From: Sphaerodactylus townsendi | Taxonomy: Eukaryota | NCBI RefSeq assembly: GCF_021028975.2 | Contig: NC_059436.1 | Span: 58,900,001 to 58,964,000, forward strand | DNA: 64,000 nucleotides | Direction of reading: 5' to 3' | Shown: piece after piece, positions 1 through 64,000 of the stretch | Position numbering within the stretch: position 1 is the first letter of the stretch | How the letters are laid out: each line of letters starts with the position of its first letter | Notes under the pieces: model-generated | The model's input: only the letters and a program-made list of their open reading frames with translations | Database searches by the model: none | Told to the model about the DNA's origin: nothing | Translations under genes and position numbers: made by a program

Positions 1-1640
1 GGCGGCCCGGCTTGGGAGGGCTGGGGGGAGAGTGGCTGAGCAGGCGGCCCGATCTCGTCGTCCCCCCCCCCCCACACACACACACACCGCCCGGCCGCTC
101 CGGAGCAGGACTGTGGGGTGGTCCCGAAGCCCGGCTGCTCCACCGCCGCAGCCCAAAGCGGCACAGCCTGGCCGGCCCGCGGGAGCAGCAGCCGGCCTCC
201 TCGGCCCCAAAGGCGCCTCCCGGGCCAGAGGGCGCATGCGAGGGGACGGGACGGGAAGCCGCAATCCGGCTGCTCCTCACCACGCGGGGCTGGAGCGCTC
301 CGGGCAGAAGCCCGCCTGGGCAAGCTCGGTGCTTCTTCTGCCTGCGGGCCCGGAGCTCGGGCAGAAGCCCCCGGGCGCCCACCACAGACTTTGACCCCGT
401 CCTTGCAAAAGAAAAGAGAATCGCGTTAAGAGCCAAAGTCAGAGCCCCCTCCCTCCCTCCCCCGCGCGCAGAGACGGCTGATCCCTGAGCGGCCTGGCCA
501 GATATACTCTCTTTACCAGAATGAGTCTACTCCCACGCAACAAGGTGCACGTTTACTCTAAAGCAAGTCGTTGGCGCCTGTGTGCCTCCGAGGGCAGCAG
601 ACGGCCTTCCAGACCAAGCCCCGCTTGCATAGAAGCCGCGCTGTACCTTCAGCGGGTGCCAGCACGGTCAATGGTTTGGACTGAGCGGCCAGCAAACACC
701 CCTTGGCCCAGGGAGGGCATGGCCGAGCGGAGCCCCCCTCCTCCCCAAGGCCCGGCATCCCCCCCGCCTCTTGTGGGAAGCGGGGCTCACCCAGGGTGCG
801 GTCCACTGCGGCACTGCACTGGGGCGGGATCCGGTCTTTCAGAGAGACGGTGGGGCCGGCAGGGCAGGATTCTCTGGACCGCCCGACGGAACCGGAGCGG
901 GAGATGAGCCGCTGGCTTCCCTGGGGCTCCCTGAGTGGCTGGCTGGCGGGGGAAGGAAGAGTCCCGTCTCAGGGAAACTAGTACCGCGGGGGTATCTCTG
1001 TGGCGCCAGGCTGGTTGCTGCGGGCGGCTGCTGGGCAAGGCAGCGACGGAGACTGTGGGTGGGCGGGGGGGGGAGGGGCAGGCAGAGCCCAGGTACGCCT
1101 CTCTGCCGTGGCGGAGCAAGAGCCAGCGGCGGGGCCGGAGTGCGGAGGCAGCGCCGAATCCTGGCCGCGGCCCCCAACTCAAGACTGGCTGCTGGCTGAG
1201 CGACCCGTCCGCCTGGCGAAAGCTACGGAGATGGAAGAGGACGCCTCCTTGCCCCGCCCCTCCGCCTGCCCGCCTTTGCCAGGCTGGCCTGCCAGCCGGT
1301 CCCAGTCCACTCAAACCCTTCTTGCAGGTGGCAAACCAATCGGCTAATACAACAGCATATCGGGAGAGTAACCGCCCGTGTAACCGCGAGAAGTACACGC
1401 ATTTGGCACCATCAGCATATGATGTCCTCGACCGGCGGAAGAAAAGCAACAGAATACTGAGTGACCACTGCCAACCCCCCAAAGCCGAGGTCCTGGCGTC
1501 CGGCAGAGGCCCAGCAGCAGCCACACCGAGGGGCCCAGCCGTTCGGAGAACTGCGAGGGGGGCTGGCCAGAAAGCCGCCGCTGCCTGCCAAGTACCAGCC
1601 CACTAGTGGTCCTGAAGTCACCTCCCGGTGTGTTTTCAGG
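1..1640. promoter_or_regulatory. CpG island, likely promoter/regulatory region of a gene off the left edge (possibly LHX3 by synteny with QSOX2)
   Basis: Very high GC and CpG density, GC boxes, CCAAT near 1337; no TE signature; ORFs here are low-complexity. Confidence 0.6.
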
Positions 1641-4600
1641 TAGTTCTAACAGGCTCTGGTTTCACATCCTTAGTGAGCAGGAAGGAACATCGAAGAGATT
1701 TCATGCAGAAATCCGTCATTTATGGTGGAAACTTCCACGCGTGAGTCGCTGCTTGTCATCCGGTGGTTTTTCCTTTGGCAAATAAAGAAAAAAGACACAA
1801 AATCCGTTCCTCCACAGCAAGTCGTTAGTTCCTACCTATAATTGTCTCTTACCCCAGCGGCTGCTTGATACGAAATATAGATGAAGATGTACCTCCGCCC
1901 TCCACGTAAAGAAAAAAAGCACCAAACCAACTTGTCAACCTCCTATACAGGATCTTGGAATTTTTTTTTTACAGGAAATAAACATAAGAAAACAATAAAA
2001 TATATTGGGGGGGGGGGGGGCGGAGACACCAGAAGCGAATGGACTAACATCTACAGTGCGCTTATTGTCCGGGCATCATTATTGAAAAGACAGCACAGGA
2101 CACACACACACACCAACACACACCCGGAAATAGTGTGTTTGGAAAACGGCAGAAGGAAATATCCATCTTTGTGAAAAGGCTTGGAAGAAGAGCATTTCAA
2201 AAAAATAAAATCTGAAGAACAAGCAAATGAAGGGGAAACTTAGATGATTTTCCAAAGGGATACATTCATTAATATAAAGATGAGATGAGAATATAGTTTA
2301 ATATAGTTTAATGAATTTTCATACAGCCTACAGATACATGTTACTGCGTGACAGAAAATCCTCTTCAACAATAAAATGCTTGTTTTAGATTTTTGTCACG
2401 TTAAATAGCAACATATTGGAATGTTTCTCCTGAATGCAAAGAACATTGTGCTTTGTTGTAAATGGCTTCCTTCTAATGAAAAACCAGATAATCAGAAATG
2501 AAGATGTGAGTTATTAGGAGTTCAGGGGTGGAGCTTGTGCCACAATAAATCCATGACACAAAATTGTGTGAGAGTTCTGCTGCAACAGACTTGCACAGCT
2601 TGAGTCCTCTGGGATCTATGTTTGGAATGAGTATGCACATTCCCTGAGTGCCACTCTGGCATGACGTCACGCTGGTGGAGACACCAGTGACCTGTTTCCC
2701 TCAGCCATTCTGCAGGGAGGGAAAAAGAGCATGGGTCCAGACCCTGAGCGTGCCAGAGTTCCCTGCACCCCTGGCGGCACCACCCTTTAGGGAGCAGGGC
2801 TGGATCGTGTCCCTGTGAGTGGAGCTGCCAAAGGGGCCAGGGCTTCCTGACAGCACACAGCCCCGCCCAGAAACCCCAGAAGACTGGGAGGTAAGACCCA
2901 CCCACCCAAGAAGCCTGTGGCATGGGTGCCAGGGATCCAGGCATTCAAGGCGCAGCCCCTTGCCACATTTCCTTTTGCCCCACAAGGGTGTGGTGGACAC
3001 CATAGCAGGACAAGCCGATCCAGCCAAGCCCTTTCCATCCCCTTTCTTGAGCTCACTCAGGCAGGGTGCCCAAGAGGTCTGGGTTCGAGTGCCTGGCTTT
3101 GAGCCTTATAAAAGATCTGTACCCCCCCCCCCCACCGCCATCTGTTTCATGCCTGGGAATGGACATCCAGCTGCAAAACACAGAGCAGAGGCCAAGCACA
3201 GACCAATGTCCCCCAGGTCTCACACCAGTACCCTAACCACTGGCCAAGCAGGTAGACACAGGGCACGAGGCATTGCTGATGTCACCAGCAGTTGGATGGG
3301 ACACACTCTGCCAAGACTGCCAGCGTCCAGCCAAGGGTAGCCAAGGCTCCTGCCTCTGGGACTTCTTGCTGCCCTTTGCTCAGCCCTAACAAGGAGCTCC
3401 TGTGCATGCCCCCCCCTTACATCCCTTTCTCCCCAGGATAAAATTGCTGCCCACCACACCCACTTCTCCTCAACTCACAGCCAGCTAGAAATGTTACGCC
3501 CAGAGGCAAACGAGTCCACAGACAGAACACCTCTGGAAGAGCAGGGAACCTACTGGAGAAAGTTCGGGATGCCTGCCTCTTCCTGGTTCTTCTCTGCCTC
3601 CTGCTGTCACTGCTGCCGCCGCCGCCGCCACGCTCTTTAGCCTGGGTCCCGAGATGGCGGGGGGGGGAGTGGTTTTGAAACGTTTCTATGTCTATTTAAA
3701 ATTATTTACAAGTATGAACATGCCAACCTTGTACTGTGTGAGGTGAGGTGTGCCAACTGTGAACTCATGTGCCTCTGAACATCGCGTGTCCAGCTGGCTG
3801 TGAGTGGCTGTGGGTGGGGGGGGTCGCTGGCACAGTCTCCCAGAAGAGCCCCACAGGAATGCTCTCCTCCTTGCAGAGCCACAAAGGAAGAGCAGGGAAA
3901 GGCAACCTTTAAGAGGCAAATCCTCTGGAGAAAGCACAGACTCACCCCACTGAGAAACAACTGTGAGACAAGAAATGCCACCAGTAATTTAAATTTGCTT
4001 GGTAAAGCAATGGAAATGCAGCAGCATCCTTTCTGTTTTATCCCAGCAAGGCAAATGAGTAAAGACTTCAGGATTGGCAGGAGGCTTAAGTGGCATCTTG
4101 CAAAGCAGCCTAAGCAAGAGAGGAAGCCCCAAGGACCTGGCAGTGCAAAAGAAAGCCCTGGTGGTCATGGGGCTGACGGGAAATTGGAGGAAGGCAAATA
4201 AATGGAAATAGGAAACAAAGGCGGTAGCATCATAGAGAGAAATTTCCTTAATTCCTCTTTACCCTGTTTTGTCTCTGAAATCCATCAATCCATTTATTTT
4301 CCTCTTTTTCTTCAGGGGGGAATCAAGAACTGGGTGTTGTGGGTTTTTTGGGTTGTGTGGCTGTGATGTGATGGTTTCTGTTCCTAAGGTTTCAGGCCGG
4401 GCAGGAGCTGCCTGGACCGCTCACTGGCAGGCTCAGAGGCAGGTCACAACGAGATGTGTTTCCCTCCATTGCTCCAGAAAAGGTCTGGACACAGTTTCTA
4501 ATACATTCTGTTTTGATCCAACAGACATTCAAAGAGAGGAAGAAGGGAGAATCTGTGACTTTCCAGAATTTCACACTGCAGGTGCTCAGAGGCAGCCTTC

Positions 4601-5263
4601 CCACCTTCCTGCTACTGCCCCACCCTTTGCTGTGTCACATAAAACAGCTCCAAGGAACACAAATGGGTGCCTCAATTTAGAGAAAGCAACAGGGGGAAAA
4701 GTGAAGTGGAATCAATTGCTGTATCTAAAAGAGTGAATGCCAGAAAAGGAGACACCCCCCCCCCTCCTCTCCTAACAAGGCTGGAGGCAGCAAATGGAGA
4801 CAAAGAGTTCACTCTAGTGGGGGAATTAACATGTACTGGTGGCCACATATGACTCCCACCAACCAGCTGCTCCACAGGACATTTCCAATGGTGGAAATGC
4901 TGTGGCAGAGGGAGTCTTAAGCATTCTGGGTCTGGGTCTGAATGTGGCCCCCACACACCCTAGAAGCAAACACTGTCAGAATGTGTGATTCAAAAAACCA
5001 GGAACCTAGAAGCAAGACGTTAATGCAGCAAAGCAAAAAGACAGCAGGAAGGACAGAGTCCTTGTGAGTCAAGTGAAACGGAATAACAGTCGATAATGAG
5101 CTGCACAAGGATTTGGAAGGATGTGTAAATACAACAGCATGACACAGAGATGATTTGTTGTCGTCACTGGCTTCTTTTCTGACTGACTAAATCCAGGGGC
5201 TTCGAAGTGTGGGCATACTGGTATACATAAGGAAACCTTCATAATTTCATTTAATGACTCTGG

Positions 5264-6456
5264 GGGTGTTATCCCAAACTAGAATTGGCCTCAAAAGATG
5301 CTTAAAAGCCTTTTTTGAGTATTGTAAATTGAATGAATTGAAAGTCAACTACGCAAAATCAAAAATTGTAGTATTTTCGAAACGATGGCAACAATTGACA
5401 TGGAAAATCGATAATATTTATTTAGAGCACGTTAAGTCATTTAAATATCTTGGCTTAAATTTCTATTACAATTCCAGCTGGTCTTCACAAAGAACCTGCT
5501 CTATAACATCTGGGAAATGCCTAACTTCGGGTATTGTGCAATTCTATTATGGGAAGAGCCGTCAAACACTGGAGGCTGCTCTAAAGATCTTTCAAACCAA
5601 GGTAATACCGAAGATCCTTTATGGAATTCCCATATGGGTTGAAGCCTTTACTCCAGAAATTGAACAAGTTCAATCGTGTTTTCTGAGAAGAGTTATGGGC
5701 GATCCCAATAGTGTAACTTTCACTACATTATGCCTTGAATCTGGCTTATCCCTAATTGAGACCAAGGCCGGGATTACTACAATAAAGTACTGGCTTAAGA
5801 TTCATTTTAGAACAAAACAAGATGATATTATATCTTATCTTCTTAAAGATGCCCATATCTCACAATGGTCTAAAGTGATTATTCAAAAAATTGGAAATAT
5901 TGGAATTGACTTAATCGCATTACAAAAGTTTATTTTGATCCAAATTAGTGATAGGTTGAGAGATCATGAGAGACATTTCTTTTATTCGGCCAAGATCGCA
6001 GCCTGTTCACCATGAGCCTTGGGAATTTCCCCTAAGCATGGAGTTCCAGCCAATTATCTTGTTTCTACTCTATCTGTTGAACAGCGTTGGGCCTTTATGC
6101 TAGCCCGATTTAATAGTATTCCTTCAGCTATGACATCAGCTAGATACCAAAAAATTCCAAAACATCAAAGGTATTGTCGTTGTGGCTCTGTTGATTCGCT
6201 GTCCCATATTCTTATTGAATGCTGATGTACGATCATGCTTAATTCACCCTTTATTACTGTCAAAGAAAATACAAAATTCTTCATATGTTGTATGTTTTCT
6301 TTTACAGGATCATTCTTTTGATGTTACTTGTACAGTTGCTTCTTTTTTGGCTATCATTTTAAAACGATAGTTACTGTTTTACTTGACTATTGCTGTTGGT
6401 TTATATTTAATTATTTTACATTATGTTGTTGTTTTATGCTAATAAAAGGCACTGAC
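5264..6456 (+). mobile_element. 5'-truncated RTE-X-like LINE (3' RT and Cys/His C-terminus)
   Basis: ORFs 5254-6015 (FKYLG) and 6019-6225 (LARF...CRC...HILIEC); AATAAA plus (CTGA)n tail; TGACTCTGG duplicated at 5255 and 6457. Confidence 0.85.
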
Positions 6457-6484
6457 TGACTCTGGTGGTAGTGCAACATCCCAT

Positions 6485-6840
6485 CAAGTTGCAGGCAACT
6501 TAAGTTGACCGTTTGGGGTTTTCATGGCAAGAGATGTTCAGAGGTGGTTTACCATTTGAATGCTGGCCAGGGCCAACTTTGCTCAGCTTCTAAGATTTGT
6601 TGAGAGTGGGCGGGATAGCTTGGATCATCCAGGCTGGGCAAGACATGATGGTGGAAAGTGCCCTCAAGTCACAGTTGACTCATGGGGTTTTCAAAGCAAG
6701 AGGTGTGGGGAGATAGTTTGCCACTGCCCGCCTCTGCTTCCCAACCCTGGACTTCCTTGATGGCCTGCCATCTGAGAGACAATCAAAGTCAACGTGGCTT
6801 AGCTTCCAAGATCTGACAAGATCGGCCGTACAGGTCAGAC
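6485..6840 (-). mobile_element. Two tandem degenerate 5S rRNA-derived SINEs
   Basis: GCTTAGCTTCCAAGATCTGACAAGATCGG resembles reverse-complemented 5S rRNA; both units share a GGGGTTTTCA..GCAAGAG body. Confidence 0.65.
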
Positions 6841-6901
6841 TCTACACAGCCTATCAAAAATGGACTGAAGTTCAAATTCTTATTCCTGCCTTGGTTACAT
6901 T

Positions 6902-7405
6902 CGTTGGAAGAAAGGGACTTTATGCTGTTTCCTGCCTCATCCTACAGAGGGGTTTTTTACCAGCGAGCTAGTGGCTAGATAGGGACTTAGGAATGTGTCA
7001 CCTTTACTCTATCATGCTGACTCTATCCCTTTGATGTAGACTGATACTCTTAGGGACTTCCTCCCTTGCTTCCGCCTTCTTCTCCGAACCTCTCCATCTT
7101 ACCTTCCCCATGCCTAGGGAGAGGATGTGTCTCCTACGCATCCGCCTCCATCCAGCTAGATTAGAATAGATAGTGAACCTATCTCTCCACCTTTCTATCC
7201 AGAATGGAGTTCACTAATAAATACTCTTTTCGTTAGATTAGAAACTACAAATGACTCTGACTTTCTTTTGTGTCTCTCTAGCAAGTTCTCTCTAGCAAGC
7301 TCAGCCACACGTGTGTGCTCAGGTAAGCTTCCCTGTGTTCAGCCTCTGTGCCGCTCTGCTACTTTTCAAGGGAAACACACGCACCAGGTGTGGTTCTCCC
7401 CAACA
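6902..7405 (+). mobile_element. Solo LTR of the Ty1/copia family
   Basis: Homologous to LTRs at 8934 and 23073; (C)GTTGG...CCAACA ends; 5-bp TSD ACATT (6897-6901, 7406-7410). Confidence 0.9.
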
Positions 7406-8499
7406 ACATTTTTGAAAAATACCTTGCCTATCCTACAGCAAGACATAAATCAAGAAGTTAGTACAATTTACCACTGAAAGTTGTTTCCTCCTGTGGAAGG
7501 GGTTAAAAATTATTTTACAAAGAATCTTGAACCTGTTTATTCTTGTATCACACAGCTTATGATTGGCACAGTTCAAATACATGAGAGAAGCAGCACAGAG
7601 TAGTTCTCAGTCAAGCTTGTGGACTTCTACTGTAACTCTAAAATGGTTAGTTTTCCCTGCTCTCTCTTCAGAAGCTGCACATGCCCTAGTAAGTTAGGTC
7701 TCCTGGTAACCTTTGAGCAGGTACCTGGTCCAGCCTTTTCATTTCCTTACCAACAAGAGTCGTTTCCCCACTTCTAAGATGGAGGTTGATACGCACCAGT
7801 TTCATTTGTTCCAGGACCTTTTGAGGGCGGGGCCACGTTCCCCACCACAGCTTCGGCCCCTTGGTCCAATGGACGTGGCAGCCACGCAGCAGACAGGCAG
7901 GACTCCCCATGATCCGTTCAGGGTGTGTCCTGATTGGCTGCTGCATTGTGCTGGGGCGGGAATTTTTTTGTTTTCAAAGGGACAAATCAACGTCTCCACA
8001 TCTATTTGAGCACACACAATATGCGTCTATGCCCCTGTGTGCTCAAAACTACATGGAGAAGGGGCAAGATCTTGGTCCTGCTGCCCCGCCCCGCGAGGCA
8101 CTTTCCACCTGCGTCTGCAGCTGCTGCCATGTGCGTGTGGGGTGTGCTCCACGGAGTCACTGCACAGAGGTCACTTCCAGGCTGGGCAGGAGCTGCCTGG
8201 ACCACTGGCCTACCACTGCCTCCTCTGGCCATGCTCCCCTGCCATGCTCCTCCTCCCCCCGGTGCCGAGGCCCCGGCCTTGCCTCTCATGGCGGCACCCA
8301 TGGTCTGCACCCATGGTCCAGCTGGCCTCAGTAGGCTGCTCGGTTGCTCCAAGCCTGCATCATGGAGCTGTCTGGCGCGTGGCTCATCGGAGGGCCCAGC
8401 AGGCCTCAGCAGCCTGTGGTGGGAGCTTGGAGGATCCCTTTGGGCTCTCCGCAGTGGGTGGTCTTGGACTGTATGGACCACACCTGCTTCTCAGCCTGC

Positions 8500-8751
8500 C
8501 TCTCGCATCGCCCCAAACCCAGCTGGGACTGGAAGCGCAGCCACACACATCTGGGTTGGGAAATACCTGGAGGGTTGGGGGAGTGGGGGGGAGGGACATC
8601 AGCAGGGCAAGATGGCATCCAGCCCTCCTTCTGGAGCAGCCATTTGCTTCAGGGGGGCTGATTTTGACCATCCAGAGATCAACTGGCAGAGCTGGAGATT
8701 TCCAGGAAGCACCCTTCCTGCCAGGGGCCTTGGGCAATGGTGGCACCCCTA
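8500..8751. repeat. Diverged copy of a short interspersed squamate repeat (probably a non-autonomous DNA element)
   Basis: Resembles, from memory, the AGGGTTGCCA...TGGCAACCCT repeat; ends GGTGGCACCCCT. Confidence 0.4.
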
Positions 8752-8933
8752 ATGATTCTGGCTCTCAGGAAGTGTAGCCACACCCTCTGTGTCATGCTGC
8801 CCTTTGGCACAGGGTGCACTGTGCCCGGACCTTCCACCCACCCACCCACACACACACATTTTATTCTCACAAGCCAGTTTGAGCAAGGACAGCCAAACTG
8901 GTTTTCTTTCCAACCTTCATATATGCTCAGAAA

Positions 8934-9602
8934 TGTTGGAAGACAAGGACTTTATGCTGTTTCCTGCCTCAACCCACAGAGGGGGTTTTACTAGATAGCT
9001 AGTGGCCAGATAGAGACCTAGGGATTTGACACCTTTACTCTATCATGCTGGTTCTATCCCTTTGATGTTAGACTGATACTCTCAGGGACTTCCTTCCTTC
9101 CGGCTTCTTCCTTGACCCCTTCTCACTTCTTGTTCCTACCATGTCTAGAGAGAGGATGGATGCTCCTCGCATCCATCTCCATCCAGCTAGATTAGGATAG
9201 CATAGTGACTCTATCTACCTATCTTTCTATCCAGAATGGAGTTCACTAATAAATACTCTTTTTATTAGATTAGAAACCACAACTGACTCCGACTTTCTTT
9301 TGTGTAAGCTTGCTGCACATTGGGATCTATCACGCACACGCACGCATATGAGGTAAGGCTTCTGCTGTGTTCTAGCCACCCGTGCCGCTCTGCTAACTAC
9401 GATAAGGGATAATCTCCAACTACCAGGAGCACTTATCCCAACATTTTTATTAGATTAGAAACCACAAATGACTCCGACTTTTCTTTGTGCCAAAGCTCAC
9501 TCACAAGCTCACACACATGCGCGCAGGTAAACTTACGCTGTGTTTAGCCACCAGCGTGCCCTGCTCATTGTGCTACAGGAAAACACACTGTTGCTCCCTT
9601 CA
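8934..9602 (+). repeat. Compound copia 5' LTR (complete LTR 8934-9443 plus a second U5 9444-9602)
   Basis: Internal CCAACA end at 9443, then repeat of TTTTTATTAGATTAGAAACCAC..., ending CCCTTCA like the 3' LTR. Confidence 0.85.
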
Positions 9603-9616
9603 GGTTCTGGGCCCAG
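9603..9616 (+). promoter_or_regulatory. Copia primer-binding site, half-tRNAiMet type
   Basis: GGTTCTGGGCCCAG directly after the LTR; one mismatch to the Drosophila copia-type GGTTATGGGCCCAG. Confidence 0.85.
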
Positions 9617-9824
9617 ATTTTGGTTGAAGTCCAAACTGGAGGCCCTGTGCTTTTCTTTTCTTTCATGTGTGCTGAAACGAAGCAGCTTTTGGGAAAGCAA
9701 TCTCAGTGCTTTTGAGCTGTGTGTGAAAGAGACTTGGCACTAAGGAGTTAATCTCTTTGTTTTTCCATGGAACTCTAAGGAAGAGGTTTCCACGGGCAGT
9801 TTAAATCAGTGCCTTTGTTCCATA

Positions 9825-12666
9825 ATGGCACAATATATGGACAGTAAATTGAGGCTTCTAATTTTGACATCGGATAACTACGTGGATTGGGAAACCAGGA
9901 TCCATTTTGCACTGGATGCTGAAGGATTTTTGCAGGTCATCAACGAAGATCCACCAGATGAAGGAACAACCAAGGATAATTGAGCGATAAGAGAGAGATG
10001 GTACCGCAAAGATGCCAGGGCAAATGCAATAATTGTGCACTCTGTAAGTAGCAGCACCTTGTCTCATATTCGTGCATTTACTACAGTGAAAGGAATGCTT
10101 GAAAAGATAGCCCGAATCTGGGCTTCCGCCCATACCCTCAGCCAGCTGGGCTTCCGCCCATACCCTCAGATGCCAATTATATGATATGCGCTATGAAGAA
10201 GGTACATGTTTTCTAACATATTTGACTGCACTAGAAGAGTGCTTTACTAAACTTAAAAATTGCAGAGAAGAGCTAACTCAAGGGGCTAAGACTTCTGCTC
10301 TGTTTTTAACATTACCTACAAGCTTTAGAACCCTGGTTGCTGAGTTAGAGAGACAAAATGCATTGAGATGCGCTCAAGTGGTTGAACAATTGACCACAGA
10401 GATAAGCCTCTGTAAAATGCTTGCATTAAAGGAGAGGGGGTTGCGGGAGAAAACTTTGCCTTTAAAGACCACCTTTAATTCAAAAGATGCAACTACCAAG
10501 AGATGCAACTACCAAGCACCCTAGGCAGCCAAATTTGCATGAGGTTACCAGGGCAACGCAGCCAGTATTTATGATCCTTTGGCCAGCAGAGGTTCTTTCC
10601 AGAAAACAACCACTCCTAAGCAAATCAGATGCTATAAATGTGAAGAAAATGGCCACAAGGAGGCAGACTGTCCCAATAGCCAGACCCAGACGAAGGAAAA
10701 GTTTTTTAAACCTCAAAAGAGTGCACCGAGGTTTCCAGATAAGAATAAATCTCAAAGCAGTCATAATTTTTATATGGTGCAGACAAAAGAGAGCAGTCCT
10801 GGCTTCATTTTAGATAGTGTAGCCATCTCAAATCTAGGTAATTAAGTTTTTTCACAAAACTGCATGTAATTCCAGAGCAAAACATTTACATGGGAAATGG
10901 CACATTTTTGATTGCAAACCAGAAAGGAACTGGAATTATTCATTGCCGATTACCAGATCATTCTATTGTTGAATTTCTTTTGGAGAATGTCCTTTATGTG
11001 CCTGAAATGAGCAACTCTTTAATCTCTGTTTCTGACCTTGAAGACCAAGGCTGTAGACTTATTTTCAAAATGGCAATTGCTATGGCCGTTTCCGCACGGC
11101 CGCCATGCGCCCCCACGCCGCCAAGAGTTCTGCCGGCGTGGGGGCGCAAGCCCGTTCGCACGCAAGCGTGCGAGCAGGCCAAGCAGAGGCCCCCGCAGGA
11201 GAGGCGGCTCCGCACGGAGCCGCCTCTTCCCCCTTCTCCGCCCCACTCACGATGTCTCCGTCGTCGCCTGCTGGCCGTGGAAGCCCCGCCCATGCTGCCC
11301 TACGACCCCTGGAGGTCGGAGGACAGTGTGGGCGGGGCTTCCACAGCCAGCAGGCGACGACGGAGACATCGTGAGTGGGGCGGAGAAGGGAGACAGCGTC
11401 TTCCTGGCAGCGTGGTTCGCACCGCGCCGCCGGGAAGATGCTTCCCCCCCAACAACAACCCTTTAAAGGGTTGTTGTTTAGGGCGGCCTGACGCCACCCT
11501 GGGGGGGAGCGCAGTCAGGTCGGCGCTGCTGCAACGCAGCAGCGCCGCCTGTGCGAACGGCGGCCTGGGGGCGGCGTTTTTACTGCCCCCAGGCCGTCGT
11601 TTTTGGGCCGTGCGGAAATGGCCTATGTTACCAAGGATGATATTCTATGTTTAGTTGCTTCTAAGGCTAGAGGTCTGTATAATGTGAATGAATTTACAGA
11701 GAATGATGTCTTTTCAAATGAATCTTAGGATAAAGAGCCCCATGACCTTGAACTTGACACTTATAAAAATGATTATGAAATCAATGAAGCAAACCTTGTT
11801 AATTCATGTAAGCAAGACAGTTGCTCACTTCTCTGGCACCAACGCCTAGCTCATTGTTCTAATAATACAATTCAGAAAATAAAAAAAGGAGGGATTAACT
11901 AAAGATCTTGATTTTGTAACCTGTGAAACTAACCACTCTTGCGATTCACGTCTTCAAGCTAAAGCTGTGAACATACCATATCCTAAACAGAGTGAAAGGA
12001 AAATGAAGCAACCTCTGGATCTGGTCCATTCCGATATTTGTGGACCTTTTCCCGTGACTTTAGGTAAATTTAAATATTTTCTGACATTTACAGATGATTT
12101 TTCTAGATATGTGATAACATTTCTTTTGAGAGAAAGATCTGAGACTTTGGACAGGTTTAAAGACTATGTGAGAATGGTGCAGAACAAGTTCCAGCGAATT
12201 CTTCAAATCCTGCACAAGAATGGAGCAGGAGAATATGTCTCCAGAGCGATGCAAGATTTCTTGTGATCTGAGGGCATCCAATACCAGACTATGGTGGCAT
12301 ACTGCCTCCCCCAGAATGGTGTCTCAGAAAGAGCCAACCGGAGCCTCCTGGCTAAGGTGAGATGCATGCTAATTGCAGCACACCTCCCACAGCACTTCTG
12401 GGGAGAAGGCATCATGATAGCAACATATATACACAATAGGCTGTACACTACAACCACAGGTGTCACACTTTTTGAACTTTGGCAAGGCTACAAGTCATCA
12501 ATGACACATCTAAGAGTATTTGGGTGCACAGCTTTCGCATATGTCGCCAAAGAAAGATGAAAGAGCAAGTTTGAACCAAGAGCCAAGAAAGGAATCTTTG
12601 TAGGCTATTCATCTCAATCAAAAGCTTATAGAATTATGGATCCTGACACCAATTCAATAACCTATA
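9825..12666 (+). pseudogene. Copia gag, protease, GAG-pre-integrase and integrase (stops, frameshifts)
   Basis: CYKCEENGHKEADC knuckle; FILDS protease motif; LWHQRLAH; LDLVHSDICGP; PQNGVSERANR; HLRVFGC. Confidence 0.92.
11084..11623. mobile_element. CpG-rich MITE, PIF/Harbinger-like
   Basis: TIRs GGCCGTTTCCGCACGGCC / GGCCGTGCGGAAATGGCC; 3-bp TSD TAT; removing it restores copia NGNCYVTKDD. Confidence 0.85.
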
Positions 12667-14847
12667 TTAGGCATAATTTAAAAATAAAATAAATACAATA
12701 TATTAAAAGGGGGGAAACAGAATAAAACCTAATTAGGTTAACTAAGTTTTGTTCAGGGCCAAAGCAAGAAATTTTGCCACATCCTCGGTCCGTTTAGAAC
12801 AACGATCGTTGAGTATCTGAGACTTAACCCTGTTGGAAAGAGCAGGTTTTGAGTTTATATACGGCTCAATAAATTGTTTACATAAGTCAGTGTGACGGGG
12901 ACAACACAAAAGAGAAGCCAAGGGTCTTAACATAATGCAATATTTTGGAGTCCCAACTAGAATAGTGGGAATCGTTTAGACTGTGCCACATTAGGCTGTC
13001 TGGCTTCACTCTAAAAAATGGAGGCGAGTCCAGAAATGTAAGGTTACTATCCAAATGCAAGATGTTATTAGGTTTAGGCCCAGTTCAAGACATAAAGAAG
13101 CGTGCGCCACACAGTTGGGCAGGCCGAGAAGTGTTTGAAACAATTGTATCTAACACCTTTGTGGGGACACTAAACCATATTGGGGCTTCATAGAGTAATT
13201 AAGGAAGCAGTTTGGTGGAAAATATTTTGATAGCAGCCGGTAGATACTGACTTGATAGCAGTCATGTTGCGCTTAATAAGTAAGATGGTTTGCTCGATTT
13301 AGGCTGTCCATTTCAGATTGTATTGGAATGTCACACCTAGGTATCTAAAGGTGGGTACTGGTTTGACTACATTCCCGTTTATTTTCCATTGCTTTGGTTT
13401 CCAGGATATACCAAATACCATTATCTTGGTCTTAGTGTAGTTGATCATCAGAATGTTTCTTTGGCAGTAGTTGGAGAAGGCTTGCAAGAGATGGATCAAG
13501 CCAACACAGATCCGTGAGAGTATTATTGCGACATCAGCATACAATAAAACAGAGATCTTCTGGGAATTCAGGGTAGGCGGGTGACCATCACTATCTATAA
13601 GGAGAGGGGGAAGTCACTGATAAACAGATTGAATAAATAGGGGGCCAGTACACAGCCTTGTTTGATCCCTCTGCTCGTTGGAATTTCAGATGTGCCAATT
13701 GATTATAACGGACTTTACATTTAGTATCCGTGTATAATCTTCTAATTAATATGAGGAGGCGAGGGTCTATTTCCATAAGTGTCAGTTTCTGCCGGAGGAG
13801 GTCTCTTGTAACTGAATCAAATGGATTTTTCAGGTTGAGATCTACCCCGATGATGAATACTTCTCAGCAAGTACAGCAAGTACTGTACTTATCACTAGAC
13901 AGTGATCATAGGTAGAGTGACCCTTGACAAAACCAATTTGGGTAGGTTCGAGGAAAGGCGATGCCCATATTATAAGGGTTTTTTTGGAGATGAGTGGTGT
14001 ATAATTTGCCAATGATTGATGTAAGGCAGATGGGCTGATAGTTGGATGGTAATGTCGGATTGTCCTTCTTGAAGATGGACATAATTGTTGCTGCAGTCTA
14101 ATCTTCAGGTATGATGCTGAATTTATTGATCATGGTGAACAAATTCGCCAACCAATAGTCTCGAAAGTTGGTGAGTATTTCAGGAAGTATCCCATCGGGA
14201 CCAGAGGCCTTCCCTCTTTTCAGGTGTATCATAAGATCATTTATCTCATTAGGTGCCACAGGTGGCCAGTCTGGAAGCTCATATTTTGGTAAATCTATAA
14301 TTGCAGGTGAATAATGTGTTGTATCAAAGAAAAGGTGGTAAAAGTGTTTCCACCAGGCATCTGCTCTAATAGTGGAATTAAGGTTGTTAGGATTTGATTG
14401 GGAAACATCAAAAACCAAACGCCAGGATAATTTAGAATCTCTGGCTTTTGTGGCTTGGTTAGTATGTTCCAATTTTGGTTGTGACGTTTTTTGAGAATTA
14501 TCGTCTGCTGAAGTTGTTTGCATCCAGCAAAGTATGATTCGCGAGTTTCCTGCATTGGGTTTTTTAAAAAATAGATGAAATAGATATCGAAGATGCCTTT
14601 TCAATAGATAGCATTCCTGGTCAAACCAAGAATCGCATGCAAAATAAGGTGTAAACTGGATATGTTTAGTTTTCGGCTGAATGGAGGTAACAATAGCTGT
14701 GACATGCTCCTGATAACAGCAGGTTAAGGTTTTTGGTATGTTTGCCACAGCTGCAGACTGGAAAAGCTCATCAAAAGTTCCTATATTTATTAGGTGTGTT
14801 AGTTCCATCCTCACTGACCATTTAGGTGGTATTACCTGGAGAGGATC
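12667..14847 (-). mobile_element. 5'-truncated RTE-X-like LINE inside the copia integrase C-terminus
   Basis: Minus ORFs with WFDQEC, KASGPDG, YAD, FRYLG; copia reads ...SITY / SRSVHFEEN across it. Confidence 0.88.
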
Positions 14848-14939
14848 AGCAGATCTGTTCATTTTGAGGAAAATGAGAGAGCTATGTCTTCAGAGGGGGC
14901 CCACCATGACTAGACCCTGCCCCATGATGACTGGCTCAA

Positions 14940-17900
14940 TATCAGGAGGCCTGTTATTATGGGGATTTTGCTATTGCTGCTTTCTGTATGCTGGGGATGG
15001 AGGAATGGGTTAATTGCATTTCTAACTGACTTTCAACTGTCTTCTGTATGATGTTATACTGTACCAGGTGCTGCTCAAGGTCAGTGCCTGGCCGTCTCTA
15101 CCGTTATCTCTTTCACAGTTCCTTTTGGGTGCGCTTCCCCAGGATGGGGGGTGCAGTCTGCTTTAACTACTGGGTTTTGTGTGGGCAAACCTCAGTTCTG
15201 GCATGACCAGAGAAGATCCTCAATACTCAATAAACTACTGTTCTTACACATGAGTTTGTTTCAGTTTTTGGGATTCTGACATTATGCCAGAACTTCTCTT
15301 AGGTTGAATTCCATGCTGCCGTGCATTGCTGGAATTTCACCTTCTACTTTTGCAACTTTTATCAAAGACTTTTCTTGCCAGTATGATCTCTTCAGAGACC
15401 CAGCCAGGGGGTGCATCCGCGGCTGCAGACCATGGGTGCCCCATTCCTGAAGACTTAACAGGAACTTCGGATTCAGCCTCTGACCCAGCAGAGGGGCCTC
15501 GGATCCTGCTTGGAAGTGCAGCAGGCAGAGAAGCCCCTACCCCAGGTGGATTTTTGGACTCCATTCACCCGTTCATGACTGCCCCGCTAGATGGCTTGGA
15601 GGGAGTTACCGTGTGTCGTCGTCGGGGTCTGGACTATCGAGAATCTCAGCCTTTGGGTTTGGGCAGTGCGACGTGGGCTACAGCACCTTTGGCTGGAAAT
15701 GTGTAGTTGCCAATCCGTCCATCGGAAGGGGCTGATTAATCGGAAGCTGAAGCCTGGCGGATGCTCCAAGTGTTGGAGGAGGCCTGGGATTCAGAGCGTG
15801 AGGAGTACCACTGGGCCCTGCACCAGATGGAACGGGATATAGAGCACCTGCAAGCCACCCTTGCCCAGGCTCACCAAGTAGCCCCTGCTCCCGGAGCTGG
15901 AGTAGCCATAACGCCAGCTGCCCCAGCACCAGCTCAGCCTGCACCAGCACTGGCACCAGCTCTGCCTGTCCAAACGGGACCCACCCCAGCGCCAGTACCC
16001 GCTCAGCCTGCCCAGCCAGTTCCGGTTCCAGCTCCAGTTCCTGCTTGAGCACCGGTACCAGCCCAGCCTGTCCAACCAGGACCCGCCCCAGCACCAGTAC
16101 CCATTCAACCTGCTCAACTGGTGCTGGTACCGGCCCCAGCTCTGGCTCCAGGACCAGCTCCAGGTCCAGCTCAGCCTGTTTACCCCAGACCCACCCCGGC
16201 TCCGATTCCAGTACCAGGCCAGCTGCCTCTCCAGCCAGGCCCCCCTTGCTGCCAGCTGCACCTGCTCCATTACCGGTCCCGCCTCTGATGCCACTGTTTG
16301 TACCACCAGGATGGGGAGTTCCGGGTGGAGTGTTGCCAAACTTTGCACCCTATGGGGTAGCTCCCCCTCCGCTCATGCCCAGGATCCGGCTGACTACTCG
16401 CTTTGATGGGACTCAGGACTTGCTCCCGGCTTTCCTGGTTCAGGTCAATGCCCACATGTTGCAGTATGGGCGGCAGTACCTGAACAATTTTGAGCGTGTT
16501 TGTGAGGTAGGGTCAATGCTAGATGGCCCTGCAGCCAATTGGTACATGAACCTGTTTCAACGTCAAGCTGCAGAACTGCGCAACTTCCAGGATTTTATGA
16601 TGGCCCTACGCTGCTGCTTCGAGAGCCCATTTGTGGGCGAGCAAACAAAACAGGAACTCATGGAGATGCGATAGGGCAAAACCCCTTTTGCTGAGTTTGT
16701 TGAAAACTTCCGTACCGTGGCCAGTAAGATCCAGGATTGGGATGATCCTGTGAAAGTGTTCGTTTTCAAGAAAACCCTAAACCCGGACTTGTTAAACTGG
16801 GCTCTTGTTCAGGGCAGCCCGCAGACCCTGAAGGAGTGGATTGTACTCGCGGGTACTGCAGACACTAGAATGTGTGAAGCAGCCACGTTGGGGGTTCAAG
16901 TCGGATGATCCCCACTTGCCCAGCTGCGTCGGGCGGTGCCCCAAGTTCCAAGCCTACACGCCCTGCTCCTTTGAAGTGCCAGATCTCGCCGGAAGAAAAC
17001 GCTCGCCGCCATATGAATCTCTGCCTGTATTGTGGCGGGGAGGGCCATATTGCTGCGTTTTGTCCCACCAAGCGCACCCCCACTCCAGCTACTTCCACCC
17101 TGGCAGCCAAGCCGGCCAAGCCGACCAAACTGCCGCCAAGAGGGGGTGCCCGTGCAGCAGCTCCCCACGCCACTGGGGGGAACAGCCGATTCCTTGGGAG
17201 CCTCCCAAGCCAGAGCGGGTGAGTGAAGCCATAATTCTGCCCCTTGTTCTGACCAACAGGCCCGGATGCCCAAAGCTAGTGGTCCAAGCCCTTGTAGATG
17301 CCCGAAGCTAGTGGTCCAAGCCCTTGCTGCTCTCACTGTTTAATACATCCCCGTTTGGTGGAAGCACTTGGGCTGCAGCCCATTTTGTTGAAGGAGACTA
17401 TCCGGTTTGACCAAATGAATGGCAGTCCAATGGGCGGCGGTTCCATCACATCTCGCACCCCAAAAATCCTGGCCAATTGTGAGGGGCATTGGGAATGCCG
17501 TAGCTTCATAATTGCCCCCATCTCTCAGTACCCCGTGATATTGGGACTATCTTGGCTTGTGGATCATGACCCATTAGTGAAATGGTCTCAACGTGTTTTG
17601 ACTTTTACCAATCCTCCTTGTGGAGACCACATGAGCCCTGATCCACCCGAACACTTGCTACATCCGCCTGAGGGACTCGCTCGCGCTCTGTCCCAACCTT
17701 CAGTTAACCCTGAAATTCCCTCACCGTACCGGGACTTATGGCAAGTGTTCGAAGAGACTGAGTGTGATTCCTTGCCGCCCCATCGTGATACTGACTGTAA
17801 AATCAAACTGGTCCCTGGAGCTACACTACCCAAGGGACAGCTATATTCCATGAGTCCTGCTGAGGATACCGAGTTGCGGGCGTTCCTGGATAAAAATTTG

Positions 17901-20900
17901 GTGCGCGGGTTCATTCGGAGGGCGCGCAGCGGTTTTGCAGCCCCGGTTCTGTTTGTGAAGAAGAAAGATGGTTCCCTGTGGCTGTGTACTGACTACAGGG
18001 GTTTGAACGCTGTTTCGGCCTCTAACAAATACCCGTTACTCCTGATCAAGGATTTACTTGCAAATCTTGGCTCGGGACATATTTTTACCAAGTTGGACTT
18101 ACATGAAGCCTATTACTGGATGCGTATGGCTGAGGGCCATGAACATTTGACTGCTTTTAATACTCGCCATGGACAGTATGAATACTTAATCATGCCTTTT
18201 GGGCTTTCTGGAGCCCCCGCCGTGTTTCAGAGTCTGATCAATGGGATTTTGGATGACGTCGTTCAAAGGACTTGTTGTTTATTTGGATGATGTTTTGATT
18301 TACTCCCATGACGAAGAATCACATATTGCTTTGGTCCACGAAGTGTTATCCCAGTTACTGGCGAATTCCCTGTTTGTGAAACTCTCTAAGTGCAAATTTC
18401 ACAAGCCTCAGTTGGATTTTTTGGGCTACCGCATTTCTGCTGCTGGTTTGGAAATGGAGCCCACTAAGGTTGCTGATGTGCAGGCATGGCCCCCTCCTCA
18501 GACTCCTAAGCAACTCCAGTCCTTTCTGGGCTTTGCCAATTTTTACTGTGACTTTATCCCTCACTTTTCCTCCTTGGCTCTCCCTTTGACTGATCTTTTG
18601 CGTACCAAGGAGAAAGGTCCTGCAGCTTCCTATCCTGGTGCTCCTTTGGTTTGGAGCTCTGCTTGCCAGTCTGTGTTTGATTCCCTGAAAGCTGCCTTCA
18701 CTTCTGAACCAGTTCTCGCCCAACCTGACCCTTCCTTGCCGTTCGTGGTACACGTTGATGCTTCAGACAAGGCTTTGGGTGCTGCCCTACTTCAGCAGGG
18801 TTCGGATGGTCGGCTCCACCCCTGGGCGTATCTCTCCTGCAAGTTTTCAGGTGCTGAACTTAATTGGACTGTTGGTGATAAAGAAACCTGTGCTATCAAG
18901 GTCGCTCTTACTGTGTGGAGGCATTTCTTAGAGGGAGCGGAGCACCCCTTTGAGGTCTGGACTGATCATAAAAACCTGGCTGGACTCTGCTCCCCAGGCC
19001 GGCTTTCCGTTAAAAAAATCCACTGGGGGGACTTTTTCACGCTCTTTCGTTTTACAGTTCATTTTTTCCAGGGCAAAACCAACTGTTTGGCAGATGCCCA
19101 GCCCTGCTTGCCAGAGGGGGGGAGCGCAAAGTGGATCCTTTGCTTTCCCGCACTATTCTCTCCCCCACCCACTTGGGCTTGGCTATTACCTGATCGCAGG
19201 CGAAGGCGGAGCCCCCGCCATCTGTATCTCCTCCTGGACCCCTTCTCTCCACCTTCTTGAAGGCGGGAAGTCCCCGGTGCCTCTTGCAGAGGGAGGCGAT
19301 GGATTAGTATTACGTGACGGCATTTGGTGTCATGGCTCGCTGTTGTATGTCCCGCCCCATCTGCGGTCTCAAATCCTCCACCAGGGGCATGATTCCAAGT
19401 CGGCTGGTCACTTTGGCTTTGTAAAAACTTTGCATTTGCTTCGCAGACAATTTTGGTGGAAGACCATGCATAAGGACATTGACGCTTATATCAAGGGCTG
19501 CCCTATCTGTGCTATGGCAAAAACCATTCCAGGCAAGCCCCAAGGATTATTGCAGGACATTGAGCTGCCCAGTGGGCCCTGGCAGGTGATCTCCATGGAT
19601 TTTATTACGGACTTGCCTTTGAGTCATGGCAAAATGGTGATCTGGACTGTAGTTGATTTGTTCTCTAAGCAGGCTCATATTGTACCTCCATCCCCACTGC
19701 TCAGAAACTGGCTGAACTGTTTATGCTGCATATTTACAGGTTGCATTCTGCCCCCAGGAAAATAATCACGGAAAGTGCGCCTAAAAGTGAGTGTAAGGAG
19801 ATAACAGAAGATGGGCAAGTAACGGCCTTGACACCACCTGGTATTACTCCACATTCTACAGCAACTGAGAAAAGACAGTTAGAAATGCAGTTAACCCCTA
19901 CCAACCTCCTCCCAGTGCAATGAAACAGCAGCATAAGCAAAGTCCCAAACCAGGCCTCCTGACACAGGGGTTTGCAATTTGTCTCCCGCTTTTGGAGGGC
20001 CTTTATGAAGTTGTTGGGCATTGAACAGGGGGTGTCCTTGGCCTACCACCCCAATCTGATGGGGAGTCTGAAAGGTCCAATCAGACTTTGGAACAGTACC
20101 TGAGATGTTATGTGAACTATCAGCAAGATAACTGGGTTGACCTGTTGCCCTACATGGAATATGCTTACAATAACTCAGTTCATAGTGGTACAGGCAAGAC
20201 TCCTTTTGAAGTGGTCCATGGTCATTCGGTTCCCCCTCTGCCCATGCTCCAGTCAGGAGACGCCCCTGGACCCGAGGTTAAGGAATGGATGCAATCCATT
20301 GCTGATCAGTGGCCCCCTATCTTGAAAGCACTTCAGGAAGCTAGAGACTCATACAAGTGGCAAGCCAGTAAATGCAGGCGTGACTTCCCTCTAGTGGTCT
20401 ACCTCTCCACCAAGAATCTCCGGGACATACATCAGCCCTCGAAACTGAGTGTGAAGTATATTGGGCCCTTTAAGATTGTCAGAGTGATAAATAAAGTGAC
20501 TGCTGAACTGGAATTGCCTAATGCTTTGCATAAAATACACCCTGTGTTTCATTGCAACCTTCTGAAGAAGACATGTTCCCCGGATGTCTGGCATTGAGAG
20601 AAGAAGACTCCTCCTCCGGTCCGGATTGATGGGACTAAACATTATGAACTTTCTGACATTCTTGATTCTCGCATCTATCGAAACCGCTTGCAGTATTCGG
20701 TCTCTTGGAAAGGTTGTTTACCTGGGCAGAATCAGTGGATATTTGCCAAGGATGTTAAAGCCCCCCGCCTCGTTAAAGCTTTTCATCAAAACTGTCCAAG
20801 CAAGCCGGGGGGAGGGCCCTAGAGGGAGTGGAATGTCAGGACGCCTGTTATGGGGATTTTGCTATTGCTGCTTTCTGTATGCTGGGGGTGGAGGAATGGG

Positions 20901-21171
20901 TTAATTGCATTTTAACTGACTTTCAACTGTCTTCTGTATGATGTTATACTGTACCAGGTGCTGCTCAAGGTCAGTGCCTGGCCGTCTCTACTGTTATCTC
21001 TTTCACAGTTCCTTTTGGGTGCGCTTTCCCAGGATGGGGGGTGCAGTCCACTTTAACTACTGGGTTTTGTGTGGGCAAACCTCAGTTCTGGCATGACCAG
21101 CGAAGAACCTCAATACTCAATAAACTACTGTTCTTATACATGAGTTTGTTTCAGTTTTGGGGATTTTGACA
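14940..21171 (+). mobile_element. Gypsy A: full-length Tf1/sushi-like chromovirus, decayed
   Basis: LTRs 14940-15281 and 20834-21171; PPT AGAGGGAGTGGAA; near-TSD CTCAA/CTCAT; gag-PR-RT-RH-IN-chromodomain. Confidence 0.95.
15382..20822 (+). pseudogene. Gypsy A gag-pol
   Basis: Pro/Ala-rich gag (15890-16290), RFDGTQ capsid, CLYCGGEGHIAAFC, YLDD, WTDHKNL, ISMDFITDLP, HPVFH, chromodomain YELSDILDSR...WKG...QW. Confidence 0.92.
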
Positions 21172-23050
21172 CTCATGTACCCTGTCACCAATGATGCACA
21201 GAGAGATGACAGTGCAGATCTAAATGTCAACCAAGATTTTGATGACAACCAAGAGATCCGAGATGAATCTGACAAACCAGATGAGATACCAGACCCTGCA
21301 GATGCTGAACCAATGTACTTACCAGCAACAGAGGGGGATGCAGCCCCAAGGTGAGACGATCTGAATGCACGAACAGAGGAGTGCCTCCCTTGAGACTGTC
21401 TTACCTTGCAAGAATGGCAGCAGATGAACCGAAGTCATGGGAAGACATATCCTACTTTCCACCACAGAAAGCCCAAAGGTGGAAACAGGCTGCTCTTGAT
21501 GAGATGAATTCTTTGGAAAAGAATAAGACTTGGATTTTAACGAAATTTCCAGAAGGAAGAAAGGCAATTGGCTGTAAATGGGTCTTTAAACTGAAACATG
21601 ATGCAGATGGCAAAGTGCAACACTATAAAGCTAGATTGGTTGCTAAAGGCTACTCTCAGAAATATGGAGAAGACTATGATGAGACTTTTGCACCTGTTGT
21701 CAAGCACACCACAGTCAGAACTTTACTAAGTGTTGCAGCAAGCAAGAAGATGCATGTTTAACACACAGATGTCAAGACTGCATTTTTGCACGGTGATTTG
21801 GATGAGATAGTTTTTATGCAACAACCTCCAGGATTCCAAATAAGAGGCAAAGACAATTACATCTGCCAGCTGCAGAGTTCTCTTTATGGTTTAAAACAGG
21901 CTGTGAGATCTTGGAATACAAAATTGAACCATATGCTAATTGAAGCAAAATTCCAACGAAGTGAGGCTGACCCATGCCTATATGTCAAGAACAAAAATGG
22001 AAAATGGACTTACATTCTAGCCCCATGGTGGCGAACCTATAGCACTCCAGATGTTCATGGACTACAATTCCCATCAGCCCCTGCCAGCATGGCCAAATGG
22101 CCATGCTGGCAGGGGCTGATGGGAATTGTAGTTCATGAACATCTGGAGTGCCATAGGTTCGCCACCTAGTCTATGTTGATGACTTATTCCTATGAGGACC
22201 CAGATGACTGCAAAATATTGATACAACACCTGAGCGAACAAGTTGAAACCAACAGCTAGGAAACATTGCTCACTACCTAGGAATTCAAATAGAAAGAGAG
22301 GAAGATGGCAGTTTCCTTCTCAATCAACAACAGAAGATTACAGACTTAATCAACTTACTGAATCTACAGGATGCATGTCCAACTCCTATACCAATGCAAA
22401 TGAACTACATAAAGCAAGATGATCCAACAGAACTGCTTTCTGACAACACCAAATATAGAGAAGCTTTAGGCAAATTCCTATACATAAGTACACTAACCCA
22501 ACCAGATATAAGTACAGCAGTCGGCTTACTATGCAGAAAGACTGCTTCACCAACAGTTAAAGATTGGAATGCACTCAGCTACCAAAGATGCTACAGGTAC
22601 ACTAATAGCTTATGTTGATGCAGACTGGGGTGGAGACCTAACTGAGAGAAAATCCACCAGTGCTCAGATCATTTTCTTTGGAAATGGTCCCATTAGTTGG
22701 TCAAGCACCAAACAAGCAATCATAGCAGCGTCCACCACAGAAGCAGAATATGTGTCTGCTGCACAAGTTTGTTATGAGTTACAATGGCTATGCCAACTAC
22801 TAAAAGATTTAGGCATAGACACACCACTCCCTATACCAGTTTATGAAGACAACCAAAGTTGCATTCAACTATCTAAACAAGAAGATGTGAAGAAATGCAC
22901 CAAGCACATTGATGTGAAGTACCACATTGTGAGAAAGCTGCAACAGGATGGCATCATTCAACTGATCTACTGCCACACCACCGAGATGCTAAACTCCTAC
23001 CGAAACCAGCTTTTGAGAACCTTAGAATGAAGATAAACCTGACTACCTGA
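21172..23050 (+). pseudogene. Copia RT and RNase H
   Basis: KAIGCKWVFKLK, YKARLVAKGYSQ, SLYGLKQA, YILVYVDD, YVDADWGG, STTEAEY, YEDNQ, KHIDVKYH. Confidence 0.93.
22021..22166. mobile_element. Fully palindromic hAT-type MITE inserted just before the copia YVDD
   Basis: GGTGGCGAACC...GGTTCGCCACC foldback; CTAG on both sides. Confidence 0.85.
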
Positions 23051-23072
23051 GTCAAGAAACATCGAGAGGGGG

Positions 23073-23547
23073 TGTTGGAAGAGAAAGACTGTATGCTGCT
23101 TCCTGCCTCAATTCAGAGGGGTTTTTACTAGATAGCCAGTGTCAAACCTAGGGATTGACACCTTTACTCTATCATGCTGGCTCTATCCCTTTGATGTTAG
23201 ATTGCTACTCTCAGGGACTTCCTTCCTTCCACCTTCTTCTCACACACTTCTCCATCTTACGTTCACCATGCCTAGAAGGAGGATGGGTGCTCCATGCATC
23301 TGTCTCCATTTAGCTAGGATAGCTTAGTGAACCTATCTACCTACCTTTCTATCCAGAATGGAGTTCACTAATAAATACTCTTTTTATTAGATTAAAAACC
23401 ACAAATGACTCCGACTTTTATTTGTGCCAAAGCTCACTCACAAGCTCACACACACACATGCGCAGGTAAGCTTATGCTGTGCTTAGCCACCAGCTCTGCT
23501 CATTGTGCAACGGGAAAACACATTATGAGGTGCTGTTTCTCCCTTCA
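23073..23547 (+). repeat. Copia 3' LTR
   Basis: Follows the PPT; TGTTGG...CCCTTCA; contains AATAAA. Confidence 0.92.
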
Positions 23548-23587
23548 AGAAATAGGTACCTTGAGATGAGTTCAGGAGCCAGCGAAT

Positions 23588-23729
23588 GTGGTGCTGGCAC
23601 TCCAGATCCCATGGACTACTCATACATCAAAGCCTTTCTTCCAGCATGGGCCTGGGCTGGCCATGCTGGCAGGGGCTGATGGGAATTGTAGTCTATAACA
23701 TCTGGAGTGCCAAAGGTTCGCCACCACTA
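23588..23729. mobile_element. Second, more diverged copy of the palindromic hAT-type MITE
   Basis: Right arm nearly identical to 22098-22166. Confidence 0.8.
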
Positions 23730-24227
23730 GTTTAGAGGATCCCAAGGCTGCTTATAAAATAAAAGAACAAAACACAAACATTACAAATCTATAAGTTAAA
23801 ACCCACCCTTAAAATACCCCAGCAAGAGAAATAAAAAATAATAATTGAACCGCTTTAAAATCATTGAGCAGATTCCCAACAACAAAAAAAGTGCAAATTT
23901 TAGGTTGCTGGTAGATGGAAGCTGTCTTCAGTTTGGGGAGTTGTGCTTGTAGCCAGGATTCCTGCAGGGGGCAGCCTTATCCCCCACATTATTCAAGCAG
24001 AACATCACGCTTTGAGGATCAATTATTGGTAGCATTGGAAGTCAAGGCCACCCATGTGTGGATGACACCCAGCTTTACCAGGTCACATGGGCTGCCTGAA
24101 CGCTGTACTCAAGTGACCAAAAGCAAATACATTGAAGCTGAATTCAGACAAGGCAGAAATGATGCTGGATGGAAAGGCGGATGAATGTCTTGGAGGACAA
24201 CATGCTTGACTATTTTTGGTGGGATTC

Positions 24228-24665
24228 TGTCAGGACCCCTCAACTGTTCAGGGAAAGCACTTCTGGTTTAGCAAAAGTATTCAGAAACAGCGGTTCAAGT
24301 AAAAATGCCATCAGACATTTATTGACAGCACTGTTAAAACCCTGCCAAAATCCCTCCTCAAATACAGAAAGTAATGACCAGCCGCCCCACTCCAAGCCAC
24401 ACACCCCTTCTCAGAGAAACTCAACTCTTTCCTTTCAGCTAGAAAGCAATGTGGCACCCCCCATCTTGTGCTGCCCTATCCCAGCCAACACAGAAAACAA
24501 CCCCATGAATCTAACAGCAATAATATAATGTGGATTCCTAGAACAGATTTTGAAGGGAGGTTGGAAGAGACAGGCAACCGTACCTGCCTCCCATCAGGAG
24601 GAGAATTATGGTCAGGCCCAGTATAGGACTGGGCATGACATTCGGCCCCTCCTAAGGAGACCTCC
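24228..24665 (-). mobile_element. Gypsy F: 3' LTR (24228-24640) with PPT; rest absent
   Basis: TGTCA...TGACA ends; minus-strand AGGAGGGGCCGAA next to the LTR; minus-strand AATAAA. Confidence 0.65.
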
Positions 24666-24986
24666 TGTCAAATTCCCTGTTCAGACAATAACTCGCTTGA
24701 TAGTTCAAGGATTTTATTGAAGACAAGAGACAGACAGCAAAAAAAGGCTATTCTGGTGATTTGGTGCCAGAAGTGTTGATAATATAATGCAGCAATTCCA
24801 ACCCCCACATGTGAATCAAAGCAGTGAAACAGTCCAGCCTGAAGTCTCGTTTCAGTGTGGAACTTCAAGGCCAGAGAACCAGATAAGTCACCTGCAAGTG
24901 CTAAACCTCACCCCAGCAATGGCATTCTGACATTTCCGCTTCCCCTAGGGCCCTCCCTCCGTTTGCTTCGACAGGCACAATGAAAT

Positions 24987-26812
24987 TACAACACAAGCCT
25001 TTATTGGCATACAAAACAGGACAAAATTTTAAAACAAAACAAGGTTAAGAAGCGCAGTTAAAGGATTCGCTACTAATTTCCAGTATGTACCTGCAACTGT
25101 CTCACAAAAGAGCAGCCATCAGAGCTGTTCAGGAGATTGGGTATCTTATAACACTCAGCTGCCACTGAGAACATTGCAAGAAAAAGATGCGAATTCATGT
25201 ATTTAATCGCGATCTTATTGTATTTAGGGCATAGAAACAGAGAATGGTCAAGTGTTTCCAACCGTAGTCATATCCACATGAACACACTCTTTGTAGAACT
25301 GCCCATATTCTTAAATCTTCCCTCCAGCAGAGCTGATATAGCACATGACATCTTGCAGTAGCTAAGGCTCTCCCTCTGGGTGGGATTAATCAGCCAGACC
25401 TAGAGATATGCTGCCATAATTCCCTTCCGCATGGTGGATTAAATAATGTAGTCGGAGAACAAGGGTTGTCTCTTGGCAAGTTAACGCAGTCAAATTATGA
25501 AAAATCAAGATCCAAGAGCCTATTATTCTTAACTAGTCTGAAGGCTTAGTTAACTTGAGGCCTCATGAATGCGGTTTAGATGTCTTTTTAACCTTTGTGA
25601 GCATATGAGTGATTCCAAGGGGAAACCAATAGCTTCAACCTTTCTAAAGATCAAAGTATACTATTCTGAAATAGTGATCTGATAACAGAGAGGGAATATA
25701 GCTATTGAATCCCACTAGAAAATTTATATGCAGCCAATATTTTGTGGCCCTTATCCATGGGAATGTCAACTCAATGCATGGCAGCTGTGAAAAAGGCAAA
25801 CTCTATGTTGGGGATAATTAGGAAAGGAATTGAGAATAAAACTGCAAAGATTGTCATGCCCTTATATAAAGCTGTGGTGCTAATCAAGCACTTGAGTACT
25901 GTGTTCAGTCTCTATCGCCACATCCTCAAAAAAGGATATCGAAGAGATAGAAAAAGTGCAGAGAAGGGCAACGAGGATGATTGAGGGACTGGAGCACCTT
26001 CCTTATGAGTAGAGGCTGCAGAGTTTGGGACTCTTTAGCTTGGAGAGGAGACGTCTGAGGATATGATTGAAGTCTATAAAATTATTATGCATGGGGTAGA
26101 ATGTTGACAGAGAGAATTTTTCTTCTCACAATACTAGAACCAGGGGGCATACATTGAAAATGCTGGGGGGAAGAATTAGGACTAATAAAAGGAAACACTT
26201 CTTCACGCAACGTGTGATTGGTGTTTGGAATATGCTACCACAGGAGGTGGTGATGGCCACTAACCTGGATAGCTTTAAAAGGGGCTTGGGCAGATTTATG
26301 GAGGAGAAGTCGATTTATGGCTACCAATCTTGATCCTCTTTGATCTGAGATTGCAAATGCCTTAACAGTCCAGGTGCTCGGGAGCAACAGCCACAGAAGG
26401 CCATTGCTTTCACATCCTGCATGTGAGATCCCAAAGGCACCTGGTGGGCCACTGCGAGTAGCAGAGAGCTGGACTAGATGGACTCTGGTCTGATCCAGCT
26501 GGCTTGTTCTTATGTTCTTATGTTCTTATGTTCTTATGTTCTTATGTTCATGCCAAAGTTTCTAGAGTTGTTTGGCCCATCTCTATGCACAACACAGCAT
26601 AAGGCACACATCTAGGGAGCCCCATTAGTTTTCGAAGGAATTTGGAATGTAATAAATTAAATGATTTATTTACTGCCGAAATCCAAATGGGGGAACCGTA
26701 CAGTAGCAAGGAGCCAATCGTAGGCTCAAAAACCTTCAAAGCCGCAGGAATGTATTGATTGCCTTTACTGTTAAAAAAGTGATATATTGCCATCATGTTG
26801 GTATGATACATG
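24987..26812 (-). mobile_element. 5'-truncated RTE-X-like LINE inside the Gypsy E chromodomain
   Basis: 14-bp TSD AGGCACAATGAAAT (24973-24986, 26813-26826); LLYGSPIW; ETLDHSLFLCPKY; AATAAA tail. Confidence 0.88.
25752..26547 (+). mobile_element. CR1 LINE 3' end
   Basis: AVKKANSMLGIIRKGIENK...PLYKA; (GTTCTTAT)n tail. Confidence 0.93.
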
Positions 26813-27361
26813 AGGCACAATGAAATGCTTTAATGAGGCGGGGGACTCTGATGTCATCTGCATTCACCCACTCATTCTGTCCAGGTGTATAGCCTTTCCA
26901 GGATACCAAGTGTTGCAAGTGGTTATGATAGATGTGAGAGTCCAGCACGTCCTGCACTTTGAAATGTTTGGCCCCATCAATACAATACATAGTCACATTC
27001 CTGCGAGTGGGGTGGGACTGTGTTGGGCTTCGGCCTGGTTGGGGCGGGGGGGGGGGGGGCTGTGAATCCTTTGACCAGTTTCTGTGGAGGGTGGTCGTGC
27101 GCAGCCGGCGGGGAGGGCCATATTGCTGTGTCTTGTCCTGCTAAAAGCACTCCAACCCCAGCTACTTCCACCCCAGTGGCTAAACCAGCCAAGCCATCTA
27201 AGCCGCCGCCGAAAGGGGGTGCCCATGCAGTGGCTCCCCACACTGATGGAGGGGATCAGCCAATTCCTTGGAAACCTCCCATGCCGGAACGGGTGAGTGA
27301 AGCTATCATCCTACCCCTTGTTCTGACTAACGGGCCTGGATGCCCAAAATTAGTGGTTCAA

Positions 27362-28993
27362 AATTAGATGGTATTCCTGGTCGGGTGTTAAAGGAATGCG
27401 CTAACCAACTGGCTGGTGTTTTTACTGGGATCTTTAATCGATCTTTATCCCAGTCCACCATTCCATCTTGTTTGAAGGCTTCCATCATTGTTCCACTACC
27501 AAAGAGATTTCCTGCTGACAATCTTCAGGATTATAGACCAGTGGCACTCACCCCCATCATCATGAAGTGTTTTGAAAAACTGGTCCATAGGCATATTAGT
27601 TCTTGCCTTCCAGATACATTTGATAAAGCGGCATCAGGTTCAAGCATATCGGACCAAAACAGATCTACGGAGGACGCCATTGTTACCATTAGTCTCCCCA
27701 CACTGCTTTGACGCATCTGGAAACAACAGGGGAATTATGTAACGAATGCTCTTCTGGACTTTAGTTCACTTATTTAATACGCTGTATCTTGCCACAAAGA
27801 CTGGTGACAGTAAACTTTGTGGGATCTTGGACTCTCAAGATTTCAATCTGTTTTGTGGATTAAAGGGGACTTCTTGTCTAGGACGATCCCAGAGGGTTAG
27901 AGCTACAGGAAGATCGGGTTTCCTCAGTTCTTACTTCCTAAATATGGGAATGCCACAGGGTTGTGTGTTGAGTCCCTTTATTGTTCTCCCCTCCTTTATA
28001 TACATATAGATTGTACTCCTGTCTATCATAGGTAAATACCACCATTATCAAATTTGCCGCATTGACCTTAATAACGGTGGGTGGGGCTCATCTCTGGAGG
28101 GGATGAGTCTGCCTATCGGTGCGAGGTGGTAATTCCGACTGCTCTCATGGTGCAGTGGAAAATAACCCTGGTTCTTAATACTAAACAAGACAAAAGAGCT
28201 TATAGTGGACTATAGAAGGGGAATAGTTCAGAAATTCAGCCTCTTGGACTATAAATGGACATCAGAAGTAGGCGGGTAGGCTAGTTTTAAATTTCCTGGT
28301 GTTATGATTAAAGAGGACTTAACCTGGGGCATACAGACTGGCCGCTGTGGTTGAAGAAGGCTCCAGCAAAGAACTGTACTTTCATTCTGAGGACTTTGCT
28401 AAGGAAAGCTAACAACTGGATGGAAAACTCCTCTGAGGGTGTCCTTTACCGGCTGTGCTATAGAGAGTGTCTTAACCTACTGCATCTGTGTGTTTGGTTC
28501 TCCAGTTGCACAGTGGCAGATGAGGAGAGGCGCTCCAAAGGGTGATCTACTACCGCACAAAGGATTATCGGCTGCCCTCTTCCCTCACTTGGAAGAAATC
28601 TATATAATTCTCAAGTTTTCCAAAAAAAAAGCCCAAAATATTCTGATAGGATCCGCCTCATCCAGCACACTCTCTTTTTGAACCAAGCTACTGCATCTGG
28701 TAGGCGATACAGGACTATCAAATCTAGGACAAAGAGGCTTAGAGACAGCTTTTACTCTAGAGCTGTGGCTATGCTAAACTCCCCGGCTTCATGTTGATGT
28801 GTTTGGGGCTGTGTAGGGATGGGTGGAGGAAGGGGGAAGTGAGGATGATGTATGAGTCTGAAAGTGTATGAGTATGATGTATTGTATGAAATTGTATGAG
28901 TATGATGTATGAGTCTGAAATTGTGTGCATCGAGGAATGCTGCTGTAAATTTCGTTGTGTGTGCACAATGACAATAAATGCTTATGCTTATGC
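27362..28993 (+). mobile_element. 5'-truncated Rex1/Babar LINE
   Basis: DGIPGRVLKECANQLAGVFT, DYRPVALTPIIMKCFEKLV, PQGCVLSP, IESVLTY; AATAAA plus (TGCTTA)n tail; TTCAA on both sides. Confidence 0.9.
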
Positions 28994-29649
28994 TTCAAGC
29001 CCTAGTTGAATAGGCTGCTCTCATTGTTTAATACACCCCCGTTTGGTGGAAGCACTTGGTCTGCAGCCTGTTTTATTAACAGAGACTATTCGGTTTGACC
29101 AAATGGACGGCAGTCCTCTGGGCGACGCACCCGTTACTTCTTGCACCCCAAAGATTCTGGCCAATTGTGAGGGGCATTGGGAATGCTGTAGCTTTATACA
29201 ATAGACCTTTATTGGCATAAGATACAAAAGCGTGATTATAGACCATCACTAAATTTAAAAGAGTTGTACATGGCGTCTATGAGTAGTTTTACATTCTAAA
29301 ATCACACTTCATTTATAAAAATAACGTAGATTAAAAAATTTTGTCCATTCCATTGTACACGGGATTGTGAACAGGTATAGTAAAACTACACTTAAAAGAC
29401 AGGATTAAGATATTCGTTATTCATAGCCTATTTACTAAAAAGGTATAGCCTTCCCCAAGATCTATAAATTGTATATACTAATTAATACTATAAATTAATT
29501 AAATTTCCATAAAATGCAATAAATAACAGTGAGCTCCTTATAAACACCTTCTAAAATACCCCAGGAGTATCAGAGGTGTGGAGTATTTCACATTTAAATA
29601 GTTTTGTACTTGCCTATTTTACATACCTCTTAGGGACATGACTTGCAGC

Positions 29650-32600
29650 AAATAATTGGCTATTCTCCCAAGTATAGAAGGATTATTACTGTTTAACAAT
29701 TTTGGGATTGATATTTTGGGGGGCACATTTCCCATTATCCAATTTGGTAAGTACTAAAAGAAGCTTCCCTCTGGGGATTATATTTTTGGGCAATAAGTAA
29801 CATAAAATGTGGTCCAATCGTTTCCACATAACTTAATGGTGGGACAGAAAGGAGCATAGTCCTATGTGATAGAGGCCGCTTCTCAATCCCGGCTCTTTAC
29901 AAAAGAGGCAGGAGGGAAAAAACATTGCATCCTGGTCTCGAGTCAGTACCCTAAAAGCCGTTGTTTAGAATCCGGGATTTGTAGCATTAAGTATTTGTGT
30001 GCCATCGTGCCAGGCTCAGTGGTTTATACCAAAGTACAATGGGGAGCATGTTGTTGTTGCACGATTAAGGATTGCTAGATGTTGATATCTCCCTGATCCT
30101 TCATATAATAGTCTAAAGTTTCGGTAATTAGGTTATATATTTGTTGGGGGTCCTTCAATACCAACTCCTCTAATGAGAAACCCAATGAATTGAGTTTACC
30201 ATTGATTATATTCCACAACTCTAAGCTTTGGACCTCAACTAAAGCCCTATGCAGTAGGCTTCCGTGTTGTAGCTTGAAAAGCATATCTTTATCCAAAACT
30301 TTAAAGGGTAAGTAGCCCAGAAGCCCTGGTAGTTAATAAGGTGCATGCCCGCTACCAAGCATAGCACCCCATAGTAAGGCCACACAATGTGGGACTCCAA
30401 ATATTTTGTAAGAGAAATGCTGATTGTACCTTTTTCAACCGCTTGTTGGACCAAAGCGGTAATCCAGATGGAACCTCGGTAAAGGAGTTGTTTGCAAGAC
30501 TTTTTTTGGCCTGGAAGACCTTTTGAAAATAGCAGAGGGAATATGGCTTTTGGCCTTTGGAGTAGAAAAAAAGTTATTCCACTGCATTTATTGTGACCAG
30601 TATCCCTTTCCACCGCTGGCATTTCTATGAGTGTACCCATGTTGGTGTTGAATTCCCCAAGATGGATCCTCTAGGTATTTCGTTATGATTTAACCTGTTC
30701 TATGTCCTTTCCGTGCCTATAGACCATTTATGGATTTTAGTAGTCTATTCAGAAAAGACCATTGATTTTTTAGGTTTTTCGCAAGTGGTATTGATAATAT
30801 TTGCTAAAGAAGCTGTTAGTTTGTGCAATTCTCGCGCACATTTACATTTGACCATAAGAAGGTTTGAGAATCCAGCTCTAGTTCTTGAGAGTAGAATTGC
30901 ATCATCCTGTATAAAGCAGGATGGGAGTTGGGATGTTACTCTTAGACTGGACAACATGTGTTTATTTGCTGTTAAAGTTGGAGCCAAATCATTTAGAAAC
31001 AGATTAAAACAACGTGAGGGCCAAAATACACTTCTTGTTTTTTTACACCGGGTTGTTGTTAAAATTTTTGGAGTGAGTTATTCTCCTCTTGTGCACACCT
31101 TCACCTGGGAATAAGATTTTATAGGTGTAATAGTCTTATCAAAGAGAGTAGTCTATTTTCTTAGCAATTCCCCAGTAAGGGTTCAAGTTTTTTAAGCCAT
31201 AGAGCTTGTTTCTTTTCAATGCAGCACAGATGAGAGATCGAACGCCCCCTGTAAATCAAGAAAGGCAATATATACAGTTTGGAGCGACCTCTTCCTGATG
31301 TCATTTAGCTCAGGAAAAAGGAATTAGAATCAAGGAGTAAACAATGATGTTCAACGTAGCAAATTACCCTTTCCTAAAACCAATGTGTTCTAAGCTACCT
31401 AATGACATTTTATTCTGCTCAATCCACTTTTGTAGGCGATTGAGCAGGAGACTTTGCATACAATTTGCACCATACCTGCTACTGATAACAGGCTAATTGG
31501 CTCTCTATAAGGAAGGTGTAGCGCAGTGGTAACCGTTAGGATCCTACCTTTCTTATAAATTGGAACAATAACAGCCATTGGTCCTCAAATCCCCAGCATT
31601 TACTGCCACGTGTTAGTGATCTCGGTGAAAGAGAGTTTTTTGCTAATACTCAGGTGACCCACTTCAGTCCACATGATTCTCTTTAAATCTCGGAAATTTC
31701 TGGGGGGGGAGCTGGTCAGGTCCAGATGATTTATAAGGTTTTAGATGTCTAATAAGATTTTTTTATTTCTAACTCCGTGACTGGTGGCCAAAAGGGTTCA
31801 CTGATCAAATAGTCAATGTCAGGAGGTGAAGTTTCCGCAGACAGTCCCTGGAAATATTGACTAAAATAATCAAACCATTGACTTGGACGTATAGTGTTAC
31901 AGAGGGAAGAGTGACTGCTCGTTCTTTTGGCTACTATCTGGCAAAATTTCCTGGTATTCTTATCTCTCGCTGCTCGTATAAGAGCATCCCATTCATCTTG
32001 TACATCCCATTCATCTTTAAGTGATTGTGTTGGAGACGATGTGCTAATGCAGATTTTAAAGCAAAATAGTCAGTTGGAAGATTGACTTCATTGGTTGTAG
32101 TATGTTCAGAGTAGATATTTCTTAGCTGGACCTTTATTCCTCAACATTCATCATCAAATATTGCTTTCTTATGTCCGTCCTGATATTGTATATTGCTTGT
32201 CTTTTGTCCCTCCATATAATCAGCTATGTGTCTCACCAGATTGTCATATTTCTCTATGAGTACAGAAGGTGACTCGGAAGTTAAAATTTGCTGTTTGAGT
32301 TCTTTCATTTTTGGCATGGCAAAAAAAGTGTTAAACTTCAATCGAAAGGATTTGTTCCAACGTACTATTGGTAAAGTGCAGTTGGTTTCTGTATTCTCCA
32401 GTATGTCAGGAGCCTCAGAGAGAAGTGTTAATTTGAGTGGTAAATGATCACTCCATGTTTGATGACTAATTTGATAGTTGACAATATATTGAAAAATGGG
32501 CTGGGAAACCAGAATATGATCTGGAGAACTACAACCACGAGATGAAAGATACGTGTATTCTCCTGCGTTTTGAAATTTGGTTAATCCTGTGAGATTGATT

Positions 32601-33211
32601 AAATCAAAATATAAGCTTAATAAAGTAAGTTGGTCACCTGCTGCATTTCGAATTTGGTCTTTGCATCTTCTTCTCAATGCAAAGTGCCATGGGAGAGATT
32701 CTATATCTAAATCCATGTATTGCTGTAAATATGCTTCATTATCACCAAGTCTGGCATTCCAGTCTCCTGCTAATATTAAAGATGCCTGAGGATGTTGAGA
32801 TAATATATCCTGTAAATATTCTGTGAATTTGTCCCAATGACACTTAATTTCATCTTTCGTTGATCCAGGTGGGATATATATATTAATTAATATCCATGGG
32901 GGGGACTTATCCCTCAGTATAAGCACGTGAGCAATTTGGTCACAGTGTGGACCAGTATTGTAGGATAATCGTCTCTCAGCTTTGAGTAATATTGCCAAAC
33001 CTGCCTGGTATCTTCCTTTTCCACTTATTCTGTATGCTGGCAGTGGGATTGTGATGTAATTTCTGAGGTGGGGAGTACCCGGGTCCCAGGTTTCTTGGAG
33101 ACAGATAATGTCATATCTTGATAAAAAACTAATTACATCTGGGTTGTAGGATTTACTGCGCCATCCTGCAACATTCCAGGAAAGTATTTTTAAAGTTGAT
33201 GGAGAACTTAG
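29650..33211 (-). pseudogene. LINE ORF2: APE endonuclease open 33211-32141; RT region frameshifted (possibly sequence errors)
   Basis: Manual translation from 33211: LSSPSTLKILSWNVAGWRSK...CLQETW..., continuing into ORF 32141-32998. Confidence 0.85.
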
Positions 33212-34816
33212 TCAATCTTCATGATGTATTTCATCCAAGGTCCTGGTGGGATCGAAGAACACACATCCATTTGGGCTATTCTCATGGAGTCTTAATCCCG
33301 TTTGGGGTTTATTATCAAATTCATACTCCCGATCAAAGGGTGCGATTTTCTGTGCATTATTCTGTGTATTCGGTATATTATCTCTGATCTCGTGAGAGAT
33401 ACCATAATTCCCATCTATAGGTGGGTCAATTCCAGGGCTCTTCTTTGATGATTGACACTCCATAGGGACTGCTTGTGTAGATGAAGGGAATATATGTTGA
33501 ATTTCAGCAAGTTCTTGTGCCCACGATTTCCCTGTTTTTTTGTCCTCTTGAGCATAATTTAACACTCGGCTTGGCCATCTATCAATTTCCAACTCAGGGA
33601 ATGGTATTGTGCGGATCTCTTGCCCAACCAACTTTGGGCTAGAGGGTTTGTTGTTTTTGTCTGCTGGCGATAACATAACTAATAAAAGGGAGGGTTCTAA
33701 GCTATTTGCTAGAACTCTTTGTGGCTTGCACATCTTTGAAGTGTCCATGGTGCTCCTTTCTGGACTCAAGCATGTTGCATCATGCCTATTAAGAATGCGA
33801 TTTTGCTCCCTTTCCTTCTCCAATTCCATCCCATGAAAGTCTTGCATACCGATCACCCTTTCCTGCGTTTGTTTCTTTGCGCTGGGACTAGGATGCTTCA
33901 TTACTTCCTTAGCCGGCTGCATTCCTGTCTTGTAAATGTCTGTTTCCTTATCGAGTTCCAAGGTAGTTTTATTCTCATGCCTTTTTTGTGTGGATGATTT
34001 CTTGTAGATTAATGGTTGTATGATGGTATTTTTAAAAACCCGGGATGGAATCAAGCCTTTAGATACTAACCGAGCTCTTCTGTGCAATAGCTTTGCAGGA
34101 ATTCTAGATGAATTAAAAGTTAGCAAGACTCTCAATTGATGATTTCCATTGTCCATCATTTCTATTGAGCGTAGATTAACATAATGCATATCTTCTTTTA
34201 GTAATATGCTAAGATGGTGCTTAGCCAAATAAATTTTACTCCAGTCAGGGACTATGCCTCTGTATTTACCAATGGTTAAACAGATTTTATTGGGTAAGAA
34301 TAGCAGGTTGCAGGCATTGCTGTCTGGTCTGCTTTTCTGATGGGGTTTGAGGCTTGTGCCTTTAATAGGAGTGGTCTTGATGGGACTAGTCTGAGGCTTG
34401 CTTTGAGCTGTTAAATGGTCTTCAGTGCGTTCTTGCTTTTTGGCGTCCATTATTGCATTCATTTTGCCATTTAACAGTTTAAGCTCATTATATATGTATT
34501 CAACTGTCCCCACTAAGAGAGACACAAGGCTAACTAATTCTTGCCTGTCGTCTGATAGCATAATATTACTGGCTGCACTCCCAGTTGCAGTAATTGGTGC
34601 ATTCTGCTCATTTGTAGTTTTACTAGTAGACATTCCTGTTTCAATTTCTTCTGATAAGCTTTCAAGGGAGTTTTCATCTCCCAACACTGAATCATTATCA
34701 GCTAACGCCTCATAACGATTTGCTATTGGGATTTGGAAAAAGTCCCGTATTTTAGGTTGTTTAGAAATGGGAGGAGAGGTCTCATCTTTCTCTCTGGTCC
34801 GTTTTTTACTCCCCAT
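33212..34816 (-). CDS. LINE ORF1 protein, 534 aa from the first ATG, intact
   Basis: Uninterrupted ORF; basic N-terminus MGSKKRTREK; IPIANRYEAL motif; short coiled-coil-like segment. Confidence 0.8.
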   Translation of the reverse strand: MGSKKRTREKDETSPPISKQPKIRDFFQIPIANRYEALADNDSVLGDENSLESLSEEIETGMSTSKTTNEQNAPITATGSAASNIMLSDDRQELVSLVSLLVGTVEYIYNELKLLNGKMNAIMDAKKQERTEDHLTAQSKPQTSPIKTTPIKGTSLKPHQKSRPDSNACNLLFLPNKICLTIGKYRGIVPDWSKIYLAKHHLSILLKEDMHYVNLRSIEMMDNGNHQLRVLLTFNSSRIPAKLLHRRARLVSKGLIPSRVFKNTIIQPLIYKKSSTQKRHENKTTLELDKETDIYKTGMQPAKEVMKHPSPSAKKQTQERVIGMQDFHGMELEKEREQNRILNRHDATCLSPERSTMDTSKMCKPQRVLANSLEPSLLLVMLSPADKNNKPSSPKLVGQEIRTIPFPELEIDRWPSRVLNYAQEDKKTGKSWAQELAEIQHIFPSSTQAVPMECQSSKKSPGIDPPIDGNYGISHEIRDNIPNTQNNAQKIAPFDREYEFDNKPQTGLRLHENSPNGCVFFDPTRTLDEIHHED

Positions 34817-36866
34817 TTTAAGTGAGCTGTTCTTCACAAGAGGTGTAGAAATTTAGAAAGTTATAAATAGCTGATAAGAAAAGAAAATAACAAGCCTTAT
34901 TGGAGCTAGTTTTCGTGCTGCCGCTCCCAGGATGCCGGACTGAAGTTTGGTGGAAGCACTTGGTCTGCAGCCTGTTTTATTAACAGAGACTATTCGGTTT
35001 GACCAAATGGACGGCAGTCCTCTGGGCGACGCACCCGTTACTTCTTGCACCCCAAAGATTCTGGCCAATTGTGAGGGGCATTGGGAATGCCGTAGCTTTA
35101 TAATTGCTCCCATATCTCAGTACCCCGTGATATTGGGATTGTCTTGGCTTATGGATCATGACCCGTCAGTGAAATGGTCTCAACGTGTTTTGCCTTTTAC
35201 CGATCCACATGAGCCCTGATCCTGAATACTTGCTTCATCCACCTGAGGGGCTCACTTGCGCAGTCTCAACCTTCTATTGACCCTGACATTCCCCTGCCGT
35301 ACCGGGATTTATGGCAGGTTTTCGAGGAGACTGAGTGTAATACCTTGCCACCCCATTATGAGACTGATTGTAAAATAGAGCTGGTTCCTGGAGCTAAGCT
35401 GCCAAAGGGTCGACTTTACCCTACGAGTCCTGCGGAGGCTGCTGAACTGCGGGCGTTCTTGGCTAAGAATTTGGTGCGTGGGTTCATCCGGAGGGCGCCC
35501 AGCAGTTTTGCCGCCCCAGTGCTGTTTGTTAAGAAGGACGGTTCTTTATGGCTGTGCACTGATTACAGAAGTCTCAACACGGTTTCTGCCTCTAACAAAT
35601 ACCCGTTGCCCCTCATTAAGGATTTACTTGCAAATTTTGGTTCCGGGTGCATTTTTACAAATTGGACTTACATGAAGCTTATTACCGGGTGCGGATGGCT
35701 GAGGGCCACGAACATTTGACTGTGTTTAATACTTGTTATGGACAATATGAATATTTAATTATGCCCTTTGGGCTCGCAGGGGCATCGTCTGTGTTCCAAA
35801 GCCTGATCAATGGAATTCTCAATGATTTGTTGTTTAAAGGCGTTGTTGTTTATTTGGATGATGTGCTGATTTATTCCAAAGATGAACAATCTCACATTGC
35901 TCTAGTTCATGAGGTTTTGTCCCGATTGTTAGCAAACTCCCTGTATGTAAAACTCTCTAAATGTGCTTTTCATAAGCCTCAGTTGGATTTTTTGGGCTAC
36001 CGCATTTTTGCCACTGGTTTGGAAATGGACCCTGCCAAGGTGGCTGATGTTACAGCTTGGACTCCTCCTAGAACTCGCAAACAACTCCAGTCTTTCCTAG
36101 GTTTCACCAATTTCTACTGTGATTTCATCCCTCACTTTCCCCCTTTGGTGCTCCCTCTAACGGACCTTCTGCGCACCAAGGGGGGGGCGTCGGCTTCCCG
36201 CCCTGGTGCTCCTTTGACTTGGAGCCCTGCTTGCCAGTGTGCGTTTGATTCCCTGAAGGGTGCTTTCACCTCTGAACCTGTTCTCGCCCACCCCAATCCC
36301 TCCTTGCCTTTTATTGTCCATGTTGATGCTTTGGATAAAGCTTTGGGGGCTGCCCTACTTCAGCAAGGGCCTTCACCCCTGTGCTTACCTCTCCCGCAAG
36401 TTCTCAGGTGCTGAACTGAATTGGACTGTTGGTGATAAGGAAACCTGTGCTATTAAGGTTGATCTCACTGTTTGGAGGCATTTCTTAGAGGGAGCGGAGC
36501 ACCCCTTCAAGGTCTGGACTGATCATAAAAATCTGGCTGCTCTCTGCTCCCTGGGCCAGCTTTCTGCCAAACAACTTCATTGGGCAGACTTTTTCACGCG
36601 CTTTCGTTTTACAGTTCATTTCTTCCCGGGCAAAACCAACTGTTTGGCTGACGCCCTTTCCTGCTTGCCAGAGGGGGAGGAGCACAAGGTGGATTTTTCA
36701 TTCTCCTGCACTATTCTCTCCCCCTCCCACTTGGGCTTGGCTGTTATCCGGTTGCAGGTGAAGACAGAGCCCCCACCATCAGTTTCTCCTCCCAGCCACC
36801 TCCTCTCCGCTTTCTTGGAGGCTGGAAAGTCCCCGGTTCCTTTGGAGGAGGGTGGTGATGGGTTGG

Positions 36867-39800
36867 TGTAAGGAATTCCAAAGAGCAGAAATAAAAGGCT
36901 TTTGGATATAAGACCGTTTATTCAGACATCTTAGAAAGCACACACACACGACATGACAGGAATGAGGCCTCCCACCCAAACTACAGGTTATAACTCAATC
37001 CCTTCCCCCTCCCTGGGCCATCCAGGCCCATCTCATGGGAGCGGAGATGCCTATCTTGCAGTCAGCAAAGATAAGCCGTCCACCAAAGGTTAAGTTTACC
37101 CGTCACGATTCTGTAGCCCGCTCGCCCGGCTGGGAGGCGATTCTGTCAAGGAGCCAGCTGGCTCTGGGGAGAGAACCAGAGCAGACCTATGCCATCCTTA
37201 CACTCTGCTTCCCCCAAGGAAAACCTCCCCGAGCTTGTCAGGAAGAGGCTTTTGTGAAGAAGAAACAGCAATGTGAGGGAGGGGGCATCAATATTTTCTG
37301 TATATGCCATTGATTATGTGCCAGGAGGGATATGCCACAACCCATGAAACCAGAAGTACTGTAGGATGATTAAGTGGAAAAAGCGGGAGTCCAGAATAGC
37401 ACTCTATTTCAAAGTGCTTGTGGCCATCAATTGCACTTAACTGGCGGGGGGTGGCTCCGGAGAGTGCGTTGCCAGGAGCATCCTGGTGGAATTTTCATGG
37501 AACCTCCTTGAGCAGAAGCTGGAATGGAAGACAGGGTGAATGTTGTCTGCTGCAACATGATTTAGAGCAGTTCCCAAAACGAGCGGTAACATCATTGATC
37601 ACCTTTAGCCATGTATCCGAAAAGGGCCCGCAAATTTCTTGCCAAGGATTTTGAATGGCACATTGCCTGCCGCGTCTCTAGGGTTTTTAGTGGAACAAAT
37701 AGACCCGCCCCAACTGCACTTATAAGGGAAGTCCGGCGGTACGCTTGTCCGCTTCCTGAACCTTTTTGTGATTGCTTGGGCCTGCTGTAAAAGGTGGAGC
37801 TGCACTGTTTTCCAACCCCTCGGCTAGCGAAGAAATCCATTTGTTTACACGAGATTCTGGAGGCTGCGAATTTACCTCTGCAGGAAGCTGGGAACAACTA
37901 TGGTGGAAGAATATGACCGACCAAGGAAACAATCTCGAACGGCAGGTCTTTTCTAGCGTGCTACTATGAATGGCATTTGTTATCACGCATACTCTGCAAA
38001 AGAAGTGCATCGCACCAATTGTCCCTGATGATAGTATAACAAGCGTAAATACTGTTCTAGCGATTCTGTTCGTCTGCGTTCTGAGTTGGCCCGTCACTTT
38101 GAAGGCGATGGTAGAAGGCGACGACGCTGGGGTGGTTCCCAACAGCTCCAGGAGAAGGCCTTCCAAAACTCAGATATGAATTAGAGGACCGCGGTTCGGA
38201 TACAACCATATAGGAGAGGAGTGTAGGCGATATAGATATGTTGGAATAAACAAGCAGAATAGGATTTAGGTTGCCGACGGCGGATGGTGGTGCAAGGGAA
38301 TAAAATGCGCCTGTTTAGAAAAAGATCCGCCACCTACCCATAAAACAGTGTTCCCGTGGCTTTCCGACAAATCGGTTATAAAATCCATGGAAAATGACTT
38401 GCCAGGGTCCCGAGATGCAACAGGGAGGGTTTGGCAATAGCCCATCGCGGCTTTCGGTATCGACTTGGCTTCCGCACAGGCGGAACACCTGCTGATATCG
38501 TGTTCAATGTCTTTGCGCATGGAAGCGCTCACCAGAACTATCGGCCGGGCCAGATTTGCAACGTGGTTCAAAACCGAAGTGCCCAGCAGGCGGGCATCAT
38601 GACATGTTGAGAACCCACCCGCCTCCGGCGAGGAGGGAGGGACGTAGAGGGGGCCATTACACTTGCCTCCCCATTTCCAAACACCATCTCCTCTAAACCC
38701 AGTTGTGAATCTCCTTCCTCGCCACGACCAGTTACATGCGGAATTCCCGCCTCCTTGAATCCCTGGAGGAGAGGGGAGGCGATGTTAGGGATGGTGTAGA
38801 CCGGAGAGGAAGGAGCTGCCGTAATTTGTGATGGGGTGACAGCTAACTGAGCTGGGAGGGAGAAAGCACGGTGCGCGGGATATCTATCTGTAGTAATGTT
38901 TCCCCCCCCTCCCCGGGAAGGCGAGGACAAGCCCGCATCAAAATACCGGTTTGTTGCTTTACCAGGAAAGAAATGGACGGTGAAAGAGAACCTGGAGAAA
39001 AAAAAATCATTAGCGCAATTGTTTAGCAGACATTTTTTTGAGTGGTGTGGACAGGGCAGCCAGATTTTTATGATCTGATAAACCTGGAAGGGGTGTTTGG
39101 CTCCTTCTAGCCAGAGGTAATAAACACTCAATACCGGCTTTGATAGCCGCGGTCTCCTTATCTCCCAATGAATTACAGCGGAGAAATACTGGCTGGGTTT
39201 AAAAACGTGCAGGACTGGCTTCACCTCCTAGAGGACACCATCCATTTGGAGTGAGAGGAATGGGTTTCACCAAAGGGACTTCGGTCTAAAACCAAGTTAA
39301 GTCGACCACTTGTGGCCTCATGAGATGCAATGGGAACAGCCCAAGTCCACAGGTCACGGAAAGCCAAGAATAGCGCGATATGTTGCTTGGGTTGGCTAAG
39401 TGTAAGTTCAAAATGGTAATGGGAGCACTGCAGCTTCACTGCTACGCATCTGGAGTGGGGTTAATGTCCCTCGGGTGCTGCTGACAGGCAGAAGCTACAT
39501 CTCCGTCCTCGAAATCTTCCTCGATAGCAGCTTTAAAACTGATCCCTGGAAGTGCGTGGACCCATGATTTACGATGGAGGCTTGGCTGAAACACCAAAGG
39601 CGTGTAGAAGAATTTGGGGTTTTGCTTCAACCCCGGACAGTCGGCAAAGGTGCCCAGGCCCCCATTGCGCAGTAAGAAGAGCCGATAATCGCCAAAGCGG
39701 CGGCGACGTTCAGGCGTGGATTTCAGCTGCCAAGCGGCAGGAGTTGGATTTGCGAGTAATTGGTGCTGGTGTGCATTGATGGCGGGTTTTAGGCGCTAGG

Positions 39801-42148
39801 CGGCCATCTCTTGCAGCAGGCAGCGCGCAAGACGGGCAGCTGACTTGTGATCCCAGGATTCGATCCATTAGGCTATTGTCCGCGGGATCCGGATGAGGAT
39901 AACCGTTTCGAAGCAGTTTGAATGTCCATGCCTTGAAAAGTACTCACATTTCATGCGTTCCGGCCAATCTGGAGGGAGTTTACTGGCCGCTACACGCAGA
40001 TTTCCGAACGTATTCAGCCCAGCGAAAGAAGCGGTTACCTTGTTGGAACGTGGTTTTATATGCGTATTGCAGCGTTTTTTCTGCATCGAGATGCTTACCG
40101 GAAACAGAAGGCGTAGCATATATGGACGGAACCCCGCCACTGTGCGGTGTCGTCAGCCTATGACTGGCAATTGCGGTAGAGAGTAGCGAACCGATTCAGC
40201 CACTACCTGCCATCCAGTACCTTTGATCAATGTGCTACGGACTTTCTCGCGTTCTCAGAACGATACATAGGTCATCATACTCTTCGCGCATACTGGGCAT
40301 CGAGGTTGCTTCTAGAATGAAGTAAGTAGGGGAGTTTGATGCACGTCCCGTCAAAACGAAGCTGGGATGGAAGCTGGTCTGTAAAATCCTCTCTCAACAG
40401 TTCGAGATTATGCGTGTTGAGGTTGTTACTGTAGGTGGCCTGGTTGTTGCAAGGGAGTAGAAAATTATGGCGGAGCTGGAAGGAACCGGGAAAGAACTGA
40501 AGGCGCCCTATTACAGGTTGGGGGCGGCTGAAATCGGAACCTCGAGAAAGTACCGTGCCTCCGGCAGGAGGGGAACTGAAGGCGTCCGGGGAGAAGGTAT
40601 GGCCTCTATCACGGAGCGCTTGCCAGTGTAGCCCGCAACTGTTTTCGCCGAAATCTGCCGATTCTAGGAATCGACCGAAGCTCTTTCTTTCGCTAGCGTC
40701 AATTCAAAAAAAAGGTCGTCCCGCAGATGCGCATGCACAGAGCCGCACTACGATCCGATTTAGCTTTCGTTCATCGCGCATTTGTATGGCTGTAGTCAGT
40801 TCAATTCTGCGTTTGGATGGCCTTGATGCCTTCGCGCTGGCGTTGTAAATCCATTTTTGATTGATCCAGTACTTTATCGCGAACTGTCAGATTCTTTGCT
40901 TGGAACTGTCGGCATAGCGCTTCTCTTTTCAGCGATCCAACTCTATTTTGCGGATTTCTGCGCGTTACTTCCTCACCGGTCCCGTTGCAGATTTTCCGTA
41001 GCTCTCCTCTTCCCAGAGTTCGCGTTAACGCTCCAGAGCAAGTTTGGCTTCCACGCCCAGCAGGCTACTTCATACGTCCCAACTTTTCCTTCGAGAGCAT
41101 TGGGAGCGAGATCGTCAGGATCCGGGATTAAGTTCCACCTCCAGAGCGGACTTCTTTCGATTCCTCCGACCGGCTCCACGGAGCTCTTCCATCCGTTCAC
41201 CTTGCTCCCGAGCTCTGGAGCGCAGTTTTAGTAATAAGAACCCTCTACCCGATCATCGAATCCAACTTCGCATCGCTATAGTTCCAGCCTCAACACGTAG
41301 TGCTTGGGGGTACGCGCCCCGGTGCACTGTGCCACTGCTGCTCCTTAGGAATATCATCAAAAGTACTTGTCTAGGAATCTTTCCATGGATTCCCTGGAAT
41401 TGTCCTTTATGGATGGTTGTCCAGTCCCAGTTCCCTCCAGGGACTGGCAGCTGCATTTAAGGAGTTTATAATCCACTCGTTGTCGGAGGGAAATGAACGG
41501 TCCAAGCAAGGCGCCGATCCATGGATATTGCACCAAAGCGTTTCATGCATCTCCCACGTGAAATCGGACCCACCTGATATTCATCCCAATCCTGAAACAA
41601 AGACGAACTTAATACTGTCTCTAGGTCTGGAGAGAGTCACCAGAGAAATCGGGCCATCTCCATACCTAGATCCCTCCCGGAATCTGGAAGGGAAGGCTCG
41701 AAGCCCTCTATGGGGGAGACTTCATAAATTGCCTTCCACATGGTCAAGCGTACTCCAATCTCTGCATGTCGAAACACCAGAGATCCGCTTCGATGTAACA
41801 AGCGTAGGTTAAAAGTGAGTTACCTGTCAAGCAATGTAAGGAATTTCCAAAGAGAGCAGAAATAAAAGGCTTTTGGATATAAGACCGTTTATTCAGACAT
41901 CTTAGAAGCACACACACACGACATGACAGGAATGAGGCCTCCCGCCCAAACTACAGGTTATAACTCAATCCCTTCCCCCTCCCTGGGCCATCCAGGCCCA
42001 TCTCATGGGAACGGAATGCTCATCTTGGTCAGCAAGATAAGCCGTCCACCAAGGTTGTTGCCGCCGATTCTGGCCCGCCGCCCGGCTGGAGGCATTCCGT
42101 CAAGGCCAGCTGGCTGGGAGAGAACCAGGCAGACCTGCCATCCTTACA
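36867..42148 (-). mobile_element. Gypsy G: chromovirus-like, internally deleted (no RT)
   Basis: LTRs 36867-37202 and 41835-42148; TSD GTTGG; PPT GGGGGAAGCAGAG; SMDFITDL and LEGAKHPFQV remnants. Confidence 0.9.
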
Positions 42149-43822
42149 GTTGGATTTGCGTGACGGAGTCTGGTGCCGTGGCTTGTTGCTGTATGTGCCG
42201 CCCCATTTGCGTTCTCAAATCCTCCGCCAGGGGCACGATTCCAAGTCAGCAGGTCATTTTGGTTTTGTGAAAACTTTGCATTTGCTCCGCAGACAGTTTT
42301 GGTGGAAGACTATGCGTAAATATATTGAGGCTTATATTAAAGGTTGTTCTGTCTTGCTATGGCAAAAACAATTCAAAGAAAGCCCCATGGATTGTTACAG
42401 GACATTACTTTGCCCAATGAGCCCTGGCAGGTGATTTCAATGGACTTTATTACGGACTTGCCTTTGAGTCATGGCGAAACAGTGATATGGACTGTGGTTG
42501 ATCTGTTCTCTAAGCAGGCTCATTTTATTCTGTGTGCTTCCATCCCCACTGCCCAGAAACTGGCTGAACTGTTTATGCTGCATATTTACAGATTGCATTC
42601 TGCCCCCAGGAAAATAATCATGGACAGGGGTTCACAATTTCTCTCCCACTTTTGGAGGGCGTTCATGAAGTTGTTGGGCATTGAACAAGGGGTGTCTTTC
42701 GCGTTTCACCCCCAATCTGATGGAGAGAGTGAGAGATTCCAACAGACTTTGGAACAGTATCTAAGGTGTTATGTGAATTATCAGCAGGATGACTGGGTTG
42801 ACCTTTTGCCCTATGCGGAATATGCCTATAACTCTGCATAGTAGCATAGGCAAGACTCCTTTTGAGGTGGTTCATGGCTGTTTGGCACCCCCTTTGCCCA
42901 TGCTTCAGTTGGGGGATGCTCCTGGCTCGTAACTTAATGATTGGATGCAGTCTGTTGCTGATCAATGACCCCAGATTGTGCAAGCATTTCAGGAAGCTAG
43001 AGACTCATAAAAGCGACAGGCTGATAATCACAGACGTGACTTCCCTCTAGTGGTATGCCCTCTCCAACCTTCGGTGCACACATAGGCCCTCAAAATTAAG
43101 TGCCAAGTATATAGGGCCCTTTAAGATTATCAGGGTGATCAATAAGGTGACTTCTGAACTGGAACTACCTAATGCGTTGCATAAAATACACCGTGTTTCA
43201 TTGCAGCTTACTGAAGAAGACGAGTTCACCCGATGTCTGGCATCCTGAGATGACGGTTCCTCCTCCGGTTCTGATTAATGGAACTAAACATTATGAACTT
43301 TCTGACATTCTTGATTCTCGCATCTATCGGAACCGCTTGCAGTATTTGGTCTCTTGGAAAGGTTGTTTACCTGGGCAGAATCAATGGATTTTTGCTGAAA
43401 ATGTTAAAGCCTCCCACCTCGTTAAAGCTTTTCATCGATGCTGCCCAAGCAAGCAGGGGGGAGGGCCCTAGAGGGAGCAGAATGTCAGGAGGCCTGTTGT
43501 TTAAGGGATTTGCTTATGCTGATTTCTGGATGCTGTGGGTGGAAGAATGGGTTAATTGCATTTCTAACTGACTTTTCTCTGTCTTCTGTATGATGTTATA
43601 CTGTACCAGGTGCTGCCCAAGGTCAGTGCCTGGCTGTCTTCACTGTTATCTTTTGCAGTCCTTTTGGGCATGCATTCCCACAATGGGGGGAGTGCACACT
43701 GCTTTAACCATAGGGGTTTACGCAGGCAGACCTCAGTTCTGGCATTGACCAGAGAAGATCTCATTTACCAATAAACTACTGTTCTTTTACATGAGTTTGT
43801 TGCAGTTTTTGGGATTCTGACA

Positions 43823-45336
43823 GCAGTTTTGGTGGTGTTCCATGCACCGGGACATTGAACTTTATATAAAAGGGTGTCCTGTCTGTGCCATGGCCAAGAG
43901 GGTTCCAGGAAAGCCTTCAGGGTTGTTGCACCCACTGGAATCTCCCGATGGCCCATGGAAAGTAATTTCAATGGATTTCATTACTGATCTGCCACTTAGC
44001 AATGGCAAAGCAGTTATCTGGATGGTGGTGGACTTATTTTCTAAACAGGGGCATTTCATTCCTTGTGCCTCCATCCCAACTGCTCAGAAATTGGCTCAGT
44101 TGTTTGTCCAACATATCTACCAGTTGCATTCAACCCCTGATAAGATCCTATCCGACAGCGAAAGCCAATTTATCTCTAAGTTTTGGAAAGCCTTTTTGGG
44201 ACTATTGAGAATTGATCAAGGACTCTCCTCTCCATACTATCCCCAATCAGATGGAGAATCGGAGAGATCCAATGAAACATTGGTGTTTGCGGTGCTATGT
44301 GGATTATCAACAGAACAATTGGGTGGAGTTACTGCCGTTTGCTGAATATGCCTATAATAATGCGGTTCACAGTAGTATTGGCACACAGTAGTACTGGCAA
44401 AACCCCTTTTGAAGTTTGGTCGCTCTGCAAAACCCCTTCCTTTCCTGTCCCATGGTGCTGCGGTTCCTCCTGAGTTCAAAGAATGGATCCAGGCTTTGGC
44501 AGTCGGTTGGCCATCCATTCAGAAAGCCTTGCAAAAGCATCAGGAATTGTGTAGCCTGAAAGCTTGGCAGGCTGATAGAAGCATGAAAAGGCGACGCCCC
44601 CCTAGCAGTTGGCGACATGGTATATCTCTCTACAAAGAACCTGCATGATATTCATAAGCCTACCAAGCTGGGATTTCGATACATTGGTCCTTATAGAGTG
44701 ATTAAAGTGATTAATGGAGTCACTGCTGAACTTGACTTGCCAAAGGCTTTGCAGAAGATTCATCCTGTGTTTCATTGCAGCTTGCTGAAGAATGGCATCC
44801 AGAGTCTACTTTAACTCCTCCTGTGCTGATTGATGGGAGGAGCACCATGAAATCTCTGCTATTTGGGACTCTTGCATCATAACCACTTGCAATATTTGGT
44901 ATCCTGGAAAGGCTGGCTACCTGGACATGACCAGTGGGTCTATGAAGAAAATATCAAGGATCCTAGACTCATTTGGGAGTTTCATCACAACTGTCCAAGC
45001 AAACCATGGGGAGGGCCCTAGAGGGAGTGGAAATGTCAGGATGCTTTAGGGGTGGTGGGGCTACTTAGCACTTTGGGCTTATTGTGGATTGGGAATATTG
45101 GTCTGTATTTCATTTCTTGCCGCTTACCACCAGGTCAGCTCCAACAAACTTTTGGTCTTATCAAACTGTCTGCATATTTCTCTGTCTGTTCACATGGAGG
45201 GGGGTGTCTCCTCACTTCTTATTACTGATGTTTGTGTGTGGAAAAGTCAATTCTGGCTTTTCCAAGCTGCTCTCTGGTTGCCTGAATAAACCTCTGTTCT
45301 CTACAAGATGTTGTTTCTTTCACTGGAGATTTGACA
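43823..45336 (+). mobile_element. Gypsy C: integrase, chromodomain and 3' LTR (45034-45336); same family as Gypsy D
   Basis: ISMDFITDLP, HPVFH, PPT AGAGGGAGTGGAAA; LTR homologous to 57694-58007. Confidence 0.9.
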
Positions 45337-45339
45337 GTG

Positions 45340-45660
45340 GCTCACTGGGGCGCTACCCAGGTTAAGAATATCTGAGACCCAAAGAAGGTCCTCGAGGTGA
45401 CAGGAGCACTATGGTTGAAGCAACAGGGAGCCCTGTTCATGACAATTCACATTATTATATCCAGCACTTGATGAACTCTGGCTCTCAAGAATATGCTCCC
45501 TCCCCACACAACTGAGTTTAAAGCCCTCCTTGTCAGGTTTATGAGCCTCCTAACAAAAGTGTTTCTGCCAATCGCTGCTTGGTGCAGCCCATTACTTGAC
45601 TTGCCAGAAGTCCATCTTCATGGCAAATTATGGTCCAAGAAGCCAAGAATTGATGGGTCT
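45340..45660 (-). mobile_element. Old CR1 fragment (ORF1 end)
   Basis: Resembles the CR1 esterase C-terminus (GLHQ...F...L..LTRRALN); heavily decayed. Confidence 0.4.
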
Positions 45661-46826
45661 AAGAATCAATAGGGCAATGGCCTGCTCTGCAGCCCCAGAG
45701 TGCCCAGCCATAGCCAAATCTGTTTGGCTTTTGATGGTCCCATGCCAAAGCCCAATGTACTCCTGACTTTGATCTTTTTTGTTTCTTCAGATGTAGCACC
45801 AGATTTGGAAGATTTTGGCCCTTTCCACACAAACCTTTTAAAATGTTTTGAGGTAGGAAATAAAATGTTTCCTCCATGAAGTTCCACATGGTTTTAACCG
45901 CCCAAACATTTTATTTGAATCCCCTAGATAGTTTTAAATTAATCCCCTTTTAAAACAATTCTCTGGTTGAAACATTTTGAAAACGTCTTCAGTTGCTGTG
46001 TAATGTATTTACTATGTTTCCCATGCTTCTCTGCTTTCCGCGAACTTCCTCCTCAGAACCATTTTTCCAGCTCACTCTCCATTCCCTCTCACTTGTTTAT
46101 TTGTTCATTTCTGTTTCTTTTTTAAAAAATTGGTGTGTGTGTGTGTGTGGGGGGGGTAATCTTCAAGGTCAATTCTTATTGATATATATACCATCCAGGC
46201 TGAAACAACTGCTTCAAAAGCAATAACTTCCCATTGGAGTGAAATAGTTTTTACTTATAAGTAACAATGATATATGCACAACAGTAGTATTAAATACACA
46301 ACACAAGCAATAAAGCAAAACAGCTAATTGGAATCTAGGTAGTGCCGACCTCGTTAAAAAACTTCAAGGCTGCTCAATCGGACTGCACTCTGCAAGTTTT
46401 TTCCATGCTCCTTGCAAACGTATATTTGATTGTACTGTTGTGCATATCATTGTTACTGTTCAGCCTGGATTATATATATAATCTCTTATTGACCCTGTGG
46501 TTGTGTACCTTCCCCTTTTGGTTACTATGGGGTAATCTTCAAGGCATCGATTATGGGAGGTATGGAGAATAGTTGGAAGGAGCTTTGAGGCACTAAAGCA
46601 TCACTTCAACACAGAACTCAAAAGGAAAAATCAAATAATGGTGGCCTTATGCTGAAAGGGCCATTCAGTCCTCCTTCATAGGTAAGTAATCATTTTATTT
46701 GAGTTGCGGTGGAGCAAACAGTTTAGACTGACTGCAGCAACAGGGCTATTCAGATTAGAAAAGACAGCCCACAGTCACTCAGGACAGCCTGCAAAATCTA
46801 CATAGCCCTCCTTGTAGTAACTGGAG

Positions 46827-47289
46827 CAGAAATGTATTGGGGGAAATGGTGCCCAGGGACAACACCTTCTCTGGGCACCCCCTGCCCCCCCACTCGGGGT
46901 TGTGGCTTGGGGACAAGGCTCGGGGGTGCCGAGCCCTGCCGCCACCTGCCGCTGAGCCCCAACCCCCCAACAGGCTAGCTCCTGCTGTCCCCATGCCCTG
47001 GGGAGGGCAAAAGCCAGCCTGCATGGAGTCTGGGGGCACAGGGCTCAGTGGCGGTGGGTGACCCAGGTGGGCACCATGGCCGCCCACCACTGAGCCCTCC
47101 CTCCCTGCAGGCTGGCTCCTGCCATCCCCAGGCCCTGGGGCAGCAGGAGGTGGAGTGGGGCTTGGTGGTGTGTGACTGAGGCACATGTCATTTTGTCATG
47201 TGGGGGTGCCCAGTGCCCTACCATGTGATGGAAAGCCATGTGCCCGGGGACATGGGTGCTCCCATGCCCCTATAGGCTGTATGCCTCTG
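46827..47289. mobile_element. hAT-type MITE
   Basis: CAGA...TCTG imperfect TIRs; 8-bp TSD AACTGGAG/AACTGGGG. Confidence 0.65.
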
Positions 47290-48283
47290 AACTGGGGCAT
47301 GACCTAAGCAGTCTGGATGACTGAAGCCCCACTGAAATAGAACTGATTCTATCACCACTATAATTGGTATTGATATTGCTGACATTAATAATTTTCTGGG
47401 AAATGGCTACAATAATATTTTAATACCATAAAAATCTCTGTTGAATGCCAGCTCCTTTGGCCATATTTTATTTTACGAAGCACAGCAGATACTTTCATCT
47501 GGAAAAGCAACGACTCTCCTTTTCTGGCTATAAAGCCAATCCCCCTACACTTTCACAGTGGCAGTGGTCTACCAACCATGGGTCGAGAGGTTGCTCAAAT
47601 CTTGTCCCTTGGGGTGATTGAACTGTCAAAGAGAGCCTGGCGCAGCCCCATCATGGTGGTTCCCAAGCCGGTTCGCTTTTGCGTGGACTACCGAGGGGTA
47701 AAGGCAATAATGCAATTTGATGCCTACTCCATGCCTCGGGCGGAACACTTAGTTCAACAACTCAGAATGGCCCATTAGCTGTCCGCTTTGGACCTCACCA
47801 AAGGCTACTGGCAGGTCCTCATGCGGGAACAGGATAAGGAAAAAACCGCCTTCGCCACACACGAAGGCCTGTTTCAGTTCACTGTGATGCCTTTTGGTCT
47901 ACACGGCACGGCCGCAACCTTTCAGCATCTAGTTGACACTGTGCTGGCCACATGTCATCCTTTCGCAGTCGCCTATATCGATGACATCCTTATCTTCAGC
48001 GAAGATTGGGATGCCCATCTGTGGCAGGCAGGCCTCACAGTGAACCCCAAAAAGAGCCATCTTGGTTTCCAAGAATTAAAGTTTCTGGGTTATATAGTGG
48101 GAAAGGGGGTCCTTCGACCTCAACCCAGTAAAGTAGCCTCTATTGAAAGCTGTACGGCCCCCACAACCAAATGATGCTTATGGCAATTCCTAGACCTTGT
48201 GGGCTATTATAGCAAATTCATCCCTGGTTTTGCCACTCAGGCGGCCCCTTTAACCGACTTGCTGCAGAAAGACTGCCCCACAA

Positions 48284-51200
48284 GTGCAAGGATTTTATTA
48301 GCAGGTAACTTGAACGCAAGGATGGGCCCAAACGACTCCATGCTGATCTCTAAATTTAAGGCAAAATTGAGTTTCTTAGAGAGAGAGACTTCTTATGGAC
48401 CGTGTATATCAAGGTGCAGCAAAGACGGTGCAAACTTTGCCGGTGCTTGCCTTAGGCTACTTGCCTATAAATTAAGTTTCTCTATACTAAATGGATCTTT
48501 CTCAGGTCACCATCCTGGAGAATTCACATTTATGGCTGGGACCAAGACAAGCACTATTGATTATATGTTGGTTGACGAACCTCTGCTCGCCCAGATAAAT
48601 AACTTTCAGGTACTCCCATACTTGGAAGGGGACCACTTCCCTCTCCTCTTACAAATAACAACAGGAGCAAATCTAAAACAAGACAATCATATTCACCAAA
48701 TAGAAATGAATGCCACAGCACATCCTGGTGTTAGGGCCAAATGGTGACAGACTAGACTCAAAGGTCAAGGAGATTCTGACCCAAGAAAGGTTAGGTCTTT
48801 TACAGAGAGCCATGCAAACTGGACATCCACATAACGATCCTATTAATACGTACAATTGTCTGATCCAAGACTTGAAATCCTGCATCTTCGCCAAGAACAC
48901 TGAAAGACCTATGAAAAGCAAGTTCTTTTCTAAGCCCTGGTTTGATCATGCGTGCAAACTTGCAAAAAACACTCTAGATGCCACCTTTAGGCAAGCCCGA
49001 AAGGCTGATGAAAGCAACAAAGAAGTATACTCTACCTTGCTAACCGCCAAAAAGGACTACAAGGCTCAAATTACGCTTAGCAAGAAAGAATATACTAAAT
49101 CCCTCTGGAAGGCGCTTATAGGGGCTGTCAAAACCAAGAATCAATCCTTATTTTGGAAGATAATCACAGGCAAAGATGCAAATCATGTAACAGCTATCTC
49201 CACAGGAATCCCAGCTAACAGTTGGGCCTCCTTTTTTCAGTCTCTTTATGACTGGCCAGACCATACCCAACCCCCTCCGGATACTAAAAACCTACCAAAA
49301 TGGCCTCCCGCTTCTCCAGCAGCAGTAAAGTCATATATAAAACAGTTTAAAAACGGGAAGGCTCTGGGGATTGATGGTATCTCCCCAGAACTATTGAAAG
49401 AGAACATTGACTGGTGGGCTCCCTTTCTTGCATCCTTGTTCACCCATCTCAATGAATCCTGCCGGCTACCAAAAGACTGGGAAATGGCCATAATTGTTCC
49501 CTTCTACAAAAGGGGAAACAAGATGGACCCTTCAAACTACAGACCCATAAGCTTACTTAACATGATTAGCAAGCTATACGCAAAACACCTATTAGAAAAA
49601 CTCTGAATGGTTGGGTACAGAATCAGTTCTAGTCCCGGGCCAGGCGGGATTCCGAGAAGGCCACTCAACGCTAGACCACTTCCTAGTAATCCAACACCTC
49701 ATAGAGAAATATGCGTCCAGCAAAGAAACCTCATTATATGCGGCATTTATAGATCTAAAAGCGGCATTCGACTCTGTTTGCAGGGCAAGACTCTGGTATA
49801 AATTGAAGGCCACCACCATAGATCAGAGACTGCTAGCGCTTATCCAACTTATGCATAACACTAATTTAAGAGTCAGATATAACCGAATTGGCTTTTTAAC
49901 TGACACAATTAAAACATATAAGGGTGTAAGACAGGGTTGTCTTCTTGCCCCAACATTATTCATTTTCTATCTGAATGACTTAGTCTCCCATCTAAATGAT
50001 CCATCGTTCCACCCTCCTAAGTTAGCTAACAAACACATTTCAGCCCTGCTGTACGCTGATGATGCGGTAATTCTTTCAAGAACCTCCATTGGCCTTAAAA
50101 GAGCCCTAAATAAGTTCACACAATACTGCCAGCACGAATATCTAACAATAAATTTCAAAAAACTAAGATTCTTGCTTTTGGAAATTGCCCCAGATCTAGA
50201 AAGTGGCAGTTAGCAGGAAACAAGATTGAACAGGTTCGCAGTTACAAATATTTAGGGGTGGTACTCCAGGCCTCAGGCTCCAAATCTATCCATCACACTC
50301 AAATGGCAAATGCCAGCAAGAGGTCTGCAAATAGCATTCTATTTTTTTTATACAAGAGGAGGTTCCTATGTTCCAGCAGCGATAAAACTGTTTAAAGCAA
50401 AAATTATCCCGAAATTAGTCTATGGATCCTTTCTAGGATCTCCCTCCTCATCACTTGCTCCGCTAGAAAGAGTACAATCCAAGTTTTTAAGATCCCTGAT
50501 ACAAGTTCCAAAAAACATCTCCAACTCATGGATAAGGCTCGAAACTGGGATGTTAAAAATTGAAGCCTTGGTTTGTTTATTATCAATCACAAAATGGCTT
50601 GGCTGTTTTTATCGTCCCCGAGGTTTTCCCCCCTGATCTTCCAGGATCATTTTCAATCCAGCTGGCATAAGTCAGTTCAAACTTCCATACGGCAGATGGG
50701 ATTTTCAGTAGAAACTCTTAGAGCCATAGGAGCTGAAAGGGCCTGTATACTAGTAAAAAAAAAATCTGACATAGGGAGACAAACAGACCTACAGAAGTGC
50801 CCTAAATTCCTTGCACCGGAACATTTAAGATGGCAAGTTAGTACAGCACCATATCTGTTCTTTTTGGAAAACAGCAACACGAGAAGATCTTTTACATTGG
50901 CCAGATGCAACTCTCTTCCCTCAGAGGGAAAATAAAGTTCCCTACGAAAAAAGGCTTTGCCCTTGCCCCCTAGGCGAAATTGACACTACTGATCACATGC
51001 TTTTTAGATGCCCCATGTACGATCAGCCCCAAAAGGAAATCCTTAGTCCTGTCCTGTCTGCCTTAACCGGCCTAAATCATAATGATTTACTGGACTATAT
51101 ATTGTCAGGCAGAAACCAGAAAACCACGAAACGGCACGTTTCTGTGCACTCATCTGTAAAGACAAAAAGAGATACCCTGTGGCCGAATAGTCAAAGGAAG

Positions 51201-52592
51201 GGAAGATTAGATCAGTTCAATTTTTAGACTTGGCCGGAAGTCCAGTTTTTTAGCCGGACTTGGCCAGAAGTCCAGTTTTTTTAGACTTGGCCGGAAGTCC
51301 AGTTTTTTAGCCAGTCCTTATTGGCTTCTGTGACGAATGCACTTAGCCTGCATTCAGGTTACAGGGTGGTCCCGCCCCTTAAAGAGCTAAGCCCTGGCCA
51401 GCCCTGATTGGCCAGAGAAAAAACACAGAGACTATATAAACTGTCAGCGAGAGTGCTGAAGGGTTCTTCTTTTTGAGTCTTTTGACTTTTTGGGCTCTGA
51501 CTGAGCTTGTGTGCCCTCGGGTACTTTTTGGTGACAGAGTGAGGAGAATCAGACCAGATCTCTCACTGCTGTGGTAGGAATAGCTGAGGAGGCTATTCAG
51601 TGATCAAATACCCTGAGTTTGGAGGCGTGTGTCCGCCCTCAGGTGTTTTGTATTTTGTTTTGAGGTAAACCTCTTAACAGTCTATAAGTCTGTCCTCACA
51701 GTGAACCTCAGTCTTGGGAGGCCCAGTCCCTGTGGCAGAGAAGCCAGTTTTTGGGAGTGTGGGAGAGGGAGGCTGTATGCCTGAATCCCACAGGGCGTAG
51801 ACTGAGTGTTTTATTTTTGTGTGTAGGTACAGCGGACTGAGTTTTATTTTTAAGAGGGAGTGTGAAACCTCCACCGAAACATCTTTGTGAAAAGTGAACA
51901 TCTGGAGTGAAGTGACACCTGCGAGTGTCCGTTTAGTAACTGAAGTAAAGTGCCTGAAACCGTTACGTTTAAAAACCATATTTCTCTGCAACCGCTAAGC
52001 TTTAAAAACAAACTTATTCAGCAACCGTTAAGCTTAAGCAAACTTTCTCTGCAACCACTACGCTATTTCCTCTCCAGTATACCCGAGAAGCCTTTGTAAA
52101 GCCAGCAATAAACGTTTAAGTTTTGTGTTCATCTTATACCCTCTCCAGTTTATTATTTCTGTCTGCGTCTGTGTGTTCCCCAGTCAGCGTGGTGTCCGTT
52201 TAAAACCAGTTTTTTTTGTGGGCTTTAATTTATATTTTTGGTGGCAGCAAAAAGTATATTTTTGGTGGCAGCGCTAAAGCAATATATATAAGCCCCTTCT
52301 ACCACAGCTTCCTTTTTGCAATACCTAAATTTTATACCTAAATTTTTATCACTGTTCCAATCTTTGTACTTTTATCCATTGTATCGCAATTTTAGGTGTA
52401 ATGGGATTTTAAACATAACTCACAGGAAAATGTTTTATATAAATTATTTAATTCCCGCGAACATCCCCTCAGTAAGCAATATTGACTATATATTTTGTAC
52501 TATGTACTATCTTTGATTCGTGATTCATTATTGCTGAATTGTGTATTTCTGTTATTGCTGTTCTGGTTGATGACCGTAAATAAAATCATTTG
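48284..52592 (+). mobile_element. RTE-X-like LINE (partial APE through 3'UTR) inside the Gmr1-like element
   Basis: 13-bp TSD GACTGCCCCACAA (48271-48283, 52593-52605); NYRPISLL, FIDLKAAFDSV, GVRQGCLLAP, LYADD. Confidence 0.93.
51329..52306 (+). mobile_element. Solo LTR, 978 bp
   Basis: TGTG...CACA ends; 5-bp TSD GCTTC; ATTGG box, TATATAAA near 51433, AATAAA near 52107. Confidence 0.85.
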
Positions 52593-53889
52593 GACTGCCC
52601 CACAAAACTGCGATGGCAGGAGGTGCACGAAGCCGCCTTCCAGGATCTACGTCAGGCCTTGGCGTTGGAGCCGGTCCTTCACAATCCCGACCCCACCCAA
52701 CCCTTTATCATTCAAACTGACGCATCCGAGTCCGGTTTGGGGGCCATCCTGTTGCAATGACTCTCTCTAATCCTCTTTAGGTTCACGATCATCCACTGAC
52801 CTGGTCGTCACCATGTCAATGCGGAAAACTTCTCTCGGCTTTGGGATGACGAATCGGGCCCCGACGCTTCACTCAGGGGGGGTGTCTGGGCGCGAGCCCC
52901 AACTTGGGGCTCGGACTTGTTTCGAAGCCGCACAAGGTCATGGCCGCTCCCGCTCCCGAAGAGGGGACGGACCGCAGCCTTGTCAATCCGTTGCCTCCAT
53001 GCCCCGGCGGGACGCCGCTACCCCAACACGGCGACTCACTGACACAAGAACTGGACGGCATGTTGATATATCGACCCGTCGATCCTTTGACCTGGGAATC
53101 AGCTGGTCTGCCAGCGCAAATGCACCATGTCGAGGGAGTGCAGGGGTGGGGCTCTGAGCCCGACCGGGCTCGCCCAGCCTCAGCTAAGCATGATCAGAAG
53201 GGACGGCAGTTGGGACAGGGCAGAGAGATGAGAGGGGAAAGGGGATATAAGGGGGTGGGAAAGGAAGCTCTGGGGCGTTGGCTGAGGGAAGAGGGTGGAA
53301 GGGAGAGCCGTGAGGAGGCAGGGAAAGAAGTCTGTTCAGCCCAGGAGGGCAGGGAGAGGCAGGGTCCTGGGGACCAGCTGTGTAGGGAACAAACTGGGGG
53401 ACCAGTGTTGAGCCCCATCCCGGTGAGGGTACAACAGGGAAGGGAGAGTGGTGGGAAGCCCGGTAGGCAGACCAACCCTTGCTCAGTGAAGTAACAGAGC
53501 GAGGGGAAGGGTGCAGGAGGGGTGTCAGGGTGTGCCTGAAGCTGAGGCGCCCTGTGGGCGAGACTATTTTAAAAATCGACTGGGCAGGACAGCCCCCAGG
53601 TAAAGGGAGGTGGGACGGCACACTCGCCCCAGGGGGATGGGCGGTCAGGGGAGGCGCCACAAATGACTTCATGAAATGACACTAGAATCTCCTCTTCCTA
53701 TCACCTGACCATGTGTCATATGTACAGTTCCTTGCTGCCAGGGTGCTAACTGGGTCCCAGTTTGGCAAGGCTGAAGACCACAGCCATATGGCATAGAGTT
53801 TGATGTTTACTGCATGACTTAAATTTCCTTACTGTTTGAAAAGCAGGTTGGTGTAGTAACCAAGAGTGCCATCCATCCACTGCATTGCA

Positions 53890-54420
53890 ATTTCAGTTGT
53901 CTCCTTTTAAAAACTCACCCAATCTGGCCACACCAATCCATGCATTTGTAACCTTGTGGGCAGATTTCTACCATGAGCAATCTGGAAACTGCAACTGGTT
54001 CTGAATGTGGTGTTGCCAGGTGCTAACTGAAGAGAACTTTTCTTGTCTGTGTTAAAAGTTACCTTGGCTGCCAGTTTGTTTTCAAGTCCAATTCAAGTAC
54101 TGGCTATGACCCTTCACAACCTAAGACCCACAAAGCGGAAGTATCTTTCTATATATTCTCATGTGCCAACTCTACTCCTCAGGCTGCTACCTGCTCGCTT
54201 CAGGTGACCTGGTTGGCTTGTACTTTCCCCATCACTCCTTCCATTCTATGGAATGGACTCCCCAGAGAAATTGAGTTTTTAGGAGGGGCTGCAAGGCTGC
54301 TATATGGGTCAAGGCTTTTCAGAGGCAGGCGTCTGCGCATGGGAGGTAGGGTATTTTGAGTGTTACAGTATTTTGGACCTTTTAAATTTGGATTTGTAAA
54401 GTTGCCCTGGACTACGAAGA
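53890..54420 (+). mobile_element. Ancient L2 LINE 3' fragment
   Basis: Decayed LAT.IHAFVT...WKLQLV.N motif and CTATGGAATGGACTCCC. Confidence 0.55.
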
Positions 54421-54608
54421 GAAGGAAAGTTAATTTTTTTCATAAATGAAGCTTCTAGAAGCTGAGAATGTGCAAACCAAAGTATATCATAGGCTAGTTG
54501 CTCAATTTACAATAAAATATACGCCATTGAATTTCCAATACAGTTTTTCATTTGACAGACCAAAGCAGTCAGCAAACACAAGCTAGAAACAATTCAATGT
54601 TTCTTAAG

Positions 54609-54614
54609 TTTATT
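54609..54614 (-). terminator. Candidate QSOX2 polyadenylation signal
   Basis: Minus-strand AATAAA about 180 nt downstream of the stop codon. Confidence 0.45.
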
Positions 54615-54794
54615 ATAAGGATGTGTTTGGGATGCAAGAGTGGCACGCTGGAACAAATGCACACCCATTGCACGAAAGCAACGCACCTTTTCAAAAATAC
54701 TGTACAATACCAAGTCCATGGCCATAAATATTAAAGCTTCATCTGGGAGCAGCCAACCACTTCAGAACAAGAGTCTGGGCTTCCCATTGCAGCT

Positions 54795-55336
54795 CTATAC
54801 GTAGGGAGGGTAACGTTTCACTTTCCAGTGCTTGGACCTCATCCGGAAAAAGAAGAACATGATAATTAAAAACAAGGAGGATGTGACATAAAGGACAACA
54901 CACAGACTCATGTCAAAGTTGGAGAACCCAATCCCCAAGAACGATGCAGCCTTCTTCATTTCCTGCTCAGCGACTGACTCCACCATGGCTTGACTGCCTC
55001 CGGCTTTAGGGATGTCTTGCACTGTCAATCTATCCAGGACTCTCAACTTTGCTTCTAACTGTTTCTCTCGATCGGGGATCTTGCCATCATGGCTGATGCT
55101 TTCTTGCTTCGCTAAAACACTCTTCCTGTCTTCCCAGAGTTCCTTCTCATCATGGTCACCATGAGCCTCTGTGTATGTGTACAAGATGTTGTCACTGTCA
55201 TAGTGATGCTTCAGGAATTGCAGCACATGGACTTTGTTCCAGGTATGCAAGCCTTCCACTTCTTCATGGCAGGCGGGACAGACACTTGGGGCTGGCCACT
55301 GCACCTTTGGCTCCTTCGGATCTTCACTCAAATCTC
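54795..55336 (-). CDS. QSOX2: Sulfhydryl oxidase 2, terminal coding exon (phase-1 start, TM anchor, stop)
   Basis: GDLSEDPKEPKVQWP...CPACHEE...FLKHHY and FLGIGFSNFDMSLCVVLYVTSSLFLIIMFFFFRMRSKHWKVK match the QSOX2 C-terminus; pyrimidine tract and AG at 55338-55337. Confidence 0.95.
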
Positions 55337-55453
55337 CTACCAGCAGGGGAAAAGCAAATAGAAAAACTTCAGTGTACACATTTGGTTTAAAAGCACCACT
55401 GGAATATATCAATTCTAAACAAAAGATCTAAAAGGCAAGCTTGCTTGACATAG

Positions 55454-56325
55454 AGGTGCTGTGTGGTTTCCGGGGTGTATGGCCATGTTCTAGCAGCATT
55501 CTCTTCTGACTTTTCGCCTGCATCTGTGGCTGGCATTTTCAGAGGATCTGACAGTAGGAAAGGAAAGCAAGTAGAGTATATATACCTGTGAGTAACAATT
55601 AAGATAGCAAGGTTAGTAGGTGAGGGCATCTGAATAGAAGTAGCCTGGCAACTGAGTAATAATGAAGTATGTAGCATGTGAGTAACAATGAAGATAGCAA
55701 GGCCAATAGATGAGGGCATATGAATAGAAGTAGCCTGGCCTTTGTTCCCTTTGATTGTATATTGTCTATAGTCATTCTGTGTTTGCGTGGAACTGATTAG
55801 TCACTGTCTTGACTCTAGTGTTTTTCAACACTGGTGAAGCCATTGAAATCCACAAGTACATGGACAATTTCAACAGAAAGAAAGAAACCATGAAAATGAA
55901 CAGAACTTGGCTGCCAGTGTTGAAAAACACTAGAGTCAAGACAGTGACTAATCAGCTTCACGCAAACACAGAATGACTATAGACAATATACAATCAAAGG
56001 GAACAAAGGCCAGGCTACTTCTATTCATATGCCCTCACTTATTGGCCTTGCTATCTTCATTGTTACTCAAATGCTACATACATCATTATTAGTTGCCAGG
56101 CTACTTCTATTCAGATGCCCTCACCTAGTAACCTTGCTATCTTAATTGTTACTCACAGGTATATATACTCCACTTGCTTTCTTTTCCTACTATCAGATCC
56201 TCTGAAGATGCCAGCCACAGATGCAGGCAAAATGTCAGGAGAGAATGCTGCTAGAACACGGCCATACACCCCAGAAACCACACAGCACCTCAGTGATTCC
56301 GGCCATGAAAGCCTTCAATAATACG
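55454..56325 (+). mobile_element. Penelope-like element 3' end with inverted duplication
   Basis: EAIEIHK..NFNRK (GIY-YIG C-terminus); arms 55454-55834 and 55915-56290 inverted; 13-bp TSD TTGCTTGACATAG. Confidence 0.88.
56198..56240 (+). ncRNA. Degenerate minimal hammerhead ribozyme (inverted twin at 55505-55546, minus strand)
   Basis: TCCT-CTGAAGA-TGCC...GGC-AAAATGTC-AGGA; GAAA core mutated. Confidence 0.6.
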
Positions 56326-56571
56326 TTGCTTGACATAGTTTCTCAGTAACCCAAATGCCATTAAGTTCAAAATTTATGGCAGTGGAAAGTTGCCCCCGCA
56401 GTCCGAAATAATCACATTTCATTTCAAAAGAGGAAACGCTTAAAGAATAAGAGAACTAATCAGAATGAGGTTAAAAGAAAGAATTAAAAGGATTAAAACC
56501 CTCCAGGATGCCTAGAAACTATGTAACACCATACTAATCAAAGGCCCAGGAAGAATGCCTACCTCAAGACA

Positions 56572-56727
56572 GAAGAGCAAGATTCAAATCTAGTAGCAGT
56601 TTAAACTCAACAAAATGGCCAAGGCACCAGCCTTCAAGAGTCAAGGCTTGCTTTTGATGTTTGAAAGTCCTACCCTGAAGATCTTGGTCGTCGTTAAGGT
56701 GCTACTGCACTCGAGCCTTGCTCTTCT
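56572..56727. mobile_element. Old palindromic Penelope-type remnant
   Basis: GAAGAGCAAG...AGTAGCA / TGCTACT...CTTGCTCTTC inverted arms. Confidence 0.55.
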
Positions 56728-56829
56728 AACTTCTGGCCAACAGGGCTACCGACATGAAACATATCTCAGATTAGGAAAGGTACTAACGAGGCTGCCAGAG
56801 TGCTTAACAAGGCAACTCAAGGATTAGAA

Positions 56830-57372
56830 GGATTGCACAAGGTAGATGGGGAGATAGTAGGCAAATTGAATGAACTCTTTGCATCTCCTTTCACTGTGAA
56901 AACTTTTTGGGAAGGTCATCTGAAGAACTGAGTCAAACTGTGTGATGAGAGATAGAAGTTCCAGGGCTACTAGGCAGACTGAAAATTCATAAACGTCCCA
57001 GCCCAACTGGCACACACCCAAGAATTCTTAAGGAAATCAAATATGCAATTATTGATCTTCTAACTAGGACATATATCTTGCTGCTACAACCAGTCTCCCT
57101 ACTGGAAAACTGGAAAGTAGCAAGTGTTACTGTGACATTTTTTAAAAGGAGTTCGTTGAGGTGGGGGAGATACAGGAGATTAGGGCCAGGTAGCCTAACA
57201 TCTGTTCCAGATAAATTAGTAGAAATTAGTAGAAAGTAGTGAATAAAGGCAGAATTATTGAGCACACAAAGGAACTAAGCCTGATAAGGGAGAATAAATG
57301 GGACTTCTCCAGTAAGAATTCCTGCCTCACAAAACATTTGGAGTTTTTTGACAAGCTAAACAAGCACATGGA
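56830..57372 (+). mobile_element. Old CR1 RT fragment, continuing at about 63790-64000
   Basis: HPRILKEI, ENWKVASV, RPGSLTSVPDKL, SCLTKHLEFFD; resumes as VDI...LDFQKSFNKV. Confidence 0.75.
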
Positions 57373-57374
57373 TT

Positions 57375-57672
57375 GAAGAAAAAGAGTTGGATTTATATCC
57401 CCCCTTTCTCTCCTGTAAGGAAACTCAAAGGGGCTTACAAACTCCTTTCCCTTTACCCCTCACAACAAACACCTTGTGAGGTAGGTGGGGCTGAGAGAGC
57501 TCAGAAGAACTGTGACTAGCCCAAGGTCACCCAGCTGACATATGTTGGAGTGCACAGGCTAATCTGAATTCCCCAGATAAGCCTTCACAACTCAAATGGC
57601 AGAGCAGGGAATCAAACCCGGTTCCTCCAGATTAGAGTACACCTGCTCTTAACCACTATACCACTGCTGCTC
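57375..57672 (-). mobile_element. tRNA-derived SINE (Squam3-like)
   Basis: A box TAGTGGTTAAG, B box GGTTTGATTCC; CTT-rich tail. Confidence 0.85.
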
Positions 57673-57693
57673 CTTGGTTATTTGGTAGATATT

Positions 57694-60600
57694 TGTCAGA
57701 TCCTCAATGATTGAAACACCACCTTGTTGAGAACAGAGGTTTATTCATACATCCAGAGGACAGCTTGGAAAAGCCAGAATTGACTTTTCCGTGTGCAAAC
57801 AGCAGTAATATGATATGAGGAACCTCCCCCCCATGAGAATAGACAATGAAGTATGTAGGCAGTTTGATAAGAGCAAAAGTCAGTTGGAGATGACCTTGGC
57901 CAGCACCTGGTGGTGAGAGCAGCTAGAAACAATACACAGAGTAACATTCCCATCCCCCCAAAGCCCAAAGTACTAAGCAGCCCCAGCACCCACTAGGCAT
58001 CCTGACATTCCACTCCCTCTGGGGCCCCCCTCCCAGTTTGCTTGGACAGAAACAATGAAAGTCTTGAATGAGCCGTGGAGCCTTGATGTTTTCAACATTG
58101 ACCCATTCATCATGTCCAGGTAGCCAGCTTTTCCAGGACACCAAATATTGCAAGCGGTTACGATAGATGTAAGAGTTGTGAATAGCTGAGATCTCATGAT
58201 GCTCCTCCCCATCAATCAGAACAGGAAGAGTTGTAACAGATTCTGGATGCCATTGGTCCAGTGAGGGTGCCTTCTTCAGCAAGCTGCAATGAAACACAGG
58301 GTGGATTTTATGCAAAGCCTTAGGCAAATCTAGTTCAGCAGTAACTCCATTGATTATTTTAAGAACTTTATAAGGTCCAATGTATCTAAGCTGCAGTTTG
58401 GTTGGCTTGTGGATATCACAGATGTTCTTTGTAGACAGGTACACCGTATCTCCAATCACCAGGGGAGCTCACGCCTATGTTTGTCAGCCTGCCGTTTGTA
58501 AGCAATTTGAATTTTTTGTAAAGCTTTTTGGATGGACGGCCAACTGTCTGCCAAAGCCCGAATACATTCTTTGAGCTCAGGAGGGAAGGCCGCTCCATGG
58601 GACAAGAAAGGAAGATGTTTCACGGAACGTCCAGACACCACTTCAAAAGGGGTCTTACCAGTGCTACTGTGAACTGCATAATTATAGGCATATTCAGCAA
58701 ATGGCAGTAACTCCACCGAATTATTCTGTTGGTAATTAACACAGCAACGCAAAAATTGTGCCAATGTCTGATTAGATTGTTCAGATTCGCCATCTGATTG
58801 AGGATGATATGGAGAGGAGAGGGCCTGGTCAATATTCAATAGTTGCAAAAAGGTCCTCCAGAACTTGGAAATGAATTGGCTCCCCTTGTCGGAGACGATC
58901 CTATCAGGGGCGGAATGCAGACGGTAAATATGCTGAACGAACAACTTAGCCAGTTTCTGAGCATTTGGGATGGAATCACAGGGAATGAAATGTGCCTGCT
59001 TGGCGAATAAGTCCACTACCACCCAAATAACCATTTTGCCATTACTAAGAGGCAGATCAGTAATAAAGTCCATTGCAATCACTTTCCAAGGACCATCGGG
59101 AGACTCTAACGGTTGCAGCAAACCCGGGGTTTTACCTGGGACTCCTTTTGCCATAGTGCAAACAGGACAGCCTTTGATATAGAGGTCAATGTCTCAGCAC
59201 ATAGACCACCACCAAACTGCTGGCAAAGAGATGCAGCGTTTTCACAAAACCAAAATGACCCGCTGATTTAGAGTCATAACTCATACAGATGATCTCTGCT
59301 CGTAAAGAAGGCAGGACATATAGCAAATCACCCTTACACCATAGTCCATCCCGTAAAAGCAAAGAACTGTCTCCTTCCTCATCCGGGACAACAGAATGGC
59401 CAGCCTCCAAAAACGTAGACAGAAGGGAAGAGGGAGGTTGCAGAGCAGTCAGTACCTGGGGCTTGGTTTGGGAACGAGTCACAGCCCTGCCCAGGTGGGC
59501 AGGTGAAAGGGTCATCCGAGGAACTGGTACAGTGACATCAGAGTCCACCCCCTCAGGCAAGCGGGAAAGAGCATCAGCCAATTTATTGGATTAGCTCAGG
59601 AAAAATGCACCGTAAAGCAGAAGCGATTGAAAAAATCTGCCCAATGGATTTGCTTGGCTGAGAGCCAACCCGGAGTGCAATGGGAGGCGAGATTCTTATG
59701 ATCGGTCCAGACCTGAAAAGGATGCTCCGCCCCTCCAAAAAATGGCGCCAGACCGAAAGAGCGGTTTTGATAGCACAAGTTTCTTTATCGCCAACAGTCC
59801 AATTTAATTCCGGGCCAGTAAACTTTTTGGACAACTAAGCACAAGGGTAGTGGCGGCCGTCAGAGCCTTGCTGCAGTAGGGCAGCTCCAAGAGCCTGGTT
59901 CAAAGCATCAACATGCACCACAAATGGCTGGGAGGGATCAGGGTGCCGTAGGATGCGTTTGGTTGTAAAAGCAGCTTTGAGAGCATCAATAGCCTGCTGG
60001 CATGTGGGAGACCAAGTCAAAGGCGTGTTGGGATGGGCAGCAGCCGAACCTTTACCCTTGCTCCACAATAGATCGGTGATTGGCAGAGCCAGTTCAGCAA
60101 AATTGGGAATAAAGTCATGATAAAAATTAGCAAAGCCCAAAAAGGATTGGAGCTGTTTCCAGGTACAGGGAGAGGGCCAGTTCACCACACCAGTCACCTT
60201 AGCGGGGTCCATTTCCAAACCCTCAACAGAGACCCAATAGCCCAGAAAATCCAGATGTGTCTGGTGAAGGTGATCATGTGGATCGGTGGTCTCAGGAGGT
60301 AATTCAGTCAGGTTACTTGATCAAGTTTGCTCACCTACCCCCACAACGCTTCCGGGCATTCCCCATCAACGCCAACCTGAACAAAGCACAAAGAACTCAA
60401 TGAGCTATTCTGCATCTACTCAGCATAAGGGCGATAGAGCCAGTGCCAGAATCGGAGAGATCCTTGGGGGTCTTCTCTCACTTTTTTACGGTACCAAAGC
60501 GCAGCGGGGATTGGAGGGCAATACTCAACCTGAAGTTCATCAATCGCCATCTAAAACTTCATCGTTTCAGGATGGAAACACTTTGCTTCATCATAGAGAA

Positions 60601-63600
60601 TCTCCGTCCAGGCGACTATACGACCTCCCTAGACCTGACCGAGGCATACCTCCATATACCGATACATCCATCCCACAGGAAGTACCTCCGGTTCGCCATA
60701 GGCCATCAACAGTTCCAATTCAGAACTCCAGTAATTAAACTCTAGAACACCCTGGGGGCTCCGGATAACCCGAATGGCATAACCAAATATTCATACTGGC
60801 CACAGTGGGTGTTAAAAGCAGTTAAATGCTCATAGCCTTCAGCTATACGGACCCAGTAATATGTTTCCCTTAAGTCAAGGTTGGTGAAAATCAGTCCCTT
60901 GCCAAGGTTGGCCAGTAACTCCTTGATGAGTGGCAAAGGATATTTATTGGTAGTGGGAACAGCATTCAATTTACGATAATCAGTACAAAGTCTCAAAGAC
61001 CCATCTTTTTTCTTGACAAACAGAATGGGTGCTGCAAAGCTACTGCAAGTTTTCTGAATGAAATTGCGGGCAAGGTTTTTACTTTAAAAATCCTGAAGAG
61101 CAGCATCCTCTGTAGGGCTCAATGGATACAAGCGTCCCTTGGGCAATTTACATCTGGGGACCAATTCAATTTTGCAGTCGGTATCTCTATGAGGAGGTAG
61201 AGCATCACATTCCGTTTCCTCAAACACCTGCCACAAATCTTGGTAGGGCGGGGGAGGCTCGATTTCCATAACTAAGTGGACCAGAAAAGTCTGGAGGGTG
61301 TAATGACATATGGCCACCACAGGGGCGTTTCGTAAAAGTTACAACATGGCCCACCCACTGAATTTGTGGATTGTGGTCTATGAGCCAAGATATGCCAAGT
61401 ATCACAGGATAATCAGAAATATTTGACAAAGTTTTGTGTAATGGGATTGATTGTAATTCCAAGCTATGAACAACGCTGGGGTGCATTAAACAGTGGCAGC
61501 AGTCCACCAGAGCGTGAATCTTTACTTTAGGCTCTTGTGGACCCTTGGAGATGAGCAAAGGGAGGATGATAGGTTCACTCACCCTTTCCGAGATATCCTT
61601 GGTTGATTCTTGAGTGGCTTTTGCATAACTTTTGTAATTCTCATCAGATGAATTGTAATTCAGCTCTATCGGTAGAGCGAGGCGCGCTGTTCCTTTCTTC
61701 AGATTGGGTCCCTTGGCCGATGCTTCGCTCTTGCCAGGCGCAGATGGCTTCACTGGCTGCTTTTCTGGGCAAGCAGCAGCTAGGTGACCGATCCCTCCAC
61801 AATACAGGCACAATCCAAGATGACGACGATGCACATTCTCCAATTCGTGAGTTTCAGGCGAGGAGTGGATTCCCTGGGGGTACCGACCCTGGGAGAACCC
61901 GCTGGCTTACCAGAATGGGCTTTGGCTTCATTCATTCGTGCATCTGACATGCCAGCCAGCATGATCCATTCCATCAAAGTAACCGGACTGTCCGATTGCA
62001 AAGCCCATTTCAACAGTCCAGGGTGCAGGGCCTGCTTGAAGGCATACATTTTGACAGGATCATCCCAATCAGGAATTTTACTGGCCACAGTGCGAAAGTT
62101 TTCCACAAACTCCATGAAAGGAGTATTCCCTGACGTATCTGCATCAGCTCTTTCCTCCCCTACAAAGGGACTCTCAAAACGTCGGTGGAGAGCCATCATG
62201 AAGTCTGGAAAATTACGTAATTCACCAGCCCCGTGCTGGAACAGGCTCACATACCATTCAGCTACGGCCTCATCCAAGGCAGATCCCACTTCATAAACCT
62301 GCTCAGTATCATGTTGATACTGCTGGTCGTATTGTTGCTTGTGGACACTGACTTGCACCAAAAAGGCTGGGAGTTGCTTCTGGGAGCCATCGTAGCGCAC
62401 ATTCAACCTTGCCCAAGGTGCTATCGGTTGTGAATACCCAAATGGAGGTGCCATCGGATACCCGAAGGAAGGCTGGAGTGGGTACAGGTGTGGCAGTGAT
62501 GGCTGGAACTGAGGGGGTACAGGTGGAACAGGAATCAAGGGCGGTGCCAGCAATGGCTATACAGGTGGGGTAGGTATCACGGGCAGAGCCAGCTGCCTCA
62601 GCACCCCCGCTGGCTGAGCCTCGGCATCCCCGCTGGCTGAGCAGGAATCAGAGGTGGTGAAGGTACCTGTGGAGCAGGTGTCCCAGGCGGAGCAGGTTGT
62701 CCCTCTCCAACCCCTTGCTGTCCATCAACTTCTTGCCCCGGCACCCTCACTGGCATGCCACCCCTACCTTGCACCTCATTGACTGGAGGCTGAGGCTGCC
62801 CAGGGGGATTTTGTTGCATTTGCGCCAGCCGGGCTTCGTCCTGCACTTTATGTAGTTCAGCACGGGTCTGCCCTATGGTCATATGCATCGCATCCATATC
62901 ACGATGCATCTGGTTCAAGGCATGTTCGTACTGCATCCCGCTTCTAGCTCCTCCCCAAGCTGCTTCTTTAAGTAGCACGGAACAGTCAGCCTACATCTCT
63001 GCTTCTTCCCATCTGGTAGGGACTTGCAGTGGGATCCCCTCACGACAGTGGATCCCCCAGCAAGGGAGGCTGTAACCCATGTTCAGACCTCGTCTAAATC
63101 CAGCAAAGAATCAGTAGGTACTGTAGCAGTCTCTTTCCGACGGACCGTAACTCCCACTTGGAGCAGAGCAGACAGGAAACGTGAAACTCCCGCAGAAGCA
63201 CCTGCCACATGCTGCAAAGGGGATGAAGTGGCTTGTCCAACCCTAGGTAGGGGTCACAGGTGGCGAGTCCTGACTTATCCAACCGGAGGGGAGTCGACCC
63301 TGTAGAAGCAGCTGTAGTAGAATCCAAAGTTGTTCTGGACTCCCCCTCCTCGTTAAGGCCAGACACAGTCTCCACGGCGTGAGGATCAAAAGGGGGCCCA
63401 GACAGTCCTTGAAGAAAAGCAACTAAATATCTAACATGTGCAACTTCAGCATTAGACTTAAGCATGAAGTGCCACACGATGAGAATTCTGGCTTAATGTC
63501 CAATCCTCAATGATTGAAACAACATCTTTTAGAGATCAGAGGTTTATTCATACATCCAGAGGACAGCTTGGAAAAGCCACAATTGACTTTTCCACGAGCA

Positions 63601-63779
63601 AACAGCAGTAATATGATGTGAGGAACCTCCCCCATGAGAACAGACAATGAAGTATGTAGGCAGTTTGAGAAGAGCAAAAGTCTGTTGGAGCTGCTAGAAA
63701 TGATACACAGAGTAACATTCCCATCCCCCCAAAAGCCCAAAGTGCTAAGCAGCCCCAGCACCCACTAGGCATCCTGACA
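57694..63779 (-). mobile_element. Gypsy D: full-length chromovirus in the last QSOX2 intron, same orientation as the gene, decayed
   Basis: LTRs 63497-63779 and 57694-58007; PPT; near-TSD ATATT/CTATT; gag, CLYCGGIGHLAAAC, RT, RH, IN, chromodomain. Confidence 0.95.
60271..60724 (+). mobile_element. DIRS-type RT fragment
   Basis: FSHFFTVPKRSGDWRAILNLKFIN...FRMETL...LDLTEAYLHIPIHPSHRKYLRF. Confidence 0.85.
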
Positions 63780-64000
63780 CTATTAAATAGTTGGTAGATA
63801 TTACATAGTTGGACTTCCAAAAGTCCTTTAACAAAGTACTTCACCAAAAACTCTTCTGGATTAAAACTAATTAAGTATTGCTTTTGCTATATGAACTAGA
63901 GATGACAGTGGATTGAACGCAACCTAGCAGATGGTGATAGAGTGAACTCTGGAGGACAACAAACCACCTTTCAAGAGGATATGAAGGAGAGTAATCATTT

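What the first reader, a model, noticed from the sequence alone, without database searches (positions are those of the whole stretch)
15194..15294. Gypsy A has a self-priming PBS: 11-nt LTR/PBS complement instead of a tRNA site
Seen: no TGG tRNA-type PBS. ATGCCAGAACT (15284-15294) is the exact reverse complement of LTR AGTTCTGGCAT (15194-15204), which lies about 30 nt after a TATA-like TTTAAC. The intervening U5 can fold as an imperfect hairpin (ATCCTCAA...TAAACT / AGTTTG...TTGGGAT). Known: fission yeast Tf1 primes reverse transcription with the first 11 nt of its own RNA, and this has been proposed for the vertebrate Tf1/sushi group. Prediction: transcription starts at about 15194.
Basis: partly seen in the sequence, partly recalled or inferred. 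Interest (0 to 1): 0.7.

Follow-up and report, generated by a model that had tools for sequence, protein, structure and literature searches.

The report
Self-priming vertebrate retrotransposon leaves primer fossils
This dead jumping gene has, where a host tRNA would normally dock, 11 letters that pair exactly with a spot inside its own end-repeat, and its relatives across the genome keep that pairing with many different letters, so the group likely starts copying itself with the first 11 letters of its own RNA, as fission-yeast Tf1 does and as was already proposed for this group in vertebrates.

Summary
Confirmed. ATGCCAGAACT (15284-15294) lies 2 nt after the 5' LTR of a degenerate chromodomain Ty3/gypsy element (14940-21171). 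It is the exact complement of LTR 15194-15204, and there is no TGG site. Of 43 LTR-bounded elements scored in this genome, 28 have a match of at least 11 nt, all starting 2 nt after the LTR (controls 3 of 860), with 14 different 11-mers. The match starts at an initiator-like A about 30 nt after an AT-rich box. In 83 close copies, primer and PBS covary at two columns (83/83, 81/83). Self-priming is the defining, published feature of the Tf1/sushi group, so this is a new member of a known kind. The scan also noted similar signatures in other genomes. Added here: 10 copies carry PBS complements that run 6-40 nt on into U3, and the mirror change is never seen (27 vs 0 at the first base). This likely records the primer end being copied during reverse transcription. 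A near-constant C after the PBS may be a copied cap. The start site was not measured: the RNA-seq laid was uninformative. The third 'pretzel' duplex was not found.

The parts
14940..15281 (+). 5' LTR of element A (TATCAG...CTGACA; the 3' copy starts TGTCAG)
   Evidence: 325 identities, 12 mismatches, 4 gaps against the 3' LTR
14935..14939 (+). left target-site duplication CTCAA (4/5 match to the right copy)
   Evidence: sequence
15162..15169 (+). TATA-like AT-rich box, about 30 nt before the primer
15192..15198 (+). initiator-like TCAGTTC (YYANWYY, motif recalled); predicted +1 at 15194
   Evidence: inference
15194..15204 (+). predicted 11-nt self-primer at the start of R
15216..15274 (+). R-U5 imperfect hairpin, with AATAAA at 15229-15234
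   Evidence: predicted fold; weak on its own, z -1.15
15282..15283 (+). 2-nt spacer TT between LTR end and PBS
   Evidence: offset 2 in 28 of 28 matches
15284..15294 (+). PBS, exact complement of 15194-15204
15802..20819 (+). broken gag-pol: Gag/Ty3 capsid, RT, RNase H, integrase H2C2, SH3_Tf2-1, chromodomain (20598-20819), split by stops and frameshifts
   Evidence: Pfam; translation
20821..20833 (+). polypurine tract plus 2-nt spacer before the 3' LTR
   Evidence: sequence
20834..21171 (+). 3' LTR, with the same 11-mer at 21084-21094 and no PBS after it
21172..21176 (+). right target-site duplication CTCAT
63484..63494 (-). PBS of related element B (57694-63779, minus strand): AAGCCAGAATT, 2 nt after its 5' LTR
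57771..57781 (-). element B primer site AATTCTGGCTT in its 3' LTR (5' LTR copy at 63574-63584 has one mismatch); two compensatory changes against element A

Best explanation
This is a broken chromodomain Ty3/gypsy retrotransposon, likely of the vertebrate Tf1/sushi group, whose primer-binding site is the exact complement of 11 nt in its own LTR, so its RNA likely primes its own reverse transcription. Inferred steps: Pol II starts at the A at 15194. The first 11 nt fold onto the PBS and close an R-U5 hairpin. By analogy with Tf1, RNase H cuts after nt 11 to free a 3'-OH. Minus-strand DNA starts across the TT spacer. Plus-strand DNA then runs through the spacer and copies the primer, so the PBS is likely rewritten from the primer each cycle, which would keep the two in step as both drift. 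Shown here: the geometry, the genome-wide covariation, the promoter-like context and the one-way extended PBSs.
For: Exact 11-bp match, 1/5000 shuffles. 28 of 43 scored elements have a match of at least 11 nt against 3 of 860 control segments; all 28 start at offset 2; 14 distinct 11-mers, 9 of 11 columns vary. In 83 close copies, primer position 10 / PBS is A-T in 31 and T-A in 52 (83/83); position 2 is A-T 16, G-C 65, 2 mismatched. Initiator match 23/26, AT-rich box at -30/-31 in 25/26. The one scored element with a TGG site (L121) has only a 5-nt match. The complement runs on into U3 by about 6-40 nt in 9 of 83 copies plus L064 (38 nt exact); L064 and L167 have both LTRs and exact target-site duplications. 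PBS+1 is G (complement of the usual -1 C) in 27 of 83, while the mirror change (G at -1) is seen in 0 of 83. Tf1 cleavage after nt 11, and copying of the PBS into the cDNA 3' end, are published (passages).
Against: No RNA 5' end was seen: two lays of 3 RNA runs gave no start at the primer. 15 of 43 scored elements fall below 11 nt; by eye most have a single mismatch, a deletion starting in the PBS or a mis-set LTR end, but this was checked by alignment only for L065, L067 and L088. The third (leader) duplex of the Tf1 'pretzel' is not supported: only 2 of 25 reach the 5% tail. The inner hairpin is weak. Copies are related, so counts overstate independent events. Only 24 tRNA sequences of 11 anticodon types were compared. 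The tree had no named sushi-ichi or outgroup.
Confidence: 0.9

Rival explanations
1. A host tRNA (whole or fragment) primes, and the LTR match is incidental or only folds the leader.
For: The post-LTR sequence matches the 3' end of tRNA-Lys(UUU) at 8 of 12 positions, and tRNA-Val/Ala internally at 7 nt. Some families have TGG at offset 3 (ttGTGGCAGG, ttATGGCAGG). The tRNA set tested is incomplete.
Against: The Lys match fails at the CCA end itself (TTA against TGG). The PBS changes in step with the LTR over 14 variants. Copies whose PBS continues as U3 complement cannot come from a tRNA.
Confidence: 0.04
2. Self-priming is right, but the extended PBSs come from plus-strand strong-stop DNA folding back on its own R copy and being extended into U3, not from longer RNA primers.
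For: It is also one-way and needs only the inverted repeat plus a DNA 3' end at the PBS. L064's extension matches its own 5' LTR 38/38. Four long extensions stop at about -33 to -40, short of a G-rich tract.
Against: L168's roughly 40-nt extension matches U3 of a sibling subfamily (L141), a stretch its own LTR lacks, which fits a parental RNA template; a later deletion in that LTR is not excluded.
Confidence: 0.4
3. The extensions, and part of the perfect pairing, arise in the chromosome by template switching at a quasi-palindrome after insertion.
For: Primer and PBS form an 11-bp inverted repeat 79 nt apart; L170 shows that the loop between the repeats can invert.
Against: Chromosomal switching should act both ways, but G at PBS+1 is seen in 27 of 83 and G at -1 in 0 of 83; by eye, none of 13 hits of a partial mirror pattern was a 5' LTR with leader copied into U3. 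3' LTRs, which have no PBS beside them, carry the matching 11-mer too.
Confidence: 0.06

Closest known systems
Tf1/Tf2 of Schizosaccharomyces pombe
   Same: 11-nt primer at the RNA 5' end complementary to the PBS (PMC7175516 passage); chromodomain integrase; PBS copied into the cDNA 3' end (PMC11042837 passage).
   Different: Here a fixed 2-nt spacer separates LTR and PBS; in Tf1 the PBS motif appears directly in the downstream flank (my reading of the passage). The leader duplex of the pretzel was not found here. Nothing here is shown biochemically.
Vertebrate Tf1/sushi group (GyDB V-clade: sushi-ichi, Amn elements; Butler et al. 2001)
   Same: Vertebrate chromovirus with an LTR-complementary PBS; self-priming is given as the group's common feature. 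LTR ends TGTCAG..CTGACA fit the Sushi motifs TGTYANR/CNTNACA (PMC3601003 passage).
   Different: Butler 2001 itself was not read, only passages citing it. The genome-wide covariation, the constant C after the PBS and the U3-extended PBSs were not found in my 8 literature searches.
Tj1, Tosmo1-3, Tcry1 (fission yeasts) and the Tcn1 clade (fungi, mosses)
   Same: Self-priming inferred from LTR/PBS complementarity.
   Different: Other hosts; the fission-yeast elements are reported to form the three-duplex pretzel.
Retroviral PBS inheritance (HIV, MLV) versus Ty1/Ty3
   Same: Retroviruses copy the primer into the plus-strand PBS (PMC7472051 passage), as inferred here.
   Different: That review says Ty1 and Ty3 strictly inherit the PBS instead; here the copied primer would be the element's own RNA, not a tRNA.

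Membership tests
Tf1/sushi chromoviruses | Ty3/gypsy domain order (Gag, RT, RNase H, integrase) between LTRs | tested here: met
   Pfam; LTRs
Tf1/sushi chromoviruses | chromodomain at the integrase C-terminus | tested here: met
   PF00385, 33.4 bits over a 25.1 cut-off, at 20598-20819, behind a stop codon
Tf1/sushi chromoviruses | PBS complementary (10 nt or more, within 0-5 nt of the LTR) to the LTR and not to a tRNA 3' end | tested here: met
   criterion from PMC6317226 methods passage; tRNA set partial
Tf1/sushi chromoviruses | the complementary stretch is the transcript's 5' end | tested here: inconclusive
   initiator and TATA-like context fit; RNA-seq showed no start
Tf1/sushi chromoviruses | three-duplex 'pretzel' (reported for Tf1, Tf2 and several members, not stated for all) | tested here: inconclusive
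   central duplex yes; inner hairpin weak; leader duplex not above controls in a crude duplex test
Tf1/sushi chromoviruses | monophyly with Tf1 and sushi-ichi in RT/IN trees | tested here: inconclusive
   nearest database proteins are mostly squamate and fish gypsy polyproteins, many with chromodomains; tree of 49 rows had no named reference or outgroup
Tf1/sushi chromoviruses | RNase H cleavage after nt 11 and priming by the released RNA | not testable with these tools
   biochemical; shown for Tf1 only, passage
tRNA-primed Ty3/gypsy elements | PBS starting TGG within a few nt of the LTR, complementary to a tRNA 3' end | tested here: not met
   no TGG in the first 8 nt; best 3'-end match 8/12 with the CCA end unpaired

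The most novel reading that the evidence does not exclude
In these vertebrate elements the PBS is rewritten from the capped RNA 5' end every cycle, so the genome holds a fossil 5'-RACE record. The 11-bp match marks +1. The near-constant C after it (25 of 28 elements; 52 of 83 close copies) is the copied cap G. G-then-C copies (14 of 83) are starts at -1. The 6-40-nt U3-extended PBSs are upstream-started or read-through primers cut at the normal site. This would be in-genome evidence for self-priming in vertebrates and a way to read start sites of extinct elements from DNA alone.
Probability: 0.35. Interest if true: 0.62.

Novelty: new member of a known kind. Interest (0 to 1): 0.4.

Why it matters
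Self-priming has been shown at the bench for yeast Tf1; for vertebrate relatives the passages I read describe it as inferred or implicated. This genome supplies natural compensatory changes over 14 primer variants and aberrant copies that appear to have caught the primer end being copied, which strengthens the vertebrate case. It also gives a single-base start-site prediction for each family, testable by CAGE. These elements would escape silencing aimed at tRNA-type PBSs (inference), and annotation tools that look for TGG can mislabel the families with TGG at offset 3.

Tried and rejected
RNA evidence: no RNA holder was listed. Three RNA-seq runs with the same species label were laid on 14800-16000 and on L137's LTR-PBS. 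Reads were mostly 85-99% alike, lay mainly on the LTR on both strands, and gave no begin-pile at the primer, so they are uninformative on the start site. Leader duplex of the pretzel: not above control segments in 23 of 25 elements. tRNA comparison: limited to 24 sequences, best 7 nt contiguous. Half-tRNA-Met priming (TTATG resembles the anticodon-loop complement, recalled) was considered: the one Met tRNA found was not among the top six matches, and many families read TTAAG or TTGTG. Tree: L121 and L126 gave no hit, so there was no outgroup; it cannot test monophyly. Mirror-extension pattern covers only part of the leaders. L170 first looked like a full-U3 foldback; it is an extension of about 33 nt plus an inversion of the loop. 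PMC1563812 and PMC6388632 were not held, so whether the cap-copy idea or extended PBSs are in the primary Tf1 papers or in Butler 2001 is unchecked. No supplements were read.

Full report
Observation. The window stretch 15194-15204 (AGTTCTGGCAT) and 15284-15294 (ATGCCAGAACT) are exact reverse complements with no Watson-Crick extension. The second lies 2 nt (TT) after the end of a 5' LTR. The LTRs are 14940-15281 and 20834-21171, about 96% alike, with a 4/5 target-site duplication and a purine tract before the 3' LTR. One of 5000 base shuffles of the LTR gave a match this long. 15194-15300 folds at -35.8 kcal/mol, z = -5.06. TTTAAC begins 32 nt upstream.

The element. Between the LTRs lie broken Gag, RT, RNase H, integrase and SH3_Tf2-1 frames and a chromodomain behind a stop codon. 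The RT-RNase H piece finds 515 longer proteins; high among the 120 listed are gypsy polyproteins of geckos, anoles and snakes (up to 64% identity), then many of fish, many with chromodomains. The host is therefore likely a squamate (inference) and the element a vertebrate chromovirus. A tree of 49 integrase pieces had no named reference or outgroup and does not test clade membership.

Within the family. In 30 best-matching copies (ranked by similarity, so biased), 20 keep all 11 Watson-Crick pairs; the rest have one mismatch or G-U pair. Element B in this window (57694-63779, minus strand) has AATTCTGGCTT / AAGCCAGAATT: two changes, each matched on the other side. Pattern searches for LTR end + TT + four PBS variants gave 94 hits. 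83 had a primer site with at most 2 mismatches in the searched span; 11 were dropped (5 look like chance hits; 3 have lost that part of the LTR; 3 have the site at another distance). In the 83, primer position 10 pairs in 83 (A-T 31, T-A 52) and position 2 in 81 (A-T 16, G-C 65).

Across families. I fetched 80 regions: 60 of 150 SH3_Tf2-1 hits and 20 of 150 H2C2 hits, picked for differing scores. 49 had an LTR pair; 8 were dropped because the LTR end could not be set; 41 plus the two window elements were scored. 28 of 43 have a match of at least 11 nt (26 exactly 11) against 3 of 860 control segments, one of which is L064's own extension. All 28 start 2 nt after the LTR. They hold 14 distinct 11-mers with 9 of 11 columns variable. 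In the 26 exact cases the match starts at an A after a pyrimidine, fits YYANWYY in 23, and has its AT-richest 6-mer at -30 or -31 in 25 (motif recalled). L121, with a TGG site, has a 5-nt match only. 15 of 43 fall short; three checked have deletions that begin in the PBS. Related copies are not independent events.

tRNA rival. Among 24 host tRNA-like sequences of 11 anticodon types, the best contiguous match is 7 nt, and the best 3'-end match is 8 of 12 to tRNA-Lys(UUU) with the CCA end unpaired. The set is incomplete, but no fixed tRNA explains a PBS that follows the LTR through 14 variants.

Extended PBSs. In some copies the complement does not stop at the 11-mer but runs on as the reverse complement of U3: L064 38 nt exact, then resuming 212 nt into the leader relative to a sibling, with both LTRs and an exact GCTAC duplication; L147 37 nt, L170 about 33, L168 about 40 (against a sibling's U3), L247 19, L160 16, L151/L161/L169 8 (probably one event), L167 6 with both LTRs and an exact CAGAC duplication. 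L147, L160, L168 and L247 run into non-element DNA with no 3' LTR found within about 9.5 kb. The base after the PBS is C 52, G 27, A 2, T 2 in the 83; the base before the primer is C 75, T 6, A 2, G 0. So U3 is copied to behind the PBS and the leader is never copied into U3. This one-way pattern points to reverse transcription, not chromosomal template switching. Two routes remain: a longer RNA primer copied by the plus strand, or foldback of plus-strand DNA that ends in the primer copy. L168 leans to the first; I cannot separate them. The C after the PBS (25 of 28 across families) and the G-then-C copies (14 of 83) would fit a copied cap G, but Tf1 RT also adds non-templated bases (passage), and simple inheritance is not excluded.

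Mechanism. Shown: geometry, covariation, promoter-like context, one-way extensions. Inferred: start at 15194, folding, cleavage after nt 11 by RNase H, priming across TT, copying of the primer into the PBS. Not found: the leader duplex of the Tf1 pretzel (2 of 25 in the 5% tail) and any RNA start.

Literature. I saw search listings and keyword passages of bioRxiv 2022.12.06.519325, PMC6317226, PMC3601003, PMC7175516, PMC4600332, PMC5341516, PMC5371799, PMC11042837 and PMC7472051; no whole texts or supplements. They state that self-priming is the common feature of the Tf1/sushi group, shown in Tf1 and implicated from fungi to vertebrates, and that about half of Tf1 cDNA keeps a copied PBS at its 3' end. 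[quoted passage not shown] Those 8 searches turned up no report of U3-extended PBSs or a cap-derived C, but the primary papers were not available. Earlier scan notes list similar self-priming signatures in other genomes and none in this one.

Verdict. Real, well supported, and a new member of a known kind. Interest 0.4, raised by the covariation and the fossil extensions.

Noticed in passing
L064 (G000:C9:3683980-3693979), about 2916-2967: PBS complement runs 38 nt on into U3, including an inverted TATA box, in a copy with both LTRs and an exact target-site duplication.
   Followed up: yes
L155 (G000:C9, near 2684268, minus): LTR, TT, PBS, 3-nt extension, then a jump to a U5-end-like stretch and an apparent CTACA duplication: a mini-insertion that looks like an aberrant strand transfer.
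   Followed up: partly
L170 (G000:C16, near 3219466): The R-U5 loop between primer and extended PBS appears inverted relative to a full U3.
   Followed up: partly
L065, L067, L088: Internal deletions of about 0.5-1.1 kb begin inside the PBS, after 5-9 nt.
   Followed up: partly
L097-L099, L112, L134, L137, L070, L138: Self-complementary PBSs that contain TGG at offset 3 and could be mis-called as tRNA sites.
   Followed up: partly
window 43482-43822 and about 45050-45336: Two further LTRs of the A and B families (11-mers at 43735 and 45249), each after an integrase fragment and with no PBS behind them.
   Followed up: partly
window 32141-34852 (-), 48175-50213 (+), 5245-6015 (+), 10842-11654 (+): LINE-type endonuclease and RT fragments and a Pol beta-barrel (copia-like) fragment; the window is a dense pile of retroelements.
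   Followed up: no
window 55453-56291: Nested long inverted repeats (178-201 nt arms, 95-97% complementary).
   Followed up: no
L121, L126: Divergent gypsy elements with TGG-type sites after the LTR in the same genome; useful tRNA-primed controls.
   Followed up: partly

Follow-up and report, generated by a model that had tools for sequence, protein, structure and literature searches.

Target-site duplications (TSDs) of more than 100 bp are on record for several LINE systems. With human L1 in HeLa cells they accompany up to 10% of events, according to the accessible portion of PMC5223499 (citing Gilbert 2002/2005 and Symer 2002), and the same portion gives large TSDs for 57–91% of L1 events in NER-deficient cells (PMC5223499). 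The zebrafish element ZfL2-2 in chicken DT40 cells yielded one 1228-bp TSD among 25 wild-type inserts in the accessible text of PMC2666801, and a 126-bp stagger is described for the rotifer element R9 in that of PMC6895275. How LINEs form the second nick is still treated as an open question in the available parts of PMC12809410 and PMC6895275.

In the window, by which we mean the whole 64,000-nucleotide stretch of Sphaerodactylus townsendi DNA analysed here, a putatively RTE-X-like LINE interrupts an older Gypsy element (Gypsy B) and is bordered on both sides by copies of the same Gypsy segment (Table 1). The ungapped blastn alignment of the two copies (158 bp, E=1e-75) is identical except for position 147, which reads T at 29187 and C at 35091, and the match ends exactly where the LINE begins, at its 3' tail (29199) and at its 5' end (34944). 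This confirms the original prediction of a repeat of 29041-29198 at 34945-35102 that has one CpG-type mismatch and lies flush with both LINE ends. The last 3 nt of copy 1 can equally be assigned to the LINE tail, so that the duplication measures 155–158 bp. The CpG of copy 2 is shared by the paralogous Gypsy A, and the TpG of copy 1 is therefore the derived state. Among direct repeats of at least 94% identity, the window holds besides this unit one 344-bp pair (14938/20832, 95%).

Table 1. Coordinates of the LINE, its duplicated target and other elements of the window.
Feature	Position	Strand	Remarks
Same-clade LINE fragment	5255/6457		clear 9-bp TSD
Same-clade LINE fragment	12863/14933		doubtful 9-bp TSD
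Gypsy A, paralog free of these insertions, taken as stand-in for the target before insertion	17034..21171	+	~81-86% identical
Gypsy B, left piece	27107..27361	+	81% to Gypsy A 17034-17287
Truncated high-copy LINE nested in Gypsy B	27362..28993	+	5-bp TSD; lies upstream, 47 bp from copy 1
Gypsy B upstream of copy 1, unduplicated	28994..29040	+	29014-29040 matches Gypsy A
Target copy 1 (Gypsy pol segment)	29041..29198	+	adjoins LINE 3' tail; T at 29187 derived; ungapped versus copy 2 and Gypsy A
Apparently near-full-length two-ORF APE-type LINE	29199..34944	-	5746 bp as assembled
LINE 3' end	29199..29213	-	AATAAA signal, then one short repeat-like unit; no poly(A)
ORF2, RT and C-terminal part, raw insertion-rich sequence	29800..31750	-	DNA/protein length 1.04-1.21, mostly 10-21% excess
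ORF2 start, apurinic-type endonuclease	32144..33211	-	open, 356 aa; PF03372 E 6e-12
ORF1	33212..34816	-	open, 534 aa; 43% identity with a Sphaerodactylus townsendi protein over 240 aa
LINE 5' UTR	34817..34944	-	128 bp
Target copy 2	34945..35102	+	adjoins LINE 5' end; ancestral CpG kept
Gypsy B downstream of copy 2, unduplicated	35103..36867	+	collinear with Gypsy A
LTR element nested farther right in Gypsy B	36868..42148	.	5-bp TSD
Same-clade LINE fragment	48271/52593		clear 13-bp TSD

The intact Gypsy A allows the ancestral target to be read across the insertion. Its segment 17326-17510 aligns without gaps to 29014-29198, including 27 bp upstream of copy 1, and 17353-19308 aligns to 34945-36867. 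Both outer flanks thus continue the target, which indicates that it was target DNA that became duplicated; the direct repeat adjoins both ends of the element, and removal of the LINE with one copy leaves a continuous target, collinear with Gypsy A on both sides. Terminal repeats of the LTR type are ruled out, since the 158-bp repeat consists of coding Gypsy sequence that keeps the register of the target. A 3' transduction is likewise ruled out: the absence of a second tail behind the duplicated unit argues against it, and the target continues there without a break.

The LINE had earlier been labelled full-length, a description supported by an ORF1 whose start is intact and lies 128 bp from the end, by a frameshift-aware ORF2 alignment covering ~1055 of the 1113 aa of the homolog P0004 (which has PF03372 and PF00078), and by family reads that extend to the last bin. 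The copy thus appears to be near full-length, with the 5' terminus of the family placed by its position in this copy; its true length is probably a few hundred bp below the assembled figure once insertion errors are removed. The ORF2 start is closed by an in-frame, CpG-type stop at 32141-32143, at which all the family reads listed differ. ORF1 matched no Pfam family and had no usable match in the ESM Atlas, and the named protein matches of the LINE are two squamate 'uncharacterized' proteins. The protein matches suggest a squamate host, most probably among the geckos.

An APE endonuclease and an RT in ORF2 mark the element as an APE-type LINE. RTEX elements have an ORF1, an ORF2 with APE and RT, a C-terminal cysteine-histidine knuckle and a short tandem-repeat tail. 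Here, two ORFs are present, the knuckle is clear in P0004 and falls in raw sequence in the LINE, and the tail unit is deduced. The likeness to RTEX, a clade named in Repbase according to the accessible text of PMC5753468, lies in the two-ORF APE/RT layout, and the closest named proteins are squamate. Three other assignments do not fit. The element lacks poly(A) at 29199 and any Pfam family in ORF1, whereas the L1 clade is marked by a poly(A) tail and an L1-type ORF1 domain. RTE sensu stricto (RTE-1, SR3) has a single long ORF, ~3.2–3.9 kb and at most a tiny upstream ORF in the accessible part of PMC1291365, in contrast to the 534-aa ORF1 and 5.7 kb of this LINE. Instead of the RLE endonuclease and rDNA site specificity of R9-like elements, we found an APE endonuclease and a Gypsy target.

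Going by the available accounts, the locus resembles the human L1 cases in that an APE-type two-ORF LINE has a duplication of over 100 bp flush with the insert, a distant second nick is invoked, and the event is a rare outlier; however, the inserts of PMC5223499 are there described as engineered, obtained in cultured cells and 5'-truncated, whereas this one is apparently natural, near full-length, non-L1 and devoid of poly(A). With ZfL2-2, as accessibly described, it shares the single long TSD of a non-L1 APE LINE, but ZfL2-2 belongs to the L2 clade and was studied by a reporter assay in a foreign host, while the present LINE is a genomic copy. The available description of R9 likewise concerns a non-LTR insertion that is natural and genomic and has a TSD of similar order of size; R9, in contrast, is an rDNA-specific R2-type RLE element in which the long TSD is a family property, as opposed to one copy of an APE element in a Gypsy target. 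The C. elegans element Rte-1 was reportedly described by Youngman in 1996 with a 200-bp direct repeat on either side; if so, here too an RTE-group LINE would have duplicated a long target in nature, but Rte-1 is a single-ORF element of the RTE clade of ~3.3 kb, unlike the ~5.5-kb LINE with its long ORF1. Among the titles and abstract openings screened, which cover few subscription papers, none dealt with natural TSDs above 100 bp for LINEs of squamates or of the RTE-X clade, and we found no TSD survey of the RTEX/RTE-X clade. The case is a new natural example; the mechanism is not new.

The account that we favour, and regard as probable, is a genuine, unusually long TSD generated when an APE-type LINE inserted into the older Gypsy element via target-primed reverse transcription. 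The events would have been as follows: 1) The endonuclease would nick the + strand at that end of the 158-bp unit which is rich in AT. 2) The nicked 3' end would pair over ~3 nt with the repeat tail of the RNA and prime cDNA synthesis as far as the 5' end. 3) The end on the opposite strand would lie 155–158 nt away, not the usual 10–15 nt, owing to a cut there or a pre-existing nick. 4) A polymerase would copy the interval while displacing a strand, and fill-in of both strands would give two copies. 5) Later, one CpG transition would have occurred in copy 1 and a few more in the LINE. The tail unit extends 3 nt into the target at the 3' junction, as against a match of at most 1 nt at all 26 positions that would have given a short TSD (5–30 nt), and the matching trinucleotide occupies 0.7% of Gypsy B minus-strand positions. 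This microhomology lends weak support to a long TSD, the tail unit being taken from a single unit and picked after looking; two same-clade neighbours also show the tail running into the target. Counting against a long TSD, genomic TSDs of the RTE clade are mostly 7–15 bp in the accessible part of PMC6007223 (citing Ichiyanagi and Okada).

Related truncated copies in the window had been credited with TSDs of 9–14 bp. Among five same-clade fragments tested, clear short TSDs were found in two (9 and 13 bp) and a doubtful 9-bp one in a third, but two had none within the ranges searched and no 14-bp case was seen. These fragments have no DNA-level similarity to the large LINE, the closest reaching 29% protein identity in the endonuclease; they represent other LINE families, furnish no matched control, and leave the comparison of full-length with truncated copies within its own family uninformed. 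Regarding other family copies with flanks, the exact 24-nt tail pattern had no matches in metagenome_contigs, and viral_contigs held no further copies. An ORF2 alignment gave 80 loci that share 27–41% identity as protein but lack any DNA-level similarity to the LINE; five of them hold internal direct repeats (39–434 bp, 74–90% identity) too diverged for TSD reading. From run X8, in which read depth is lowered in the raw zones, the family comes to ~6–8 5' halves and 50–60 3' ends per genome equivalent, assuming a 2.0–2.5 Gb genome. Most likely this copy is an isolated, rare exception in a family whose TSDs are usually short.

The quality of the assembly bears directly on the foremost alternative. 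ORF2 at ~29.8–31.75 kb is raw, insertion-rich long-read sequence, and its frameshifts are mostly errors: the DNA/protein length ratio is 0.92–1.04 upstream of ~31.9 kb versus 1.04–1.21 in 29.9–31.7 kb, and the extra bases are absent from family contigs. These two observations rule out ancient decay as the cause of the frameshifts, and the shattered ORF2 should be read here as mostly sequencing error. Raw insertion errors also occur in the body of the nested, putatively Rex1-like truncated LINE at 27362..28993, and the two LTRs of the nested LTR element differ by 18 gap openings as against 7 mismatches, an excess that provides independent evidence of raw-read patches. Quality varies along the LINE itself, which is pieced together from raw, consensus-like and diverged zones, with no differences in four X2 contigs (1708 bp) and nine in the adjacent 417 bp, which implies that the assembly combined evidence of mixed quality.

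Because much of the LINE is of raw-read quality, a mis-join has to be taken seriously, even if we judge it unlikely. Under this alternative, a heterozygous insertion with a short TSD was misassembled: the left flank would follow the empty haplotype for 158 bp past the true site and then pass into a LINE read, by gap filling or a haplotype switch, and the mismatch would be allelic. Raw patches are typical of gap-filled or thinly covered regions, and they flank copy 1 to left and right and recur in the nearby LTR; together with the mosaic interior of the LINE, they favour such an artefact. Reads from four of eight runs (X8, X2, X3 and X1), none of them containing half of the sequence words, were placed on 28500-34974; long reads are absent from all eight runs, and at 150 nt the reads are shorter than the 158-bp unit, and the mapped stretch covers copy 2 to its first 30 bp, so that skips of the whole insertion could not appear; the matches listed (15/97 joints, 24/1206 loose ends and 24/18935 pieces) are filled by the high-copy Rex1-like tail and include no read or contig across either junction, which is also compatible with a mis-join. 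Among the contigs listed there is likewise none for an empty allele with one copy of the unit. On the other hand, a border between clean and raw sequence would be expected at such a join, whereas the left junction lies ~500–600 bp inside a clean-looking island (~28700-29800), a weak argument drawn from the rows listed. The raw zones near copy 1 carry ~4–7% extra bases relative to family contigs while copy 1 aligns gap-free over 158/185 bp, which places it in a clean island, and none of the indels listed (12 of 109) falls within 28976-29852; both junctions thus seem to lie in clean sequence. The tail microhomology at the 3' junction, absent at every short-TSD position, speaks against an artefact too, and a copy-specific letter at 29633 in the 3' UTR, which differs from 73/73 X8 reads, indicates that there was no simple overwriting by the family consensus.

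It is similarly unlikely that the duplication was replication-coupled within the same insertion, with break-induced replication or template switching lengthening the far end ahead of its joining to the cDNA. Such a process has been proposed for small L1-associated tandem duplications seen as large TSDs, in the accessible text of bioRxiv 10.1101/2024.12.14.628481, and its outcome in sequence equals that of a distant staggered nick. The published duplications, as there accessible, are however 1–10 kb and somatic or experimental, and the 5' junction, judged on the 5' end of this copy, is free of extra nucleotides or templated inserts. The original prediction had invoked a giant TSD from widely staggered second-strand cleavage; a long TSD stands as the best reading, with precedent, but the mechanism is one of two, since replication-coupled duplication from the far end yields the same sequence and staggered cleavage is not singled out.

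We think it quite doubtful that the long TSD reflects a second-nick rule by which the family makes TSDs of ~150–160 bp when full-length, with a nucleosome or a pre-existing Okazaki-fragment nick setting the distance. The lengths of one nucleosome and of an Okazaki fragment appear similar to the size of the unit. If the rule were true, the family would be a non-site-specific counterpart of rotifer R9, overlooked because TSD searches limit length. The search in PMC6007223, for instance, is described in its accessible part as limited to 49 bp within 200-bp flanks; with such limits, standard searches would miss a 158-bp unit.

Least credible, indeed very unlikely, are two separate events. Either two Gypsy copies or alleles would each have received an independent insertion of this family, at sites 158 bp apart, and later been joined inside the LINE through recombination or mis-assembly (an improbable mis-join), or a prior tandem duplication would have been hit exactly at its seam without a TSD. 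The LINE halves are unlike in quality and diverge from family contigs to different extents, and a small tandem duplication of 32-bp period in Gypsy A (17265-17326) indicates that such duplications arise in the target family, but the LINE family is small, the chance that any of 100–1000 target copies holds another 5' end within 200 bp is ~1e-4 to 3e-3 barring targeting of this sequence, and the copies are 99.4% alike versus 85% for the paralog in the window.

As to age, the insertion had been called recent from the near identity of the copies. The single mismatch in 158 bp agrees with this, but loosely, as it allows a divergence of 0.02–3.5%; it is compatible with 0.2–1.4% per-copy ageing (P 0.87–0.07). 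Relative to family reads, the LINE has six private transitions in 417 bp and two in 224 bp; all nine private differences examined are transitions, five of them at CpG. These transitions and the in-frame ORF2 stop point to a LINE that is young but has aged. Dating from its middle zone without differences was set aside, this zone being possibly polished to the family consensus. Short-read polishing could also have added to the likeness of the two copies, and in a polished, patchy assembly TSD identity is a poor insertion clock.

A single copy is an anecdote, and would carry more weight if the small family showed a size class of long TSDs. The readable long-TSD cases come mostly from cultured cells; a natural, non-L1 case in a reptile would mean that this outcome reaches the genome, where it duplicates host DNA.

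The two copies of the unit flanking the big LINE, a near-full-length two-ORF APE-type element, align over 158 bp without gaps and with one mismatch, a T in copy 1 (on the side of the LINE 3' tail) and a C in copy 2 (on that of the 5' end). The match (E 1e-75, far above chance) stops on either side where the LINE starts, and only one other pair of direct repeats with at least 94% identity is present in the window. This bears out the original prediction of a 158-bp recurrence, with a single CpG-type mismatch, abutting both LINE ends. In Gypsy B, the element carrying the LINE, the target continues in register and in frame 5' of copy 1 and 3' of copy 2; judging from the comparison with its paralog Gypsy A, our pre-insertion reference, the duplicated unit is target DNA. 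As Gypsy A has a C within a CpG at the mismatch position, copy 1 holds the derived state. Transduction does not fit, since there is no second tail beyond the duplicated unit. Gypsy B has received three insertions, namely a truncated LINE that we take to be Rex1-like, the big LINE and an LTR element. In Gypsy A, a tandem duplication with a 32-bp period stands in place of a few bases adjoining the site of the Rex1-like LINE in Gypsy B, and looks like a templated repair scar.

Positions and properties of the features discussed
Feature	Position	Remarks
Big LINE	29199-34944	minus strand
Big LINE 5' UTR		128 bp
Big LINE ORF1		open, 534 aa; no Pfam family
Big LINE ORF2 start		APE endonuclease (PF03372, E 6e-12)
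Big LINE 3' end		AATAAA and one short unit, without poly(A)
Copy 1	29041-29198	T at 29187
Copy 2	34945-35102	C at 35091
Gypsy A	17034-21171	free of the insertions of Gypsy B
Tandem duplication in Gypsy A	17265-17326	
Gypsy B, four pieces aligned to Gypsy A	27107-27361; 29014-29198; 34945-36867; 42156-43822	
Truncated Rex1-like LINE in Gypsy B		5-bp TSD
LTR element in Gypsy B	36868-42148	5-bp TSD
Truncated LINE pieces, same broad clade, other families	5255-6465; 12863-14941; 24985-25700; 26554-26781	
Truncated same-clade LINE	48271-52605	13-bp TSD; inside another RT-coding element
Raw insertion-rich long-read patches	29800-31750; 28500-28700 (probably from ~27600); 37040-37202	
Long near-perfect inverted repeat	55453-56291	arms ~380 bp, 95-97% complementary; spacer 79 nt
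Tight short hairpin	11228-11393	arms 80 bp, 93-97% complementary; spacer 6 nt
Tight short hairpin	22027-22166	arms 69 bp, 93-97% complementary; spacer 2 nt

ORF1 of the big LINE is 43% identical to a Sphaerodactylus protein across 240 aa, a named endonuclease relative is from Rhineura, and ORF2 aligns to about 1055 of the 1113 aa of P0004, a homologous APE and RT protein. The Sphaerodactylus and Rhineura hits point to a squamate host, probably a gecko. L1 and single-ORF RTE were both excluded as its class; it presumably belongs near RTE-X, a label that is provisional.

ORF2 appears shattered downstream of ~32.1 kb, which, if real, would conflict with a recent insertion. Measured against three homologs, a codon takes up 0.92-1.04 of the expected DNA length upstream of ~31.9 kb, compared with 1.04-1.21 between 29.9 and 31.7 kb, and the surplus bases are absent from family contigs of three runs (for instance, 22 gaps where 306 letters cover 328 bases, and 12 gaps where 166 cover 178). 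The same pattern recurs in the Rex1-like element and in one LTR of the nested LTR element. Such insertion-rich patches are typical of unpolished long reads; the breakage of ORF2 is mostly sequencing error, and broken frames in the raw patches are for the most part not to be taken as decay. Among the 40 of 386 rows listed for family contigs, four contigs of run X2 (1708 bp in total within 32458-34683) show no difference from the big LINE, one of run X3 shows nine, all inside 32041-32457 (417 bp), and the 5' end has three in 224 bp. The middle (32458-34683) was possibly polished to the family consensus, and is therefore unusable for dating; alternatively, it may be a genuine mosaic or converted copy.

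An assembly artefact behind the duplication is unlikely. With reads of four of eight runs, none listed as long-read, aligned to 28500-34974, the joints listed (15 of 97) and the loose ends listed (24 of 1206) were taken up by the very high-copy Rex1-like tail, and none concerned either junction. Copy 1 is not raw sequence, because it is gap-free against both copy 2 (158 bp) and Gypsy A (185 bp). As none of the 12 indel rows listed (of 109) falls in 28976-29852, the left junction seems, if weakly, to lie deep in a clean island, away from the border with raw sequence. Furthermore, the 3' UTR letter at 29633 is copy-specific, differing from 73 of 73 X8 reads. At the assembled junction the tail unit continues 3 nt into the target, versus at most 1 nt at all 26 short-TSD positions, a match that also speaks against an artefact, though weakly, the unit having been inferred post hoc from one copy. 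This indirect evidence favours real junctions. Two separate insertions later joined are very unlikely, requiring a coincidence of ~1e-4 to 3e-3, an estimate that rests on ~6-8 5' halves in the family and on assumed values for the size of the genome and the number of target copies.

A real, rare long TSD is the probable explanation, and a real long TSD becomes more likely still once a replication-coupled variant is included. The first nick would cut the + strand at that end of the 158-bp unit which is AT-rich, with priming across ~3 nt of tail homology; reverse transcription would run through to the LINE 5' end, and, from an opposite-strand end 155-158 nt off, strand-displacement copying across the interval and fill-in would yield the two copies. 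The predicted giant TSD thus stands as the likeliest reading, but the widely staggered second-strand cleavage proposed for it is indistinguishable from a pre-existing nick or replication extension, all three being compatible with the sequence as sources of that end. Published proposals include a nick both distant and unrelated (Servant et al., PMC5223499), break-induced replication for L1-associated duplications of 1-10 kb (preprint 10.1101/2024.12.14.628481) and, as a model of TSD formation, local melting or displacement (PMC6895275); L1 cleavage close to Okazaki fragments is discussed in PMC12809410. The boldest alternative, that the whole family makes TSDs as long as a nucleosome or an Okazaki fragment, is very unlikely.

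The insertion had been called recent; it is young on the evolutionary scale, yet not new. One mismatch in 158 allows a divergence of 0.02-3.5% (95% interval), and per-copy ageing of 0.2-1.4% fits it (P 0.87-0.07); polishing could have raised the likeness of the copies. Nine private LINE differences examined look like genuine mutations, since all are transitions, five at CpG, and one creates an in-frame stop; the copy is probably inactive. The nested LTR element, whose LTRs differ by 18 gap openings and 7 mismatches, is likewise young, because only the 7 mismatches remain once error gaps are set aside.

Besides the big LINE, the window carries at least five truncated LINE pieces of its broad clade; that at 48271-52605 seemingly holds a further insert of ~0.9 kb (~51330-52220) in its 3' part. 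Short TSDs of 9-14 bp had been ascribed to such copies: of five fragments tested, two have clear TSDs (9 and 13 bp), one a doubtful 9 bp, and in two none was found. None resembles the big LINE at the DNA level, the nearest being 29% identical in the endonuclease; they suggest the usual TSD size of the clade, but, belonging to other families, are no full-length-versus-truncated control. Elsewhere, the long inverted repeat is probably a MITE or foldback element, and two tight hairpins are also present.

A search of the open literature found no report of long TSDs for squamate or RTE-X LINEs. The C. elegans element Rte-1 is reportedly flanked by a 200-bp repeat. General background is given in PMC2861651, PMC5753468, PMC1291365, PMC5035012, PMC9004415 and PMC4700185. 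In published accounts, TSDs are mostly 10-20 bp in full-length L1 copies (PMC4245944) and 7-15 bp in surveys of RTE-clade copies, one limited to at most 49 bp (PMC6007223); L1 TSDs above 100 bp make up at most 10% of HeLa events and 57-91% in NER-deficient cells (PMC5223499), one of 25 ZfL2-2 inserts has a 1228-bp TSD (PMC2666801), and R9 has a 126-bp stagger (PMC6895275). TSDs exceeding 100 bp are already known, and the big LINE probably adds a further case.

Follow-up and report, generated by a model that had tools for sequence, protein, structure and literature searches.

An in-frame TGA-C kept between ORF1 and an AUG-less ORF2 marks a candidate stop-codon readthrough site in a LINE clade of Sphaerodactylus townsendi

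Introduction

How LINEs translate ORF2 from a bicistronic RNA is an old open question, and the studied cases, mammalian L1 and silkworm SART1, point to reinitiation. Both combine a bicistronic LINE RNA with a low ORF2 output (PMC5972666, PMC3708506, PMC5009743), features that the elements described here would share, and in the published accounts both have an ORF2 AUG, placed after a 63-nt spacer in L1 and within a UAAUG overlap in SART1, that is reached by termination-reinitiation (PMC5972666, PMC3708506, PMC5009743, PMC13705589, PMC1965478). Virus-like recoding near the ORF2 N-terminus, a further likeness, has been described in APE-type LINEs that contain 2A sequences (Odon et al., 2013, PMC3708506), where a StopGo peptide lies in a continuous ORF, in Rex1, L2, L2A, Crack, CR1 and Ingi elements (PMC3708506). 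Readthrough has been suggested from consensus sequences for the non-LTR Group 3 elements of Paramecium tetraurelia (Guerin et al., 2017, PMC5405496), which form a ciliate-specific clade; in that article's account of them, the suggestion comes without context analysis or test.

Outside LINEs, the nearest likeness is found in gammaretroviral Gag-Pol and alphavirus nsP3/nsP4, described as having an in-frame stop before the polymerase, in UGA-C or UAG-G context, and an abundant protein upstream of it (Beier-Grimm types II/III; PMC3159437; PMC13517186), and 3′ structures are reported to have raised alphavirus readthrough 3- to 14-fold (PMC3159437). For LINEs of vertebrates or of the RTEX clade, the literature searched yielded no account of readthrough, in a search of limited recall whose scope excluded Repbase Reports, subscription journals and supplements, where the arrangement may be described. 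The vertebrate clade described here comprises about 30 families, has copies that are young and intact, shares an invariant four-base signal, and lets a third route be tested directly.

Results

The window, i.e., the whole 64,000-nt stretch of S. townsendi DNA analysed, contains on its minus strand an APE-type non-LTR retrotransposon (LINE): Pfam places an EEP/APE endonuclease (PF03372, E 6e-12) at ORF2 residues 10-256, and finds an endonuclease (EN) together with a reverse transcriptase (RT) in the sister copy L042 and in L047. The element is bounded by target-site duplications (TSDs) of the D1 repeat family (34945..35102, 158 nt, at its 5′ end and 29041..29198 at its 3′ end), which differ by one mismatch; the former lies within a Gypsy-type pol remnant, its flanks carrying plus-strand ORFs with Pfam RT and RNase H matches. 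Other LINE hallmarks are present as well, namely short-repeat tails and TSD candidates of 13-61 nt in 6 of 14 copies, 5′-truncated copies and no LTRs.

A 5′ UTR of 128 nt (34817..34944), spanning from the TSD to the ORF1 ATG, precedes ORF1 (33215..34816, ATG at 34816), which encodes 534 residues and has homologues in the ORF1s of five further intact elements. No Pfam family matched ORF1 above the cut-off, and the mean pLDDT of its AlphaFold model is 43. A long helix is predicted at residues 82-136 (34409..34573; core pLDDT about 60-76) and might serve as a coiled coil, followed by a predicted RRM-like domain at residues ~170-265 (34022..34309; pLDDT about 70), for which most of the top VIA-align rows were RRMs, with a middling Z of 6-7.5 and an rmsd of ~3 Å over 70-90 residues; the best ESM Atlas score for ORF1, 0.86, is taken as a lead only. 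ORF1 ends in the peptide N-G-C-V-F-x-D...L-x-x-I...D (33215..33271), conserved across families at the amino-acid level while its third codon positions vary freely.

Beyond the junction follow the APE-type EN domain of ORF2 (32444..33184; AlphaFold pTM 0.73), a stop codon that ends the open part of ORF2 (32141..32143), an indel-broken region with RT and the C-terminal Cys/His region (29619..32140, traced by tblastn and alignment to L042), and a 3′ UTR (29199..29618) ending in ATGCCAATAAAGG and the short TATTG-type tail common to the clade. This stop is private to the window copy, since L042 keeps an open reading frame of 1,010 codons through the same position. The window RT region differs from L042 by 139 gap openings and 43 mismatches over 29500-31999, indels that are possibly assembly errors.

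An RT phylogeny was built with FastTree from 114 of the 191 rows, after near-duplicates, cluster members and most of the L1-like plant rows had been dropped; in it the clade (support 1.0) is nested in a 0.90 group with proteins that, by their motifs, we take to be RTE-like. It resembles RTEX (RTE-X) elements in its two ORFs, an APE-RT protein with a C-terminal Cys/His motif, a short-repeat tail and variable, long TSDs, a comparison made beside an RT tree without any named RTEX sequence. RTEX is present in amniotes (PMC5753468) and some RTEX elements have an esterase in ORF1 (PMC3905857), whereas ORF1 of the window LINE has none.

At the junction (TGA-CTA, 33209..33214) the codons CTA AGT TCT CCA come in the same frame right after the ORF1 stop TGA (33214-33212), just as the original prediction had read them, and ORF2 then reads LSSPSTLKILSWNVAGW...CLQETW, staying open for 356 codons up to the TGA at 32143-32141. 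Equally borne out is the claimed lack of an in-frame ATG before the N-terminal EN motifs, the first Met lying 154 codons past the EN Trp, beyond GDWNAR. The spacer (33179..33211) comprises 11 in-frame codons without ATG, the last five of which begin the first EN strand (E38-44) in the AlphaFold model. An out-of-frame M-K-I-D-stop begins with the ATG at 33222, as proposed, but this ATG is not the sole one nearby: another lies at 33234 in the same shifted frame, with further ATGs upstream of that. Since the two ORFs share one frame, divided by a single TGA with no start codon after it, the ORF2 enzyme is likely made by readthrough. In a model of the read-through junction, the ORF1 C-terminal peptide shows no confident packing on EN (pLDDT under 50).

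The in-frame TGA is present at the ORF1/EN junction in 31/31 family representatives of the S. townsendi genome, which were chosen by eye and give counts that are not independent because the families are kin; the ORF1 C-terminal motif, the TGA and EN are in one frame in all of them, at EN identities of 24-74% (median 38%), and the base after the TGA is C in 29. On the EN tree of these representatives the stop bases never change, and position +4 changes twice, both times on terminal branches and from C to T before G. Positions +5 and +6 change 12 times each, and the codon next to the stop changes 18 times. In the invariant SWNIAGW, synonymous third positions change 11-17 times, and spacer length changes 12 times (7-35 codons), in frame every time. 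Among the junction bases, conservation at the nucleotide level is confined to TGA and the C behind it, the neighbouring codons varying freely. All +1 codons for Arg (11) and Leu (12) start with C; in intact ORFs the share of C-initial codons is only 34% for Arg and 63% for Leu. A candidate readthrough context is indeed kept in the clade, but the kept signal is UGA-C (CGC, CTA, CTG, CAT and others) and not specifically UGA-CUA: measured against the textbook CUA/CGG, the commonest +1 codon is CGC (10/31), with exact CUA in 8/31 and CGG in 0/31. ORF2 itself ends in TAA (8) or TAG (1) and never in TGA in the nine complete ORF2s of 11 examined.

A private nonsense mutation in a single-ORF element, or an assembly error, could also have produced the TGA, and the window copy does bear another private stop and many indels. 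However, a sense codon stands at the junction in none of the 106 aligned genomic copies (99 TGAC, 7 TGAT), and the stop recurs in 99%-identical young copies and in independent contigs: the young intact copies L047, L061, L048, L050 and L055 have the junction with both ORFs open, and contigs from sequencing runs X1 and X2 span it unchanged. Families, copies and contigs refute this origin, whose probability is practically nil; the in-frame TGA is a clade trait over about 30 families, not a private mutation.

The spacer has pS > pN in 11 of 12 pairs, in alignments that are short, guided by the protein sequence and extended over five EN codons, and by this measure evolves as coding sequence. The 2A motif D(V/I)ExNPGP does not occur at the junctions of the S. 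townsendi families. A 3′ stem-loop was sought by local folding, in 100-nt windows and in 150-nt folds, and no conserved one emerged: mean z was −0.28 for +4..+103, with z < −2 in 2/31, much as in other windows, and among nine 150-nt folds only L150 reached z −2.2. The 150 nt 3′ of the stop in the window copy, proposed earlier as a place to look, were folded at z +0.28 and gave no stimulatory hairpin. An apparent TCCTG/CAGGA stem within SWNxAG was rejected, not being conserved because third positions are free.

Ribosomes might instead terminate at the UGA, the weak UGA-C slowing termination, and restart without AUG at or just after it, in an L1- or calicivirus-like manner that would give a free ORF2p. 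The missing AUG alone is no proof of readthrough because, in the reports on L1, the element retrotransposes with a mutated ORF2 AUG and ORF2 translation survives AUG loss (PMC13705589; PMC1965478). Caliciviral restart is described as tolerating non-cognate start codons, and an Asp-rich end has been linked to CASQ2 reinitiation (PMC5972666), Asp standing before the stop in about two thirds of our families. Restart at the first codon would likewise preserve frame and coding constraint, and the lack of a detected 3′ structure also suits it. However, the +1 codon is mostly CGC, CTA, CAT or CAA, with no common near-cognate start; CTG, GTG, ACG or TTG occurs in 8/31 families, and 11/31 have no near-cognate codon at all. 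A search of the spacers for a true ORF2 ATG found one in frame in a single representative of the 31 (L132), and also in L131, L139 and L181; a TURBS-like UGGGA lies 30-100 nt upstream in only 3/31, and upstream conservation is at the amino-acid level.

Relatives bear on the same alternative. In a second host (ERZ1739169 contigs) 7/8 loci have TGA-CT(A/G), and spacers of 36-181 codons are all open, with Met at unshared positions; at L160, 129 open codons precede the first Met, which 0.7% of shuffles match, and L170 has TGA-AGA and an ATG. Among 34 metagenome control loci, perhaps ten lineages, the ORF1 stop is in frame and the reading open into ORF2 in 17/17 of those that lack an ATG 5-25 codons ahead of the EN motif, as against 2/17 of those with one; natural cases of reinitiation keep the AUG and use any frame, and here a fixed frame is seen only at loci with no AUG. 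The junction contexts of the former 17 are TAG-G (10), TGA-CT (4), TAG-CGG, TAA-CAA and TGA-GGA, and by sequence they match known readthrough types, given as UGA-CUA/CGG, UAG-G and UAG-CAA (PMC3159437; PMC13517186). The distant UAG-G lineages have a conserved GGY-CRR-GAC-CCA-C block. That the contexts of distant lineages fit readthrough classes also speaks against reinitiation, the main alternative to readthrough, which as an explanation we regard as unlikely.

GAY-TGA-C could, alternatively, be a splice branch point, intron removal fusing ORF1 to ORF2. The branch point consensus is yUnAy, which TGAC with a preceding pyrimidine fits; such a pyrimidine is present in 24/31 families, and the spacer is C/T-rich. 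Against this, in 7/31 families the stretch from 12 nt downstream up to the EN strand contains no AG, and where a usable AG exists the first one is spread over all three phases (12/7/5). Cis copying of a spliced ORF2 mRNA should leave copies with joined ORF1, and of the 15 copies that do not align over the junction not one has ORF1 sequence attached upstream. Sequencing runs X1-X4, which may be of DNA or RNA, show no joint at the junction, distant families have TAG-G, and second-host spacers are open up to 181 codons. On the AG phases, the missing AGs and the lack of ORF1-joined copies, splicing through a branch point was rejected as extremely improbable.

The 5′ ends of truncated copies lie about three times as densely within 60 nt of the stop as they do farther upstream, as a separate shorter RNA might leave them; the excess is small and post hoc, and decay-linked cleavage at a stop followed by a long tail would fit it too. 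Neither a shorter RNA nor internal entry near the junction would meet a usable start codon ahead of the first EN strand. Special decoding of UGA, by selenocysteine or RNA editing, fares no better: the 10 matches to Rfam in nine loci, with E allowed up to 1, include no SECIS, and relatives also use TAG and TAA. Explanations of this group are very unlikely.

Discussion

From the anatomy and conservation observed we infer that programmed readthrough of the ORF1 TGA probably yields an ORF1-EN-RT fusion. The original prediction of such a fusion is supported to this extent: of the contrary findings that it had named, a sense codon was absent from all aligned copies, and an in-frame spacer ATG was seen in just one of the 31 family representatives. 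The residues usually inserted at a read-through UGA are Trp, Arg or Cys. Most ribosomes would stop at the UGA and release ORF1p, with its predicted long helix and RRM-like domain, and a few percent would place an amino acid there and continue to a protein of ~1,650 aa, so that readthrough would set a high ORF1p:ORF2p ratio. By way of ORF1 multimers and a disordered linker of ~250 residues, the fusion could keep the enzyme attached to its own RNA, as Gag-Pol does, and, since the element encodes no protease, would act uncut or host-cut. If true, a non-LTR element would have an equivalent of Gag-Pol, with cis preference built into the protein, and vertebrate LINEs an ORF1-EN-RT fusion unseen for them in the papers searched.

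Readthrough would moreover explain why database proteins of the clade (Podarcis UniRef entries) start downstream of the first EN motif; a database search for longer, fused proteins gave two distant matches only, which is weak evidence. On a broader scale, the junctions suggest that readthrough may well be the standard ORF2 route of a large, old branch of RTE-group LINEs, through UGA-C in the vertebrate clade and UAG-G in distant lineages, the retrotransposase being the uncut ORF1-EN-RT fusion.

In ciliates TGA is the sole stop, and the identity of the stop is therefore uninformative in Paramecium, whereas the S. townsendi clade has kept TGA-C against free alternatives over about 30 families. 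Unlike L1 and SART1, the clade has no ORF2 AUG, and its frame is fixed. Compared with retroviral and alphaviral readthrough, the TGA-C LINE families have no protease and no detected 3′ stem-loop, and their +1 codon is more varied (CGC, CTA, CTG, CAT), which makes them a large natural set of UGA-C contexts apparently working without a 3′ hairpin.

The window element

The LINE copy occupies minus-strand positions 34944 to 29199, inserted in a frameshifted Gypsy-type pol remnant (RT and RNase H; 35103-36871, plus strand), and carries on both sides a 158-nt target-site duplication with one mismatch (29041-29198 and 34945-35102), unusually long beside the candidates of 13-61 nt at other copies. Its ORF1 (534 aa) ends in TGA at 33214-33212, followed in the same frame by CTA AGT TCT CCA leading into the APE endonuclease (EN), and the earliest in-frame Met of ORF2 is found 154 codons beyond the Trp of the EN motif SWN; the predicted arrangement, an ORF1 and an AUG-less ORF2 in one frame at TGA-CTA, is borne out in the window sequence. 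This copy is dead in the present assembly, its ORF2 being interrupted by a private stop (32143-32141) where the sister copy L042 is open. Between 29500 and 31999 the two copies differ by 139 gap openings and 43 mismatches, and this gap-heavy pattern, together with the near-perfect duplication and the clean ORF1 and EN, suggests that the indel excess may be a local assembly error. The window also holds a piece of a second LINE RT (27331-27711, plus strand), which we take to be Rex1-like from its motifs, and some 0.9 kb upstream of the sister copy, itself truncated, is a brief stretch similar to U2 snRNA that scores below the Rfam cut-off (L042:2117-2185).

The junction across the S. townsendi genome

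A DNA search for the window copy's own family gave 11 matches, and GAT-TGA-CTA was present in all six loci that aligned cleanly at the junction besides the window copy (L002, L003, L005, L006 and L007, which are 79-94% identical, plus L011, which is more distant); L004 is full of indels there, L008 and L009 do not cover it, and the TGA-CGC of L010 is not in frame. In a protein search of the same genome 150 of 1,773 candidates were scored, 125 of which, with four more from the DNA search, made 129 distinct loci. In 121 of them the EN start could be placed (three lacked an N-terminal match and five a motif match); these 121 form 33 clusters at 75% EN identity, and 31 natural representatives were chosen by eye from 29 clusters, two of these being split in two; for L101 we used a TGA two codons above a TAA treated as private. 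Each omitted single-copy cluster (L010, L020, L040, L096) has TGA at the expected place, but is frameshifted or truncated.

The C-terminal motif of ORF1, the TGA and EN share one frame in 31/31 representatives, and the base after the stop (+4) is C in 29 and T, as TGC, in two. Over the 106 of 121 copies alignable at the junction, 99 read TGAC, seven TGAT and none a sense codon (70 TGAC and 5 TGAT in the 75 copies left without the representatives), which disposes of a private nonsense mutation; 13 of the 15 unaligned copies start at the stop or directly after it. In the young, intact L047 both ORFs (509 and 1,113 aa) are open, and its junction is bridged by contigs of two sequencing runs of one study (type unspecified) that show neither a listed difference nor a joint; L061, L048, L050 and L055 are likewise young and intact, with the junction and both ORFs open. 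The in-frame ORF1 stop followed by an ATG-less ORF2 is a real, clade-wide feature.

Conservation at the junction and probable readthrough

On the EN tree of the representatives (median EN identity 38%) the stop bases underwent 0, 0 and 0 changes and +4 two, as compared to 12 at +5, 12 at +6 and 18 for the entire first codon after the stop. For the invariant residues S, N, I, A and G of SWNIAGW, each third codon position changed 11-17 times, leaving ample time for a neutral TGA-TAA swap; ORF2 itself terminates in TAA (8) or TAG (1) in the nine complete of 11 elements examined. The first codon after the stop is CGC in 10 representatives, CTA in eight, CTG and CAT in three each, CAA and TGC in two each, and CGT, CAC and CTC in one each, so that the UGA-CUA context of the original prediction holds for eight of 31, but not as the sole context, CGC being commoner. 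Arg and Leu codons at this place always start with C, against 34% (Arg) and 63% (Leu) in the intact ORFs of these elements. The spacer between stop and EN (7-35 codons) changed length 12 times on the tree, keeping the frame every time, with synonymous exceeding nonsynonymous change in 11 of 12 pairs, and the motif upstream of the stop is conserved as amino acids.

With stop identity, +4 and frame fixed, and amino acids and later bases free, this is the pattern that selection on inefficient termination would leave, and we regard readthrough of the ORF1 stop in this clade as likely. At a low rate it would produce an ORF1-EN-RT fusion, in which the approximately 250 disordered residues following the long helix and RRM-like domain of the predicted ORF1 structure might plausibly act as a tether. 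AUG-independent reinitiation, for which L1 provides a precedent (PMC5009743, PMC13705589, PMC1965478), would also yield ORF2 and is the main rival. In the structure model of the window element the first EN strand begins seven codons past the stop, so translation must already be running there. Counting against readthrough, folding of the downstream sequence, including the 150 nt 3' of the stop singled out by the original prediction, revealed no RNA hairpin, and a few spacers do carry an ATG. Removal of the stop by splicing, with TGAC as branch point, fails, as downstream acceptors are inconsistent in position and phase and spliced retrocopies are absent among the own-genome copies. A SECIS search of nine LINE loci gave no match.

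Truncated copies have their 5' ends more densely placed near the ORF1 stop: over 108 copies, 20 such ends fall within 120 nt before the EN Trp, whereas the adjoining 420 nt further upstream hold 23. In two family searches eight lie within 60 nt of the ORF1 stop, roughly a threefold density relative to the downstream sequence, a post hoc excess of small numbers raised by ORF1 swaps. It could reflect mRNA cleavage at the stop with a 3.5-kb tail. Such swaps, the same ORF2 with a different ORF1 between subfamilies (L043/L068 vs. L059/L069/L021, and L087 vs. L091), break about 60-90 nt upstream of the stop, hence the conserved last 20-25 ORF1 codons move with ORF2.

Relatives in other hosts

The closest named proteins are from Podarcis, and their UniRef entries (proteins only) begin at Met residues downstream of SWN, as expected if an earlier ATG is absent. 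A metagenome scan yielded 80 loci. In contigs ERZ1739169, from a second host, TGA-CT(A/G) occurs in 7/8 loci examined, three with a complete ORF1 of about 490 aa (L159, L161, L189), and the spacers (36-181 codons) are open in the ORF2 frame and closed in the two others, with unshared Met positions. Four of these loci (L159, L160, L161, L189) have a Ser/Pro-rich stretch of 171-181 codons between stop and EN, thus after the stop, whereas the disordered stretch of the S. townsendi families precedes it.

More distant families show TAG-G, TAG-CGG, TAA-CAA and TGA-GGA junctions. In a control set of 35 loci, one per distinct junction (ORF1 present in 34), the stop of ORF1 shares the ORF2 frame, with an open path into ORF2, in 17/17 loci with no ATG near EN and in 2/17 with one (Fisher p 1.5e-7, overstated as the loci are kin). 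Families with the in-frame junction occur on no fewer than four RT-tree branches within an RTE-like group, interspersed with ATG-type families, compatible with single or multiple origins; the clade may be RTEX-like. Ten loci of the TAG-G families (L142, L143, L145-L150, L174, L176) have in common, just past the stop (codons +3 to +6), the block GGY-CRR-GAC-CCA-C, whose third positions are mostly fixed; it is a candidate readthrough stimulator, reminiscent of the G-x-D/E-P stretch that follows the gammaretroviral UAG. In-frame TAG-GGG junctions form a separate branch (L195, L193, L177, L194, L202; RT-tree support 0.996 for L195, L202 and P0020), whose hosts we presume to be non-animal.

Comparison with known systems

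The reviews, in the parts seen, give reinitiation, possible bypassing and 2A as the sole routes of LINE ORF2 expression (PMC5972666, PMC5009743, PMC3708506); the sections seen of four papers mentioning RTEX (PMC11203168, PMC10294476, PMC5753468, PMC3905857) do not mention the ORF1-stop/ORF2 junction, nor do those of a readthrough paper (PMC13517186) include retrotransposons. We found no vertebrate LINE readthrough in the literature searched, which lay outside Repbase Reports and supplements. The idea itself was put forward earlier for Paramecium Group 3 LINEs, for which PMC5405496 suggests ORF1-ORF2 readthrough. Of the Beier-Grimm readthrough types (PMC3159437, PMC13517186), II and III fit the junction contexts, which are also similar to type I.

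Follow-up and report, generated by a model that had tools for sequence, protein, structure and literature searches.

The locus considered here, a window of 64,000 nucleotides from Sphaerodactylus townsendi (contig NC_059436.1, positions 58,900,001 to 58,964,000), raises the question of how the Gypsy-type retrotransposons nested within it prime their reverse transcription and why their primer-binding site (PBS) appears to change in step with a stretch of their own long terminal repeat (LTR). The answer favoured herein, to which we assign a probability of roughly 0.85, is that the PBS is the 11-nt complement of the element's own LTR, that this LTR stretch is likely the start of the transcript and likely serves as a primer in the manner of Tf1, and that the PBS is probably copied anew in each cycle.

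Such an arrangement is the published self-priming of the Tf1/sushi group and is not new. Self-priming is described as a common feature of that group in fungi and vertebrates and is referred, for the vertebrate members, to predictions from sequence made since 2001 (PMC6317226, PMC4600332, bioRxiv 10.1101/2022.12.06.519325), and the supplements of PMC6317226 hold predicted self-primers of plant elements; with vertebrate self-priming in print for so long, the core finding is therefore a confirmation. In Tf1, the RNA's initial 11 bases pair with the PBS and cleavage by RNase H falls between bases 11 and 12 (PMC7175516), and in about half of the cDNA the 3' end is a single-stranded PBS (PMC11042837). 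The elements described here share with Tf1 and Tf2 of Schizosaccharomyces pombe the 11-nt complement of the predicted transcript start, the PBS placed just after the 5' LTR, an LTR ending in CA, a chromodomain integrase and a Tf2-1-like SH3 domain, whereas they differ in their vertebrate host, in the presence of at least 19 primer spellings within one genome and in a duplex 3' of the PBS that is unsupported here, the mechanism having been demonstrated for Tf1 only. When the pair is broken in Tf1, cDNA synthesis is reported to be lost, and restoring the pair is reported to rescue it.

Self-comparison together with Pfam scans of 27 ORF pieces resolved the window into nested, broken LTR retrotransposons, which are, to judge by their domains, chromodomain-bearing Gypsy elements (Table 1). 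Elements A and D carry matches to gag, reverse transcriptase (RT) or RNase H, integrase and a Tf2-1-like SH3 domain in gypsy order; the chromodomain (PF00385) scores above the cut-off in element D at 57926-58468, and none was seen among the scanned ORF pieces of element A. The nearest solved RT is that of Ty3. The best protein relatives of the D integrase are Gypsy proteins of Anolis and Crotalus, and in a 51-row tree with a midpoint root, which includes no named Tf1 or Sushi-ichi reference, it groups with these squamate rows at an SH-aLRT of 99, with amphibian and fungal rows also on its side and plant rows apart (95). The LTR pair of D differs by 18 substitutions and 4 indels and its flanks are alike at four of five bases; the 5-base flanks of element G are identical at both ends of the element. 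No tRNA genes were found in the 64-kb window.

Table 1. Features of the Gypsy-type elements in the window (types, distinct primer/PBS pairs; in TC/A the slash precedes the first base of the primer)
Feature	Positions	Strand	Remarks
Element D 5' LTR	63497..63779	-	Ends CA, then TT; by self-comparison
D predicted self-primer, first 11 nt of R	63574..63584	-	One mismatch here; at initiator-like TC/A; putative start site
D AT-rich TATA-like box	63609..63615	-	About 30 nt upstream of primer; same position in 18/19 types
D AATAAA polyadenylation signal, in R	63543..63548	-	
D primer-binding site	63484..63494	-	2 nt past LTR; without TGG start
D internal region, broken gag-pol	58008..63496	-	Pfam: gag, RNase H, integrase zinc finger and core, Tf2-1-like SH3, chromodomain
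D polypurine tract	58008..58019	-	
Element D 3' LTR	57694..58007	-	Exact primer 11-mer at 57781-57771
Family C 3' LTR of 5'-truncated, D-related piece	45034..45336	+	Exact 11-mer 45249-45259
Element A 5' LTR	14940..15281	+	Primer 11-mer 15194-15204
Element A PBS	15284..15294	+	Complementary 11/11
Element A 3' LTR	20834..21171	+	Primer 11-mer at 21084
3' LTR of truncated A-related element	43483..43822	+	A-type 11-mer 43735-43745
Element G 5' LTR	41835..42148	-	Primer 11-mer 41933-41923
Element G PBS region	41822..41832	-	Deviant in window copy
Element G 3' LTR	36867..37202	-	

The strings and coordinates on which the original prediction was built are all correct: the minus-strand PBS of D (63494-63484) has its exact complement at 57771-57781 in the 3' LTR of D and at 45249-45259 in the family C 3' LTR, a single mismatch is seen in the 5' LTR of D at 63574-63584, and between families A and D two positions, 2 and 10, are changed in both partners. 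The attribution of this PBS to C and D jointly stood in so far as other copies of the C subfamily share the 11-mer, but the family C piece of the window lacks a PBS, so that element D alone was its source. Likewise, a spacing of 85-95 nt from the LTR end holds for A, C and D (88 nt) but not for G (97 nt; 99 nt in the window copy), the range being 80-101 nt in 32 of the 33 elements of the genome-wide set described below. The pair proposed for family G, matching at 8/9, was misread because the window copy is deviant; the true register spans 11 nt, and among 29 other copies, taken from the best 40 matches, 24 are complementary at 11/11 and five at 10/11. The terminal primer/PBS pair is broken in the family G copies L067, L070, L074, L078 and L090, one variant being common to four of them.

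As for the cause of the deviation, the two LTRs of the window G copy (36867-42148) differ by 6 substitutions and 19 indels, and its comparison with L063 gives 3 substitutions and 18 indels in 430 nt; with indels three times as numerous as substitutions between its LTRs, a local sequence error is suggested. Contigs of three runs gave almost no cover at 41805-41825, with the flanks covered, and since contigs show presence rather than absence, this gap is no proof of an assembly error. In family A, 16 of 29 copies are perfectly complementary and the other 13 have a single mismatch that is confined to one partner, the PBS in 10 copies and the LTR in 3.

An independent set was obtained from a profile search with the gag-associated PF16297, which gave 150 scored places. 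Among the 100 regions examined, self-alignment yielded an LTR pair in 40 and none in 60; 33 elements whose LTR ended at CA/TT were kept and seven with other boundaries were dropped, so that the set was defined by gag and LTR pair only, and the 11 bases after CA-TT were tested. Against the 5' LTR of the same element, the PBS was perfectly complementary in 23 of the 33, within one mismatch in 29 and within two in 32, L182 being the one element with no LTR match to its PBS. Control 11-mers from the 3' flank gave 0/33 within one mismatch, and shuffled LTRs, a comparison that the original prediction had proposed and that came out in its favour, gave 1/990 perfect and 6/990 within one. The complementarity is far beyond chance. 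Moreover, a scan of CATT sites in the collected DNA, in which overlapping loci are counted repeatedly, returned 129 perfect matches at 15,247 sites versus one with the reversed 11-mer, and filtering by distance and a poly(A)-like signal left 142 sites with 19 distinct perfect primer/PBS pairs, referred to as types. Inverted 11-mer matches after CATT, at 70-114 nt, also occur in L149, L165, L178, L188, L206, L211 and L214, which failed the LTR filter and are probably inverted-repeat elements of another kind.

When the primer of one type is set against the PBS of another, 1-8 mismatches appear (median 5). An alignment of 23 representatives, of which 19 are perfect and 4 carry a single mismatch or wobble and all of which were chosen for complementarity, pairs in 252 of 253 cells, with both sides changing in 9 of the 11 pairs. 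On the same chosen rows, the covariation score of 0.826 versus 0.228 in shuffles was equalled by none of 500 shuffles, but two of the five covariation measures failed to beat the shuffles (53/500 and 56/500). A tree was built from the unaltered RT/RNase H DNA of 34 of the 71 candidate copies (identity 54-99%, median 63%), again a set chosen for complementarity, after a first protein tree had been dropped for its false match L233 and long-branch rows. On it the primer changes 41 times and the PBS 44 times, and no fewer than 37 of the 41 primer changes match a PBS change on the same branch, compared with a coincidence in 100 of 272 for off-register columns on the same tree. Conservation of pairing rather than of sequence, as claimed at the outset, is thus supported by the 19 types, the double-sided changes and their coincidence along the tree. 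Covariation is accordingly present, but to call it compensatory overstates the case, as a PBS copied from the primer would need one mutation only; for a plus-strand PBS so copied, a signal of the R-scape type cannot separate selection from templating.

Evidence that bears on templating comes from run-ons, that is, junctions at which the PBS continues into the complement of the U3 bases directly upstream of the primer. They were sought by exact patterns in four families, so that all counts are lower bounds, and exact junctions of LTR end and PBS were present 33 times in family A, 137 times in family G and 19 times in C/D; two of the C/D junctions (L251 and L255) were discarded as chance pattern matches outside LTRs, leaving 17. 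Run-ons of at least 6 nt occur in 3 of 33 junctions of family A (L242, 37 nt; L245, 19 nt; L244, 6 nt) and in 4 of 137 of family G, three of them independent (L246, 7 nt; L247/L248, 9 nt, one duplicated event; L249, 221 nt). Four of the 17 C/D junctions run on, namely L265 (at least 33 nt) and L256, L260 and L264, which share one 8-nt run-on, and in a fourth family L196 has a 9-nt run-on that matches the U3 variant of its own subfamily. Altogether, about nine independent run-ons of 6-221 nt start exactly at the PBS end in four families, which suggests that the PBS is copied from its partner. The 3-nt run-ons of L241 and L243 were left uncounted, that of L243 being explained by a small deletion.

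Two cases deserve separate description. L249 has the U5 end, TT and PBS, after which comes the complement of U3 in its entirety, ending 2 nt past the LTR start; this end coincides with the expected plus-strand start (chance 1 in 16), and L249 is, as its junctions read, a complete fold-back product. L256, L260 and L264 lie on three chromosomes and are 90-93% alike, the run-on being 7/8 in L260 and offset by one base in L264, and a normal leader follows it; a run-on common to three copies and followed by a normal leader has therefore been inherited, that is, fixed in the subfamily, whose complement would measure 19 bp instead of 11 bp. These copies are the closest relatives of the family C LTR in the window. 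In addition, L241, L244 and L247/L248 are internally deleted, with run-ons that jump to pol or to the integrase end (5-nt microhomology in L247), and are likely aberrant plus-strand transfers. L242, L245 and L246, in which LTR+PBS ends are joined to host DNA with no processed CA, resemble the integrase-independent insertion of Tf1 by way of single-stranded PBS ends (PMC11042837), with the difference that the tail here passes the PBS into the U3 complement.

Shorter extensions were also met. The base after the PBS is G rather than C in 4 of 29 family A copies, which could represent templating by 1 nt or shared descent. Among 15 family H matches with G after the PBS no countable run-on was found, 14 extending by 1-2 nt and most sharing a subfamily leader. 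L272 of family H was rejected as a run-on, being an ordinary LTR on the other strand with two bases changed after the primer; these two bases are those of the primer/minus-strand junction, by chance or in a recombinant.

On balance, and with less assurance than for self-priming itself, we lean to the reading that in self-primed Gypsy elements of vertebrates each cycle writes the PBS afresh from the primer of the element itself, that primer and PBS drift as a unit and that the run-ons are fossils of the process, one of them heritable. Its chief competitor accepts self-priming and attributes the covariation, in the usual way, to independent mutation pairs fixed by selection, with the run-ons as unrelated accidents of DNA repair. 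The mismatch at the terminal pair that persists in 5 of 29 family G copies, where templated correction is evidently incomplete, and the rarity of run-ons (4/137 in G) accord with such an account; we nevertheless hold it unlikely, given the near-complete coincidence of changes over only 11 nt and the exact start of about nine independent run-ons at the PBS end in four families. Primer-templated synthesis of the PBS is, moreover, established in retroviruses, where in HIV/SIV the primer is the template of the plus-strand PBS, whose heteroduplex with the minus-strand PBS segregates (PMC4549124), and a PBS copy forms the end of Tf1 cDNA (PMC11042837). By the templating reading, the present elements would share with HIV/SIV a plus-strand PBS copied from the primer and differ in the template, which is a fixed host tRNA there, so that the PBS stays constant, and would be the element's own R here, so that primer and PBS can drift together.

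The position of the LTR partner bears on its role. All 19 primers start with A, which stands in 18 of 19 in the context YC/A, taken here to be initiator-like; the 7-mer richest in AT is found at -29 to -33 in 18 of the 19 types, and AATAAA at +33 to +42 in 18 of 19, the latter partly imposed by the poly(A)-like filter. An AT-rich box and an AATAAA near the LTR's 3' end also mark the Sushi LTR model (PMC3601003), and the vertebrate sushi elements are likewise chromovirus Gypsy elements predicted to self-prime; for Tf2, starts are treated in PMC5341516. Complementarity stops at the primer A: a G as the next PBS base would extend it, and 18 of 19 types have C there. As the LTR partner begins with an initiator-like A, and an AT-rich box precedes that A by about 30 nt, it is probably the first 11 nt of the transcript.

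In predicted minimum-energy folds, all 11 pairs form in 18 of the 19 types, and the folds of elements A and D have z of -3.69 and -2.05. The RNA of Tf1 adopts a "pretzel" of three duplexes. Of these, an inner stem that joins the LTR to the bases immediately upstream of the PBS is favoured in the present predictions with a combined p of 4e-6 across families that are related and not independent, 4 of 19 singly, and ranks first against the R of other families in 2 of 19 types. For a duplex of the LTR with the bases that follow directly downstream of the PBS, 1 of 19 types reached p<=0.05 against shuffles (combined p 0.52) in a test that short duplexes would escape, and a narrower window gave 3 of 19 (combined p 0.15); such a post-PBS "pretzel" duplex is not supported by the modelling and is plausible in family A only.

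The predicted hairpin encloses AATAAA, which could be masked in the 5' LTR, and this lends some colour to the view that the paired stretches serve as an RNA hairpin with a structural or regulatory task in packaging, dimerisation or poly(A) masking while a host tRNA or another RNA primes at the same site. We consider that view very improbable: no PBS among the 19 types starts with TGG, the signature treated in PMC5006619, 17 of 19 lack TGG within the first 6 nt (it stands at +4 in the other two), the nineteen spellings follow the LTR and not a fixed host RNA, and the length of 11 and the geometry are those of Tf1 (PMC7175516). A shade more improbable still is that the complementarity plays no part in priming and was left behind by fold-back of the DNA or by gene conversion between PBS and R; the run-ons do show copying between PBS and R at the DNA level, but a by-product would not, in nearly every family, break off after exactly 11 nt and at an initiator A, and the elements have no alternative primer site. 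Chance matching or an assembly artefact, to which the error-laden look of the window G copy might point, has a negligible probability and is refuted by the CATT-site scan and the 33-element test, with controls at 0/33 and 6/990 and 19 types spread over many chromosomes.

Returning to self-priming with a templated PBS, the cycle may be pictured as follows. The PBS and the LTR 11-mer are complementary, in fixed geometry, and covary. Transcription, to go by the motifs, would begin at the A of the 11-mer, and in the predicted fold of the RNA the 11-bp helix closes a long hairpin of R and U5. By analogy with Tf1, RNase H would cut after base 11, and RT would extend the 11-mer across TT into U5. The retained primer would then be copied during plus-strand synthesis, so that a new plus-strand PBS follows the LTR; a change in R+1..11 would thereby reach the PBS without a second mutation, and selection for priming would remove mismatches left uncorrected. 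Occasionally the plus strand would pass the 11-mer into the U3 complement seen in the junction sequences, either because its 3' end folds back on its own R or because a primer with an upstream start is copied. Both routes would yield run-ons, and each requires pairing in the course of reverse transcription.

If this is correct, the junctions would constitute genomic evidence that the LTR start is physically used in vertebrate reverse transcription, and templating would be a general reason why perfect covariation of primer and site does not measure selection. No earlier report of squamate self-priming, of within-genome covariation, of a templated PBS in self-primed elements or of fold-back or run-on junctions was found, in a search that left most subscription journals, the primary Tf1 papers included, outside its reach. 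What the present analysis adds to the published arrangement is a comparative set of 19 spellings, of exactly 11 nt and in a fixed promoter context, which predicts the start site of every family, together with run-on junctions, in which the pairing has left its trace in the DNA and which favour compensation by templating over compensation in two steps.

Several further features of the window may be recorded. Within the integrase region of element A, 19779-19964 holds a piece of U3 from a related LTR family in inverted orientation (88.6% to L158), which is absent from the related piece at 42156-43822. A LINE with an endonuclease ORF occupies 29041-35102 on the minus strand, inserted in a Gypsy pol fragment and flanked by a 158-bp duplication, and short inverted and direct repeats of 60-135 nt lie at 22026-23726 and 55587-56172. 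Finally, a repeat of about 460 nt is present in three copies, 76-81% alike, at 6903-9587 and 23073-23543, near a Pol_BBD match at 10842-11651; these copies are perhaps the LTRs of a copia-type element.
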